From assembly GCA_951406725.2 (NCBI GenBank), contig OX597818.1, positions 15,066,001 through 15,130,000 on the forward strand: a stretch of DNA of 64,000 nucleotides, written 5' to 3'. Shown here one piece after another: positions 1 to 64,000 of the stretch. The DNA comes from Octopus vulgaris. Taxonomy: Eukaryota. Made by a program: the position numbers and the translations under genes. A model generated the notes under the pieces. That model made no database searches. It was not told the DNA's origin and saw nothing but the letters and a program-made list of their open reading frames with translations. Each line of letters opens with the position of its first letter. Position 1 is the stretch's first letter.

Positions 1-129
1 AACACACCAAACTGTCCGTTTACGAAGTCCTGTGATAGAGAAAAAAGGAAAGAAAGACAGAGAAAAATAAAGAATAAAAAAGTAAAAAAGTAAACAAAGA
101 AAATAAAGGGGGAAATGGGAAAGAAAATT

Positions 130-3100
130 CGCAGTGACAATGCTCTGTTCATTATGTGTGATGTACTAGTTAAGACAATCTTTTGCACTTCCTGTATGGA
201 CGGTAAGCCAAGAATCATTCTTAAATAATTTTCAGTTCGCTTTTTGATCATTCCAAGTGCTACTACAATCACTGGTATTGTAACCGTCTTGAGATGCCAC
301 ATCTTTTCGATTTCGATGGGTAAATCTTCAAATTTTCTGAGCTTATCAAATTCTTTTACCAAGACATTATGGTCACAGAGAATGCTCATGTCAGTCGATA
401 AACAGACTTTATTGCTTTTGTCTTTCACAACAATATCTGGTTTGTTTGCTTTGATGGTCCGGTCTGTACATACTGGGAAGTCCCAAAGAATAGTTACATT
501 TTCTCCCTCAGTTACAGCCTCAGGGTGGTGCTTGTACTTTTTGTCAGCGTTTTTGATTTTATAATGCCAATACATTTTCCAGTGTAGATATTGGCCATTT
601 TTCATCACATTCGCTTGATAGTTCCGGGTCAATAAGCTCTGATCTTGAGTAACCAAGATAAAGCCTTCACTCTCTGCCTTTAGCTCTGAGCTCCGTAGCC
701 ACTGATGGTTTGCTTCTTGTCTACATCAGCTTGTTTGCTACGGGCCATATATTTGCCATGCAGAGATTTTTTGTTCCTACCTATCAGCCAATTGTTCAAA
801 CGCATTTTGCTTTGCTATTGATTTAACCTTCTTTGCAACTACAGTTATAGCACTTCCATCATGCTGTTCAGCCTGAGTATTATGCATAAGCTCACTTGAA
901 AATATTTTACTTTCCTTCATAACAGAATGTAGCTTCTTACGTCTTTCGTGGTTTTCAACGAGCTTTAGCATCCAATCGTTAGATATTTCAAGATATTTTG
1001 CCAGTTCATTTATGGTGGTTTTGTAAGAGATTTCAGATTGCATCAAGCCTCGACCTCCTTGAGCTCTGGCTAGAGAAAGACGGTCTACGTCTCCTTTTGG
1101 GTGGTGCATCTTACTGCAAGTCGGGAGCTTACGGATTTTCCAGTCAATCTTCCTTATTTAGCTCATATTCCAGTGCAACACATTGAATAACAACCGGAAC
1201 AGCTAAGGAATTTATAGCTAACACTTTGTTACGTGCATTTAACTCGGATGTTAGGACTGCTCGAACTCTTCTGTAACACTCCTTCCTGATCTCCTCTTTC
1301 ATACTTGCATGCTGAATGGCATAGCCCTCATTTATTCCGAGGTATTTGTAAGTTGGTTCCTGCTCGAGTAATTTTATGACTGTCAACATCCATTTCCACT
1401 GAATGTGAAATCTTCAGTTTCCCTTTCTGGCACATTTATCAAGACCAAATTCCCTCCTAATGTCATCACTGAATGCTTTCCCAGTGCGTAGTAGTCCTTC
1501 AAGCTCATTATCGTCTTTGCTATAGAGTTTTAAGTCATCCATATAAAACAGGTGACTTATTTTCTTGTCGCCAATTTTATATCCACACTTTGTTCTGTTG
1601 AGTTCACTTGTAAGGGGTATTATGGCTTTGCAGAAAATTAAAAGTGAAAGTGAGTCATCTTGAAAATGTTGCAGTTGATATTAATATTTTTTGTGGTCAG
1701 TACTCCATCAGAGTGGTATAGTTGGATATTCGTATTCCACATTGATATGTTGTGCGTCAGGAGGTTTGAAATCGCAGGAGAAATTTTGAAGATATCCAGC
1801 GATTTCAAGATCCATGAATGCGGTACGCTGTGGAAGGCCTTTTTATAATCAATCCATGCAGAACTGAGATTTCTGCGTTTATTATGACATTTCTCTAGGA
1901 TCATGCTCAGTAGGGAAAATGTTCTGTTTCATAAATTTGTATGTTTACTCCACGAAAATGGACGTTAAAATTTTATATGTGGTAGATAGACATGTTATTG
2001 ACCGATAGCTTTGGGGAGTTTTGGTTTCATTATTCTTCGAGAGTAAGTAAGTAAGTAATAAATCTTGCTAACCAATCAGGTGTTTTCGTAGGATCTCTCA
2101 TAATTTCATTGAATAACTGGACTAACTTTTCGTGTGCGCATGGGAGTGAGGCGACGCAGAAATTTGGAACCCTATCATTACCAGGGGATTTCCACTTATG
2201 AGCCTTCGCGAGTGTCATTCTTAGGTCTACTATTGTGATGTCCTCCTATGCTTGTTCTGGTAAGTTTTTGTAGGATCCTTCTGTGCATCTAATCCAGTCT
2301 TCATTTTCATTGTAAGTCTTTTTATCACTCCAGATATTTTACCAGAATTTTTAAACTTCTATGGTAGCAGGGTCTTCAACGGTTATTTTCTCTTTCACTA
2401 TTTCTCTATGGAATGTTTTCGCATTGGATGTGAACAGCTTATTTTGGTTGTAAAATTTGTTTCTTTTCTCAAATCTTCGTATTCTTTGAGCTTTCGCTTG
2501 GATTTTTTGTTGCAGTGTTTCTTTTGCTGAAAGCAGTTCTTCTCTTGGTGAGAATCTATTTTTTCTCTTCATCTTTCTTCCTTTTCTGGTTTTTACATCG
2601 TTTCCACAGATTAGTTCATTCAATATTGAATATTTCACCTCTCATTATTTCAATCACTTTTTCAATTTTACTTTTCTATTTTGGAATTCTTCTCAAGTTT
2701 GTATTTCTTTGTTTTCTCAGAGACATACAACTGGTTTTAATTGTCTTAGCAGCTGCGTAAATAATTTCATTTAATTCAGTGAGCTCTGGTTTTAGTTCTT
2801 GTATAATTTCCTTTGTTACATAGTTTCTAATTTTAATATGTTTTCTATTTTGGATTACATTTTGATATCTTATGAAGTGGTTCCCTATCATGGATATTGG
2901 CGTGTCTTACAACTGGATTTTCTGCTTCAGTTCTATCATAGACTCTCTATGTTCTCCAGTAAATGTGTAGTCTTCAAATATTATTTCTTTACCACTTTCT
3001 TCGTTATCTTTATCAGGTTCATTACAATTTATTTCTCCAAACGTTAGCATGTTCTGCTCAGATGGCAGTTTCTCAATTGAGACTCATGGAGAGTTGCTCT

Positions 3101-3670
3101 CTTTGTCTGCTTCTTCATTTCCTTTCTGTCTTATATTTAGGTCATTTTCCGCCGCGTGCCTGATTGCAGTTATTTCACTATCTGTGAGTCTTTTATTTCT
3201 GATGATATCCCTCCTAACATTTGCTAACTTGTTTTCGTCCAAATATAGTCTGCTGTCTTGATTTTGTGTTCTCCATATTTTATAAGAGAGTGCGGTGTGT
3301 TTCTTTTCAGATGGCGTGCCTCATGCATAGTAATAGGCGTATTTTACTTCCGTATACTCTTCTCAGGTTCATTTGATCCTCATACATTTTTCTCTCCATG
3401 GTGAGTGTGGTGGTGGACTTGGAGGGCCTGATTTGGGGCAGTTCCCGTTCAAGTGACCAACCAGGTTCGTATTCAGAGAAGAGTTTGTGCCAGTGGATGA
3501 CTTTCGACCCCAGGCTAGCTCACTCCTGGGGGACGCGCTTCCAGATTAACCATAGGACAAGCCATTTGGTGTACTATTGTAGCTTTCATTTTTGTTTCGT
3601 TAGACATATTTGTACTGCATTAAAATTATTAGTATAGAACCCTGTATTGTGGCAGATGTAGAGACGTATT
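130..3670 (-). mobile_element. Degraded near-full-length R4/Dong-like non-LTR retrotransposon (RT + restriction-like endonuclease)
   Basis: Minus-strand fragments in order: KSPGND, AWIDYKKAF, F(Y)MDDLKL (~1530), YKYLGI, HPKGDVDRL..GGRGL, then the REL region ILWDFPVHTDRTIKANKPDIVVKD..IPVIVVALG. Many stops and frameshifts; the 5' end abuts (ATT)n. Confidence 0.85.
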
Positions 3671-3674
3671 ATAA

Positions 3675-3677
<3 letters not shown>

Positions 3678-3726
<49 letters not shown>

Positions 3727-3765
3727 CATTATTATTATTATCATCATCATCATCATTATTATTTA
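3678..3765. repeat. (ATT)n/(ATC)n microsatellite
   Basis: Direct reading. Confidence 0.95.
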
Positions 3766-4190
3766 TTGTCTTTGCACAGCTTTTAACGCTGGGGATATAC
3801 TACGGCGCCAGCTGTTCACTACCAGTGAAATAAGGTAACATCCCTTATTTTTCGAGCACCTCTGGAGTATTAGAGAGGTTCCAAGCAGTGCTGTTTTCTG
3901 AAAGTTCTCCACCCTTATTGCAGTCCCTATTTGTTCCATGTACTTCTCAAGATTTTTACGCATTGTTCCCAGGGCTCCGACAATTATTGATACTACTACC
4001 ACTTTTTACATCGACCACAACTGCTTATCCTTCCAAGATAATCTGTCATATCTGTCAACTTTTCTTTCTTCCTTATCGCATACATTGTTGTCAGCTGGGC
4101 ATGCTATATCTATGATCCAGCATCATTCGTTTTCTTTCTCAATTGACACTATGTCTGGTTTCCTATTCTCTATTTCATGGTCGCACTGAA
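3766..4190 (-). mobile_element. 3' fragment of an R4/Dong-like LINE (endonuclease C-terminus)
   Basis: QCDHEIENRKPDIVSI..IIDIACPAD..VVVSIIVGALGT..QKTALLGT; flanked by ATT/TAA repeats on both sides. Confidence 0.8.
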
Positions 4191-4221
4191 TCATAATGAT
4201 AATAATAATAATAATAATAAT

Positions 4222-4876
4222 GAAAGAAACAGTTGGAATCTCCCTAGGCTGTGACTGATGATACATCTAGTGATGGTGTCACAATAAAACACTGGTAATT
4301 GCGCAACCTGATAATCGCTACCTCATACAAGTGTCAATGAAAAAACAAAATATTGTGAATAACGGTGGTAATGAAGCTCAGAAAAACTGGTCCGACTCCA
4401 GCCTGTTGTTATCCAGCAAGGGACCAGCACACTCGGCGTAGATGGAACAAACAAGTCAAGGCTGTGGTCATGGAGTATTACTACCTGAACAACCCGGTAC
4501 ACGAAAATGGTGTTCATCTTAGGGGATACCGACAACGTATGTATGATCAATGGAGAAAAAGAGGATAGTTTCAACTCACAGAACAAAGATTATGTGATCA
4601 AGCTAGAGCAATAAGAAAAAATATTTGGTTCACAGAAATTGAGCTCGAAGCTATCAAAAGACGGGTATCGGAAAACAGCAGTTGATAAAAGTAATCTAAT
4701 AGCAGAAAACAGAGGTGAAACCACTAATACACCCCAGGAAAAGAACAGTGATAGCTCGCTCGATGAGGGACATATAGAAGGTTAGGAAGAAGACAATAAA
4801 ACTAATGGTGACATGACATGAGCAAAAGGCGATCTACGATAGAATAAAGACAAGGCTACGAGAGAACGATGACGAT
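4222..4876 (+). mobile_element. 5' fragment of an R4/Dong-like LINE
   Basis: RRRWNKQVKAVVMEYYY..GYRQRMYDQW..TEQRLCDQARAI..FTEIELE, an N-terminal motif typical of this clade; starts right after (TAA)n. Confidence 0.7.
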
Positions 4877-4925
4877 ATTCTTCTTCTTCTTCTTCTTCTT
4901 TTTCTTCTTCTTCTTCTCCTCCTCC

Positions 4926-6002
4926 TTATACGCACAACAAATTAGACTGCTGGAAGAAAAAAATCATATCAGGCTACAACAAGTAACCTTAGATGCCAAG
5001 AACCCTCCTTAGTATTTTAACTGTCCCTAATAACACTATTTTCTGGAGCTGTACTAAACTAAGGTTTATGCCTATTTCTTCTGTCCATATGTTCAAATTT
5101 TAGGGATAGTTTCCAATGCACGTAATACTACTAAGATACAGTTTACCCGCACTTTCCATAGACTCTGTGATTCAATGGTTATGTCCGAGTACTTTGGTAT
5201 TTTTTCTACATCTCTCATATTGATTTTTTCTTCATTTGGGACTGTAAAGTCAATTATCTGGCACCTTCTATTCGCTTTATCTACTACTACTAAATCAAGC
5301 CTTCTAGCTTCTATTACGCTGCCAGTATGAATGTTATAGTTCCACAACATCTTATATTTTTTTACTTTCTTGTTCTTTACTAGGTTTGTGTTCATACCAT
5401 TCATCAGTATGCTCAGATCCTAGCTTTCTACATAACTTCCAGTGGATTACTCTCCCTGGGTTATCATGTCTTTTCTTATATACTTTCTGTGCCAGAATGC
5501 TACATTCATCTACTATATGAGTAACACTTTCCTCTTTTGATTTGCATAATCTACATTGAGAATCTAATTCATTTTTTGTCCATGTTGGCTTTTATCCAAT
5601 TAGTCCTTAATGCTTGATCTTGTCCTGTTACTAACAAACTTTCTGTCTCCCATTTCAGCTTTCCTTTCTGCAACCATAACCATATCTCACTACTACTATT
5701 TGCTGCAACTATCTTTCGGAATCCACCATGCAACGCCTTCGCCTGCCAGTCAGATAACTTCTGTTTTCTTCTGGGTTCTAGCTTTGCTTGGGTTTTTGGT
5801 TTCCCTATGTCTTGCTGTGACTCTAGCAGCTTTTAATAAACTTCCTTCACTATTACCTACATAGGAGTCTATATATAATCTAGCTATCTCCACGAAGTCT
5901 TCTGCTGATATTAATTCTCTTCTGTCTGCCTTTCCAGGTAAGTATAATCTTGCTACTCCTGCTCTTGGGTGGAGTCCTCCATTCATATTGAATTTTTTCC
6001 TA
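4926..6002 (-). mobile_element. 3' fragment of an R4/Dong-like LINE ending at (GAA)n
   Basis: LHPRAGVARLYLP, CRLC..ESVTHIVDEC zinc knuckle, RHDN, MLWNYNIHT..EARRLDLVVVDK..IIDFTVP. Confidence 0.8.
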
Positions 6003-7705
6003 GTTGGTGACCAAAAACGTTTTCAGTTTTATCTTATTTTTGTGTGTTATATTTTTACAGGAAAAATTTCAAAGAGTGCATAAAGTTTTTAGAATATTTG
6101 TTTTGCAGTGGTGACAAGTACAAACCATTAGATTCAGTAAATATATATTTGATTTATTCTTGCTGAAACTAGCTGTGAAGTCGTTACAAAGAATAGTAAT
6201 AGCATGAGTATAACTATCCGTAGTAGCATTATTGATTGTGAAATGATCTTTCAGGTGCAAGTTTAGAAAGTCTATACAATAGATTTTGACATGTAAATGG
6301 GTGGTTATTTTTACAAACGTACAGATTATGCAAATGTTCAGTTAATGGTTATATCACGTTACGCATCAAAGTTAAATAAACGAGTGGTTACTGTATTTGA
6401 TAACTAGATTATATGTGTTGACTTTAAGTTGCTGTTTGAGTTTCTTTATATTGCAGAATTACGCCCCGACTCCTACAGAGTTCCATACTTACAGACAGCT
6501 AAATTTTCAAGATACGTCTTGATAAGTAGTTTACCTATACATAGTTTACCTATAGGCTTCATTTACTGGAATTTAATTTCCCGTAAAATGAATTTTCCTG
6601 CAACATGTATCGGCGCTATTGCAGACATGAGGAAGAGATGAATAAAACAATGTAAAGAAAAAAAACTTTCAGTAACATAAATCAACAACATTTAGATGTT
6701 AATTACTATGTCTGACATTCGGAAAACGATTTATACATTAGGGATCAATATATTGTTTCTATATTGTAAAGAAGACGATCACAATGACACCAACAGACCA
6801 GAAACACATCACGCACAAGTAACTGAAATAAATGAATTTGCGCAATGAATATAGGCATTTACTAAACTATAGATATAAACCATAACTAAAACAATATGCA
6901 ATTGATAAGAATGCTTTCAAAATCCTATCAAGATAACAAGAACATTATTATTTACTATACTATGGGTATCCTGACGTATGAAGTAAAAGAAAGCACGACT
7001 GAGAACAAGGAGTCAGTGGACAGTAATGCAACTGAATTAAACAATAGTAAAATAATATAACTTACTTAAAGCAGCGCTTACGTAGAGTCAGATAGTATGG
7101 CAGGGAGCTATTTCAGTAGGATATAAACCAACGAGAATAGGAGATATTAATACAATGAAAGCTTTTCTTGTTACAGAAGAGCAGGTTACATAATTGTCTT
7201 TCCAGTTGAGACTCGTGCTGTTAAATCAATATGGATTTTTTTTATTGTTCCAATTATATGCAAATGTTTCCTATGCTTGTATCGTTCTGAAATCTACGCT
7301 ATTGCCCTTCCTTCCTTGGGCCTCCTGATAAAATTAAGGCGGTACTTGATTTATTTGTTCATATAAATATTGCTTAGGTACTATGTTAATATCCCTATTC
7401 TTTTCAATGCATCTTTTACGCTTTTCCTTTAATTCTCGTTGTTTCAAAGGCATTGAAAATAGCATTTGCTTGTTGCTAATATATTCAGTTAAAACTGATG
7501 GATCCACATTTAGTGGTGGATAAGTTACCATGTGCTTCTGAATTATTTATCTAAAACCTGTTTGAAAAATCATGTTGCGAGTATGTATTCACTTTACCCG
7601 TATATCTCTAACCGCATTTCTCGATGAGAGCCGTTTATCAATTTTCTTTTAATCGTCGTCCTTTGTGAAGCATGATAAAAGAACTGTCAGCTTACTGCGA
7701 CAGGA

Positions 7706-7755
7706 TCAGCAGACCAGCCAGGTTTCGGGCTATTTATGCTTCTCTTAAGTACTGG
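7706..7755 (-). ncRNA. Degenerate type I hammerhead ribozyme (inverted partner of 7804-7853)
   Basis: Minus strand: ccagta CTTAAGA ..gccc GAAA cctggctgg TC tgctga; the core G is mutated (CTT instead of CTG). Confidence 0.6.
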
Positions 7756-7803
7756 ACTCTTCGTTTGCTAGCGAGCTACTGCCATCTCAAGCCGACGAGG
7801 TGT

Positions 7804-7853
7804 CCAGTACTGAAGAGTGGCAGAAGTAGCCCGAAACCAGGCTGGTCTACTGG
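7804..7853 (+). ncRNA. Type I hammerhead ribozyme
   Basis: Stem I ccagta/tactgg, core CTGAAGA, stem II G(t)GGC/GCCC, GAAA, stem III ACCA/TGGT, GUC cleavage site after 7847. Confidence 0.8.
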
Positions 7854-8320
7854 TCCTGTCGCTAGAAGGTAGCAGAGGTTCGCTCCCCTGCTCGCAATAT
7901 ATTGAATACGGCTGTGCATCATTAGCCAGCTAGAGGGGAAAAAAATCACAGTAAAGTCCGTTCGAACGGAGCAGCCATGATGAAGTGGCTACAAACATTA
8001 CTTGTTAGTATAACTACAGTGGTCATCTCTTAGAGAAATTTCAGAACTAACTTTTTATCTTATATATATCTTTATGACCATAAAGTTTAAAATCTAAACT
8101 TACGAGAAGCTATTTAATTCTTGTGTCAATAGGTTCCTCAAGAGGAAAATATAAGTTCAGCATGTTTTTGTTTCTATCTAATTCATTTCTCAGAATACGA
8201 GGGTGGTATCTTTGTGCATGTAATATGTATACATCTTTATCTACTTGTGTTTTAATATGCATGTATGTATACATGTATGTGCATATGTATATATGTATAT
8301 CCCCATATATATACTCTCTC

Positions 8321-8359
<39 letters not shown>

Positions 8360-8426
8360 ATACACACATATATATATATATTTAGATAGATAGATAGATA
8401 AGATAGATAGATAGATAGATGAAATT

Positions 8427-9950
8427 TACAGAAAAAAGACGAAGACGGGTGTATGAACAACAAGCAGGTGTATTAGTTCGACGCTCGGGATGAGAGAAGG
8501 TGGGTAGGAGATGAAGAGAGGAAGGGTGTTGAGCCCATTTGCCGCAAAGGTTCGAAGAGAGAAGATTAATTATTGTTCACGACGAAGGCGGGAGTCTGGA
8601 TGGCCCCTGTGCAAAGACAATCCGAACACAGACAGGTGTTGTAGTGAATGACCGGTAGAGTGGAAATGGTGAGAGACCAGAATGTCATTGCCGAGTTTGA
8701 TGTTTCGGAGGTGCTCCACGAACCCGTCAGCCAAGCGGCGTTCCGTTTGACCGATGTAAAGAAAAGGGAAGAAAGAGCAGGAGATGCAGTAAATGAGGTT
8801 GCGAGAAATGCAGGTAAAGGAGTCGGTGATATGATAGGGACGATGATGGGTACCTCTGAGGATGGTACCTGTGAGGATGGTACTGTTGGAGAGGTAGGGA
8901 AAAGTACAACAGCGTGGGTGGGAGCAGGGGAACGAACCGGATTGGGAGGTGGGGTTAAGGACGAAATTGTGGACCAGGAAGTCATGCAAGGTGGGGGGGC
9001 TCATTTGAAGAGGTAGCTTGGGGAAGATGTGCGAGGTGGAGGGGACGGACTGGAGTCACCGGAAGTCTCGGAGAATGATGCGTTAGAGGGGCAGGGTGGA
9101 GGGGTGGCAGGTAATGTGAAATGGGAGACAGGAAACGGCGGGCGGGTGTGGGGAGAGAGAGCAGAAGTACGGACCACAGAACGTTCTCTGGAAATGGCTA
9201 TGTGGATAATGGTGAGGAGATATCCATGAAGGATGAAGTGGCGAGCCATGAGTTGAGCCATGAGTTTCAAAGTCATGGTTGTCACTTCAGAGCCAACTCA
9301 GACGGAGGAATTGGGAGTAGAGGATAGAGAGCTTGGTGTGGGTAGGGTGGAAGGAATAGATATTAAGGTATGAGTGTGAATCGATGTGTTTGTAGTGGGT
9401 GGAGGTAGAGAGAGTGGAATGGTGTATGTTGACCGAAATGTCGAGAAATGCGACGGAAGTATTGGAAATAGTACAAGAGAATGAGAATTGGAGAGCAGGA
9501 TGGAAAGATTGAACAAAAGAGAGTAAGGAGTCTGGTTGTCCGCGGGAGATTGGCGTCGTACCGATACGGTCATCAATATAACGACCGTATAGTTCGGGAG
9601 TGGGACCAGCGAAACCTGAGAATATTTGGACTCCAACGTAGCCAACGAACAGGTTCGCATTGTTGGGGCCCATTCTCGTTCCCATGGCAACTCCCGAGAA
9701 TTGTTGGTAAAAATCCCCCGCGAACGAGAAGCAGTTGAGGGAGAGAACAAATTCGGCCAGACGAAGAAGTGTGGAGGGGCAAAGTTGGAGGTTGGGTCGA
9801 AGTTCTAGGAAGTGTTTGAGTGCAAGAAGTCCATTGTGTGGGATCACCGTATACAGACTCTTGATGTCCAGAGTGAAGAGAAGTTTAGAGGGGACAGGAG
9901 GGAAGAAGAAAGAGTTGAAGAGACGTAGAGCATGGTTAGTGTCATGGATA
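8427..9950 (-). mobile_element. Penelope-like element, 5'-truncated (RT + GIY-YIG endonuclease)
   Basis: LFTLDIKSLYT, GVAMGTRMGP, RYIDD, FLDI, then NLIYCISC..LYIGQTERRL..EH; frameshifted; flanked by (TAGA)n and (TA)-rich tracts. Confidence 0.9.
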
Positions 9951-10492
9951 AACATACATTTATATATACATATGCACAGACATATAAACATATATTCTTG
10001 AGGATTTAATCTTGAGAAAAGGAGCGTGCCACACGAACAGATTGTGGATTAGCATAACAGCTCAACTTACACTGTACTGTTAACACATTTGCTTTTTTTT
10101 CTCCAAGTCAACAATAACATTACTGCATATAGATACAGCCTTAATTCCCAGTTTTCAAGACTAAATATCTTTTCATAGGTCCTATATCATAAAACAGGCA
10201 TGTTTTAGCGGTTTAATATCACCCATTCTTAACAAATTTGTCGATTGTTTTTTAAACACAAATCAATTTTGTCTGAGCAGATCTATCTTGTAAGGTATTC
10301 AAATGACTATTTCATTTGTTGTCATATACACCGTAACAACAACTAACTAATGAAATATGTTGCTTTTTTTGTATAGTTTTAGTGTGAGTACATTTTGAGG
10401 TAATTTACTTAAAGCATATTTAAACAGCAAATATGATTTCTAAAGGTAAATAAATAATTAATTTATGAAGCCACGAAACCATCGTATATATA

Positions 10493-11934
10493 CACTCAGA
10501 ACCACGCTAATAGCTTAGGAGTGAAATTTAGGAACTTTCGGTTTTCTGAGAATCGATTTTGATAAAACTAAAACTTTTCCCAGCTGGTTTGGACACTATG
10601 GCAACACCATTGTTATGTTTTCATTATGCTGTGCAACGTCCTTTCTTCCTTATTTCAGATGCTTCTGTTTTTGGGTGAACCACACTAATAGATTTTGAAT
10701 GAAAATAGCACGTCTAGACATATTTTTTCAGAAAGTGTAGAGTGATGCTACATATTAAGGATACATTGAGTATATATTTAACAGAAAACCATATTAATAT
10801 TATAACATTTATTGACATAATGAAATGTTTAGCCACGTGTGCGCCAAGGAAGAAACGATCCGATGGTGGGACCTCAAAAACTGTGACAGATAGAAATTTA
10901 AAGAATATTGGCGGGACGTTACTTAGGAGACCTGGACAAATAAGCAAAGCCATTTTCAACGTCCACGGACTTCCTCATGTACCGAAAACCAACAGAAATT
11001 ACATCCTCGGGACCATGGCTTCCGTGCAAGAACCCTTGAAACTGCTTCATCACAGGTGTTTGAGGCTTTAATGGGCCCAAAAGTAAATGACGTTAGACTT
11101 GAGCTGTGTTCTGTTCACTGACGAAACCAGAGTGGCCCTTGACGAACCTGACGGTCGGGCAAATGGTTACAACGTTTACGACGCCAACAACAGGGTGAAG
11201 GAGTCGGGGACAGGGTTGTTGGCCCAGTCAGGGTGCCTGAAGAGGTTAATGTGCAATTTCCTGAAGAAGGTCTTAGATCCCTGGCTGAATGACATACCGT
11301 ATTCATACATGACAACGCTCCCTCCCACTCTGCTAGGACCACCCAAAATATTCCTAGGGTCTTAGGGCATATAAGATGAAAGGTTGATGGCATGGCCGCT
11401 AGCATCTACGGATCTCAACCCTATCGAAAATCATTGGTTCATCATTAATCAAGATGTTTATGCCGATGGACCCCAATTTACATCGAAAGATGTCTTATAG
11501 GCGACTATCAAAGTTGCAGCAGAGGCAGTCCAATATGCTATTATTAAGAAATTGACAGATTCCATGACTAATAAGAGTTTTGAAGTTATCCGTCAAAATG
11601 GCGCTCTGTGGCTAAATAATTCATTATGTCAATAATATTATGGTTTTCTGTTAAATATATACTCAATGTATGCTTAATACGTACCATTACCCTTCATTTT
11701 CTGAAGAAAAAGTCTAGAGGGCTATTTCCATTCAAAACTATTAGTGTGGTTCGTGCAAAAACTGAAGCATCTGAAATAAAAATAAAAGAAAGAACGTTGC
11801 ACAGAATAATGAAAACATAACGATTTTATTGCCATAGTGTACGAACCAGCTGGGAAAAGCTTTATCAAAATCGATTCTCATAAAACCGAGTAATCCTAAA
11901 ACTCACTCCTAAGCTGTTAGCACGGTTCTGAGCG
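10493..11934 (+). mobile_element. Tc1-like DNA transposon with ~300-bp terminal inverted repeats, decayed transposase
   Basis: CACTCAGAACCACGCTAA..TTAGCACGGTTCTGAGCG termini; long IR ~10493-10805 vs ~11625-11934; motifs VLFTDE, HDNAPSH, DLNPIENHW. Confidence 0.9.
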
Positions 11935-12605
11935 TGTGCGTGTATATATATATAATGTAATATAATATGTGACAATTAGTCGGATGTCGAGGCGGAAGTC
12001 AGCTCCGGCATCTCGTCAGTTATTAGAACAAACAAAAATCCCGTGAAAATGACCGTTAAATAAAGGGAAATTACTCAAATAGGGAGAAAGTAAAACCACG
12101 CTCATAGAATCCGCGTATACGCGCATGTACATACACATGCACGCACACACACTAACGTGCATGTGCATACATGCATATACTTACTCACACTCGCATAAAA
12201 CACATACATGCACATCCACATACACACTCATATATATATGTATGTATCCATATATATGTAAACATACACATATACACACCCGCACACAGGCACACACACA
12301 CACGTATATATACCCTTAAACGCACAATTATGTTCATAAACACGTCTACTTACGCACATGCACAAAAGTGCAGGGTGAAATGTGATGCACAGAAAACGCA
12401 TATACATAAATATATAAAGCAATAAAATATATTAAGAAAATATATATAAAAATATATATGTAAGAAATGAAATGCTTGTACGTGGACACAATATAAAAAG
12501 CAGGTTCTATCTGTGGTCTTCAGGGACCAAAAACCTAGCAAATATTTAGCCATGTGTGGACATGTTCTTGAATTTAGACATGTAGCGGGGTCTCTCTCTC
12601 TCTCC

Positions 12606-12636
<31 letters not shown>

Positions 12637-12968
12637 ACTCTCTCTCTCTCTATATATATATATATAAGTACCTGGTGTTGCTCGGAAAGAAAGATGATCA
12701 CGTGAGGAAAGGAAATATGGACGATGGTCACATGTGAGCAATGAGAGAGAGAGCAAAGGAGGAAGAGAGAGAGAGAGACAGGAAGAGAGACAGATACAAA
12801 AGGGTGAAGGGGAGAAAGAAAGAATTAGAGAAAGGCTGAGAAAGAAAACGAAGGAGGGAGAGAGAGGGAACAGTAAAGGAAAGAGTCGCATCAAATATAT
12901 TAAGATAAAACTTACTTGGAAAGGGTGCGTGGTGTTCAATCAAATAATAATATAAATAATATACATAC

Positions 12969-13000
<32 letters not shown>

Positions 13001-13006
<6 letters not shown>

Positions 13007-13125
13007 ACCACGTGATCACGCGACCGACCAGGCTATCAGATGTTGCTACACATCGCTAGTCACAATGCGCTTCGCATTGTTTTAGCCTTTAAATGACGCC
13101 ACCTCACTGGCTAAGCGAATAGGCC
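13001..13125 (-). mobile_element. SINE 3' fragment with CACGTGAT-type tail inserted in (TA)n
   Basis: Near-identical to 14881-15050; both abut (TA)n. Confidence 0.65.
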
Positions 13126-13146
13126 ATATATATATATATATATATA

Positions 13147-14840
13147 CTAGCCGAAGTACCTGGTGTTGCTCGCAAGTTTAAAGAATGTTAACCTTTTTAA
13201 TACCAACCTGGCTGAAACTGTCTTTGGCTTTGTACTACAAATGTCTCATTTTCGTAAGTTTTGAATTAAAATCTTGCATCAAACCTTAATCACAATTTAT
13301 GTTCCTAACTCCAGCTTAATGATAACTAAGTTATTTTACTAAATTCTTTGTTATTGTTAAAATTAATTGAAAGAAACAGAAAATCTCAAACTAAATACAG
13401 TAACAAAGTGGTAAAAGGAAATAAAAATATTTATTCTGATAAAAAATATTTTTTCACAAAAATTGTATCAGATGACGTGAGTATAAACAAAGTTATTAAA
13501 GCAAATCCTGAAATCAATCGCAATTTAATTACGTAGAACTTCCAACTATACACTGTTTTCAGTGTGTCCTTTGATTGGGTATAAATTATTTTTTAAATCT
13601 GTATGTCAAAAGGTAAAGATCCAAACAGCCAACAGAGAGCTACATAGTCGGCATGAGCGAACGATGATAGCCATCGACACTACACAGTAGCAGAACAATG
13701 CCGTATACTATCTCATCAAATCAACATTCTGCTTCCCCTGTTGTACTTTTACTCCGCCAACTGGAAACAGTTGGTAACTTCATGTAGCGGCCTTCATTGA
13801 TATTGTATATCAAGCTTTGTGTATCTAAGACATAGATGGAACTGTTGATCAAATAAATTATTTAAAATACATTCCGATGCTTTCCTAGTTGTTTTCTTTT
13901 GATGTCGTCCAACACGACAACATAAACCGGCAACATAAACTGAACCATCAACAACACCTTTTTCTAGACATCCCGCTACACTAGTGTTATGAAAAATGAA
14001 AGAATAATACCGCTGTTAAGTGTAAGATGGAGAACACTTAAATGTGCGCTGCTCCTTGACTGAACAATTGACCGTATGACTACCGCGAAACGTAGATTCG
14101 ATTTCGAATCTGAGATAGGACCAATATCCAAGGAGAAATAGTCACATCGGATTTAAATATGAAATATCCAGTGTACTCTAGCTAATTTTATTAGGTCCAT
14201 TCCATGAACAATCATTTGAATAACTCATGTTGCTATCTCTAACTTATGTCACGGGAATATTGAACTTCAAAATTTCATTATAGTTTATGGTACCAATTGA
14301 AAGATATCCTACAGTGTGTATTGCGCAGTAAAAATAAAGTGCTTTGAGTGTTCGTACAGGAATTATAGAGTTTGTGAAGTTCAAATAGAAAGAAACGGGG
14401 GAAAGGAAATACAATATTGAGTCAGTATGAATATCTAGTCTGCTGAACGTGTTGAATGTAAATCACCCAACTGAAAATTGTCTCCTAATTGAGGACTTCC
14501 ACGTAGCAGGTGGTCGAAAGGGCTTTTGTATCTTTACGTCTGTAAGCGAAGCGTAAGGTAGTTAGACGTGGGAGTTATAAAAGTGAAACTAGTCTTATGA
14601 AAATTGAAAGAATAAAAGTGAAAGTATTATACCGCTGCAAAAACGAAAATCGGAAGGGTCGTATAGGGAAAAGGGCTACAATCCCCTATATGAGCAAGGG
14701 CCAAAATTTGAGCCTCTCTCCTAGAAACTCCGAGTAATGAAAAGCCTTCATGCCAAATTTGGTACGGATTGATCTAGCGGTTTGGCTGTGCATAGTAGAA
14801 AAACACACACATACACACACAGGATCTTATATACAGATAT
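13147..14840 (-). mobile_element. Non-autonomous Helitron-like element
   Basis: Minus-strand 3' end gcgagcaacaccaggtacttcggCTAGt resembles the Helitron end at 50217-50246; the other end has the microsatellite-bearing 5' terminus typical of such elements. Confidence 0.55.
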
Positions 14841-14880
14841 ACATACATACACACACACAAATATATATATTCATATATAT

Positions 14881-15050
14881 CACGTGATCACGTGACCGAC
14901 CAGGCTATCAGATGTTGCTACACATCGCTGGTCACAATGCGCTTCGCATTGTTTTAGCCATCAAGTGACCTACCCCGCTGGCTAAGCGAGCAGGCCAACA
15001 GAAGAAAGAGTGAGAGAAAGTTGTGGCGAAAGAGTACAGCAGGGATCTCC
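14881..15050 (-). mobile_element. SINE 3' fragment, same family as 13001-13125 and 19840-19997
   Basis: Shares aagagtacagcagggatc with 19841. Confidence 0.65.
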
Positions 15051-15125
15051 ACTTTTAATTGATTAATATGAATTTCTACCACTGGTTTTAATTGATTAAT
15101 ATGAATTTCTACCCTTATTCAATTT

Positions 15126-15239
<114 letters not shown>

Positions 15240-15241
15240 CA

Positions 15242-15277
<36 letters not shown>

Positions 15278-15297
15278 TATATTTCTATAATATGGGA

Positions 15298-15790
15298 CCG
15301 GGTATCTGGTAAGAAACTTGCTTCCTAACCACATGCTTCCGTGTTCAGTCCTACTGCGTGGCACCTTGCGCAAGTGTCTTCTCCTACAGCCTCTGGCCGA
15401 CCAAAGCCTTATGAGTCGATTTGAGAAGGAAAAATTTGAGACGGAAAAATACATATATATACGTCGGGCTTCTTTCAGTTTCCATCTACCAAATCCACTC
15501 ATAAGGATTTGGTCGGCCCGATGCTACAGTAGAAGACAATTGCCCAAGGTGCCACGCAGTGGTACTGAACCCGGAACCATGTGTGTGTGTGTGTATGTCT
15601 TTGTATCTGTGTGTTTCCCCATCACCGCTTAACAACTGGTATTGCTGTGTTTATGTCCCCGTAACTTAGTGGTTCGGCGAAATAAACCGATAGAATAAGT
15701 ACCAGACTTAAAAATAAATAAGTACTGGTGTCGATTCATTCGACTAAAAATTCAGCATGGCTGCAGTCTAATGACTGAAACAAATAAAAG
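15298..15790. mobile_element. tRNA-derived SINE pieces in both orientations; uninterrupted copy of the Tx1 target site
   Basis: ggtaagaaacttgcttcctaaccacatgcttccgtgttcagtcc; homologous to 44448-44710 and 62085-62450. Confidence 0.75.
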
Positions 15791-15806
15791 ATATGCACAG
15801 CTACAA

Positions 15807-15856
<50 letters not shown>

Positions 15857-16434
15857 GCACACACACACACACACACATGTATATATCTACGACATATGTG
15901 GAAAATCGGTATGAGCTTGTTTGTGGCGTTGTTAGCTAACTCCTCCTACATCATTTTAATTGATTTTGATGAAACTTGATACGTGAGTACAACTCATGTC
16001 TGGAAAGGTCGTGACATACATTGTTGAAAAATCGATAATACGGCCCCTGAAAGAGATCTTTATATCTACCTCATATAACTAATTTTTTTAAACACTCAAG
16101 GGAAATAACCCATAGCAACTGCACTTAAAGTTGTTAGTTTTCAGTGAAGCGATCAATATTTGATTCTCACGATCAGCCTACCTAATTCTGCATTTCACTA
16201 CTCACTGCTTTCAACTGCTAAACATTATTATTGCACTTTCTTAATGCATGTACACTTTCAATGCCCATAACTCCGATAATCCTGCATTTTTTCTGTTAAA
16301 AGTTTTCAATGACCGTACAGAAAACAGTTATTCCCGCAAACCACAAATAATTTTGAGATTTTGCGGAGGGTCAAAGTTGGTAACGAAAACGGTTTTCATG
16401 TTGTTTACGTTTTGTGACGTCCTGTACCCATATA

Positions 16435-17017
<583 letters not shown>

Positions 17018-17290
17018 GGTTTGCGGGAGCAACTGTTTTCTCGAAGGCACATATTGTCGTAAATTTCTCGAAATGTGGAGTAGATAAACAGCCGACAACT
17101 GATGAAAGGTCGTTCTGTATGTTACTTGTCTTGTTTTACGTTTGTTTCTCTTGTTATTCGCAAAAAAAGTTTGTCTTCGTATTTCATGTTGTTTGAGTTT
17201 TGTGACGTCCTGTACCCATATATGCGTCAGTATGTACATATATGTATGTATATATACCTATGTATATATACCTATGTATATATACCTATG

Positions 17291-17338
<48 letters not shown>

Positions 17339-17699
17339 GGATACGGCACTTTGGTCTAGACAACAAGGATCATTAGAGTATAGTTTTATTTTTTATTCTT
17401 TTATTCGTTTCAGTCATTTGACTGCGGTCATATTGGAGCACTACCTTTAGTCGAAAAATTGGACTCCAGGACTAAGATCTTAGATCAGGTATTTAGATCT
17501 TTTACTTATTTTTAGATTCTATAGATAAAATAGTTATTAGACCAAAGTGAGTTTGGATAAAAATGTCTTTATACTAAAGAACATTTAGAGAAAAATATTT
17601 TTAGACTATAGTGTATTTATACAAAAGCCACTTTAAATCAAAGTTCTTTAGACCATAGTGCATTAGACTAACGTGTTTTAGACGAAAAGTCCTAGATCC

Positions 17700-17736
<37 letters not shown>

Positions 17737-18049
17737 CACACACACACATATTCATATACATGTGTGTGTGTATGTGTATGTATGTATGCTGAAAGCTTGG
17801 TAGTTATCGGGGTTTTTTTGTGTTTTTGAGACTTTTAATTTTTCATAAGTAAATAAGCACTTTATTGACAATTGCGTAATTATAGAAGACTGACATTTTT
17901 ATTACTGCCATGTGATATTTCATTACTTAGTCAGCTGTCTTTTTTTACTTTTTTTTTCACGTCGTACTAGTTGGCTCTATAAATTTACGCCAGGTTTTCT
18001 CTAACCATTTCGACAATGCAAACAACTGCGGGCATTTTTCATCCTTCTC

Positions 18050-18130
<81 letters not shown>

Positions 18131-18714
18131 CTTCATAATTTATTTTTGTATTATTGATTGGAAATTAGAAGTGAGAAAAGCCAGAATAAACATAATGGCA
18201 TCAAATCCTGCTCTTATATTACTAACTTCTCGTTCATCTTGCTTATCAACAGCTTACCTGCCTTTAAATGTGCGTTTAAACAAGCCAGTGACAGAACCTC
18301 AATGTAGTCGACCGGCATGCAAGAGACAGCAACTGAATTTCCCTCAAAACGTCCGTCTTAATGAATAATCCATTGGATAATGTAATTCACATTACACACA
18401 TTGAGACGGAACCTATAAGAGTTCAACCAGTACATCGCTCCGAGAGCCCACAGTGACAAAGACATGCCTGAGAATATCTGACGTTCTGCCTCTCTTCGAA
18501 TTTTGTGAGAGCCTCGCCAACACTTCTGGATTTCCTCCTTTCAAAATTTTTTTCGGGGCCTTGTATACGGATAGATATGTTTTGATTTTGTATGAAAGTA
18601 ACAGCTCATTAAATAGAGCAGTAGTTCTCAACTGGCATCCATGTGGTCCCTGGGGTCCGTATAAGCTTTTGGGAGGCCCGCACAACAAAATAGCTAATTA
18701 GGGATCCAAAATTT

Positions 18715-19379
18715 TTCAAAAGACTGATTACACAGGATGAAACCTGGGTCCATCACTATGATCCAGAGACCAAAACCTAGTCAATGCAGTGGAAGCACCG
18801 TGACTCACCTCCTCCAAAGAAGGCAAGGGTGCAGCTCTCCGCTGGCAAGGTCATGCTCACAGTCTTCTGGGACCAGGACGGAGTAGTGATGACAGATTTC
18901 CTGGCAAAGGGTACCACAATTACAGGAGCCTATTATGCTTCAGTTTTGAGGAAATTAAGAGAAGCTATCAAAATCGAGAGGCGGGGCAAGATCAGCAAAG
19001 GCTGCAGGACAACTCTCCGGTCCACAACTTGCGTGTCGCCAGATCAGAAGCACAGGCATGCGGCTATGAACTCCTCTCCCATCTCCCTACTCTCCTGACC
19101 TTGCACCCTCTGATTTTCACCTCTTCCCAGCCATGAAGTTGTTTTTGAAAGGAAAGCGTTTTCCAGATAATGCAGCCTTGATTTCTGAAGTCACGTCGTG
19201 GTTGGAGGACCAAGCTGGGGTCTTCTACAAAAACGGTCTCCAGAGCTGCATCAAACAATGCGAGAAATGCATAACTCTGGGTGGTTCCTATGTAGAAAAA
19301 GACTAATAACTGTGCCAAGTTTTGTTGCTCTACTGCTATGGGACGTGGGTCAGGGGCATTACTTATTGAACGCCCCTCG
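18715..19379 (+). mobile_element. mariner transposon, 3' half
   Basis: DETWVHHYDPETK, GKVMLTVFWD, QDNSPVH, YSPDLAPSDF; right TIR ends ..gaacgcccctcg followed by TA. Confidence 0.9.
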
Positions 19380-19839
19380 TATATACATAATATCATACAG
19401 TGTAGTTATTGTATGTATAGATAAATAATTTTTATGATGTATATAAATTCAATTTATATTATGTTGGATGCATGAAATGTTATATGTAATACTGTTTCAT
19501 TCATTTATTAATTATCACTTCTCATCATTAATACCCTTTATTCATTAAGTTATTCATATATTAAAATGTATTTATACATCACTATACGCTTACAAATTTC
19601 AACACCCAAACCTTGTCCCCTTTTCTTTGTTTCTTTCTTGTAAACACAAGACACCCACCCACCAAACTCTGGGTTACACACTAAGTACATATTCAATTTG
19701 GTATATACACCCTTAATGTTAAATGAATAATTTACTAATGCCCTCTATGCCATAATGTATTTTGTTTTTTGTTTTGTTTTTTGTTTTTCCAGTTTCAGCT
19801 CTTGAGCTGTGGCCATGCTGGGGCACCGCCATTGTGGTG

Positions 19840-19997
19840 AAAGAGTACAGCAGGGATCACCACCCCCTGCCGGAGCCTCGTAGAGCTTTTTAGGTGTTTT
19901 CGCTCAATAAACACACACAACGCCCGGTCTGAGAATCGAAACCGCGATCCTGCGACCGCGAGTCCGCTGCCCTAACCACTAGGCCATTGCGCCTCCA
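19840..19997 (-). mobile_element. tRNA-derived SINE head
   Basis: Minus strand tggaggcgcaaTGGCCTAGTGGttagg..GGTTTCGATTCtc (A- and B-box-like); second fragment at 60671-60718. Confidence 0.7.
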
Positions 19998-20129
19998 TGT
20001 TTAATGTTTCATATAAGTTGTGGCATCCGGTGCCGGCGACTGAGTATCAATCTATTTTATTGCATTTCAATCTGTTTCTTAAACGAAATATACACTTCTT
20101 GTTGACAAACAACAGCAGTAATTGTATTC

Positions 20130-20327
20130 ATCTCAATAGACGTCATTGATTAGTTGAAATTGCCGGAATACGAGAAATTTAGCAACAAATAGCTTACAAA
20201 CTACAGAATTTTCTCAAGAGAAAAACATGTTTTATGTGACACATTCTACCAGTATACAAAGTTTATAAGTGTTTAGTTTTAAAAAATATTCGTTTTTAAA
20301 TCTGCCGCTCAAAGTGAAAATATCCAC
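20130..20327 (-). mobile_element. Fragment of the MITE family at 58292-58744
   Basis: Reverse-complement similarity including the TIR (ctgccgctcaaagtgaaaatatcc). Confidence 0.6.
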
Positions 20328-20984
20328 GTTCTGAGTTAAAAAGTCACCGAGATCGACTTTGCCTCTCATCCTTTCAACTGGTATTTTAAATATCAGTTGT
20401 GCATTGAGATTGTTCTAAACGATTTACTCCCCGCCCGCCAAATTTGTCGGCTTTGTACAAAAGATTTGAAACCAGTATAAATACCACTACACATGTATCA
20501 TTTAGTTACGTTATTGTGGCTTTATTAATATCTTTTTACTATTTTACAAAGCTTCAAATAAAATTAACTTTTTAAATACATATATTATATATCAACTAGC
20601 GAACGAAGGCGTCGCTGGTTACAGTTTCCCAATGGCCTAACATGCTCTTGCTCAGTTCCCTACATTCCCATCTTACTCCCCTTCATTTATAACTTTGACA
20701 CATCCACTCCCGTTATTTAATGTAAAGTTCGTCAGACGGTGTTCTTTGATGTATCTGTCTGCATTCATACAGAGAAACAAATATTCCATCGCCATTGCCA
20801 CCGCATTCTATTGTCTACCTGTCAACGCGCCCATCGACCAAATACAAACAGAACACACCAACGAGCGTTTATATATGTGTGTGTATGTGTGTGTGTTCGA
20901 TATATAAATATGTATATATAATGTATATATACAAAGTGTATATATCTTTATCTATGTATATTAAACTTTTTAATACTTTTTGAT

Positions 20985-22511
20985 CGTTACGTAAAGGGAA
21001 CTAGTTGCTTCTTTACATTTTTTGGATGCAACTTGGGTGCGAGACATAATTTTCTCTGTTAATTACGTGATCAACAGGAGGAAATTATGCCTAAACATGA
21101 GCGCAACGCATGTGAACATCCGACGTGCTTTGAGTCGGGAGAAGAATTGAGCTGATGCAGACGTGTTGCAAAACAAGGGAGTACACGTGCAGAACTGAGG
21201 TGCATGAGTGCAATAGGGCTTGCTAGGCTGAAATACAGTGTACAGTATTGAATATGCCAGTGATTAATGCAGTAAGGCTGAGGCTGCCAGCCAGTGCTTC
21301 AGCTATTATATGCCTCAGTCGTGCAGGAACAAAAGTGTGGCATGCTGGCGCGTTGCAAGGGACAATCAACTTTCTCTATGTATGCGTGACCGACCTAGGG
21401 TCTTACAGAGATGAGTTGTGTTTACAAGGGCACATTGAGCATGGAAAACAAGCGAGAAAGGCATGTGTGGCGTATGAATGTGACAGAGATAGCATTTGTG
21501 TGTGTATTAACTATGTGTGTTCGTGTGTGCGACAGAAGTACAAACAAGGTGTATGCGGGCAAAACAAAATACAGTGCATAGGAAAAGTCTCTCAGGGTAT
21601 TTCAGACAAGATGGAGTTAATTTACCAGTTCGTAGTAAAGTACATAATAGCAGTTCGTTCTGTAACAGGATGTTCGGATCACAAGTGCAGATGCCGGTTG
21701 GACACATGTCGTGTAGCGGTTGTAGCTTCAATGCTGTGCCAGGTTACATTGGTACAGAAGATCTCGCAGGTAGTGCTGTGCTGTTAACCTCGGTGAAAAT
21801 CATAACAGCGTGAAAGCTAAACCTGAATGAGTGCTATGTACATATTAGTGTTGCTGGAGATGAAGGCGACGAAGATGGAGACGACGTGAAGGTGAAGGAC
21901 GACGATGGTGATGGCGACGGCAGAGAAAGACGACGTTGAGATGAAGGCGTCGGTGGCGTTGCTGGTGTATGTTAGCGTCGTCATTGGCTGGAGCAGGAAC
22001 ATGACTGGCTGGTCTGGTCGTCTGTTGCTGGAACTGGAACATGGTTGAGTAAGCTCTGTGTGGATGAAGACTGCGGCGGATTGATTGGTTCAGACTAGGT
22101 AGAAACTAGATTTTAGCTAAGTGTTCTATGGTCTATGACCAGAACTCGGGAAACTTGGTTGACTGTTCTATGGTCTATGACCAGAACTCGGGAAACTTGG
22201 TTGAGTGTTCTATGGTCTATGATCAGAACTCGGGAAACTTGGTTGAGTGTTCTATGGTCTATGACCAGAACTCGGGAAACTTGGTTGAGTGTTCTATGGT
22301 CTATGACCAGAACTCGGGAAGCTTGGTTGAGTGTTCTATGGTCTATGACCAGAACTCGGGAAACTTGGTTGAGTCCTCATCTTATAAAATGTGGCCCCAG
22401 TAGACCCAAATGAAATCGGGTTATATTAACCAAAATGTGAAAAGGGGTCTAAATGGGGCTGGAAGGGGATTAAAATTTAAAGGAGCGGGTGTTTAGCAAT
22501 TCTCTGTTACA
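20985..22511. mobile_element. Probable solo LTR (~1.5 kb)
   Basis: GC-richer block with (c)GTTAC..GTTACA termini and an internal tandem repeat; no clear TSD. Confidence 0.4.
22121..22374. repeat. 42-bp tandem repeat, 6 copies
   Basis: gtgttctatggtctatgaccagaactcgggaaacttggttga with very few substitutions. Confidence 0.95.
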
Positions 22512-23064
22512 TCAAGCTAAAAAATTTGCGCAAGCCTTTTAATCGTCAATGTGTTGCCGTCCATGATGAAGTTTTGAATGCTTGCCATCGTGAGTCTACT
22601 GTCGTGAGAAAGAATCAATTCAAAACTTGGTTTTTAGGGATTTTCTTTTACATCAAGTTCAAAATTTTACGCCAGCCGTTGAACTGTCAATACGTTGCTG
22701 TCCGTCGTTAAGAAATGCCAGCCATGGTGACTCTACTATCCTCAAATTCTATCCCTTCAAACTTTAGCTTCCAATATTTTATTATTTTTATTCAGCTCGC
22801 AAGTTCGTCTGTCCCTTTTAAATGTTAGTGTTTTGCTGTCTACCTTGAAGCAGACCTTTCCGTTGTTACTGCCTGATATTTATGATTGATCTTTCTAAAT
22901 ATTTTATTTCTCAACTTACTCAAGATCTTTTGTTGTTTATAAATGGGAGAGAGATAGATAGATAAAGATAGAGAGTAAGATAAAGCGAGGGAGAGTCCGA
23001 GAGAAAGGAAGAGTAAGAGAGTGGGAAAGTGAGAGAGAAAGGAGAGAGAAACAAAGAGGGAGAA

Positions 23065-23375
23065 TCATCATCATCATCATCGTTTAACGTCCGTTTTCCG
23101 TGCTAGCACGGGTTGGACAGTTTGACTGGGGTCTGGGAAGCCAGAAGGCTGCACCAGGCTCCAGTCTGATCTGGCAGTGTTTCTACAGCTGGATGCCCTT
23201 CCTAACGCCAACCACTCAGTGAGTGTAGTGGGTGCTGTTTTCGTGCCGCCGGCACTGGTGCCAGGAGGGCTGGCAGCGGCCACGATCGGTTGGTGCTTTT
23301 TACGTGCCACCAGCACAGAAGCCAGTCAAGGCGGCGCTGCAATCCGCCACGTTCGGATGGTGCTTTTTACGTGCT
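23065..23375 (-). mobile_element. SINE with RTE-like 3' end and (GAT)n tail
   Basis: tggttggcgttaggaagggcatccagctgtagaaac..ggacgttaaacgatgatgat on the minus strand. Confidence 0.65.
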
Positions 23376-23428
23376 GAAAGGAAGCAACCACACTCTTACC
23401 CGCGCGTAGAGCGGGTCACCTTCAGCTA

Positions 23429-23463
<35 letters not shown>

Positions 23464-25392
23464 TATATCTGTGTGTGTCTGTGCTTGTGTTAATCCCCCA
23501 TCACCGCTTGACAACCTGTGTTGGTGCAACTACGTCCCCGTGACATAGCAGTTCGTCAAAGAAGACCATTAGAATTGTACTAGGCTTCAAAAACATCAAT
23601 TCTGGGGTTGATTCATTCGACCAAAATCCTTCAAGGCGGTGGTCCAGCATGGCCGCAGCCAAATGAGTGAAACAAATAAAAGAGTAAGAAAAATATGCAA
23701 AGCTCTGACTGGGCTTGGAATTACTGGTGCAGCTAAGAGGAGGGCTATGAATTCTATCACTGAAGATACAGGGAAGGCCGTTGGGTGGCTTTGGTTAAAG
23801 GAGGTATACCAGTAGTTTGCTGTTGTTGGGATACAAGCTATTACTTGATCAACCGTGGCTGGTTCATATGGGTGGGTTGGTGGGGTCTAATGCTGAAAGA
23901 CCCAAAACACACTGGTATCCCAGAAACATCACTGCGTACATCCCAGAGCATCTGCGAGATATATCTTAAAGCTATAGATAAGTGTGTGCGCAAGCATGTG
24001 TGTGTGAATGTATATATGCAATGATGCATATATAATTTCATTGCCATTTGTTAGAATTCTTTTTTGGAGGAAGGAGTTCGTATCTAACAAAGAAACAAAA
24101 GCTTTATCAAGGGAACTAAGATAACAACAATGATAATTGTTACATGCTTCAGGAAACACTGGCATATTTTTATTGTTCTATGCAGATTGTATCTAGAAAA
24201 AGGATTAACCGGCCTCTTTCTTTGCTTTAAAATTCCAGCTTCTTTAGATTACCACTTTAACATTTACTAACATAACCAAGTGCAGCAATGATTCTTGGTA
24301 TAAATCTGAATATATAATAATAGGAGGAGAGCCGCAGATTTCGAAGCAGTTGTTTTTTAATATTCCCTTTGCCGCTGACTTTGGAAAAAAATACTCACAT
24401 CTGTGATACCTTACACAAGGACATCTCTGACTGACATATCTCTTTCACTTGATATAATCTTCGGTGGACACTCCATCTTTGTTCACAGTATCTTTATATG
24501 ATGTATTTACATCAATGCGCACGTATTTGTATCACTCACTGTGGAGGACAGGAGAAGTAGACAGACCATTGATGCAAAAATTTGGAGTGTTGGAACTGTT
24601 TATCTATGTTCACTTGTTAATTATGAACGTTTATTTCGGCCGAACTCTATCCCTATACCAACGACATCAAAATAAAGTCCTTAGATATACTTTATTACAT
24701 GCTCACTGAGAAAGCTGAGATTATGGGTGTTGCGTCAATATGAATTATTTGTAAAGTTCGTAAGTTTGGATAAATTCAGGTGCCCCAAAGATGCTAGTAG
24801 GAGAGATATAACAAAAAAATTATATAATCATTGGAAAATAGAACAGGGAAATAAGTTCGAAAAATGAAACCAAAAACAGCGGTGCTCGAAATTTCAATAT
24901 TCCCGTTATATGATGTATATTGATGCTGCTCATGTTTTCAGTATCACGGTGTAAGTATTGGACATATTTTTTAAACATTTTAAAGGCCGTTTAACTCGAG
25001 AATCGAAATGAGAGAAGTAACAGCTTGCAGCTATATTATGGAAAATGTCTTAATTAGCAGAAGTACTTTACTCATGCTTATCTAAGAACAGTTTTAGTAT
25101 CAGAGTATACTTACATGTTGAAATCAGATATAGTCTTAGCGTGGTATAAGACTGAAGAAATATTTCGTAACTACTTAATGATTCCAAAGCTCATGATAAT
25201 AACCATTGTAACTCACTCTATGTCGCCAGTTCTCAAATGGCATGTCATAGATTTTTAAAAAATACTATGTAAACTTATTCTTCAGTGTCTTGTTTTGAGT
25301 GGCATATAATTTAATTTTACATGTCACTCCGTAAGTTGAAAAGTGCATCATGCTCTATTGGGCATTTATCACTAAAAACTAGCATTATTCAG

Positions 25393-26765
25393 AAGGTGGC
25401 GAGCTGGCCGAATCGCTAGCACACCGGGCAATATGCTTATCGACATTTCATACGTTAAGGCGGCAAGCTGGCAGAAACGTTAGCACGCCGGGCGAAATGC
25501 GTAGCCGTGTTTCGTCTGTCATTACGCACTGGAGTCGATATAATCGGCTTAATCTGCCTGTCTGTCCTTGTTTGTCTCCTCTGTGTTTAGCCCCTTGTGG
25601 GTAGTAAAGAAATAAGTATTTTGTCTGCCACTAAGTTCTGAGTTCAAATTCCGCCGAGGTCGACTTTGCCTTTCATCTTTTCGTTACGCACTGGGTTCGA
25701 TGTAATCGACTTAACCCCTTTGTCTGTCCTTGTTTGTCCCCTCTATGTTTAACCCCTTGTGGGCAATAAAGAAATAAAAATCGTTAGCACGCCGCACAAA
25801 ATGCTTAGCTGCACTTCGTCCATCACTACGCTCTGAGGTCCACTTAGTTTTTCATCATATCGGAGGCGATAAGATAGTTGAGCACTGAGGGGGTCGATGT
25901 AATCGATTTGCCCTTCCTGCAGAATTTCAGCTCTGTGCTACTAGTAGACAGGATTATTAAGGTGGCGAGTTGGCAGAAACGTTAGCTCGCCGGGCGAAAT
26001 GCTTAGCGGTATTTCGTCTGCCGTTAAGTTCTGAGTTCAAATTCCGCCGAGGACGACTTTGCCTTTCATCCTTTCGGGGTCGATAAATTAAGTACCAGTT
26101 ACGCACTGGGGTCGATGTAATCGACTTAATACCTATGTCTGTCCTTGTTTGTCCCCTCTATGTTTAACCCCTTGTGGGCAATAAAGAAATATGTATTTCG
26201 TCTGCCGCTACGTTCTGAGTTCAAATTCCGCCGAGGTCGACTTTACCTTTCATCCTTTCGGGGTCGATAAATTAAGTATCAGTTACGCACTGGGGTCGAT
26301 GTAATCGACTTAATACCTATGTCTGTCCTTGTTTGTCCTCTCTGTGTTTAGCCCCTTGTGGGTAGTAAAGAAATAGGTATTTCGTCTGCCGTTACGTTCT
26401 GAGTTCAAATTCCGCCGAAGTCGACTTTGTCTTTCATCCTTTCGGGGTCGATAAATTAAGTACCAGTTACGCACTGGGGTTGATGTAATCGACTTAATCC
26501 GTTTGTCTGTCCTTGTTTTCCCCTCTATGTTTAGCCCTTTGTGGGCAATAAATAAATAAGAATCGTTAGCATGCCGAACAAGATTCTTTACGATATTTCT
26601 TCTGATTTTACGTCCTAAATTCGAATGTTTTTGAGGTCGACTCTACCTTTTATCTTTTCGGATTCATTAAATTAAGTACCAGCTGAGCAGTTGGGGTTGA
26701 TGCAATCGACTAGTCACCCCACAAAATTTCAAACCTTGTACCTGTAATAGAAAGGATTATTATTA
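25393..26765 (+). mobile_element. Nested/tandem array of tRNA-derived SINEs, five units carrying an L1/Tx1-type tail
   Basis: Head aaggyggcgagctggcagaa(a/t)cgttagc; five tails gtctgtccttgtttgtc..gtggg(c/t)a(a/g)taaa(g)aaat ending near 25616, 25777, 26190, 26375 and 26559. Confidence 0.85.
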
Positions 26766-26811
26766 CTAACAGAAATAACGCCCTCCGGACTGTTTTCTTT
26801 TAGTCGTTAAT

Positions 26812-27152
26812 TTCTTCTTCTTCTTCTTCTTCTTCTTCTTCTTCTTCTTCTTCTTCTTCTTCTTCTTCTTCTTCTTCTTCTCCTCCTCCTCCTCCTTCTT
26901 CTTCTTCTTACTTCATGGGGCTTATTACTGGTCCCGAAGGCGTCGCAATGCCTAGAGCCGACCAAGTCCACCAGTGCTCTCCATCGCTGGCGGTCCCGTG
27001 CCACCCCCTCTGCATCCTCCACGGTGAGGTCGAACCTCTGGAGATCTTCTCCAATCACATGCTGCCATTTGGTGCGGAGCCTACCACAAGGCCTCTTCTA
27101 GATTGCAGCTGCTGCGTCGAATGAGAGTAAAGCTCTAGTAGGGTTATCTAGT
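26812..27152 (-). mobile_element. RTE-like LINE 3' end with (GAA)n tail
   Basis: TKWQHVIGEDL..AEGVARDRQRWRALV, followed by ~30 GAA/GGA triplets. Confidence 0.75.
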
Positions 27153-27830
27153 GCAGGGATGGGAACCTTTTGTGCATGACGGTTACCTTACAATTCATCA
27201 TCTCTCATTGAACGAATTATTTTTTCTTTTTTAGTCATTTTATCCCGATAAAGTTAACGATTATAAAGAAGTGCTTCTTTCAAGAAGGACTAATTCAGAT
27301 CGACAAGCATGAACTGGCATGTAATGTAACAGAGCAATTAAAAAATATACTCCAAAAAGAAACTCAGTAGCTTTGGATGAATCGATAGAATTTCTTAAAT
27401 GAATTTCTTAATCTGTGTTGCATCAAGGGAATGCTACGACAGAAGCCAGTTATAAAGTTGCATGTTTGCTTGGAAAAGAGAAAAGCCATTCAGCAATGCA
27501 GAACTCATAAAGGAATGTATTTTAAAAGTGGTGGATTGGAAAAATTGTCTTTGATTTTGTTTTCCATCTTTCAATTTCTGCAACGCTATTTTTCGAGACT
27601 CACCCTCTAATCTGGCATATTTATTGTCTTTATGAAGAGCGTAATGTTGCTGTGCATTGAATTTCTTAACCGTTACAATTGCGGAATCACAAAACAAGCA
27701 AGACATTTTGCGCCTACTATTTACTAAAAAATATTGCAATGCCCATTCTTCATTGAAGAACTTGTTTTCTTCTTTCAAAGTTTGTTTTAATTTTTTTGAC
27801 ATAATTATGGGTTAAAAAGAAATGTATTTA
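27153..27830. mobile_element. Scrambled hAT (Charlie/SPIN, GTF2IRD2-like) transposon remnant
   Basis: TIR-like CAGGGATGGGAACC; minus strand FNEEW..CLFC..KKFNAQQHY..H; plus strand EASYKVA..KPFSNAELIKEC and LSRRT..SVALDES. Confidence 0.8.
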
Positions 27831-27942
27831 TTCCTAACAACCATAAAAAAATAAAAGGCTGTGGTGTTTTGTCTGTCCTTGTGCTGTCCCCTTTGTGTAA
27901 GAGCCTGAGTGCCTTGTATAAAGAATTAGTGATAGTTCGACC

Positions 27943-29428
27943 GTGGGTCTGTTAATTCTCGTTTTTGCTGAATTGTGTGTTAAATACTTGTAATTCCGTA
28001 GACGTAAGTGGTGTTATTGTATATTGTTGGAGGTCTCCCCGTGTGGGTGAACCTGGATTTGTTAAATTTGTTGAATTTGAATTTTTGTCGCTGTTTTGCC
28101 TGTTTTTCTATTTGTTTCATCCCTATTTGTGGGTGAAGTGGAAGAGAGATGGAACAGGAACCAGTTGGAAGTTATGCATAGGCGATGACAGAAGGATTAA
28201 ACACCAACACCTTAGAAGTGCGAGATATCAAAATAGACCCCCAAAATGGAAAGAGGGAAGTAATTTGATAGAAAAGGAAGGGGCCAGTTTGAGGCTGACC
28301 TCACCGGAGGAATTGATGAATAGTGTGGCGAAGAAAACAGTTGTTTATAGGATATTGTCTACCTGTTTGAAAAAGATAGAGATTGCCTCAGTAGAGGCAA
28401 TAGAGGAATGTCTTGAAGACATAAAAGGACTGACCACGTTTTGCACGCGAGGAAGGAAGCATGGCACAGCGGAGATTAGGTTTTCCACCGAAGAAAACGC
28501 CATAAACCACTCCACTGTGCCGATAAGGACACAAGAATGGGTACTTCTGCCGACTTACTGTGGCAAACGCGTCGCCAGAGTATGAATCGGCAGAATACCT
28601 CCTGAGATTAAGAAAGCATAGCTGGTAGCAGCAGTCAGCCACCAGAGAACCAGAAAAGGATGAAAGAGATAAAAGAGGAGGTGGCAAGGAGCTGGTTAGA
28701 TGCACAAGCAACTTCATCAACAGTAGGATATAGCGTGGAAGCAGAAGCAGCATTGCAACGCGTAGTGGAAACATAATTGTTGAGGATTTTGTCAGTACAC
28801 CAACGGAGGAACCAAGAGGTACGACTCGCCCGGACAGCCCAGATCCGCCGCTGAAAAATGAAATTGTAAAAGAGAAGAAAAAGTGGCATATGGTCACATA
28901 TGTCAAAAGCACGGTAATCGAACGGAAGATCACAAAATTTAAATCGGTCATAAGAATTAAGTTGTCACCAGAGCAATATCCAGACCATATCAAAGGAATA
29001 GTAATTGATAAAGAGAAACATAGCAGACTGAAGGAACTGTTTGGAAATGATATGGACCCTTTAGGGGTTGAGACAGAATTTGACAATTTACCATCAGTAG
29101 TGGAGTGTGCGGATTTGAAACCCTTGATTAACTACAACAGAGGGTTTTTTTTTTAAAGGAAAAAAGAAAATAGACTTTAAAAAAGAAAACGATGCGAAAT
29201 GGAAAAAGGAGAGAAAAAGAAAAACTTTTTTAAAATATTATGATTTAACTGTTAAATGGTACTGCTTGAGAGTGGGGCTCAATGCAACCATTTCATCATT
29301 ACTGTTTCTATCATTTTTATATACATCTTTCATTTTACATTCGTTTTATGTTTTTTATCCCCACTGTGGTGTTTTGTCTGTCCTTCAGCTGTCCTCCTTA
29401 TGTCATGGCCGTAGTGTCAAATAAATAA
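27943..29428 (+). mobile_element. ORF1-only (HAL1-like) L1/Tx1 derivative, degraded
   Basis: VVYRILS..IEECL..RGRKHGTAEIRFSTEE..VLLPTYCGKRVARV is homologous to ORF1 at 36860-37110; no ORF2; ends in gtctgtcctt..gtcc..aataaa. Confidence 0.75.
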
Positions 29429-29429
29429 A

Positions 29430-30940
29430 AGGTGTTAGATCGAATTGAGTTCGCAGTGAAGTCGAAAGGTGTCAGTTGGTTAGTTCGTTTGGAATATTGA
29501 TTGTTTGTTCGTGAAGGGATTGTTGGATCGTTACGTTGTTATTACGGCTGCATCGTTATCTTGTTTACTATTACAACACTGGTATAGTATATCTAAACCA
29601 TCCGACACAATATCATGGCGGTACCACGGCATTGGAGACGGAGAATACAACATCAGGCGATGAGGGTTTCGAAGCTCACATAGAGTATTTAACAATTTGT
29701 TCGTGATACAACTTGTTAAATGATGGAAGACCTACTAGATTGTATAATACAGTTGCGGAAGCAAGTAGTACAGCAATAATACAACAACAACAATTATTGG
29801 AACTATACGCAAAGAAGCCCGAAAATGCGTAAGTCCGTTTTAGCCAGACGGCGTATCGTACTCCATAACAGAATTCAATTGTAATCTAGAGGAGAGTATA
29901 ACTTTTAGAGCGTACGACAAAAGGTACGAGGAGAGTTTTAAGGAAGATTGCAAAACATGGTCGGACGAAAAAAAAATAAGGCTGTCATTACGTCAATTAA
30001 CTCCGTATGAGCATGAACGATACTATAATTTCATATTGCCCAAAATTTCTAGTGAGTTTTGTTTTCAGGAAACAATCAAATTATTGTCTGACATGTTCGG
30101 TGATAAAACGTCTCTGTTCTACATTCGAACTGAATGTTGTAATTTAGCTAAAAAAGAGGATGATGACTTTATTACGTATGCAGAACAGTCAACGGAATGT
30201 GTGAAAATTTTAGACTTAAAGAACTTACTCCTGAGATATTCAGTGCCTCATTTTTATACAAGGCCTTACAGCAAATGAAGACACAGAAATATGGGCAAGA
30301 ATTCTTTCAAAACTTGAATAAACGCACCGAGATTTAACCCTGCAGACTGTTGCAGAAGAGTTTCAAAGGATGGTAAACCTGAAAGACGACGTAAGAACAA
30401 TTCAAGAAAAGTATTTCGCAAAAATACAGCTATGTCCACCGAGAAAGTATAACTAAAGAAGATTACTTCGTCCTAATCCATGTTACGGGTGTGGAGACCT
30501 ACATTTCAGAAAAGATCATATTTTTCTAGATCAAAAAATGTTACAGTTGTCAAGTTTTGGACACAAGAGTTCACACTGCAGAACAAAATTACGAAGGTCA
30601 AATGCATAAAAATTCTAAAGTTCTCTCAATAGAAAGTAAAATTTGTATACGTAAAAGTAAACGGAGTAAATATCAAATTACAACTGGATACTCGTAGCGA
30701 CATTTCAATCATTAACACTGACACCTGGAAGAAAATAGGGAAACCTATGTTAAAAAAGACAGCGAAAACTGCACATGGGGAGACGGGTGACAAACTACAG
30801 TTTGTAGGCGAAATGTGAAATGATGTCATATTTCGAGGAGAAACTTGCAAGGAGAAAGTTTTCGTCGTCAAGAGCGCAACTAATCTGTTTGGTACCGACT
30901 GGTTGGAGTTATTCGACTAATGGGATCTCCCAATAAGCCG
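29430..30940 (+). mobile_element. Gypsy LTR retrotransposon 5' part (LTR remnant, PBS, gag, protease)
   Basis: ..tacaaCA followed by degenerate PBS tcaggcgatgagg; gag RYEE.F.ED..EHERYYNFILPK; CYGCG and CYSC knuckles; protease LQLDTRSDISII; NLFGTDW. Confidence 0.85.
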
Positions 30941-31565
30941 ATATGAAGGTGCAAGAAGCCGACAACCAAGAATCTGACCAGGAAGACAATAGCCAACAAG
31001 TCGAAAATCAAGAAGCCGAAGTTCTCCTACATCCTATTATTGTCAGCCCATCGACTGGTGATGATGTGAAGTAAATGGTAGGGCAGGATGCACTCACAAT
31101 TTGGAAAAATATAAAAAAAGCGATAAACTAAAACAAAAGGAGTGTAAAACACATAGAGTGGGCCCCTACATCACGAGATCACAATGGATTTCACAGTCCT
31201 GCATAAGTAACGTGTTCCTTGGTATTATGAAATATAGAAAGTATAATGCCAAGCATTCCGGGGAAGAAAAATTAGGACCAGATTTTAAATTATTTATATG
31301 ACAGGTTTTTGTTGATAACATCAATGCACTATAACATCACAAAATAGAAGACGCTGGATACTTTTTGTCCCCTCCAAAGTAGAAAATAGTCACAAAACCC
31401 ACAGGAGGTGCAGAAGGTACAAGCGAATCTCCAAATATTTTTGTGGGGTGCATAATCAAAATCTGCACCCGTTTACTTTTCTGAGATTTAGAAAACAGTA
31501 CGTTAAAAGTGATCTGTAAAAAGTAGTTTGAAGTTAGGTTTCTTCTCCAAGAACAAAATACAAAA

Positions 31566-31625
<60 letters not shown>

Positions 31626-32019
31626 AGCAATAAGGCCTTGTTTGTAAAACGTTTTGGACCTGGGTTTGCACCACTCAACAAATTTCGTTCCCAAGACCCG
31701 TAAAGTTGTGATGAATCACTGATCTATCCTAGCTGATGGGTTTTCACTCATGTGTGTATTAGTTACCCTGTTTGATTTTGTTTGTTTCTTTTTCAAAATT
31801 ATATTCCTAATTTTATATAAACGACTATTTATTTTGTACAGCTACTTTATGTAATTTTGAAATATTTTACGCAAATTGATATATCATTTAACGTTTGTTT
31901 TTTCCCCCCTTTATTGTTGATTTGAGTGAAAAGAGTCCTTTATTGTTTCGTTTCAACACAACCTTTGAATGAGTTGAAGTTTTTTTGTATCAGTGAATGG
32001 GCCTTGTGGCAGTAATAAA

Positions 32020-32900
32020 GAATTATAACGAGAGTTGGAAAACTCGTTGGAGAGTCAAGCAAAACGTACTGCGGTATTTAGCAATAACCCTTTATGTTCT
32101 AATTTCGAATCATGATGAAGTCAATTTTGGTTTCCGACCCTCAAAAATCGATAAAATAAAGAACCAATCAAGTACTGAGAACAATATAATCGACTGTTTT
32201 TTCTGAATTTGTAATATCGATTTCAAATTTTGGCTCAAGAACAGCAACTTTGATGGAGGGGCTAAGTAGATTGCATCGCTCCCGGAGTTCAATTGCTACT
32301 TATTTTATCAACCCCGAAAGAATGAAAGGCAAAGTCGACCTCGGCGGCATTTGAACTCAGAACGTAGAGACGCACGAAATGCCACGAAGCATTTTGCCCT
32401 GCGTGCTAACGATTTTGCCAGCTCGGCGCCTTTCTAACTTTGTAACATTAGAAATAGCAAGGGCGGTGGATTGGCAGAACCATTAGAACAACTACTTTGT
32501 GATATTTGTTCAGGATCTTTATATTCTGATTTTAAATCTCGTTGCAGTCATGTTTGCCTTTCATCCTTTCGGGGTCAATAAAATAAAATAGTTGTCAAGT
32601 ACTAGGATAGGTATAATTAACTTCCCCCCTCTCCTCAAACTTATTGGTCTTGTGCTTAAATCAGAAATCTTTTCTTGGGTGGTGAAATGCTGAACTGTTG
32701 AAGAGTCGTGTTTCTTAAGGTTCTGAATTCAAAACATACTAAGGTCAACTTTGCTTTTCAACTTTTCTGGGTCGTTAAAATAAAATCCCTGTCGAATACT
32801 GAGATCGATGATATCAAGTAACTCATCAAAACTTTTGGTCTTGTGCCTAGATTAGAAACAAATACAGAAGGTAATCAGATGGCAGAATCATTAGAGAGCC
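32020..32900. mobile_element. Cluster of old tRNA-derived SINEs (same body as the 25393 array, ordinary tails)
   Basis: Repeated gtc(g/a)actttgcctttcatcctttcggggtcgataaa in both orientations; another copy at 33690-33880. Confidence 0.7.
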
Positions 32901-33966
32901 GAATAAATGCTTTTCGGACTCTTTTCACATATTAGCATTGTTTTTTAGATTAGATAGTGTCCAAATGTGTTGAAATTTGATATGGGCCATTTATACATAT
33001 GGTCAACCTAAATCTTTAATATTATGCAAAATTATTTTAATTCTTTTAATTTCTAGTTTGCTTTAATGCTAAATTCAGAAATTTTAAACTTTAGTTCATA
33101 TTTTAATCCGAAATTCATTTGATGTTTAAATTTTAAAACTCCTGTAATGAGGTTAAATTCAACAACTCAACTTATCACATTTCAGACTCACATTTCTCAA
33201 TCTATCATTATTTTATATCCTAGCTAATCAGAGCTTTCTGAACCTCTACATCACAATATAATCACTACTGATATTTCATTCATCCAATACAATTCCTTAT
33301 TATGCTTGATAACACCAATGACCAAATATTAAAGACTTCATTTATATAAATGCGCATGCGTGCGTTGTGTGCGTGCGTGTGTGTGAGTGTGCGTGCGTAT
33401 ACACTCACAAACATACATTCTGTGGGTGACATTTTTAACCGAGACTTTGCAATCGTATCTGATTCTTCAAGTTCTTCAATTTTGTGTATATACATATATT
33501 TACTTGAATACTGACATTTATCAATGGGTTCCCCCATTGTGTTGATATGCCATTTTCTATCATCAATAAACCTGTCGGCATTTTTGCCGACACGGGTATG
33601 CTAGTTATAATATAATATATTAATGTATTCTCCGCCACAGAATTCTGTGGATATTTGTACAACGAAAAGACAATAGTATATAAAACTTAATCCTTTCTGA
33701 AATTTGGTGGGAGGGAATATGTCAATTACATCGACCTCATTGCTAGATTGGCACCTATTTTATCGACCCCGAAAGGATGAAAGGTAAAGTCGACCTCGGT
33801 GACACTTGAACTCAGAGCGAACGAAATGCCGCCAAGCAGTTTGTCCGACGCTCTGACCATTCTACCAGCTCGTTGTCTTAAATGATGTATAATATAATAA
33901 TGTACATCTCACTACAGAATTCTTTAGATATTTGTACAACGAGAAAACGAAATATATAAAACAAAT

Positions 33967-33997
<31 letters not shown>

Positions 33998-34849
33998 AAT
34001 GAAATCACACACTTACCGTATCTTTTCAATGCCATGTTATAATAAAATCTTTAAGAAAAAAATCTATATTTTGAGATAGATACAGTTGAAAATCAGGGAT
34101 TGTCGTCTGAATATTCTCACACCAAATTCAGTGTTAAAATGTCTTGTATTGGAGATATAATCGGTGTAAAAAATTTAATCTGCTTCATGATTTGTCTTAA
34201 GTAATCCAGCAGTAGGGAAGTTTTTTTTTTCTCAGAAGTTCCGACTAATGCATACTTTCATATATACATGTATACATATACGCTTATATTTGTATGTGTA
34301 CGTGTTCTTCATAATGAGTATGTGCGCATGTACATTATGCTACATACGCCAGATGTTTAGAGAGAGGCATGAGATCGACGGTGAGGAATAAGGTTACGGC
34401 AAAACTACTGATTGTCATAATTCTTTAAATTTATATTAATCTTGATAGAAAATCAATATATAGAAATGTAACACATAAAACTGACTGGGATAAACTGAAA
34501 TGTAATATAGAAAGAAGAGTCAATGAGAGTATTTTGATATCGGGGATCAGAAACAAACGAACCTTGCCTTGAATTTTACCTTTTATTTATTTTTTTCTCA
34601 TTTAATATATTTGTGGTCGATAGAATAGCACAGGCCAACATCTTTTTTTTTTTCCTTTTCTGTTGTCAAAAAATGTGAACCCGAACTAATTTTTTGAGAC
34701 ACAGAATCCGAAAATGACATCCATTTATAACTATCGTATCAAGACTTAGTGATGCAGGATCTACAGAATTTCATTGTATTTTGTCACTAAAACAGCTTAT
34801 GAATAACAAAGCATAACATAAATACATACAGACATAGGCATGATATGCA

Positions 34850-35230
34850 AGCATCATCATATCATATACCCAGGCCTAGTCAGCATTTTTTAGGAGGGGA
34901 TAGCCGCAGCAAGACATACACCAGGCATTCCATTCATTTCCCACCTCAAATTCCTGGTTATGACTATAAACTACATCCAATAGTGGGACCCTGGGGCCAT
35001 GGTTTCTGGGTTTGAGGAGTGTGGAACCACCTTTTAGTCAGTATTGATCCCAGGTCTACTCTGGCCCGGAGTGGTAGTACCTGTAAGGGTCCCAGCTGTG
35101 GGTTAACTAGCAAACCCCACTGCGACTGGAGTGAGGATCGGTAGAATGCAGTCACCGTATTCCATGCGTGGCGTAAGAGGCGACTAAAAAGGGTAGGAGC
35201 GAGGAGACTTGGAATCCTCTCATCCTGGTA
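34850..35230 (+). mobile_element. Short retroposon nested in the Chapaev-like element
   Basis: GC-richer insert with a SINE-like body and gcgtggcgtaagaggcgactaa, a motif I associate with RTE 5' regions. Confidence 0.4.
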
Positions 35231-35696
35231 AATCCATATTCCTAAAAATGCTGCAAGAAAATATACAAACATAGAAATTGCTTTTTCCTAGTTCCAGCAA
35301 TAGTTCGCCATCATATGCAATTACCATCTGCCTTCATACCCTTTGTTCAATTGATTTTATATCCTGATAGAAATGTTTTTCCTGGTTGTCACTTGTGTCA
35401 CTAAGATGTTCAAGGAATTTATCAAGGTCACTGTGAAGACTGCAGTTTTATACTCATATTTGCTTTCAACTTTTGCAGTTCTCCAGCATGCTGTCGACTA
35501 TTTCGACAGAGTTAGCTGCTTTCTTGTTGCTCAGAAAGTCATTTACAAATGAATTATATGCTGCTGCTTCAATGCAATTCATTGAATTTACTTCCCATCT
35601 TCCATCAATTTTCTTATTTGAGACCCATCAAACATTCCAGCTTTTATCTTTTTACTACTCAGACTGGGAGATGTGCAGCAAATATAGTGAAAGCAT

Positions 35697-36110
35697 TTTA
35701 TAAAAATAAAGCCAACAACGGCTTTTCAAAGTTTACAGAAAATGTTCAACAGAAGATATTACTTCCACTTAGGGTGGAAGCCTATAATAAATTTTCCTCT
35801 AATAGAGGATAACAGTTCCAATCCCATCTCTGTTAGGGGCGGGTCGCAAAAACAAAGTCTAAAACGACTTAAAACAGTTCGAATTTTTACACAAAATTCC
35901 AAAAAGGCAATGCCACAATGGCCACAGAAATATATCAAACAGTTCCTATTTCCCGGTATACCGGGGTGTAGTAAAAATAAAGTTCAAGAAATACAACAAC
36001 GATAACAATCCCAAACAAAAACGGAATCCTATAATAGCAAAACGCTTACCAGCATAAAAAACACAACCACGTCGTGTGACCGGAAACAAGCTTCCTACCA
36101 CACAGCTGCA
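35697..36110 (-). mobile_element. Inverted SINE head plus 5' UTR of L1/Tx1 copy 1
   Basis: Reverse complement reads gctgtgtggtaggaagcttgtttccgg, then tcacacgacgtggttgtgtttttt.., collinear with the 5' UTR of copy 2 (41694-42060). Confidence 0.8.
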
Positions 36111-36678
36111 CTTGAGCCTGCTTCGATTTTTTTTCTTTTAGCATTCGTCCGTAGTCAACATGTAATCTATATCATTCATGCATAAAATATTCGCAATGTA
36201 TATCCGCATTTCCTGATTTTCCATTACTTTTGATATTTATAATAGCAAATTTATTGCTAATAATAGTACAGTAGATTGTCTTAAATCCACTGACTACACA
36301 ATTCAACAAGTAGGCTGTTGTCAGGGCGTGTCGTAACTGATTTGAAGATTTTTCGATATTCTGAACACCAAAAAGTAATTCATTTTTTTACCATCACATC
36401 TAGATTTCAAGATATCCCCCACCCAAATTTCACAATCTTCCTCATTTTCAGAAAAAATCAATGTTTACTTGGGAAATTTAGTTTATTTCGATTTATACGT
36501 TATTCTATTAAGAACCAGGGAAAAACGATGGATAATCAAAGAATGGTCATAGCGTACATTAGTTCCAAGGTTTTTTATGTGGTTGAAAAGCCTTTATTTA
36601 AACCGAGGAAAATCATTCTGCCACTACTCTTTATCAAATTAGACATCATGAAGCAATTTGTTAAAGCTCTGGATAAAG

Positions 36679-39600
36679 ATGCTGGCAGAGATGCCAACAT
36701 TAACACTGTTAAAACATTTTCGGCAGTTTCCGCGGTGGCAACTGAAATTATTGATATGCCAGTCGAAAAACTGAAGGAATACTTCGAAAGAATGAAGGAG
36801 GACTGTGGTATTATGATATCACCCACCTCCAATGCAATAGAGACACAAAGGAAAACTGTTATATTTAAATCCTATTGTCCCGAGAGCAAGCTGTTCAAAC
36901 ATTTCGAAAGGACATAATAGAAAAATGCTTGATCCCTATGTGGAAGGACATTGCATATATCTCAAGGGGAAAGGCATATGCGACAATCGAAGTCAGGTTC
37001 ACAACCGAAAAGAAGGCCCACGGGTACTCTGTGAGCCCTCTGAAAACAAAGGAGGTGGTGCTTCTACCAACCTACATGGGAGGCGCACTTCCCGTGTAAA
37101 GGTGACAGAAGTGCCGCCAGAAATAGACCCACGAGAAGTGATGGCTGCCCTGTTGTTCAACAGGACAGAAAAATAAAATTCTTGCAGATAACATGCACTG
37201 CTCTCCAAATCTAGCTGAGACAGAGCATTTCAGTCATAATTAAGGGGGCACCGGAAGACATAGAAAGGCTTCCAGAGGGGTGCTCGTGGGGGAGAATGTA
37301 GCCCCTTCAAATACAAGTGGAGGGAAAGAAACCCACCTCTTATGAGTGTGGAAAGAAGGGCCACATTTGTTTCGATTGCGAAGAAAGGAAAAAGAGAGAA
37401 GAAAAAAGGAAAAGTGGCAATCTTGCACAGATACGAGGCCCTACATCTGTGAAAAACAACTCCAAGACCACACAGACACCAGTCCCGACAAAGAGAAACA
37501 CTCCCACCCCCTTCTGTTGCGGTGCCGTCCCCCAAACAAACCAACGAAAATACCCAAACCCTGCACACACAAGCCCATACAAAAATAAAATTGCCCACCC
37601 CCTTGAAACCTGAGGCATCTGTTGTTGGTGAAAAGAATACAACTCCCTCAGACAACACTATGGAGGTGGCTGAGTGAGAGTTCTTGACAGTTCGGAAACG
37701 AACACATGCACCTTCCCCATCCATATCCCCCACAGGAAAACGCAGAACGTTACCACAAATTACCAAACAAAGACCCCCGCTCCATCGCCCCAGAAAAAAG
37801 AAGAGACGATACCATTTTGGTAAAATATAATACCAAAGATCTTTACATGGACGAGGTGATTACGAAACACCACACAGCAAAGTTGTACCCTCAACATAGG
37901 AGTATGAACGAGAGGTGTACCTGGATAGGGGAAACCCTATTCAAGCAACTGAAGGATAGGCATTCAAAGGCCATATGGAGGATTTGGGACCTACTTAGTT
38001 ACTTGAAGAAGGAGGAGAAGGAAGGGGCTGACTCACGTGTGGTAAGGTCAGCCCCAGCATCACCAGTTAAGGGTAAGTAGAACCCTTGCTTTTTCCCCAT
38101 TGTTTTAATGGCTACACTTAACCTTGGATGTCTGAATGTGCGTGGTTTGAGCTCGAAGTGGAAGCAAGCCTGTTTCTTCGACGACCTCACATCATACGAT
38201 ATGCATGTGATGGTTGCTGCAAAGACCAAGCTGGACAGTCTACAAACCTTCTCACCCCTCCTGAATGGCTACGAGAAAATCATGTCACCTAGCCAGCCCG
38301 GAGGTCGAGGGGGTATAGTTGTACTGATCCGAAAAGGCTTGGCTCTGCAGACAAGTACAGTCTATGTGGACCATAAAGGTGGGCTGGTCGTCCTTCATGT
38401 GACATACAGCAGTAAGGCCTTCAGGTTGATCGGAATCTACACACCCTGTGCTAGAGGATTACAAACTGATTTTTATCGGCGCCTTGAGATCTTTCTCGTG
38501 ACGTCGTTGACGCGCGCATCGATAGCGTTGGCTCGACTAGTAGGAAAGCGAACTCACGCCTCGTAGGCTTTCAGCTAGCAGATCGTTACAGGCTTGACCA
38601 TCCGAACGTCCCAGAGTGAACCTGGATTAATGGCGACGGAAGGCTCAAGTCTTAGACAGGATAATCATAAGAGCTAGAGATAAGGATAGCTTTAGTTGTC
38701 CACACTTTTGTTCAGGTGACCTACACTGACCATAGAATGGTTAAGTGTATGCCGAACATAGATAGGAAATTTGAGAGAGGATCCGGCTACTGGAAGCTGA
38801 ACAAGTCTATTTTGACTTGCGAGGCATGCCGTAACCGGATTAAGGAACTAGTACAGAGGGCATTTACCGGCGCTGTGGTTAATAACCGGTGGTGGTTCGC
38901 CCTCAAGAGAGTCATTCGTTTCGAGTCTGTTACATTTAGCTACCAGCTAAGACTAGATAAGGCAAGAACAGAAGGACAGCTAGTTAAGGACTTAGAGGAG
39001 GCGTTGAGATTGGGCTCTGCATCCCACATTCTGGCAGCGAGAACGGCCTTGGACCGTCACCGCAAAGCCAAACATGGGGGGTGCAGAGTTCGGGCTAAAG
39101 TACGCGCATTGGGCCGTGAGGGAATTAATGTTGCTGGATAGACTCATACGGTAGAAATCCATCGTGGCAATGCTGCCACAATAAGGTCTCTTGTTGAGGA
39201 CAATGGGAGTTCGGTCAAGGGACAGGACGAGACGAAATGTGTGAGGCACTTTACAAGCACTTCGCCGAGTTGTTCGGGAGGGGCGGGACGCTGGATTATG
39301 GTGGAAGCCCTTAGGGACTTCCTGTATGGCGACTTGTGTTTATCGGCACGAGAGCATGAGTGCTGTGAAGGTCCAATCACAGCCGAGAAGGTGATCGAGG
39401 TACTAGGCGAATGCCCAAGGGACAAGTCGCCGGATCTCGATGGTCTACCCTATGAATTTTATAGAAGCATGACAGCCTTGTTCGGACACCTGCTGGCCAG
39501 CGTCTACGCCAACTGTCAGCAGAATAGGAGAATTTCCAAGTCTGCGAGCTGAGGGGTGGTGACATTGATCAGGAAGGACCCGAGCAAGGAGGACGAAATA

Positions 39601-41680
39601 GGAAATTTCAGGCCCATAACTCTGTTGAACACAAAGTTAAAGATTTTGGCCAAGGTGCTAGCGAAAGGGTTGGCACGAGACGTGGACAGACTTGTGAGGG
39701 AAGCGCAAAGGCGCTATCCCGGGCAGGTCGATCCACGACAATTTCCACCTTATACTCTACACTTTAGAGAGGGTGAGGAAACTTTCTGGCGCAGGGAAGG
39801 GCACTGGTACATTTAGACCAGTCTAATGCATTTGATAAGGTCGACCATCGGTACTTGGCGGCAGTCCTCACCAAGGCTGGCCTGGGTCAGACCTTCCGCG
39901 GTTGGATTGCTGCGTTGAACAGCGATATCGAGTCTGTCATGAAAGTGAATGATTTCTTTGCGAAGCTATTCAGGAATGAGCGTTCAGTGCGTCAAGGATG
40001 TCCCCTACCTCCGCTTTTGTATGTACTGGCTCCTGAGCTATTGCTGCGGAAGTTGGAGGCACTAGGGGGCGCTCCACATGATCTATGGTATGGAAGAGGA
40101 GCTATGGCGTATGTGGATGACATCTCTATCATCGTGGTGGATGAGAGCTAGCTTCCAGTGGTGGAAAAGGCCATCAAAAGTTACCAGGCGGTGGCAGGAG
40201 CAAACTTAGCTCCTGGAGGAGCAAGCCGATGGCGTCCAATAACGTCGTGGGGCGTTGGACGGTAGGTTCTGTTAAGCTGCTCGGAGTCTGGATTGGTCCA
40301 GACCCCCCAAATAGAGAAAATTGGAGTGAGGTGGCCAGCAAGGTGACTACTCTAACCCATATCTAGTCTGGGCGGGCATTATCCTTGCTAGGGAGGGTGG
40401 AGGTGGTGCAGATGTTTATAGCATCAGTAATCACCTACCGTCTGACCGTGGTGCCTTACCCCGATTTGTTGCTGAACAAGTTGGAGAGAATCCTTTTCCA
40501 CTTTTTGTGGAAGGGAGGAAAGTCACTTGTGAAGTGCTCTGTCTGCTGCCAGAAGCCGCTAAAGGGTGGGTTAGGGATGCTTTGGCTGAAGATGCGAAAA
40601 TTCGCGTTACGGTTGAGGCACCTCTGGCTTTACCTGGTTGGAGAGCAGGTCTGGTCACCGCACGTTTGGTTCTATCTTCCGCAGTTAACGTCCTAAACGG
40701 ACATTGGTACATGGATCAAGCAGACACCTAGGCTGGGGTACTGACAATTGGAGTGCCGTTAGGCACTTCAGTTGCTCTCTCAGGCGGGCAATGCCGGCAG
40801 CAGGAGTTCTACTTCGGATTTTTATAGTGGGTTAGTGGAGATTATATTCGAAGACGCATTGTGGGAGACCCTGGTCTATGATGAAAATCAGTTAATGAAC
40901 CTGTTGAGGAGAGCTTTCGGGCCGGGATATCTGCATAATTACCAGAAATCCCTGGCTTGGCAGTGCTTCCGTGCGGCGTTACCTGTTCGCAATTAACTGT
41001 CAAGGCACGGAAGTGCCGTATCGCCGACATGTCCATGGTGCGGAGAGGACAGGGAAGCCGTCTTGCACGCATTTGTGAAGTGTCCGGAATTATCGGGACT
41101 GATAGCTTTCGCAGAACAACTGTTGTCATCGATGGAAAGAGTACAGCTATTAGCTAAGTCTATCATCGAGATTGCGCCGCCTCCTTCCATTAACAGGGAG
41201 AAGAAAGCTTGCTTTTCTGCGTAGTAGCCATACTGAAAGAAACAGAATGGAAGATGCGTATGAAAGGAATAGTGACGGGTACCTAAATGGCCAAGGGTTG
41301 GTCAGCTTTTTTAGTTACCACTTCAGCAGTAAAATCAGGCTGGGGTAGAGGTATCTGTCACAAGAAAGATTCGATAAAAGATGGAAGCTTGTGGCAAGAA
41401 AGCCGGGAGTGAGTGGCACCAGGTAAGTGGAGCCCCGGAAGAAAAGCAAAGGTTCCACACTCGTGGTCGGGTGCCTTTCCTTCAGGAGATGCATTACACG
41501 TGGCAATGTGAAATCATCGGATTTTAAATTTTTATTGTAATCGCAATTTTTAATCGCATTTCACCGTTCATTTAAAACAGAACTTTTAATCGACAAAGCT
41601 TCTTCACTCTGTTATGTTTGTCTGTCCTCGTTTGTCCCCTCTGTGTAATGCCTACATGGCAAATTTTTATGAAATAAAGA
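36679..41680 (+). mobile_element. L1/Tx1-clade LINE copy 1 (ORF1 ~36679-38080, ORF2 ~38108-41425), decayed
   Basis: ORF1 knuckle (S)YECGKKGHICFDC; APE MATLNLGCLNVRGL..TDH..GYWKLN; RT KSPDLDGLP, FRPITLLN, SVRQGCPL, YVDD; C-terminal CPWCGEDREAVLHAFVKC. Confidence 0.92.
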
Positions 41681-41693
41681 AGCTTGCTTCCCA

Positions 41694-44447
41694 TTGTACG
41701 AGGTGGTTCGTGTTTTTTGTACTGGTAGGATATTTTACTACTATTTCGTTGGATTTCTGTTTACTTGTACTGTTGGATTGTTACCATCGTTATTGTTGGA
41801 CTCTGTTTGAACTACTAATTTACGGTTTTACCGGGGAATAAAAATTGTTAATTAATATTTGTTTGGCTATTGTGGCAATATTTTTTACGGACATTTAAAA
41901 AAAAATTGTTGAACTGTGTTTAGTCTTTGCAGTCTAATTTTTGTGTCCCTCCCCTGAACGGGGGTGGGATTTGAACTGTTGTCCTCTGTGAGGGAAAAAA
42001 ATTTATAGGTTTCCCATTTTTTGGTGGAAAACCATTTAATTTAATTTTTGCGATTTGTTGCTTTATGGAGTTAATTTCGACCGAATAATGTCGGTCGAAA
42101 TAATTCATGAGAAATGTACTCTCGTAGAGAGTAATGCAGAAAGTGTTGAACCGATAAAAATGTTTTCGTTGGTTGACGCGGGGGCAACCGAAATTATTGA
42201 TGTCCCTGTGGATAGATTAAACGAATTTTTTGGAAGAATGAAGAAAGAGACGGTGATGTAAAAATATCACCCTCCTCCAATGTTAAAGAAACTGAACGAA
42301 AGACTGTAGTATTTAAATCTTTCTGTCCACAGAACAGAAGATTTAAGCACTTTGAAAAAGAAAAAATTGAGAAGTACCTGTCACCAATATGGAAAGACGT
42401 AGACTATATTGCAAGGGGACAAGCATGTGGAACCATTGAGGTCTGTTTTGCAACTGAAGAGGGGCCCGCGGGTACTCCGTGTGCCCCCTGAAGACAAAGC
42501 GTGGTGCTTCTGCCGACATACATGGGAAGACGCACTTCACGTGTGAGGGTGACAGAAGTACCACCGGAGATCGATCCGAAGGAGGTTATGGACGCCCTGT
42601 TGTTTAACAGGGAGGACAGAATAAAATTCCTCCAAATTACATGCTCTTCCCCTCCCCACCCCCAGAATTGGCTCGGGCAGAGCATTTCAGAAATTGTTCA
42701 GGGGTCGCAGGAGAATATTCAAATGCTTCCTGAGGCAGTGCTCGTGGGCGAGAATTTGGCCCTTAGAATTCAGGTGGAGAGTAGGAAGCCCACCTGTTAC
42801 GAATGTGGGGAAAAGGGCCACATTCGTATAGACTGTGAAGAGAGAGAAAAAAGAAAAGACAAAATGGCGCAGATACCAGGCCTTACACAAACCCCAAAAT
42901 TTGTCCCAAGCCTACACACACACATCAGTCCCCACACAAGTAAAAGTTCCCACTCCCCCAACTGCGGTGCCGGTCCCTAAACAAAACACCTCAAAAACCC
43001 AAACTTTGCACACACGAACCCCAACAAAAACAAAAATACCCGCCCCCTTGAATTTATTGGCACCAAAAGGAAAAAGTGCAACTCCCCCAGACGACACCAT
43101 GGAGGTAGCAGAGGAGGATTATACTGTTGTGCGAAAGAGAATGCATGCACCATCCACATCCATATCCCCTACAAAAAGTAATAAATGTTTAGCACCACAG
43201 ACAGGAAAAAAGACCCCACCCAGTTGTCCCAGAAAAAAAGATAAACCGGTGCTAATCGAGTTTGATACGCGAAATAAATATATAAATGACACTGGAAACG
43301 CACCACACGACAATATTATGCTATGCACAAGGACCTTAAGGAGAGATGTGCCAGGACAGGGGAAACTCTATACAGGCAATATGGAGAATTTTTGATCTGC
43401 CAAATTATCTAAAGAAGGAGGGGGGATGGGCTGACACACGTGTGGTGAGGTCAGCCCCAACGTCACCCGTAAAGAGTAAGTAATGACTGCACTTAACCTT
43501 GGTTGTTTGAATGTGCGTGGTCTGAATTTGAAGTGGAAGCAAGCTTTCTCGACGACCTCAGATCACACGATATACATGTAATGGTTGCTACAGAGACCAA
43601 ACTGGACAGTCTACAAACCTTTTCTGGTCTACGATGAAAATCAGTTAATCAACCTGTTCAGGAGAACATTCGGGTCGGGGTATCTGGATAATTACCAGAA
43701 ATCCCTGGCTTGGCAGAGCTTCCGTGCGGCGCTACCGGTTCGTGACAAGCTATCAAAGCAAGGAAGTGCCGTCTCGCCAACATTCCCGTGATGTGGGCAA
43801 GATAGGGAAATCCTCTTGCACGCATTCGTGGAGTGACCAGAATTATCGGGACTGATAGCTTTTGTCGAACAACTGTTGTCAGTGATGGGAAGAGTACATA
43901 TATCAGCTGAGTCTATTCTTGAGATTGTGCCACCTCCTTCTCTTAGCAGGGGAAGGAAGGCTTATTTTTTCTGCGTAGTAGCCATACTGAAAGAAACAGT
44001 ATGGAAGATGCGTGTGAAAGGCATAGTGACAGGTACCTTTGTCTCTGGTCAGGGGTTGGTCAACATCTTTAGTTACCACTTCAGTAGTCAGATCAGGCTG
44101 GAGTAGAGGTGTCTATCACGAGATATATTTGTGAAAAGATGGACGCCTGTGGTAAGCAAGTTGGGTGCGATTGGCACCAGGTAAGTGCATTCAGGATAAA
44201 AAAGTAAAGGTTCTAACCAGGTGGTCAGATGCCTTTCCTTTATGGAATCCACTGCAAATTGCAATGAACGTTAAATTTTTAAATTGTATATATTGTATCA
44301 TAAAGTGTATCATTATTCGTTAGATCATTTATCATTCGAGACTAATCTTTTAATCAATATAGTAGCTTCCTCACCCTTTTATGTTGGTCTGTCCTTGTTT
44401 GTCCCCTCTTTGTAACGACTTTATGGCAAATATTTATGAAATAAAGG
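41694..44447 (+). mobile_element. L1/Tx1-clade LINE copy 2, full 5' UTR and ORF1, ~2.6-kb deletion in ORF2
   Basis: ORF1 with CYECGEKGHIRIDC; ORF2 start MTALNLGCLNVRGL fused at ~43620 to sequence matching ~40870 of copy 1; TSD agcttgcttccca at 41681-41693 and 44448-44460. Confidence 0.92.
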
Positions 44448-44712
44448 AGCTTGCTTCCCAACCACATGGTTCCGGGTTCAGTCCCACTACATAGCATCTT
44501 TCACAAGTAGCTTCTACTATAACTTCGGGCCGACTAAAGCCTTATGAGTGAAGTTAGTAGACAGAAACTGAAAGAAGCCCTTCGTATATATATATTTATG
44601 TGTGTGTGTGTGTGTGTATACGTGCGTGCACGTATGTCTTTGTGACTGAGTTTGCTCTCCACACTGCTTGACAACCGATGCTGGTGTATTTACGTCCCAG
44701 TAACTTAGCGTT
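44448..44712 (+). mobile_element. Downstream part of the tRNA-derived SINE interrupted by the two LINEs
   Basis: agcttgcttcccaaccacatggttccgggttcagtcccact..gaaagaagccc. Confidence 0.85.
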
Positions 44713-44900
44713 GAAAATCAATGTAAAGTGTGAAATTGGTTAAATGTTTAAATATGACTTTAAAATATTTAAACTATTCTCAGTGCATTTTCAACTTCTA
44801 TTTTTCCTATATTTCTAACATACAAACACACACGCACACATATATGTATGTATATGTATGTGTATATATATATATATATATATACATATATATATAATAG

Positions 44901-45645
44901 AGTGTACATTTAAACATAAGGAATCCACTCGTGGGATTCAACACGCTACAAAGAACAGCTAGGTTCTATAACCACTAAATTAGGGATAAAATTCGACAGG
45001 AACGAAATGAAAAAATAAAAACATTTTACCATCTAGTTTCCTGGACCAATTGGTTTCTGATTTTAGTTTAGTAAATAAATAATATTTACTCGCTAGGGGA
45101 AATCTTTCTCAACAGGTACACCTTAGATTAAATATATAGACACGAGGCGATCAACTATGTGCCTCTTGTTTATACATCCTAATTTCCGAAAGGATTTTAA
45201 AAGTTGGCATTTTTTTATTGCCGGCGAAGGGCTGTGACTGTAGATTTTGAAAAAATTAGGCTGTATAAACAAGAGGCACATAGTTGATCGCCTCGTGTCT
45301 ATATATTTAATCTAAGGTGTACTTGTTGAGAAAGATTTCCCCTAGCGAGTAAATATTATTTATTTACTAAACTAAAATCAGAAACCAATTGGTCCAGGAA
45401 ACTAGATGGTAAAATGTTTTTATTTTTTCATTTCGTTCCTGTCGTATTTCATCCCTAATTTTGTGGTTTTAGAACCTAGTTGTTCTTTCTAGCGTGTTGA
45501 TTCCCACGAGTGGATTCCTTATGTGTTTAAATGTACACTGTATTTTATGAGTAATACATAGGCTTTGGACTAAATTTTTACACGTTGGGCCACTGGAAGT
45601 GAAAATTTCTATTAATTTCCATTTCCTTTTGATATGATTAAGTAT
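44901..45645. repeat. Fold-back element: ~285-bp inverted arms (44901-45186 / 45254-45539) plus ~100-bp tail, in (TA)n
   Basis: Direct reverse-complement match of the arms. Confidence 0.9.
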
Positions 45646-45962
45646 TATATATATATATGTATATGTATATATATATACATACATAAATATGCATATGTGC
45701 ACATATATATTTACATATATATATCTGTATATTCATACATAAATGTATGTATGCGTATATATATATACACACGTTTACACACACACACACACATTCACAC
45801 ATGTGTATACATGTATATATATATGTGTGTGTAAGTGTGTTTGTGTGTATGTATGTATATATATATATATATATACACGGGTGTGCATGATTGTGTATAG
45901 AATAAAATAATACTCAAAGAAATTCCAACTTTGATTTTCACATTTTATTTACAATCTTAATA

Positions 45963-46600
45963 TATTGGGTTGTTCCGAAAATAATGGCCGACTTCAGAAA
46001 CATAATTTTATTCTGGAAAAATTAACACTAGAAATGCTTTGATTAATCATAGTATGACCCGTGAACATCTATGCATCTCTGTCATCGATCAACGAGATTA
46101 TTTATGCCTCGTACATAAAAACTTGTTGGCTTTGATGCTAAGGAATCGTTGAAAGTTGATTCCGCCTCTGGTATGGACCTGAAAGTTTTATCACTTAAAA
46201 ACGTGTTTAAATGTTTAAAAATAGTAGTCAGTAGGTGAAAGATCAGGAGAATAAGGAGGATGTGGTAAAGTCTCGTATCCCAACTCCATGAGTTTCTGAA
46301 GCGTCATTTTTGCAACATGTGGCTTTTCATTATCGTGGAGCAGAATTGGGCCACGCCGATTCACCACTGTGGGTCTCATTTTTTGCAGGTGAGCATGCAT
46401 TTCAGCTAGTCGATTGCAGTAAACCTTTGCTGTAATGCTCTGATTGGCTTCCAGAAAGTTGTAATGGACAACACCAATTGAAGACCACCAGACAGTCATC
46501 ATAATCTTTTGCTGATGCAACTTTGACTTTAGGAAATGTTTGGGGGACTCATAACGATCAAGCCATTGACCCGATCGTTTACAGTTATCATAAAGCATCC
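45963..46600 (-). mobile_element. mariner transposon, 3' half
   Basis: WMLYDN, KIMMTVWWS, ILLHDNEKPH, HPPYSPDLSPTDY; TIR ttgggttgttccgaaaataa next to TA. Confidence 0.9.
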
Positions 46601-47520
46601 AATTGTAGAAGATGCGAATATCAGGAACAAACACCTAACAGAACTCAGAGAATTTTTGCTCAAACAAAAATACCCGTCTCTGCTTATAGCTCTACTTATG
46701 GCATACAGCGGACAATAAAAATACCCATACAACTGAGAACAACCCAAAGAAGAGGAAAACAGGAAAAGTCATTCCATTTATAGTAACACACAACTCATGC
46801 CACCAGAAGGTCATCAACATTGCCAAAGCAAACGTACCAATAATTGCTCAAAGTAATGAATTAAAAGATATAACAGATCGAGCTATGGTTCTTAGTAAAA
46901 GACAGCCTAAAAGCTTGAAAAAAATTATTTAAAAAAATTAACAAAGTCAAAGTTTGACCTTAGCAACAAAGACCAATCATTCACTGTATCCAAATGCAAT
47001 GATAGCCGAGGTGGCACATGCCAATTCATACATACCGGCCAATATATTAATACAAAAACCGGAAAAATATTCACAAACGCAAATGTGAACTGCAAAAGCA
47101 GAAATTCAATTTTGCTGCATCAAATGCCCGAATTGTGAAGAACTATATGTAGGTCAGACTAGAAATGCACTATCAGAACGTTCATGTGTGCACCGACAGC
47201 AAATTGGAGACCCAGATGTCCATCAGATACCTTTGAGTAACCGTCTAGCAACATGCAGTCGGAAAATATTAATATTTCCATTCTACAAACTAAACAGTCC
47301 AAGTGAAATTGAAATAAAAATCAGAGAAAAGAATTTTATCAATAAATTCCAACTCAAGCTAAATAAACAATAATACTAATACTTAGGGGTATTATTTCTG
47401 CTGCTACGACCATTACCACTAACAACAACAATACTAAAGGTGCTCATGATGACGATAGCAGGAAAGTCAATAAAATAATCATATTTTGGGGTTTAAAGTT
47501 CTATTACCACAGCTACTAGT

Positions 47521-47555
<35 letters not shown>

Positions 47556-47918
47556 TAAAGGAGATGATAATGGTGATGATGATGATTGAAAAGTAAAACT
47601 CACTGGGAAATGTTGCTTACAACATTTCTAAAAATAGCCCAACAATTACTACATTGGTCAGAGTCAAAATACACGTCACTTGACATCATCAACAAACCGA
47701 GACGCCTAAACCTAACACCAATCAACTTAAGTAATTTAGTAAAATCACACACCGATTGGTCAGAATAAATTATCATTCTGGAGCCTCTATACAAATGTAT
47801 TTGAGGCACACGGTCTATTCATCTCACTACAGTTGTAAATTGTAAAATATAACTGTCACCATTACTACATGAACTTGAAGATTGCATAGTTTAATGCAAG
47901 AAAGTACCAGTTCAATCA

Positions 47919-47920
<2 letters not shown>
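46601..47920 (+). mobile_element. Penelope-like element 3' part (thumb, GIY-YIG, 3' UTR with degenerate hammerhead at ~47870-47913)
   Basis: LTELREFLLKQKYP, IPFIVTHN, CCIKCPNCEELYVGQT..HRQQI; tgaac TTGAAGA ttgcat..atgcaa GAAA gtacca gttca. Confidence 0.85.
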
Positions 47921-47946
<26 letters not shown>

Positions 47947-47951
<5 letters not shown>

Positions 47952-48440
47952 AGATAAGAAAATGGAGAAATACATCTAAATCAAATATCAATTACCAGAT
48001 AATACTCAATCACATACTTTATTAAGCCACCACATAAGAGACTGTAGGGTTAAATATAAAAAGCCGAACAAATCAGTGTACATAAAGGAATGTACATAAA
48101 AAAGTGTACATAAAAGAGTAATGTTGTATAATAAGTAGAATATATATAAAAGAGAATATAGATACAAGTAAATATAAATATAAGTATAAATTTATACTTA
48201 CATTTATATTTATATTTACTTGTATTTATATTCTCTTTTATATATATTCTACTTATTATACAACATTACTCTTTTATGTACACTTTTTTATGTGCATTCC
48301 TTTATGTACACTGATTTGTTCGGCTTTTTATATTTAACCCTACAGTCTCTTATGTGGTGGTTTAATAAAGTATGTGATTGAGTATTATCTGGTAATTGAT
48401 ATTTGATTTAGATGTATTTCTCCATTTCCTTATCTTGTAT
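47947..48440. repeat. Fold-back element: ~240-bp near-perfect palindrome next to (TA)n
   Basis: atacaagataagaaaatggag.. vs ..ctccatttccttatcttgtat; centre ~48185-48205. Confidence 0.9.
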
Positions 48441-49074
48441 TAGTAATTTGTGGTAAATCATTTTACCTTTGCCCATATAATAAAGTAAATGAATTGATTG
48501 CATCGCAATCATTAACATTTATGTATTAACTTTGTTGGGTACTTCACTAGCAGTATATTGGATATATACTGCTTCCCATTTGCTTGGCAGGCCGCCATTT
48601 TAAAATGTTTTTGTTTAATAATGTTATTGTTTTTGTTGAATGAAATTTGTTGAAAAAAAAAATCCTCAGTAATTATGTACCAACCCAGTTTCTGACTTTG
48701 AAATCCATTCAGAAAGCTTTGGGTGACCCAAGGCTATAGTATAAAACATTTGCTCACGTGGACTGAACCCGAAACCATGTGCTTGGGAAGCAAACTTCTT
48801 ACTCAACATGCACGTGTTACGAATAGGCGAGCACTTTGTAACTGCTGCACATTGCAGTATACATATTGACTTTACCCTTCGTTTGATTGATTAATTAGTC
48901 AGAAGTACAGAACAGCTGGCTACCAAGCTATTCTTCTCAAAGCTAATATACATTTTCAGATTGTCGTAATACCAACTAGAGAATTTACATAGCGTGTTTT
49001 ATTTCCACAGAGAGCTTAAAGACCTAATAGCCTAAATTTGCTTTATTCCAATTATCCCTCGTGTGTGTGTATAC

Positions 49075-49105
<31 letters not shown>

Positions 49106-49198
49106 CATGCATGCATGCATGCATACATACATACATACATACATACATACATACATACATACATACATACATACATACATACATACATGCAAGCATAT

Positions 49199-49420
49199 GA
49201 GGGTGGTGCTGAAAAGTCCCGGCTAAAAGAATATCGTGAAAGTTCTGGATAGAAGTCCAGCCTCTCGGGTTCTTTTATAGGCCTTAGAAAAACTGAAGGA
49301 CTACTGCAATAAGTGTGTGAATCTGAGAGGGTAATATACTAATTATGAATAAAAGCATTATTAACTGATCCTCCTGTATTTTCTGTTACCCCAAGTCAGG
49401 AACTTTTCAGCACCCCTTCG
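49199..49420. mobile_element. mariner-derived MITE
   Basis: TIRs gagggtggtgctgaaaagtccc / ggaacttttcagcaccccttcg. Confidence 0.75.
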
Positions 49421-49422
49421 TG

Positions 49423-49476
<54 letters not shown>

Positions 49477-49481
<5 letters not shown>

Positions 49482-50244
49482 CTAAAAAGCAAGTTGTATG
49501 TGTGTGTGTTGTGTGAACCACTTCTACTCCTATAATTTTCAACCGAATTTCACCAAATTTGAGATGTGCACTCTCTTTGACTTAGGACGCTTTTTCTCAT
49601 AATTTTTTCCTCAAAATTCCGCGCCCGCAACATAAATAGACTACTCTCAATTCGCCTAGGATTTAGCTTCAGCCAGCATAAAAACGTGAGACTACAGGAG
49701 AAAGACAACAACGACTGGAGGTTACAACTCAGCGAAAGGCTGCACGACGTTCCTACTCAAGGCCATGTTCCTCGCGTTGGTCAATGACAGCATTCAACTA
49801 CGATCTTGCAATTGACTACGGTAATCACTCTGACTTTCAAATAGGCTACATGTCCGCAATCTGCCAATTTTGCCAAGCTAAAAACTGGCCTGGACAAACT
49901 CTCAGCATGTGCTGCTCCAACGGTAAGATTACAGTACCTCTTATACAAACTTTATTCTCATCATTTTCTCAAGCGGATACGTGCCTTCAACTGCGCGTTC
50001 CAAATTACTTCTTTCGGCGCCAACATCATACGAGATTGGCATTTTATGCCTTCCTTTATAGTGCAGGGGCAGATTTACCATAGAATTGGTTTCCTGCAGC
50101 CGCATGACGGTGCCTCGCCTCAGTTTCTTCAGGTCTACTTCGTGGGAGACTACGCTGACCAGGCATACTTAACAAAAGAAACCCAGGCAATATATATATA
50201 TATATATAACAAAAGAACCCAGGCAACGCCGGGTACGCCTGCTA

Positions 50245-50246
<2 letters not shown>
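49477..50246 (+). mobile_element. Internally deleted Helitron
   Basis: IGYMSAICQFCQAK..MCCSNGK and FIVQGQIYHRIG..PQFLQVYF (RepHel N-terminal motifs); 3' hairpin acccaggcaacgccgggt followed by CTAG; inserted in (TA)n. Confidence 0.85.
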
Positions 50247-50323
<77 letters not shown>

Positions 50324-50326
50324 TAT

Positions 50327-50367
<41 letters not shown>

Positions 50368-50386
50368 TATTATTATATATTATTTA

Positions 50387-50442
<56 letters not shown>

Positions 50443-50444
<2 letters not shown>

Positions 50445-52718
50445 AAAACAAAGAGAGAAGATGGAAATATGATTAATATAAACTTATTATTAGATTAACA
50501 AGACCCACAGTTGCTTCAATTCATCGCTTATAGCATAAAATCAATCAAATTTAATTTAATTTAATCAACTTGGTTAAGTAGTGCACGCGTAAGCCAGAAT
50601 ATCATCAGGGAAGAATGTACAAAGAACGTACAAATATAACATATTGAAAACATATTGAAAATATTAAAAAGCAAACAGGAAAAATATAATGTATCATTAA
50701 AATTAATACATAATATTAATATATATACATTTCTATTTAAGATTTCAAAGTATTTTAATAAGTCTTATTGTATTATATTGTATACTATATAACTACTGAT
50801 TGTTATTATAATTATTTAGTTGTTGAAGATATGTATGTAATTATTAGATTATAACTGTACGTTATTTGTAAGATATTACTTAGCCAAAGAGATATATAGA
50901 TCGTAAATAGTTATTAAATAGTTTTTAAAGTTAGGTTACTAGTTTATAATTTTATAATTTGATTTTAATCTTTGATTTTTTAATGTATCACATAAATATA
51001 TTATATTAATATTTAATATTTATGTAAGTAGTATTGGATTAATTAATTAATTTATTTTTCATTATGTGTCTATATATTTATTGATAGCGTAAATTTTAGA
51101 TTTTAATTACTATATTTGTTGATAATAATTTAGCTATTATTTTTTTAATATTTTACAATTATTAGATGTGAACTTAAATCTAAAAATATGAATAATGATT
51201 ATTTAGTTAAATAATTTGGTAATTAAATTTTGGACTATAACTGAGTTAAGGATATTCGTGAGTTTATTATGTTTTTTAAGCCATATTATATCTTCATAGA
51301 TATCTCTAATAGTGACTTTGTTCTCTTTATCTATTTAGCCAAAATATAGCCATTTTTCATTGATAATATTTATTCGTAATTTTCATTGATAATATTTATT
51401 CGTAATTTTCATTGATAAAATATATTCGTAGTTTTCATTGTTAAAAGAATTTTCCATCTGTTTATTATAATTTTAGTAAACCTTTTCTATTAAAGTTAAT
51501 TTAATAAGTTATGTTATATTGTATTGTATTGGATACTATATAACTACTGATTGTTAATTTGATTCTATAATTATTTAGTTGTTGAAGATATGTATTTCAT
51601 TATTAGATTATAACTGTACGTTATTTGTAAGTTATTACTTAGCCAACGAGATATATAGATCGTTAAATAGTTATACGGTTCTTTTAAGATAGGTTATACG
51701 TTTATAATTTGCTTTTTCATCTTTAATTTTTTAATATATTTCATTAATATATTATATTAATATTTAATATTTACGTAAGCAATAATGGACTAATTAATTT
51801 ATTTATTTTTCATTATATGTCTATATATTTATTGATACAGTAAATTTTAGATCTTAATTATTATATTTATTGATAATAATTTAGTTATTATTCTTAAATA
51901 TTTTATAATTATTAGATGTGAACTTAAATTTAAAAATATGAATAGTGATTATTTTGTTAAATAATTTGGTAATTAGATATTGACTATAACTGAGTTTAGG
52001 ATATTCATGAGTTTATTATGTTTTTTAAAGCCATATTATATCTTAATAGATAAATACATTTTTCTATCTATTTTTTACCTTAAAAATTAATATTTAACAT
52101 AATAAATGGGTTTTATGACATAATCCTAATGTTTTAAGTTTCTAATTTGATAATAGAGTTTTTTATAAGAAAAATTATTATTTTATTTATTTCTTTAAAA
52201 ATATTGTTTAACTCTATTTACTTATTTATTTAACTATTATCATTAACCTAAAGATTGACTACAATTTTAATTCGAATTTTTAATTGAATTTAAACTTAAT
52301 TGTAATTCGAATTGAATTATAGCCATGAAACGTACGTAGTGTTTTTACTTATTATATTATATTTAATTTTTTTAAATTTTTGGTTAGTTAAAAAAAATTT
52401 TTAAGTTTAAAAATTTAAAAATTCAAAACTTTAAAAATTTAAAAATATAAAAATATAAAAATTTATAAATATAAATTAAAAAATTTCAAATTTTAATAAT
52501 CTAAATTTTAAATTTTATATTTTATATATATATTGTATATTATATTAATTATATTTATTTTTTTGCTTTTTATGTTTTGGTTTATGTCTATCACTGTTTG
52601 AGTTGCCTAATAGTGGTTTTATCTCTAATTTAATTTATATCTATACTGTGAAATTTGATTTAATCCTAAATCTAATTTTTCCCTGTAAGTTTGGATATAC
52701 TCCCAAATAATATCATTA

Positions 52719-52722
<4 letters not shown>
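50443..52722 (-). mobile_element. Extremely AT-rich element with internal duplication, PLE-related terminus
   Basis: ~50755-51305 is repeated at ~51500-52052; 52610-52720 matches the reverse complement of 16525-16640; flanked by (ATT)n and (TA)n. Confidence 0.5.
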
Positions 52723-52763
<41 letters not shown>

Positions 52764-52767
<4 letters not shown>

Positions 52768-52945
52768 AATCCAAACATGAACAGGCAAGAAAAAACAACA
52801 ACGTGAGGACGTGGAATAAGTACAGTGTTATTGGACGCTCAGGAAAGGAAAGAAAAGAAAGAGGATTTCACGTTTCGAGCGGGGCTCTTCCTCAGAAATA
52901 TAGAAAAAGTCCAAAGAAGGGAAGACGGGAAAAGAAAATCGCCAC
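52764..52945 (-). mobile_element. Penelope-like pLTR fragment
   Basis: aacaacaacgtgaggac..gtgttattggacgctcaggaa resembles the PLE end at 8440-8490; contains a hammerhead; abuts (TA)n. Confidence 0.6.
52865..52899 (-). ncRNA. Minimal type I hammerhead ribozyme (GUG triplet, probably inactive)
   Basis: Minus strand: attt CTGAGGA a gagc ccc gctc GAAAC GTG aaat. Confidence 0.65.
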
Positions 52946-52970
52946 TCGAACCTGAGACAAAAGATAAATA

Positions 52971-53634
52971 TTAAGATATAAACTCAAATTAGGCAATCAT
53001 ACTCATACACTTATAAATTCGACTTAAAATGTGTATACATGTATTAATGCATATCGACACATATGAATATTTTAAAAAATATTCATAAAATATAAACATA
53101 TAAATATACATAAAAATACATGTAAATAAACCCATGGAAAGAAGTGTGGAAGGAAGTGTAAGAAAAATAGGACTGATAAAACGAGGAATGAAAAATTTTT
53201 TGTACTGAAATTAACAGCGGTTAAGAATTTCAATTAAAAGATCCATAGAGTTCGGTGTGTTTTTTTTTTAAATATAAATGGTATATAAGGTATATAATAC
53301 AGCGAACCTCCTCAAGCTGTATTATATACCTTATGTAAAATTTATATTTTAAAAAAAACACACCGAACTCTATGGGTCTTTCAATTGAAATTCTTAACTG
53401 TTCTTAATTTCAGTACAAAAAAAATTTTCAATTCTCTTTTTCTCACACTTCCTTCCACACATATCCCACATGAGTTTATTTACATGTACTTTTATGTATA
53501 TTTATATATCTATATATTATGAAAAATTTTTTAAGTATTCTTATGGGTCGATATGTATTAATATATGTATTCGCATTTTAAGTCGAATTTATAAATGTAT
53601 CAGTATGATTGCCTAATTTGAGTTTATATCTTAA
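52971..53634. repeat. Fold-back element: ~330-bp diverged inverted arms, 12-nt loop, next to (TA)n
   Basis: ..tataatacagc gaacctcctcaa gctgtattata..; outer ends ttaagatataaactcaaattaggc / gcctaatttgagtttatatcttaa. Confidence 0.85.
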
Positions 53635-53638
53635 TTCT

Positions 53639-53710
<72 letters not shown>

Positions 53711-55829
53711 TCTATATATGTATATATATACAATATATACACAATATATGTATACATATATAAACACACACACACATGTATATACAGACATATATATATG
53801 TGTGTGTAGATATATAGGTTTGTACAAATGCAATTTACAATACTTAACTTAGTGACTTGATCATTATGAGTATCAAAGAATAACGAAATGCCATAGCATC
53901 ATTGAAGATATATAGTGACAGAAATAGCAACGTGTGAAGCATTTTTATATCAAATGTCAACGTCAAAACTCATCGTGACAACCCTACATGCAAATGTCAA
54001 CCAGGCACTGCTGAGAAATATGATATATTAACTCATTATGCTAAATTCTATTTAATTATAAATTATGACAATGAAATGAAGGCCTTTTAAATTACCAAAC
54101 CTTAAGAAACATAGTAGCAGATGTGGAAGTCGAACGCTTTCGCTTTACACTCAACTTCGAGAATAGATACGTTATCTTTTCTGAAAACAATTATCTGTAA
54201 TACCTTAAGTTCACCAACTGGACTGAAACTGCGAGAAATAGTTATTAGGAAAATGAAGATATTTTGTTCCATGTCGTTAAGTCTGTTTACGTTTTGAATT
54301 CACATTACGCTCAGATCCCCTCTGCTATTACATCATTTCAGAATTGATGAAATATCTACTGAGGTCACTCTAGTCGAATGAACCTTAGAATTCGGGGGTT
54401 TACATGTGTGTATGTGACACACAGGCACACACACATATGTGTGCACCTGGTGAGAAAATCAGTTTATCTCTTTATCATTCAGATTACTTTGTCAAATGTA
54501 AGGCTTATCTATTTACGTTGCTTTGAATTCGTCATGCAATTCCTAGTGACTTTGAGATTTCGATGATGTGATTGTCTATTTTTAGAATGACTTTGTCCTG
54601 GAAGTCTAATGAAATGTAGAAATTTAGATATTCTGAGAAGTTAACTCACGTAACTTTCAGGGGGAAATTGTATTTAGCTTGATTAAAGCAATGTAACACA
54701 GAACTAGTCACAGGCATTATCTCTGTCGAGATGCACATACATATATGCATACATAAGTACAAACATACATGCATACGTACATACATACATACAAACACTC
54801 ATAGATGCATACATACATGCATGCATGCATCATCCATCCATCCATACATACATAAAACATGCATGCATGCAGTTAAACATACATACAAATATACATACAT
54901 GTATGCATGCATCTATCCATCCATACATATATACATGCATGCATTCATACATACATACATATATGCAGTCATACATACACACATGCATGCATCCATCCAT
55001 CCTTGCATACATACATGGATGCATGCAGGCGAGAATCCTGATACCCTCTGTGAGAATGGACTGGCCGAACTCGTATAAGTAGCAGCGTGTTTGACTGAGC
55101 AGAGAGATGTGAAATCGCAGGAAGTCGAAAGGTGCCGTTCGTGAGTTCGTAGAGTCGATGAAAATTGTTGAGAAGTTGTTATAGTTCGTCGAGAGTTGAT
55201 TTGGATTGGTTACAGTTGTTGACAGATTATTTGGGAATACCTCAAGTGGAGGCAGTTGGTCTACCTCGTTTCGTAGTATCCTATATTCCACGGTTAAAAG
55301 TTCACGATATAAAAGTGGCATACAGCGCCACGATACAAAAGTGCTGACGAGGATATCTACGATACAACAATTGGCGACGTATATTTTAATTTTACTTTAC
55401 CTTTAACGTTTCTTTCATCTTCGCAATGAATTTGTCATTCTCCAATTTCAATTTTATATCTTGAACAGTTACTGGCTGCTCTCGAATGACGTTACACAAA
55501 ATGTTCTTTTAATTTCATTTTCCGCTCGCAACGCGGCAATCACGGTATCTTCGAATAGTTCCGTATATTTTGGAATTAGCTTCGATATGCAATCCGCATG
55601 GCCTATCTTCTTGGATGATATATACTCCACCTTAAAGTCGTAATTCAACAATATCGTACCCCAGCATTGTAACCTATTTGCAGTATGCGTAGGAATTCCT
55701 TTCTTCGACCCCAAAATTGATAATAATGGTGGGTGATCAGTTTGCAGCCGAAAACTTCTACCGTACAAAAATCTGTGAAATTTCTTCACGGCAAAAATGA
55801 TCACTAGAACTTCTTTCTCTATTTGACTA

Positions 55830-56644
55830 CAGTGATCCCACACTACTTCGCGGTTCAACTATCGCGGATTCACGACTTCGCGGATTTTAAAAATATATAT
55901 ATATGAACACCTAGAGACATCGACGCGTTATTAGATTGCCACTCCCAGCCGCTAACCGACGCAGACCTCGAAGACTTGACGAAGTCGGCCAGCGAAGAAG
56001 AAGAAAAAGAAACGCAGCAAGAAACGGAAGAAGTTGTCGACCAAACTGGCTTGACTTTGGAACGGCTGGCCAAGCTCTGCAACCTGGCTAAAGAATTGAA
56101 AGTGGGGTCATAGGAATGGGACGACAATATGGTTCGATTTGTGCAATTTTGCAACAAGGTCGACGAAGTCATGAATGCCTACAAGATGCTCTTTGAACGG
56201 AAAAAGAAGCAGCGGCACCAACTTCCCATCACAATGTTTTTGCAGCCTCGCAAAAAAGAGCCAGTTCCTGCTGCTACCACTACGGCTGCACCTTCGGAAG
56301 AAGTGGAAGAGGTGTTCCAGGAAAGGGCACCGCTGTCAGCTTCATCATCATCATTTCTACTGTGCAGCAAATTCATCACCATCATCATTCAAATTTTACT
56401 TCAACTTCTTTCGTGTTGAGTAAAGTAACAATCTTTATTTTTTAAATCTAAAGAGTTATTGCTTAACAGTTGTCCTTGTTATTAATATACTGTAATGGGT
56501 GGGTTGTTAATAGTACAGGGAGGGTTTTAAAAGTCCAAATACACGTTAAATATATAGTGTAAATATAGTGTCCCTACATCGCGGAAATTCAGTTTTCGCG
56601 GCCGGTCTCGGAACCAATCTACCGCGATAAACGAGGGATCACTG
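55830..56644 (+). mobile_element. pogo/Tigger-like non-autonomous DNA transposon nested in Gypsy RNase H
   Basis: TIRs CAGTGATCCC/GGGATCACTG, TA TSD; removing it restores KNY-SQIEKE; LLDCHSQPLTDADLE..KKKQRHQLPITMF C-terminus. Confidence 0.9.
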
Positions 56645-58291
56645 TATAGTTATTTTTCTGCCGCTATCAGAGAACGCGAGGTATGAACCACCGCTTACAT
56701 ATTACCGTCTTTATATTTGTGTAGCATTACTGCTCATATACCGTATTCAGAAGCGTCAGAAGATACAACAATCTCCGCTGCCGGATCGAAATGAGCCAGC
56801 GACAAATCCGGTATTAATAAATATTTTTTAATATTGTCAAACGCCTTTTGACAATTCGTTGACCAATTCCACTTCACATTATTTTTTAGCAAATTATGTA
56901 ATGACGTTCTCAATTCATGCATATTTGGCATATAATTTTGATAATAATTTGCTAGACATAGAAAAGCTTGTAAGGTAGTTATATTAGCCGGAAGAATATT
57001 TTTAATTGCGTCTGCCCTCGATGGGTCCGGTCGTCTTCCATTCCTGTCGATAATTTGTCCTTAACACTTAATTTTAGGTAAGAAAAATTCACATTTTTAC
57101 TCACTCAGTGTGAAACAGTAATCTCTTATTTTTTTCAAAAATACATTTTATATGCTCAACATGTTGATCACGAGGTTCACTTTTAATTAATATATCATCC
57201 AGGTGAAAGATTTACACTTCTTAGGCTAAAGGGTGAGCGATATCACATTTCGTGGTAAAATCTGTAAAGCGAATTCACGGTCCGCTAATATTGCATCCAT
57301 AACCTGTTGAAAAATTGCAGGTGCGACCTTTAGACCAAATGGTAATCTGTTATATTTATATAGTTCTTTATGCGTATTCACTGCTTGGAATTTTGAGCAT
57401 TCGTCGTGTACTCCAATTTGTAGGTACGCATCAGAGAGATCCAGTTTCGAAAATATCTTACCCCCGTTTAACTTCGCAAAAATATCCTCCGAAGTAGGTA
57501 GTGGATAGTGATACGTTTTCAGACATTTATTCATGCCAATCGGCACACACCCTGATTTTGTTACACACCGTTGGCGCTGCCCATTTTATATATTTCATCT
57601 TTTTGATAACTCCAGTTTTCTCTAATCTGTTTAATTCGATTCGTCATAGACATATTTTATCGCAGTAAAAGGTACCATTCTCTTTGGTTTGAACACTGGT
57701 ATTGCGTTTTCCTTAGTACACAAAGCTAATTTATCCGACAACACTTCAGGAAAAGCATTAAACATTTTTTTCTTCAATTCCTATGACACCTCATTCTTAT
57801 TGGAGGAACAATCATTTATGTCTTTACAAAACAGAGTTCTGGGGGAGGTCCCATAAATCAAACAATTCCATCCAGTCAGTATCGAACGAGTTTGTTGCGT
57901 TAAAGGTAAAGTAAAATTAAAATATACGTAACACAAATGCGAACCATTTTTCTCTGTGATAATGTGTCGATGTACAAACAGAGTTGTAGTGCCAACCGCA
58001 CTACAATTTCGTGTGTTAAGTGAATTTCATATGGGGTGCCCAGGGGTTTCAAGAATGAAATCAGTAATGAGGAGTTACGCGTATTGGCCAACTACAGACC
58101 GTGATATTGAACAATTGGTGAAATCCTCTAGCAGCAATGTCACCACATATAGATTTTGCTGGACTGATAAACGGCGCTATTATCTAATCATAGTACACAG
58201 CTATACTAGGTGACCGGAGATATGTAAATGTAGTCAACCAACCTCGAAGGTAACAATAAGGTTTCTTCATATACTTTTACGTTATGCGATG

Positions 58292-58744
58292 GGATCTTTT
58301 CGGTTTGAACGGCAGTTTTTAACATAATTTCTAGGTAACTAAAAAATTCTAAACTTCGTATACTGGTATAATGTGTTTATAAAACATCTTTTTCTCTTGG
58401 CTTTATTGAGAAAATTTTATAGTTTGTAAGATATTTGTTGTTTTTTTGTCTTCAATTTCTGCAATTTCAACCAATCTATGACGTCCATTGAGGTAAAAAA
58501 AAAAACCAATCTATGACGTCCATTGAGGTAAAAAAAAAAACCATTCTGTGCCGTATGAATATGTCCCTCGTTCAAGAAACAGATTGGGTTTATTTACATT
58601 TGTGAAGAAAAAAAGATACCCTTCCCCCCACCCCTAACCCTAAAAGAGATTGAAATGCAATAGATCGATACTAGGGTCATAATTATGGGTGACAATTTCA
58701 TATGACACCGCTAGAAAAAACTGCCGTTCAAACCGAAAAGATCC
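58292..58744. mobile_element. MITE with 29-bp TIRs and 8-bp TSD (Merlin-like) nested in Gypsy integrase
   Basis: GGATCTTTTCGGTTTGAACGGCAGTTTTT and its perfect reverse complement; TSD atgcgatg/atacgatg. Confidence 0.85.
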
Positions 58745-60109
58745 ATACGATGTCCCGGACACCATAGCATCGGATAACAGAAGGCAGTTTTCGGGGTACA
58801 AATTTAAAACTTTCCGTGTGAAGTATGCAATCAATCACATCTCTACTCCATCGTACCTCCCGAGTTCAAATGGACAAGCAGAAAGGTTCGTAGACACATT
58901 TAAGCAAACACTAAACAAATCAGAAAAATGAATTAGGCAATGATGCAGCGCTAACTCAGGTCTAAAGGTTTTACAGGGTAACACCTAACCCGAACACATG
59001 TTCAGGCAAGTTGCCCTCAGAGCTAATGTTCACCCGGAAGATGAAACTAATATTTGATAAATTGTTACCTGCAAAAAAACCTTATAAGGAAAACCCAAGA
59101 AACACAACAAAGTATTTTAATGTGGGAGATAAAATACATTTCAAAATATTTAAGAATGGAAGAAAAAGTTGGGAGGACAGTATAGTGACGAAGAGAATAG
59201 GCTGTATGGTGTACATAATAAAAGGTCAAATAGGATATCACAAATGACATTTGAACCAGTTGAAGACTGGACGTACAGAAAAAAAGGGAAGAAATCACGA
59301 TGGAAGTTTTTTTATGACTTGGTCGATATTACAACACCAAAAGCGGTTGAAGCTAGGCGGGCAGCAATATAACACGTAAACAAACAGGACTAGAAATAGT
59401 CCCTAAGCGAAGGAAGTATTAAAATGTCTCAGGAAATTAAAATCTCAAACAAGGGAGAGATGATGATGAAAAATAGAATAAAATTAAATAAACATGTTGC
59501 ACTTTCTACAGAAGTCAAATCTCAAAAGGGGAGATATTATGTCAAGAATCATGACACACCCTGTGAGAATGGACAAGCGGAGCTCATATAAGTAGTAGCG
59601 TGTTTGACTGAGCAGAGTGAGGAGAAATCGCAGGAAGTCGAAAAGTGTCGTTCGTAAAGTTCGTGGAGTCGCAGAAAATTGTTGTTGAGAAGTTGTTATA
59701 ATTCGTTCGGAGTTGTTTTCGATTGGTTACAGTTGTTAGCAGAGTATTTGGGAATACATCAAGCGGAGGCAGTTGGTCTACCTAGTTTCGTAGTATCGTA
59801 TATCCCACAGTTATAAGTCCACGTTATAAAAGTGGCATACAACTCCACGAAGCAAAAGTGACGCCGAGGATATATACGATACAACACATACAAACAAACA
59901 TTCAAACATACATGCATGCATACAAACATACATACATACATGCATACATACATGCAATCATACATTCATGCATGCATGCAATCATGAATGCATGCATGCA
60001 ATCATACATTCATGCATGCATGCAATCATGCATTCATGCATGCATGCAATCATACATACATACATACATACATACATACATACATACATACATACATACA
60101 TACATACAT

Positions 60110-60668
60110 ACATGAAAGGTATGCTTTTGCAATCCAGGAAAAGGAACTATCAACCAAGTAACTGATGCACAAAATTGATGGGGATGCAGGAAAAGAAAAT
60201 GTGACAACCGACGCAGAATTTGTGGAGTTAACACCGAAGATATCACCCACATCATAAGCAATTGTCCGAAAATGTCATCATGGTATTATCTACCGATGAG
60301 ACATGATGTTGTAGCTAGGACATTCTATAATGAAACACGTCGGAAGGATAACCACGAGGACAAATAAATAATAAGCCATAGAGGCTCATAATAAAAAGGA
60401 GTACTGGTGGAATGTCCCAGTGAAGACCTCAATAAACTGTAAGCACAACAGACCCGATGTAATGATTTGGAATAGAGAAGAGAAACTGTGCACAGTTGTA
60501 GAAATCAGCAGCCCAGCAGTTGTTAACATAAAACTGAATATCTGTGAAAAGGAGAATACCTACGCTGAACTGTTGAGAAATCTCTGCAGTTACTCTATCC
60601 AGGCTACATGTTCAGGTTTATACCAGTAATTTTGGGGTCCCTGAGATATGCAACACACTGCCCAAATA
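60110..60668 (+). mobile_element. 3' fragment of an R4/NeSL-like LINE (REL endonuclease)
   Basis: CRICG..EDITHIISNCP..RHDVVA..WWNVPVKT..HNRPDVMIW..VVEIS. Confidence 0.8.
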
Positions 60669-60985
60669 CCAATCGAAACCGCGATCCTCCGACCGCGAGT
60701 CCGCTGCCCTAACCACTGTATTATTTACATAGTATTATTTACATATATTTATTCGTTGCCCGACATCGATATTTCAAAGCGCACCTGTGTTTAAAACACT
60801 TATAGAGTTACGAGTCCGCAGCTAGCTTTTTTGTTGTTGACATATATCTAGTTTCAAAATGCATTATTTTTACAACTATGAGATGTATTGTTTTTGTTAT
60901 GACTTTATCCTTCTATAATCAACAACAAACACATTTCGTCAATATAAAAGTCTTTATTAGATTAAAAATAACATTATCAAAGAAT

Positions 60986-61119
60986 GGTTGTATACTGTCA
61001 ATTTAACGTGACAGTAGGGGATTACACCACCGCTGTTTAACCCTAGGAAGCATCGACGCCTCCGCTAAACAGCGGTGGTGTAATCCCCTACTGTCACGTT
61101 AAATTGACAGTATACAACC
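60986..61119. repeat. Perfect 54-bp inverted repeat with 26-bp spacer
   Basis: 60986-61039 is the exact reverse complement of 61066-61119. Confidence 0.9.
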
Positions 61120-62084
61120 TTTCTATCGCCCCACCACCGTACATATCTCTATGAGATATTTAGAAATTTAATATTTCTAAACATTATCAAAACATGAAGG
61201 AAAAACAAAACAAATATGCTTTGTTTTCTTGCAGACACACCAATGTACTATAGCCGTAGTCTTTCTCGTTGTTCACCAACAGATCTTCCCTCTGAAAAAA
61301 TTAGTGGAATCAGTCGATCTCCATACACAAATGATTTTCCTCCCGAAACTTATAAAAAAAGTACACATATTAGGCGCACCTTTCTATAAGCTGCACTCTA
61401 AATTTTCCAGGTAAAAAATAGCAGCTTATACACTGGAAAATATGATAATTGTAGTGGCAGTGAGAATTTGGTTCGCTAGTTTCTAGTTGATAGTGAAGAA
61501 ATGGTTGTCTGCCAACAGGCAAGAAATGAGTAAAGGAATGCACGATGCTGACTAGAAAGGATAAAGGTGGCATTGTCTTCACTCGACATACGAAAATAAC
61601 AGATTGGTGACATTTAGTAGAGATGATCCTGAAGTTGTTCCTCTTCGATTACTATTGCAAACAACAGTAGCTTTTTTCAACTGAATACACGTCGTTGATT
61701 GGTTAAAATTACCAAAATACGACAACTTTAACACGAAATAACTTCTAAAATAGGAAACTTTTTCAGAAATGATCAAAGTAAACCGTCTTCGGCGTGAGAA
61801 ATTCCACCGGTATATGAAGTTTCAAACTGTTCAGTTAAAAAATATTGATTAACAAAAATCTGTGCCAAACTGAACAGACCCTCTCTCTCTCTCTCCCCTC
61901 TCTCTCTCTCTCCCTCTCTCTCTCTCTCGCTCCCCCCCCTCTCTCTCTCTCTTTGTTTATTTATCTTTTGTCTTTCCTTTTTTACAATCTTAAAATCTGT
62001 CACTGTTCCTCTCTTTAATTCCATGTCTGTTTCTTTCACTCACCCTGCCTCTCTATCTCCCTCTCTTTCTCTCTATGTTTATTC

Positions 62085-62450
62085 GTTCATTCTTTTATTT
62101 GTTTCAATCATTTGACTGCGGCCATGCTGGACCACCGCATTTGGTCAAACAAATCGACCTCAGGACTTATTCTTTGTAAGCCTGGTACTAATTCTATCGG
62201 TTATTCTTCTGAACCACTAAGTTACGCAGACGTAAACATACGAACATCGGTTGTCAGCGATGGTGGGGGTAGAAACACAGACACACATACACATATATAC
62301 ACGACAGGCTTCTTTCAGTTTCTGTCTACCAGATCCACTCACAAGGCTTTGGTCGGCCCAAGAAGACACTTGTCCAATGTGCCACGCAGTGGGACTGAAC
62401 CCGGAACCATGTTGTTGGTAAGCAAGCTACTTACTACACAGCCAGTCCTG
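62085..62450 (-). mobile_element. Full tRNA-derived SINE of the family targeted by the Tx1 LINEs
   Basis: Minus strand ggctgtgtagtaagtagcttgcttaccaacaacatggttccgggttcagtccc..gactgaaac-like tail. Confidence 0.8.
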
Positions 62451-62754
62451 CGCCTCTCTTTCCTTTTTATTTCAATCTCAACACCTGTCACTGTTCCTTT
62501 CATATCTGTTTCTTTCACTCCTTTTTCTCCTCTCTCTATCTCTCTGTCTCTCTCTTTAACTAACACGAAATAACTTTTGTCTAGAAATTGTCTTCAGTGT
62601 ATTTCACATAGTCTTGCGTTTAAATCTATGTCGTTAGGTTTTTCTGTAGGTTCCCACTGGACAATAACACAGTTAGTTCTCATTTTCATTTATTCAATGT
62701 CTAAAGTGAGTTTTGCCACATATACCTAAACATTGACCTCTATGTTTTCACTCT

Positions 62755-63312
62755 CATTTTCTCTCCCTTTAACTTTCTTAGTTTTCATCAAATTCTCTCC
62801 CACATCTCTCACAATTTTTTCTCTTCATTTTCACTTTGTTTCTTTCCTTCTCCCTCTTTCTTTCTTTGTTTCTTTGTTTCTTTATTTCTTTCTTTCTTTC
62901 GTTCTCCCTCTTTCTTTCTTTCTTTCTTTCTTTCTGTCCTTCCTTCTTTCCTTCCTGCCTTCCTTCCTCCTTTCTTTCTCCCTCTTTTTTACTTCCTTCC
63001 TTCTTTTCTTCCTTCCTGCCTTCTTTCTTTCCTTCCTTCTTCATTTCTTTCTTCCTTTCTTTCTTTCCTTTTTCTCCATCCCTCCTTTTTTTCTCCTTCT
63101 GTCTTGCTTTCGTTCTTTCCCTCTTTCTTTCGTTCTTCCTCCCTGTTTATTTATTTATTTCATTCTGTCTTTCCTTCTTTCTTTTTTCCTCCCTCTTTCT
63201 TTCCTCCTCTTTCCTTCCTTTTTCTTTCTCTCTCCTTCCCTCCTTCTTTCTTTCTTTCCTTCTCTCTCCCCCTTTCACTCTTTCTTTCTCCCTCCCTCCT
63301 GCTTTCTTTCTT
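62755..63312. repeat. Polypyrimidine (TTTC/TTCC)n low-complexity tract
   Basis: Direct reading. Confidence 0.95.
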
Positions 63313-64000
63313 TATGTTCGACTAAAGGTGGTGCTCCAACATGGCCACAGTCAAATCACTGAAACAAAAGAATTAAAAAAAACTATGCCGGTTTAATCCG
63401 AGCAACGCCGGGTATCTCCACTCGTATAAACATAAACAAGTCGCTAACTTGGTTATAGGGGAAGTAACTCAACATATTGTCAACGCGATGTGACGTGACT
63501 TAATTCGTCTTTTGTTTAGACTTAGTAGAATCGTTTTTGTTTAGACCCCTTCTTTAAATTACGTTCGGAACTTAATTAGCATCTAAAATATAATTAATAT
63601 ATACGAATTCAAATTATGCAATAGAATGTGTTATATATAAATACGGAGAGAAATAATTAATAAAAAAAAATTATTACTTCCCTCTAATTCCTTAGCAACC
63701 GTATCCCAGAGTAACGACAAACTGGTAGACAACGTCCTTTCAGTTGAGTGAACCAATGTAAGTTATTTCATCTATCTATTTATAAATTCATCATATTGTA
63801 TCACCCGCTTTGTATATTATTTATTTTATATCAGTGTGAATATGTCTTGTAAAGAATATAGATTTTTATGTGGGTCCTATTAAGCTCAGATCAGTTCTGA
63901 TCGAAGAGATTCCGAGCAATCGAGCTGTGATCAACCACCGTCTTTGTTTTCGTGCTTAGTATATATCGGACTACATTGTGTATCTTCGTATGTGGGTGGG

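Follow-up and report, generated by a model that had tools for sequence, protein, structure and literature searches.

The window analyzed here, a stretch of 64,000 nucleotides from Octopus vulgaris, contains a tail-bearing SINE in tandem units, an ORF1-only half-LINE (H), and two LINEs in tandem (A and B), together with the repeats that these elements adjoin (Table 1). LINE A encodes a zinc knuckle in ORF1 and an APE endonuclease, a reverse transcriptase (RT), and a zf-RVT domain in ORF2, and LINE B matches the segments 36711-38253 and 40871-41693 of A. The minus-strand SINE head and LINE 5' UTR at 35776..36121 are probably the 5' end of A itself, turned around in a subsequent inversion. Downstream of H, the Ty3/Gypsy-like element includes broken gag-like (DUF7083) and aspartyl protease pieces, and the LTR-like sequence is followed at 29616 by what we take to be a PBS-like start. 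A search of 25300-45000 for Rfam tRNA families gave no match.

Table 1. Features of the window, with positions counted from its first nucleotide
Feature	Position	Strand	Remarks
Second, older SINE head	about 25381-25459	+	directly before the 25460..25776 unit
SINE head and two degenerate tail-bearing units	25460..25776	+	motifs at 25560 and 25722
Sister-SINE remainder	from 25777	+	after the two degenerate units
SINE head and three 184-bp core-plus-tail units	25959..26559	+	motifs at 26137, 26321, and 26505; families D17, D19
Sister-SINE remainder (head and core alike, tail different)	26560..26770	+	putative host of the array
3' tail fragment of the ORF1-only family	27859..27925	+	motif at 27871; tandem, ahead of the full copy
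ORF1-only half-LINE H	27930..29430	+	broken ORF piece 27956-28582; tail motif at 29376
H target: 3' part of LTR-like sequence, ending at 29615	29431..30930	+	Ty3/Gypsy-like element
Host SINE head (36082-36121), then LINE 5' UTR	35776..36121	-	inverted relative to A
LINE A, ORF1 and ORF2 broken	36711..41676	+	tail motif at 41620, hairpin 41650-41662
16-bp copy of the SINE target site	41677..41692	+	between the tandem elements A and B
LINE B, tandem copy, most of ORF2 deleted internally	41693..44443	+	junction near 43624; motif at 44387
Second target-site copy and 3' remainder of the host SINE	44444..44611	+	from sequence comparison
Intact copy of the A/B host SINE	62275-62455	-	in-window match

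The nine exact matches to GTCTGTCCT in the window all lie on the plus strand and at the positions given in a preliminary description of this DNA, which had also placed them, correctly, at the 3' ends of elements lacking poly(A). An AATAAA-like end follows each of the nine, at a distance of 40-60 nt and not the ~35 nt first estimated, and every one of these ends adjoins another repeat. When one mismatch is permitted, the window contains 25 matches, compared to 8.9 expected. The nine do not constitute independent cases, as they form three clusters, with five in one SINE array, two at half-LINE ends, and two at LINE ends. Throughout the 2.8 Gb of genome searched, the extended motif occurs 117,227 times (control 88) and is divided almost evenly between the plus (58,568) and minus (58,659) strands, which shows the plus-strand bias to be local. 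In a sample of consecutive matches on one contig (two edge matches dropped), the SINE core lies upstream in 80 of 81 distinct cases, and the motif count therefore measures one SINE. The succession of motif and target in another repeat that had been described for the window holds there, whereas in the genome sample about 99% of the matches represent this SINE and, among the 77 readable ends, 35 adjoin one of the SINE's two self-sites and 42 some other sequence.

Nor does the 9-mer unite LINEs, half-LINEs, and SINEs as had been supposed, since an exact copy within the final 95 nt is present in no more than 4 of 90 LINE ends, drawn from 150 matches to the zf-RVT domain. The uniting feature is a short hairpin, followed by AATAAA and then the end of the element. 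A recognizable tail could be aligned in 84 of the 90 ends, with poly(A) after none of the 84 by eye, and its anatomy is common to the families: a TGTCC-like word, a stem of 3-6 bp with a loop of 4-6 nt, AATAAA, and a few further bases. By inspection, the stems vary between families in a compensatory manner, an observation that is descriptive at the cross-family level. Folding with covariation, proposed earlier as a check on the tail, gave a signal in the one related lineage that the test covers: the A/B-lineage hairpin is 90.5% paired, with a covariation of 0.287 compared to 0.143 in shuffles (reached in 0/500) and at most 0.077 in slid controls. The folding energy revealed no extra stability relative to shuffles (median z -0.17, n=43).

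The shared tail could also reflect common ancestry plus a polyadenylation signal, with relaxed recognition by the LINEs. Although the hairpin is weak and common ends are expected among related families, we regard this as very unlikely, because the end is kept at 53-60% ORF2 identity despite different stems, and is kept as well by the SINE and the half-LINE, which share nothing else downstream of ORF1. We consider recognition of the tail by the RT likely.

A tree of 20 long ORF2 proteins from the octopus genome itself comprises about ten LINE families with identities of 53-90%. PF03372, PF00078, and PF13966 were found in 3/3 intact ORF2s, and PF00098 both in 3/3 intact ORF1s and at 42492-42977 of the window. 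Among solved structures, ORF2 is best matched by L1 ORF2p (E 5.5e-67), compared to about 1e-19 for R2. Because of these domains and this best structure match, the radiation is assigned, as far as predicted proteins allow, to the L1 clade in the broad sense, which includes Tx1. Two ORFs and target-site duplication, together an L1-clade feature, are also present, and the CCHC zinc knuckle in ORF1 is a feature of the Tx1 clade without being diagnostic of it. The closest named homologue is an Argonauta protein (64%), and no Tx1-named protein is found among the top 120 homologues. Published work on O. vulgaris has annotated 80 L1-Tx1 families, 13 of them recently active, with targets never mentioned in the accessible text (PMC13282606), and in a second source L1-Tx1 is given simply as abundant, again as far as its accessible text goes (PMC8967140).

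A/B elements insert at a single site within a SINE head, and bear this head also at their own 5' ends. In the best 30 loci of the 41 matches listed for the A 3' end, among them the window's own copy, the same SINE-head site follows in 29 of these older ends, and the 30th A-type locus runs on into the body of the target SINE. The exact 20-mer at the target-site junction occurs 992 times in the genome (control 0), behind at least three tail types. When 30 A/B loci were inspected by eye at their 5' ends, a SINE head was seen in 15 and an earlier LINE tail plus the site in 8; the loci therefore represent genuine insertions and tandem arrangements, in which about 16 bp are duplicated. Intact ORF2s of 1,133-1,150 aa occur in a young relative, of which 24/24 copies terminate at the SINE-head site. 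Compared to one copy, the young LINE bodies show 97-99.6% identity, whereas the bodies of the downstream SINE hosts reach only 90.6% in pairwise comparison. The hosts are therefore independent of one another, and hitchhiking of the LINE together with the SINE remainder is ruled out. The host SINE may resemble CORE-SINE OR1/OR2 in its central domain.

Several observations bear on the head at the 5' end. At three loci where the two copies of the site differ, the base typical of the family is on the 5' side at 5/5 positions, and doubled heads were observed at L413 and L420. The 5' heads of the young family show a mismatch of 0.018 (n=19) compared to 0.083 in intact hosts (n=51, p=7e-4), a contrast that is weakened because the family's 3' hosts are themselves less diverged than average (0.054 vs 0.094, p=0.04). 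The young family also favors host variants that match its own copy of the site (17/23 vs 13/51 in one column, 23/23 vs 33/51 in a second). We propose that A/B RNA would begin with the host SINE head, and that the cDNA would anneal through it to the target at the 5' junction. A like process has been proposed for R1A of the Drosophila melanogaster type, in which upstream target sequence in the transcripts anneals to give precise 5' junctions; R1 targets rDNA, unlike the octopus LINEs (PMC2718515, accessible text).

Targets differ from family to family. (CT)n serves as target for L285, L297, L455, and L465, with two diverged relatives differing in this respect, and (ATT)n does so in 4/4 cases. 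L288-type elements use one site in an unnamed repeat (20/30 loci), L291-type elements one site in another repeat (11/12 loci), and one copy of another family adjoins the +1 position of a U1 snRNA gene, while D286, D290, and D295 have varied flanks. The targets of P288, P274, and P300 resemble, in our estimation, Hammerhead/Penelope, an identity for which Rfam gave no support. For Tx1, Kojima required more than 20% of flanks to lie in one repeat; the corresponding values here are 29/30, 24/24, 20/30, and 11/12, and 12/55 for H. From the proposal of a site-specific Tx1 radiation, there remain about ten L1-clade families with poly(A)-less tails, several of them site-specific, and what has to be given up is the 9-mer as their common element. 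Its further point that SINEs and LTRs are the targets agrees with our data (a SINE head and LTRs, and microsatellites as well), while the 'stringent' recognition and the 'safe harbour' role of the targets are interpretations placed on them.

The choice of site would depend chiefly on the element's protein reading the target sequence. Specificity could instead be partly borne by the RNA: as AATAAA is too near the end to allow normal cleavage, transcripts would extend into the flank by 10-30 nt, and this added sequence would then anneal to matching targets, prime copying, and hide poly(A). Both the lack of poly(A) in all 84 recognizable ends and the preference of the young family for matching host variants are compatible with this view. 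However, many unrelated flanks occur among D286 copies, and protein read-out or 5' annealing accounts equally well for the variant preference. We therefore consider an RNA-borne contribution unlikely and continue to favor read-out by the protein.

H is a HAL1-like, multicopy, ORF1-only LINE, with ORF1 directly before the tail and no ORF2. Its ORF shares homology with the ORF1 encoded by an autonomous family (35% over 111 aa, E 3e-22), and sequence homologous to the H ORF lies upstream in 50 of 55 distinct loci, for most of which ~1.5 kb was examined; ORF2 was seen in 1/55, where it comes from a neighboring LINE. A search for an autonomous LINE with the H tail found none. The downstream flanks form ten clusters (35 loci) plus 20 singletons. 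Gypsy-like gag or protease follows at five loci, the window included, and a further H at ten. In the largest cluster (12/55), the flank consists of the 3' half of an LTR-like unit of 154 bp, the 5' half of which was found upstream of H in 5 of 13 refetched loci, and the break in this unit (L302/L304) occurs at TCAGT, ~33 bp past a TATA-like box. The other clean non-tandem junctions (L380, L383, L384) have a TATA-like box near -30 in 3/3 cases. In 3-kb loci, duplications around H were mostly not found; the duplicated target claimed for the window copy is present in degenerate form, with 3 mismatches in 13 nt by eye. The targeting of H is a positional rule with no single target family.

The tail-bearing SINE, which is present in over 100,000 copies and may resemble MetaSINE in its central domain, has an end like that of the LINEs. 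It is weakly specific, and both the SINE and its sisters contain a hot spot for its insertion. Duplications of 10-23 bp flank 29 of 46 dispersed copies (mismatched control mean 0.36) and open with a weak (G/T/A)(G/A)TAT preference (GGTAT-like), and about 45% of copies lie in own or sister SINEs, two sites being located inside the SINE itself. Clustering by downstream target separates several site-specific families, as had been envisaged, from H with its lack of a single target family and from this weakly specific SINE. The 5' half of the SINE tail matches the A/B and X271 families, and the hairpin half matches D286/D295/R291. No LINE holding both halves was found among the sampled LINE ends, and the SINE's flank preference is absent from all sampled LINE families; a pattern search for a LINE with the full SINE tail returned 727 matches, and of 30 matches inspected, 27 proved SINE-type, 2 A/B-type, and 1 H-like. 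The SINE probably borrows the enzymes of the LINE radiation, judging from its tail, and the window LINE is no more than a candidate partner.

Counted over 128 SINE heads, a sister SINE with another tail and with diagnostic bases terminates 19 arrays, whereas the same tail terminates 16. In target-primed reverse transcription, which would start at the tail end, a downstream second nick would leave an overhang able to anneal to target-like sequence in the cDNA. With the second nick ~16 bp downstream, the overhang would match cDNA inside the SINE, and single-head arrays of exact 184-bp units, such as those under a single head at 26009-26560, are predicted; seamless single-head junctions would arise in the same way. 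The arrays could alternatively stem from read-through of dimeric masters or from local duplication, and not from insertion into an existing SINE. Most arrays do have a single head and exact 184-bp units, and several whole dimers have one outer duplication, but among the last array units there are three or more kinds of tail, each marked by diagnostic bases of its own, which excludes local duplication for such arrays, and arrays with two heads show the self-site duplicated (L202, L194). As a general account, this alternative seems to us distinctly improbable; insertion into existing SINEs is preferred, to which read-through of dimers may add.

Positional targeting extends from H to the D-type loci, in which an A/T alternation is seen at -30 to -25, ahead of the duplication. 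The TATA hypothesis was fixed before scoring, and a matrix trained on 12 loci was applied to a held-out set of 13 distinct loci with a callable non-tandem duplication, out of 38 examined and with two calls marginal. Seven of the 13 score above the 90th percentile of random positions (mean 2.5 vs 0.5, p=0.001; shuffle p=0.0035), and the scores peak at -30. D286 is TATA-positive in 5/6 training and 6/10 held-out loci, and since many of the positive copies are 5'-truncated, the TATA-like box is not carried by the element itself. For four D286 copies, the flanks were searched, yielding three unrelated multicopy repeats and one self-match alone. D295 is positive in 1/3 held-out loci, there is no TATA selection in A/B-type hosts (11/24 vs 27/69 intact), and selection by the tail-bearing SINE is not supported (4/30). 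In these small samples, the autonomous family D286 and the half-LINE H mostly sit ~30 bp past a TATA-like sequence in unrelated repeats.

From their sequence, the TATA-spaced sites would be promoters, with insertion at transcription starts. A tether to the melted start site, or to TBP/TFIID in the Pol II pre-initiation complex, might then direct D286 and H to real transcription starts, much as TRE5-A and Ty3 act with TFIIIB at Pol III genes. The -30 spacing is fixed in unrelated repeats and in 5'-truncated copies too, H splits LTRs at an initiator-like TCAGT ~33 bp past a TATA-like box, and a copy of another family adjoins a U1 snRNA gene at +1; a precedent for tethering also exists (PMC5911963, accessible text). 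However, the same spacing is explained if an AT-rich motif upstream is read directly, recognition of upstream motifs has been proposed for RTE in the accessible text of PMC6007223, and the samples are small. We therefore regard tethering as possible but on the whole doubtful. Insertion at the start site of another element would give the new copy a promoter. As a similarly tentative extension, an animal non-LTR lineage may dock onto the Pol II pre-initiation complex, hit TATA-promoter starts, mostly those of other transposons, and steal their promoters, with sister families having hardened to one-site parasitism of a SINE with a carried head.

Overall, we think it probable, with a fair margin of doubt, that the window elements are members or dependants of an L1-clade radiation, in which the shared hairpin and AATAAA end is likely recognized by the RT, duplications measure 10-23 bp, and families differ in target. 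The octopus system operates like the crocodilian Tx1-Mar/SINEU system, because of which transposon-on-transposon targeting, LTR and microsatellite targets, and SINE mobilization are already known (PMC4494074; this and the other sources below are cited from accessible text). Crocodilian Tx1 elements target Mariner-N4, with Tx1-8_Crp and Tx1-4_AMi preferring LTR retrotransposons and others microsatellites (PMC4494074, Kojima 2015). Tandem insertion and SINE mobilization are common to both systems, and some crocodilian Tx1 carry small-RNA heads; however, SINEU is linked by a shared target, with no LINE bearing the SINEU-1 tail, whereas in octopus the tail is shared, and a SINE target, a target-derived head, and a TATA-spaced rule are without mention for crocodilian Tx1 in that text (PMC4494074). 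Tx1L/Tx1D of Xenopus and Keno (U2), Dewa (tRNA spacer), Mutsu (5S), and Kibi/Koshi (microsatellites) of fish are, like the octopus LINEs, sequence-specific APE-type elements with multicopy targets, but have one named target each, whereas the octopus sisters span strict, positional, and loose targeting (PMC4494074, PMC3706591, PMC6719617).

Other precedents are partial. HAL1 and further non-autonomous LINEs with ORF1 alone, like H, join ORF1 to a LINE 3' end without ORF2, but H lies mostly in LTR-like repeats at a TATA-spaced site (PMC5786205). Stringent-type L1 elements are described from maize, sorghum, and Chlamydomonas (Ohshima 2013, PMC3747384), whereas the octopus case comes from an animal, has no poly(A), and is linked to the choice of target; it is rare for an L1-clade group of animals to have a hairpin tail in common with a major SINE (PMC3747384). 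The nearest precedent of the TATA-spaced rule is TRE5-A of Dictyostelium, an L1-clade element placed by contact between ORF1 and TFIIIB, which differs in its Pol III genes and opposite orientation (PMC5911963). The octopus system differs in the poly(A)-less hairpin tail shared with a SINE, in a LINE bearing the head of the very SINE that it enters, and in the TATA-spaced rule. We found no description of these targets in cephalopods in the open literature, in which TATA-spaced insertion was not specifically sought, and Repbase may name some of the families.

With these families, a single genome contains intact endonuclease/RT proteins that are close relatives (53-99% identical) but differ in target, and thereby provides material on how LINE specificity evolves. 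The families also account for nested and tandem repeats, which are a source of confusion in annotating octopus repeats. Tail-dependent recognition in an animal L1-clade group would be a rare case, here with a SINE of >100,000 copies. The TATA-spaced rule, if true, would be a new mode of non-LTR targeting, by which one transposon could silence or exploit another.

One clade of the LINEs inserts immediately 5' of short hairpin motifs (loci L335-L353, L357, L272, L274, L280, L300 and L430-L444). These motifs, which we take to resemble Penelope/hammerhead repeats, gave no ribozyme match in Rfam. At L362 (1741-1904), the +1 position of a U1 snRNA gene directly adjoins the 3' end of a LINE related to the L288 family, and ATAC-like starts mostly come next after nine related copies; at L358, a U2 gene lies 400 bp away on the opposite strand. 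The most frequent target of the ORF1-only half-LINE H is the LTR family of a TRIM-like element, seen at L302 (829-1534) as a pair of 150-bp LTR-like copies ~400 bp apart.

Degenerate copies of earlier target sites stand at the start of LINE 5' UTRs (L117, L118, L281:1245-1300, L290 and L505), which look as if flank had been gained with each generation. Intact, near-identical LINEs are arranged in tandem at 73.046-73.069 Mb of contig G000:C2 (L335, L338, L340, L346 and L347), with 18-22 bp site copies between units.

Other repeats in the window
Feature	Position	Size
Long inverted-repeat element, MITE-like	44914-45524	arms 272 bp
Long inverted-repeat element, MITE-like	47947-48440	arms 243 bp
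Long inverted-repeat element, MITE-like	52964-53641	arms 173 bp
Tandem array	22071-22406	42-bp unit
Two diverged duplications	50747-52052 and 55032-59886	340-570 bp

An apparent inversion of ~0.9 kb (window 35776-36700) has turned round the 5' UTR of LINE A together with the host SINE head and flank. In many copies of the A/B family, internal deletions (L008, L009, L011, L012, L106 and window 43624) have brought the 3' end up against ORF1 or the early part of ORF2, with junction points that vary, and these deletions may represent repeated births of half-LINEs.

Follow-up and report, generated by a model that had tools for sequence, protein, structure and literature searches.

The window analysed here, a 64,000-nucleotide stretch of the Octopus vulgaris genome (GCA_951406725.2, contig OX597818.1, positions 15,066,001 to 15,130,000), contains two decayed LINEs of the L1 group that lie head to tail within a single split SINE, hereafter SINE-A. 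The 5' head of the split SINE (36097..36120, minus strand; A-box-like motif at 36107-36098) abuts a first copy of the target site, of 15-17 bp (36080..36096, minus), and the inverted 5' UTR of LINE copy 1 (35690..36079, minus). The body of copy 1 (36681..41676, plus) comprises a broken ORF1, a broken ORF2 (endonuclease from 38108, reverse transcriptase near 39340-40210, zf-RVT near 40950-41090), as well as a 3' UTR whose last letters are GAAATA. A second target-site copy (41677..41693, plus) separates it from LINE copy 2 (41694..44443, plus), in which a 5' UTR, a broken ORF1 with a CCHC knuckle and the start of the endonuclease are followed, across a junction near 43623, by the C-terminus of ORF2 and a 3' UTR that also ends in GAAATA; the roughly 2.6 kb missing at this junction held the bulk of the endonuclease and the entire reverse transcriptase. 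Beyond a third target-site copy (44444..44460, plus), the SINE continues from 44461, in agreement with unsplit copies of the element (44461..44710, plus; B-box-like motif at 44475-44484), which bears out the stacking of two diverged LINEs in a SINE head proposed in the first-pass annotation of this sequence.

The left end of this arrangement lies in a block that was inverted after insertion (35690..36680, breakpoints approximate) and that holds the upstream flank, the SINE-A head, the left target and the copy 1 5' UTR. Positions 41679-42014 of copy 2 match 36094 to 35776 on the minus strand (~69% identity), and copy 2 from 42157 onward matches the plus strand from 36711 onward, placing the beginning of the copy 1 body near 36681 and not at 36095. 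The same 5-mer, ATGCT, is present at both breakpoints in opposite orientations, although these positions are only rough, a permissive realignment having over-extended in AT-rich DNA. An inversion of about 1 kb, likely mediated by this 5-bp microhomology, would have flipped the SINE head together with the copy 1 5' UTR. The minus-strand orientation of the first target, already recorded in the first-pass annotation, is thus no separate oddity, since the target was carried within the inverted block, and the presence of the 5' UTR in the same block indicates that the 5' end of copy 1 is complete. Twin priming was considered as a source of the flipped 5' UTR and rejected, because the upstream SINE head and ~560 bp of flank share the flip. 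The reading frames flanking the inversion resemble what we take to be one DNA transposase, an identity for which our searches returned no confirmation.

Protein-level comparisons identify both elements as L1-group non-LTR retrotransposons. The ORF2 layout of an N-terminal endonuclease, a reverse transcriptase and a zinc-binding segment is present (RVT_1, E 1.6e-9; zf-RVT, E 1.3e-7), and a separate upstream ORF1 remnant carries zf-CCHC (E 1.3e-4). The start of the endonuclease yielded no Pfam match, and its top matches among solved structures were L1 endonuclease chains, with weak scores (E 0.026). A full-length relative (P0017), to which human L1 ORF2p is closest, aligns along copy 1. Within the protein matches there were no named Tx1 references, the only named close relative being an Argonauta hians hypothetical protein, and the ESM Atlas returned unnamed reverse transcriptase clusters only. 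The two LINEs probably belong to the Tx1 clade, with which they share a preference for a target sequence (as seen in a biased sample) and the CCHC knuckle in ORF1. Such a knuckle is typical of Tx1 elements and not unique to them. The predicted hairpin loop of the endonuclease in the decayed copy 1 has 9 residues between its anchors, counted by eye, as in L1; in Tx1L and TRAS1 this loop has 11 residues, according to the available portion of the source (PMC1950540).

The element that received these insertions is short, dispersed and multicopy within the 64-kb window, where five copies retain the head or a near-head, the split copy included. The uninterrupted SINEs noted earlier near 15305 and 62400 correspond to an unsplit SINE-A at 15295..15423 (plus; empty target 15311-15327) and a full unsplit copy at 62080..62456 (minus; empty target 62432-62416), to which a decayed copy at 48686..48803 (minus; empty target 48800-48784) can be added. 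By hand numbering, the A- and B-box-like motifs of SINE-A stand at tRNA spacing, with TGG at positions 8-10 and GTTC at 53-56. Neither the SINE-A head nor that of a second SINE described below gave a tRNA match with ARAGORN or Rfam, the Rfam matches that did appear being microsatellite noise, and the SINE-A head folded no better than shuffled sequences. A tRNA origin of SINE-A is suggested by the spacing of the boxes and by the title of Ohshima and Okada (1994). In the split copy the two box-like motifs now lie 8.4 kb apart and one of them has been inverted, so that its Pol III promoter would be lost. The 5' end of the LINE was examined as a replacement B box and discarded, being a poor match and unlike between the two copies.

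The three target-site copies define the insertion point. Exact matches to a 13-mer lie at 41681-41693 and 44448-44460, and a minus-strand match at 36080-36092 has 3 mismatches. The first-pass annotation had described this 13-mer as a triple target, and the three copies are indeed in register; the duplication, however, measures 14-17 bp and not 13. Its best parse is 17 bp (41677-41693 against 44444-44460, 1 mismatch in 17), under which both LINEs end in GAAATA, whereas the left copy (36080-36096) differs from the other two at 4 and 5 of 17 letters, its last two included. The 13-mer cannot be read as part of the LINE 3' UTR, as the motif stands ahead of the 5' end of each LINE as well, and the SINE has its 5' half before copy 1. 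Matches to the 13-mer with up to 3 mismatches number 28 in the window against 13.1 expected, a modest excess that is not the evidence for targeting; the probability that a random insertion would fall at the same nucleotide and in the same orientation is about 3e-5, given 4 such sites in 64 kb. By hand numbering of the SINE-A head, the duplication spans tRNA-like positions 21-37. The priming nick would therefore fall at 20/21, just past the A box, while the second cut, at 37/38, would fall in the anticodon-loop equivalent, so that the earlier placement of the cut at the anticodon-arm equivalent fits the second cut and not the first.

The adjacency and homology of the two LINEs raise the question of whether a single chance insertion was followed by tandem duplication, or whether the stack is an assembly artefact; SINEs make up ~11.6% of an octopus genome (PMC13282606). 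The two copies are, however, only 69-78% identical, and their differences are concentrated at third codon positions (122 of 347, or 35%) as opposed to first and second positions (105 of 705, or 15%; Fisher p=2e-13). Such an excess points to divergence under selection in separate source lineages and hence to independent insertions, as had been proposed, and refutes duplication unless the alignment is wrong. Furthermore, contigs of ~1.1-1.3 kb from three runs cross the junction between copy 1 and copy 2 with 0-2 differences, albeit with fewer than 31 letters on the left, and other genomes use the same site, leaving duplication or artefact with an almost negligible probability. Copy 1 probably inserted first and copy 2 into the regenerated downstream site, an order that is weakly indicated by 1 versus 4-5 mismatches among the three target copies.

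The use of this site by relatives was surveyed in public contigs under five organism labels (runs X2, X19, X20, X17 and X18, with labels B, D, E, C and A, respectively), of which 87 of 367 aligned contigs had a non-fitting part. Among the rows listed for X2, X19, X20 and X17, which represent consensus sequences and not single contigs and leave 36 further loose-end rows outside the count, 55 contigs leave the reference at 41678-41693: 44 stand in rows whose consensus runs on into SINE-A, a further 4 in rows with partial likeness to a SINE and the remaining 7 in other or mixed rows, so that at least 7 of the 55 are not clearly on target. Five contigs of run X18 (label A) go on as SINE-A behind 41693, and one X20 contig crosses the target and enters the start of another LINE (row 41718). 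Relative to the last LINE bin (41672-75), summed depth stays at 89-99% across 41680-83, then collapses past 41695. The survey is biased in that the query includes the target, allowing on-target copies to align more easily. Runs with small word shares entered the evidence only where their contigs had been aligned, as in the case of X17, and two raw-read runs yielded 0 and 6 reads, too few to bear on the result. The flanks of other copies are thus mostly not random, and the LINE 3' ends of relatives mostly meet the same SINE in the same register, so that targeting is a property of the family, in agreement with the preference first postulated from this locus. DNA-pattern and protein-based scans of metagenome, prokaryote and viral contigs returned no related loci.

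The same junctions could arise if a source LINE had at some time inserted into a SINE and had since produced transcripts that include the 3' part of that SINE, making the targeting only apparent. Because the survey covers 3' junctions only, with 5' junctions barely sampled given the low depth past 41695, it leaves room for such hitchhiking. At this locus, however, the 5' half of the SINE lies before copy 1 and the target is duplicated, and the 17-mer stands alone between the two copies, devoid of any SINE continuation. The SINE continuations also vary among the contig rows, and the tail of the second SINE marks GAAATA as the common end. We therefore regard hitchhiking as highly improbable.

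Taken together, these data favor a model, to which we assign a probability of about 0.65, in which the endonuclease of each LINE copy recognized and nicked the target and target-primed reverse transcription then inserted the copy there. A bottom-strand nick at the left-hand boundary of the duplication (5'-TCTT/AC-3', tRNA-like 20/21) would prime copying of the LINE RNA, which ends in GAAATA, and the duplication would result from a second cut, in the top strand ~17 nt downstream (37/38). Since insertion regenerates the target, the same base stays open to later copies, which can then stack, with the abundant SINE acting as a renewable, low-cost landing pad. The Tx1L endonuclease provides a precedent, as it is described to nick almost only its own target in vitro (PMC1950540, available portion).

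The inferred nick also resembles the loose L1 consensus 5'-TTTT/AA-3', which counts against this model and is compatible with one in which a loose L1-type endonuclease nicks widely and the RNA sets specificity, only the SINE-A site priming well. Such priming could involve a read-through RNA with the target at its 3' end, or pairing of the target with a target-related motif in the tail, 68-80 nt before the end, that occupies the same place in both copies (41596-41608 and 44363-44375). An AATAAA hexamer arises where the LINE end meets the first two letters of the target, and the fold of the copy 1 tail with the target is closed by a 9-bp stem (z -2.1; 6 of 200 shuffles did as well). The copy 2 tail with the target, by contrast, folds like shuffled sequences (z -0.15), and its motif is an equally good fit to the sense and the antisense target, an ambiguity due to the partly palindromic target. 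Of 60 tests for tail-target complementarity, only 4 gave an uncorrected p below 0.05 (0.008-0.039), approximately the chance expectation, and none of those on the tail of the second SINE passed. The LINE tails alone fold no better than shuffles. Specificity set by the RNA is consequently rather unlikely.

That second SINE, SINE-B, forms a nested array at 25394..26711 (plus), and its final ~55 nt, which finish in AAATA, are similar to the 3' end of the LINE. This LINE-like tail had escaped the first reading of the sequence, as had the post-insertion inversion. SINE-B ends adjoin their own head type in all five cases, three near head position 49-50 and two near 16-18. SINE-B thus has the LINE tail, yet different sequences are adjoined, a combination not accounted for by one strict endonuclease. 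Despite their unlike sequences, the two SINE-B sites and that of the LINE all lie in or between A- and B-box-like motifs, as would be expected if the machinery were tethered at SINE promoters through Pol III factors (TFIIIC/TFIIIB) and cut at the nearest L1-like site. The non-LTR element TRE5-A of Dictyostelium is similarly tied to Pol III promoters, targeting the TFIIIC/IIIB complex at tRNA genes; it inserts ~50 bp upstream of and outside the gene, as opposed to the octopus insertion inside the SINE head (PMC3159450, available portion). Tethering is further at odds with the second insertion, which hit a SINE in which the A and B boxes had already been separated by kilobases, and with the unequal distances to the boxes of the SINE-A and SINE-B sites, and among the rows listed no LINE end continues into SINE-B or a recognizable tRNA gene. 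In light of these observations, we deem it very unlikely.

The arrangement finds a close parallel in crocodilians, where Tx1-Mar LINEs likewise prefer an abundant transposon and form tandem stacks around the target-site duplication, in keeping with Tx1 families that target other transposons and stack in this way, and where passenger SINEU elements are mobilized with the same preference (duplication of 16 bp for SINEU-3; PMC4494074, in its accessible text, as for the statements on this source that follow). The Tx1-Mar target is a Mariner DNA transposon, whereas here it is a tRNA-like SINE promoter head, apparently hit at one nucleotide under several organism labels, and SINEU shares the Tx1-Mar preference while the SINE-B target is unlike that of the LINE (PMC4494074). 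Tx1L in Tx1D of Xenopus is also a LINE of the APE type that inserts at a fixed position within a transposon; its target is a piggyBac-type DNA transposon and its specificity was proven in vitro, as opposed to a SINE and a specificity inferred from sequence (PMC4494074, PMC1950540, PMC6719617, available portions). Keno (U2), Mutsu (5S rRNA) and Dewa (tRNA-Leu spacer) are target-specific LINEs of multicopy small-RNA sequences that hit host RNA genes or spacers, in contrast to the dispersed retroposon head hit by the octopus LINEs (PMC4494074, PMC3706591, available portions). Dada elements show sequence-recognizing insertion within tRNA sequences, near the A box and anticodon arm, but are DDE DNA transposons that enter true tRNA genes and leave short duplications (PMC8869645, available portion). 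A SINE head as a LINE target was not found in the literature searched, a scope that lay outside Repbase.

The locus contributes independent lineages at one site, an inversion and a junction survey across organism labels, and adds SINE promoter heads to the target range of site-specific LINEs. Diverged families in several species, meeting at a short defined site near the loose L1 consensus, form a natural series in which to ask how an APE endonuclease gains specificity, a question that bears on tools for site-directed gene insertion. A broader and distinctly doubtful reading is that octopod Tx1-like LINEs and their passenger SINEs divide host SINE heads among themselves, with RNA-tail pairing co-setting the site, and that the LINE preys on and limits SINEs, as each insertion splits a Pol III promoter; if true, the usual parasitism of SINEs on LINEs would be reversed, and specificity could be re-aimed by changing the RNA. 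At the level of annotation, nested LINE-SINE stacks with regenerated targets distort repeat ages and counts in octopus genomes.

Alignment of three unsplit copies of SINE-A, the tRNA-like target SINE (15295, plus strand; 48803 and 62456, minus strand), with the three junctions around LINE copies 1 and 2 resolved a single SINE-A with one cut point, consistent with the interrupted SINE described in the first-pass annotation. The left target copy is preceded by the SINE-A 5' head, and the SINE-A 3' part starts again at 44461. The 13-mer target stretch, which the same annotation had located in three places, occurs without mismatch at 41681-41693 and 44448-44460 and with three mismatches at 36080-36092 on the minus strand. 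The junction alignment yields a target duplication of 14-17 bp, for which a 17-bp parse (41677-41693 and 44444-44460, one mismatch) appears preferable because both LINEs and SINE-B, a second SINE sharing their tail, end in AAATA, and unsplit SINEs show GT followed by AAG. The left target copy differs from the other two at 4 and 5 of 17 letters, the greatest likeness being that between the middle and right copies. The putative tRNA origin of SINE-A is based on A- and B-box-like spacing and was detected by neither ARAGORN nor Rfam. At 15295-15583 two SINE-A copies lie tail to tail in opposite orientation, the minus copy beginning just past the target site.

The body of copy 1 (36681-41676, plus strand) has both ORF1 and ORF2 broken but retains RVT_1 (E 1.6e-9) and zf-RVT (E 1.3e-7) domains, and the best solved-structure matches to the start of its ORF2 are L1 endonucleases, albeit weak (E 0.026). 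Copy 2 (41694-44443, plus strand), whose ORF1 encodes a CCHC knuckle, is missing about 2.6 kb at 43623, a stretch that includes the RT. This gap may have arisen by deletion at a later time, or copy 2 may belong to a passenger family devoid of an RT. Where ORF1 of copy 2 probably starts lies a short near-perfect inverted repeat (42066-42093), seen by eye and not evident in copy 1. For a full-length relative aligning along copy 1, human L1 ORF2p is the nearest among solved structures, and the closest named protein among database matches is from Argonauta hians, which makes an octopod the probable host. Assignment of these LINEs to Tx1 is likely; the protein matches retrieved include no named Tx1 reference. 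A close ORF2 relative (P0022) is filed under a bacterial MAG name and is probably animal DNA within that assembly.

The first 335 bp of copy 2 align to 36094-35776 on the minus strand at about 69% identity, whereas copy 2 from 42157 on aligns to the plus strand from 36711 onward. The flipped block of about 1 kb takes in the copy 1 5' UTR, the SINE head and some 560 bp of flank upstream of the head, and ATGCT occurs in inverted orientation at both its breakpoints (about 35690 and 36680). The block is either a genomic inversion postdating insertion or a local misassembly. Twin priming was ruled out as its origin, since the block includes flank that twin priming would leave out. Translation of the flank gives two pieces that we take to match the motif series of one DNA transposase, an identity for which searches returned no confirmation; the inversion (35690-36680) cuts through this putative transposase-like frame and the LINE 5' UTR.

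Copies 1 and 2 are 69% identical in their 5' part and 78% in their 3' part. Across four aligned coding segments, differences affect 122/347 third positions versus 105/705 first and second positions (p 2e-13), an excess that would not be expected of a tandem duplicate decaying in place and that upholds the earlier proposal of independent insertions. The short endonuclease segment alone shows no such excess (2/20 versus 6/42). With the closest match found between the middle and right target copies, the order leans weakly towards copy 1 having inserted earlier and copy 2 into the downstream site, a proposed landing site in which the A box is absent.

In place of a whole-genome census, public contigs were aligned to the copy 1/copy 2 junction. 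Among the rows listed, at least five contigs of set X18 (organism label A) run on as SINE-A past 41693, and two rows past 41666 (X18 and X2) represent a variant LINE end, the longer reaching the target motif. A second survey, with 41640-41740 as query against X2, X19, X20 and X17 (labels B, D, E and C), covered 367 contigs, 87 of them with a non-fitting part. Among the rows listed, 55 contigs depart from the reference at 41678-41693. Loose-end rows ahead of the match are excluded from this tally, as is a row at 41718 whose single contig crosses the target and enters another LINE start. Of the 55, 44 continue as SINE-A (10/14, 9/11, 3/6 and 22/24 for X2, X19, X20 and X17), with 4 partly SINE-like and 7 other or mixed, in classes assigned by row consensus and with a query whose inclusion of the target favours on-target copies. 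Summed depth at 41680-83 amounts to 97%, 99%, 99% and 89% of the 41672-75 value and drops to background past 41695, depth being distinct from copy number. Given the site density of the window, random insertion at the same base and orientation has p of about 3e-5. These junctions indicate that use of the site at the SINE-A head is common to copies beyond the window locus, although the surveyed contigs may include that locus or its alleles. The feature is a real one, a target-specific L1/Tx1-type LINE directed at the SINE promoter head, with its anatomy, target duplication, independent lineages and common site demonstrated here. In X17, LINE 3'-end summed depth lies far above that of the other labels, possibly reflecting an abundant short passenger with the same tail.

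Under TPRT geometry, the bottom-strand priming nick would fall at the duplication's left edge (5'-TCTT/AC-3') and a second cut would follow about 17 nt downstream; in tRNA-like numbering these would be 20/21 and 37/38, respectively. The anticodon-arm cut proposed from the first reading therefore suits the second cut and not the priming nick. Each insertion would restore the target site, which would explain the stacking. Target choice through sequence recognition by the endonuclease is the leading reading, to which we assign a probability of roughly 0.65, because Tx1L-EN is reported to recognise its target in vitro (PMC1950540) and the register is fixed here. Against it, the predicted nick is similar to the loose L1 consensus, by eye the hairpin loop has a predicted length like that of L1, and SINE-B, with the same tail, adjoins different sequences. 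Its main rival, RNA assistance in target choice, draws on tail-target complementarity (4 of 60 tests with p<0.05 uncorrected, one of the four in sense orientation) and on a notable fold of tail plus target in copy 1 only, both suggestive at best. Tethering to Pol III factors and hitchhiking are less likely. A target-related motif also lies 68-80 nt upstream of the LINE 3' end (41596-41608 and 44363-44375), with weak statistics and both orientations fitting, and the LINE end plus the first two target letters form an AATAAA hexamer (41672-41678 and 44439-44445), so the target may supply the end of a polyadenylation signal.

Tx1-clade LINEs are reported to target transposons (Tx1D, Mariner-N4, Harbinger and LTR elements), small-RNA genes and microsatellites, to stack around the TSD and to move passenger SINEs (PMC4494074, PMC3706591, PMC6719617). 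The stacking seen here resembles theirs (PMC4494074), the new element being the SINE promoter head as target. We found no report of a LINE aimed at a SINE head in the open-access literature searched, and Repbase may already note one. Dada DNA transposons are described as inserting in tRNA genes close to the A box and anticodon (PMC8869645), and the available text of octopus repeat papers covers L1-Tx1 families and abundant SINEs and gives no target (PMC13282606, PMC8967140); other sources provide general background (PMC4758252, PMC3531059, PMC5786205, PMC3747384).

SINE-B, which is distinct from SINE-A, forms a nested array at 25394-26711 (plus strand). Its last 55 nt resemble the LINE 3' end, including a nearly identical block of 27-30 nt, and it was likely mobilised by the family of copies 1 and 2 or a sister family. 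Each of the five ends of this LINE-like kind in the window adjoins a head of the SINE-B type, around head position 49-50 in three cases and around 16-18 in the other two, a pattern that may represent either self-targeting or fixed dimer or tandem amplification. Heads related to SINE-B but carrying another tail occur at 32431 and 33872 (minus strand), and also inside the array.
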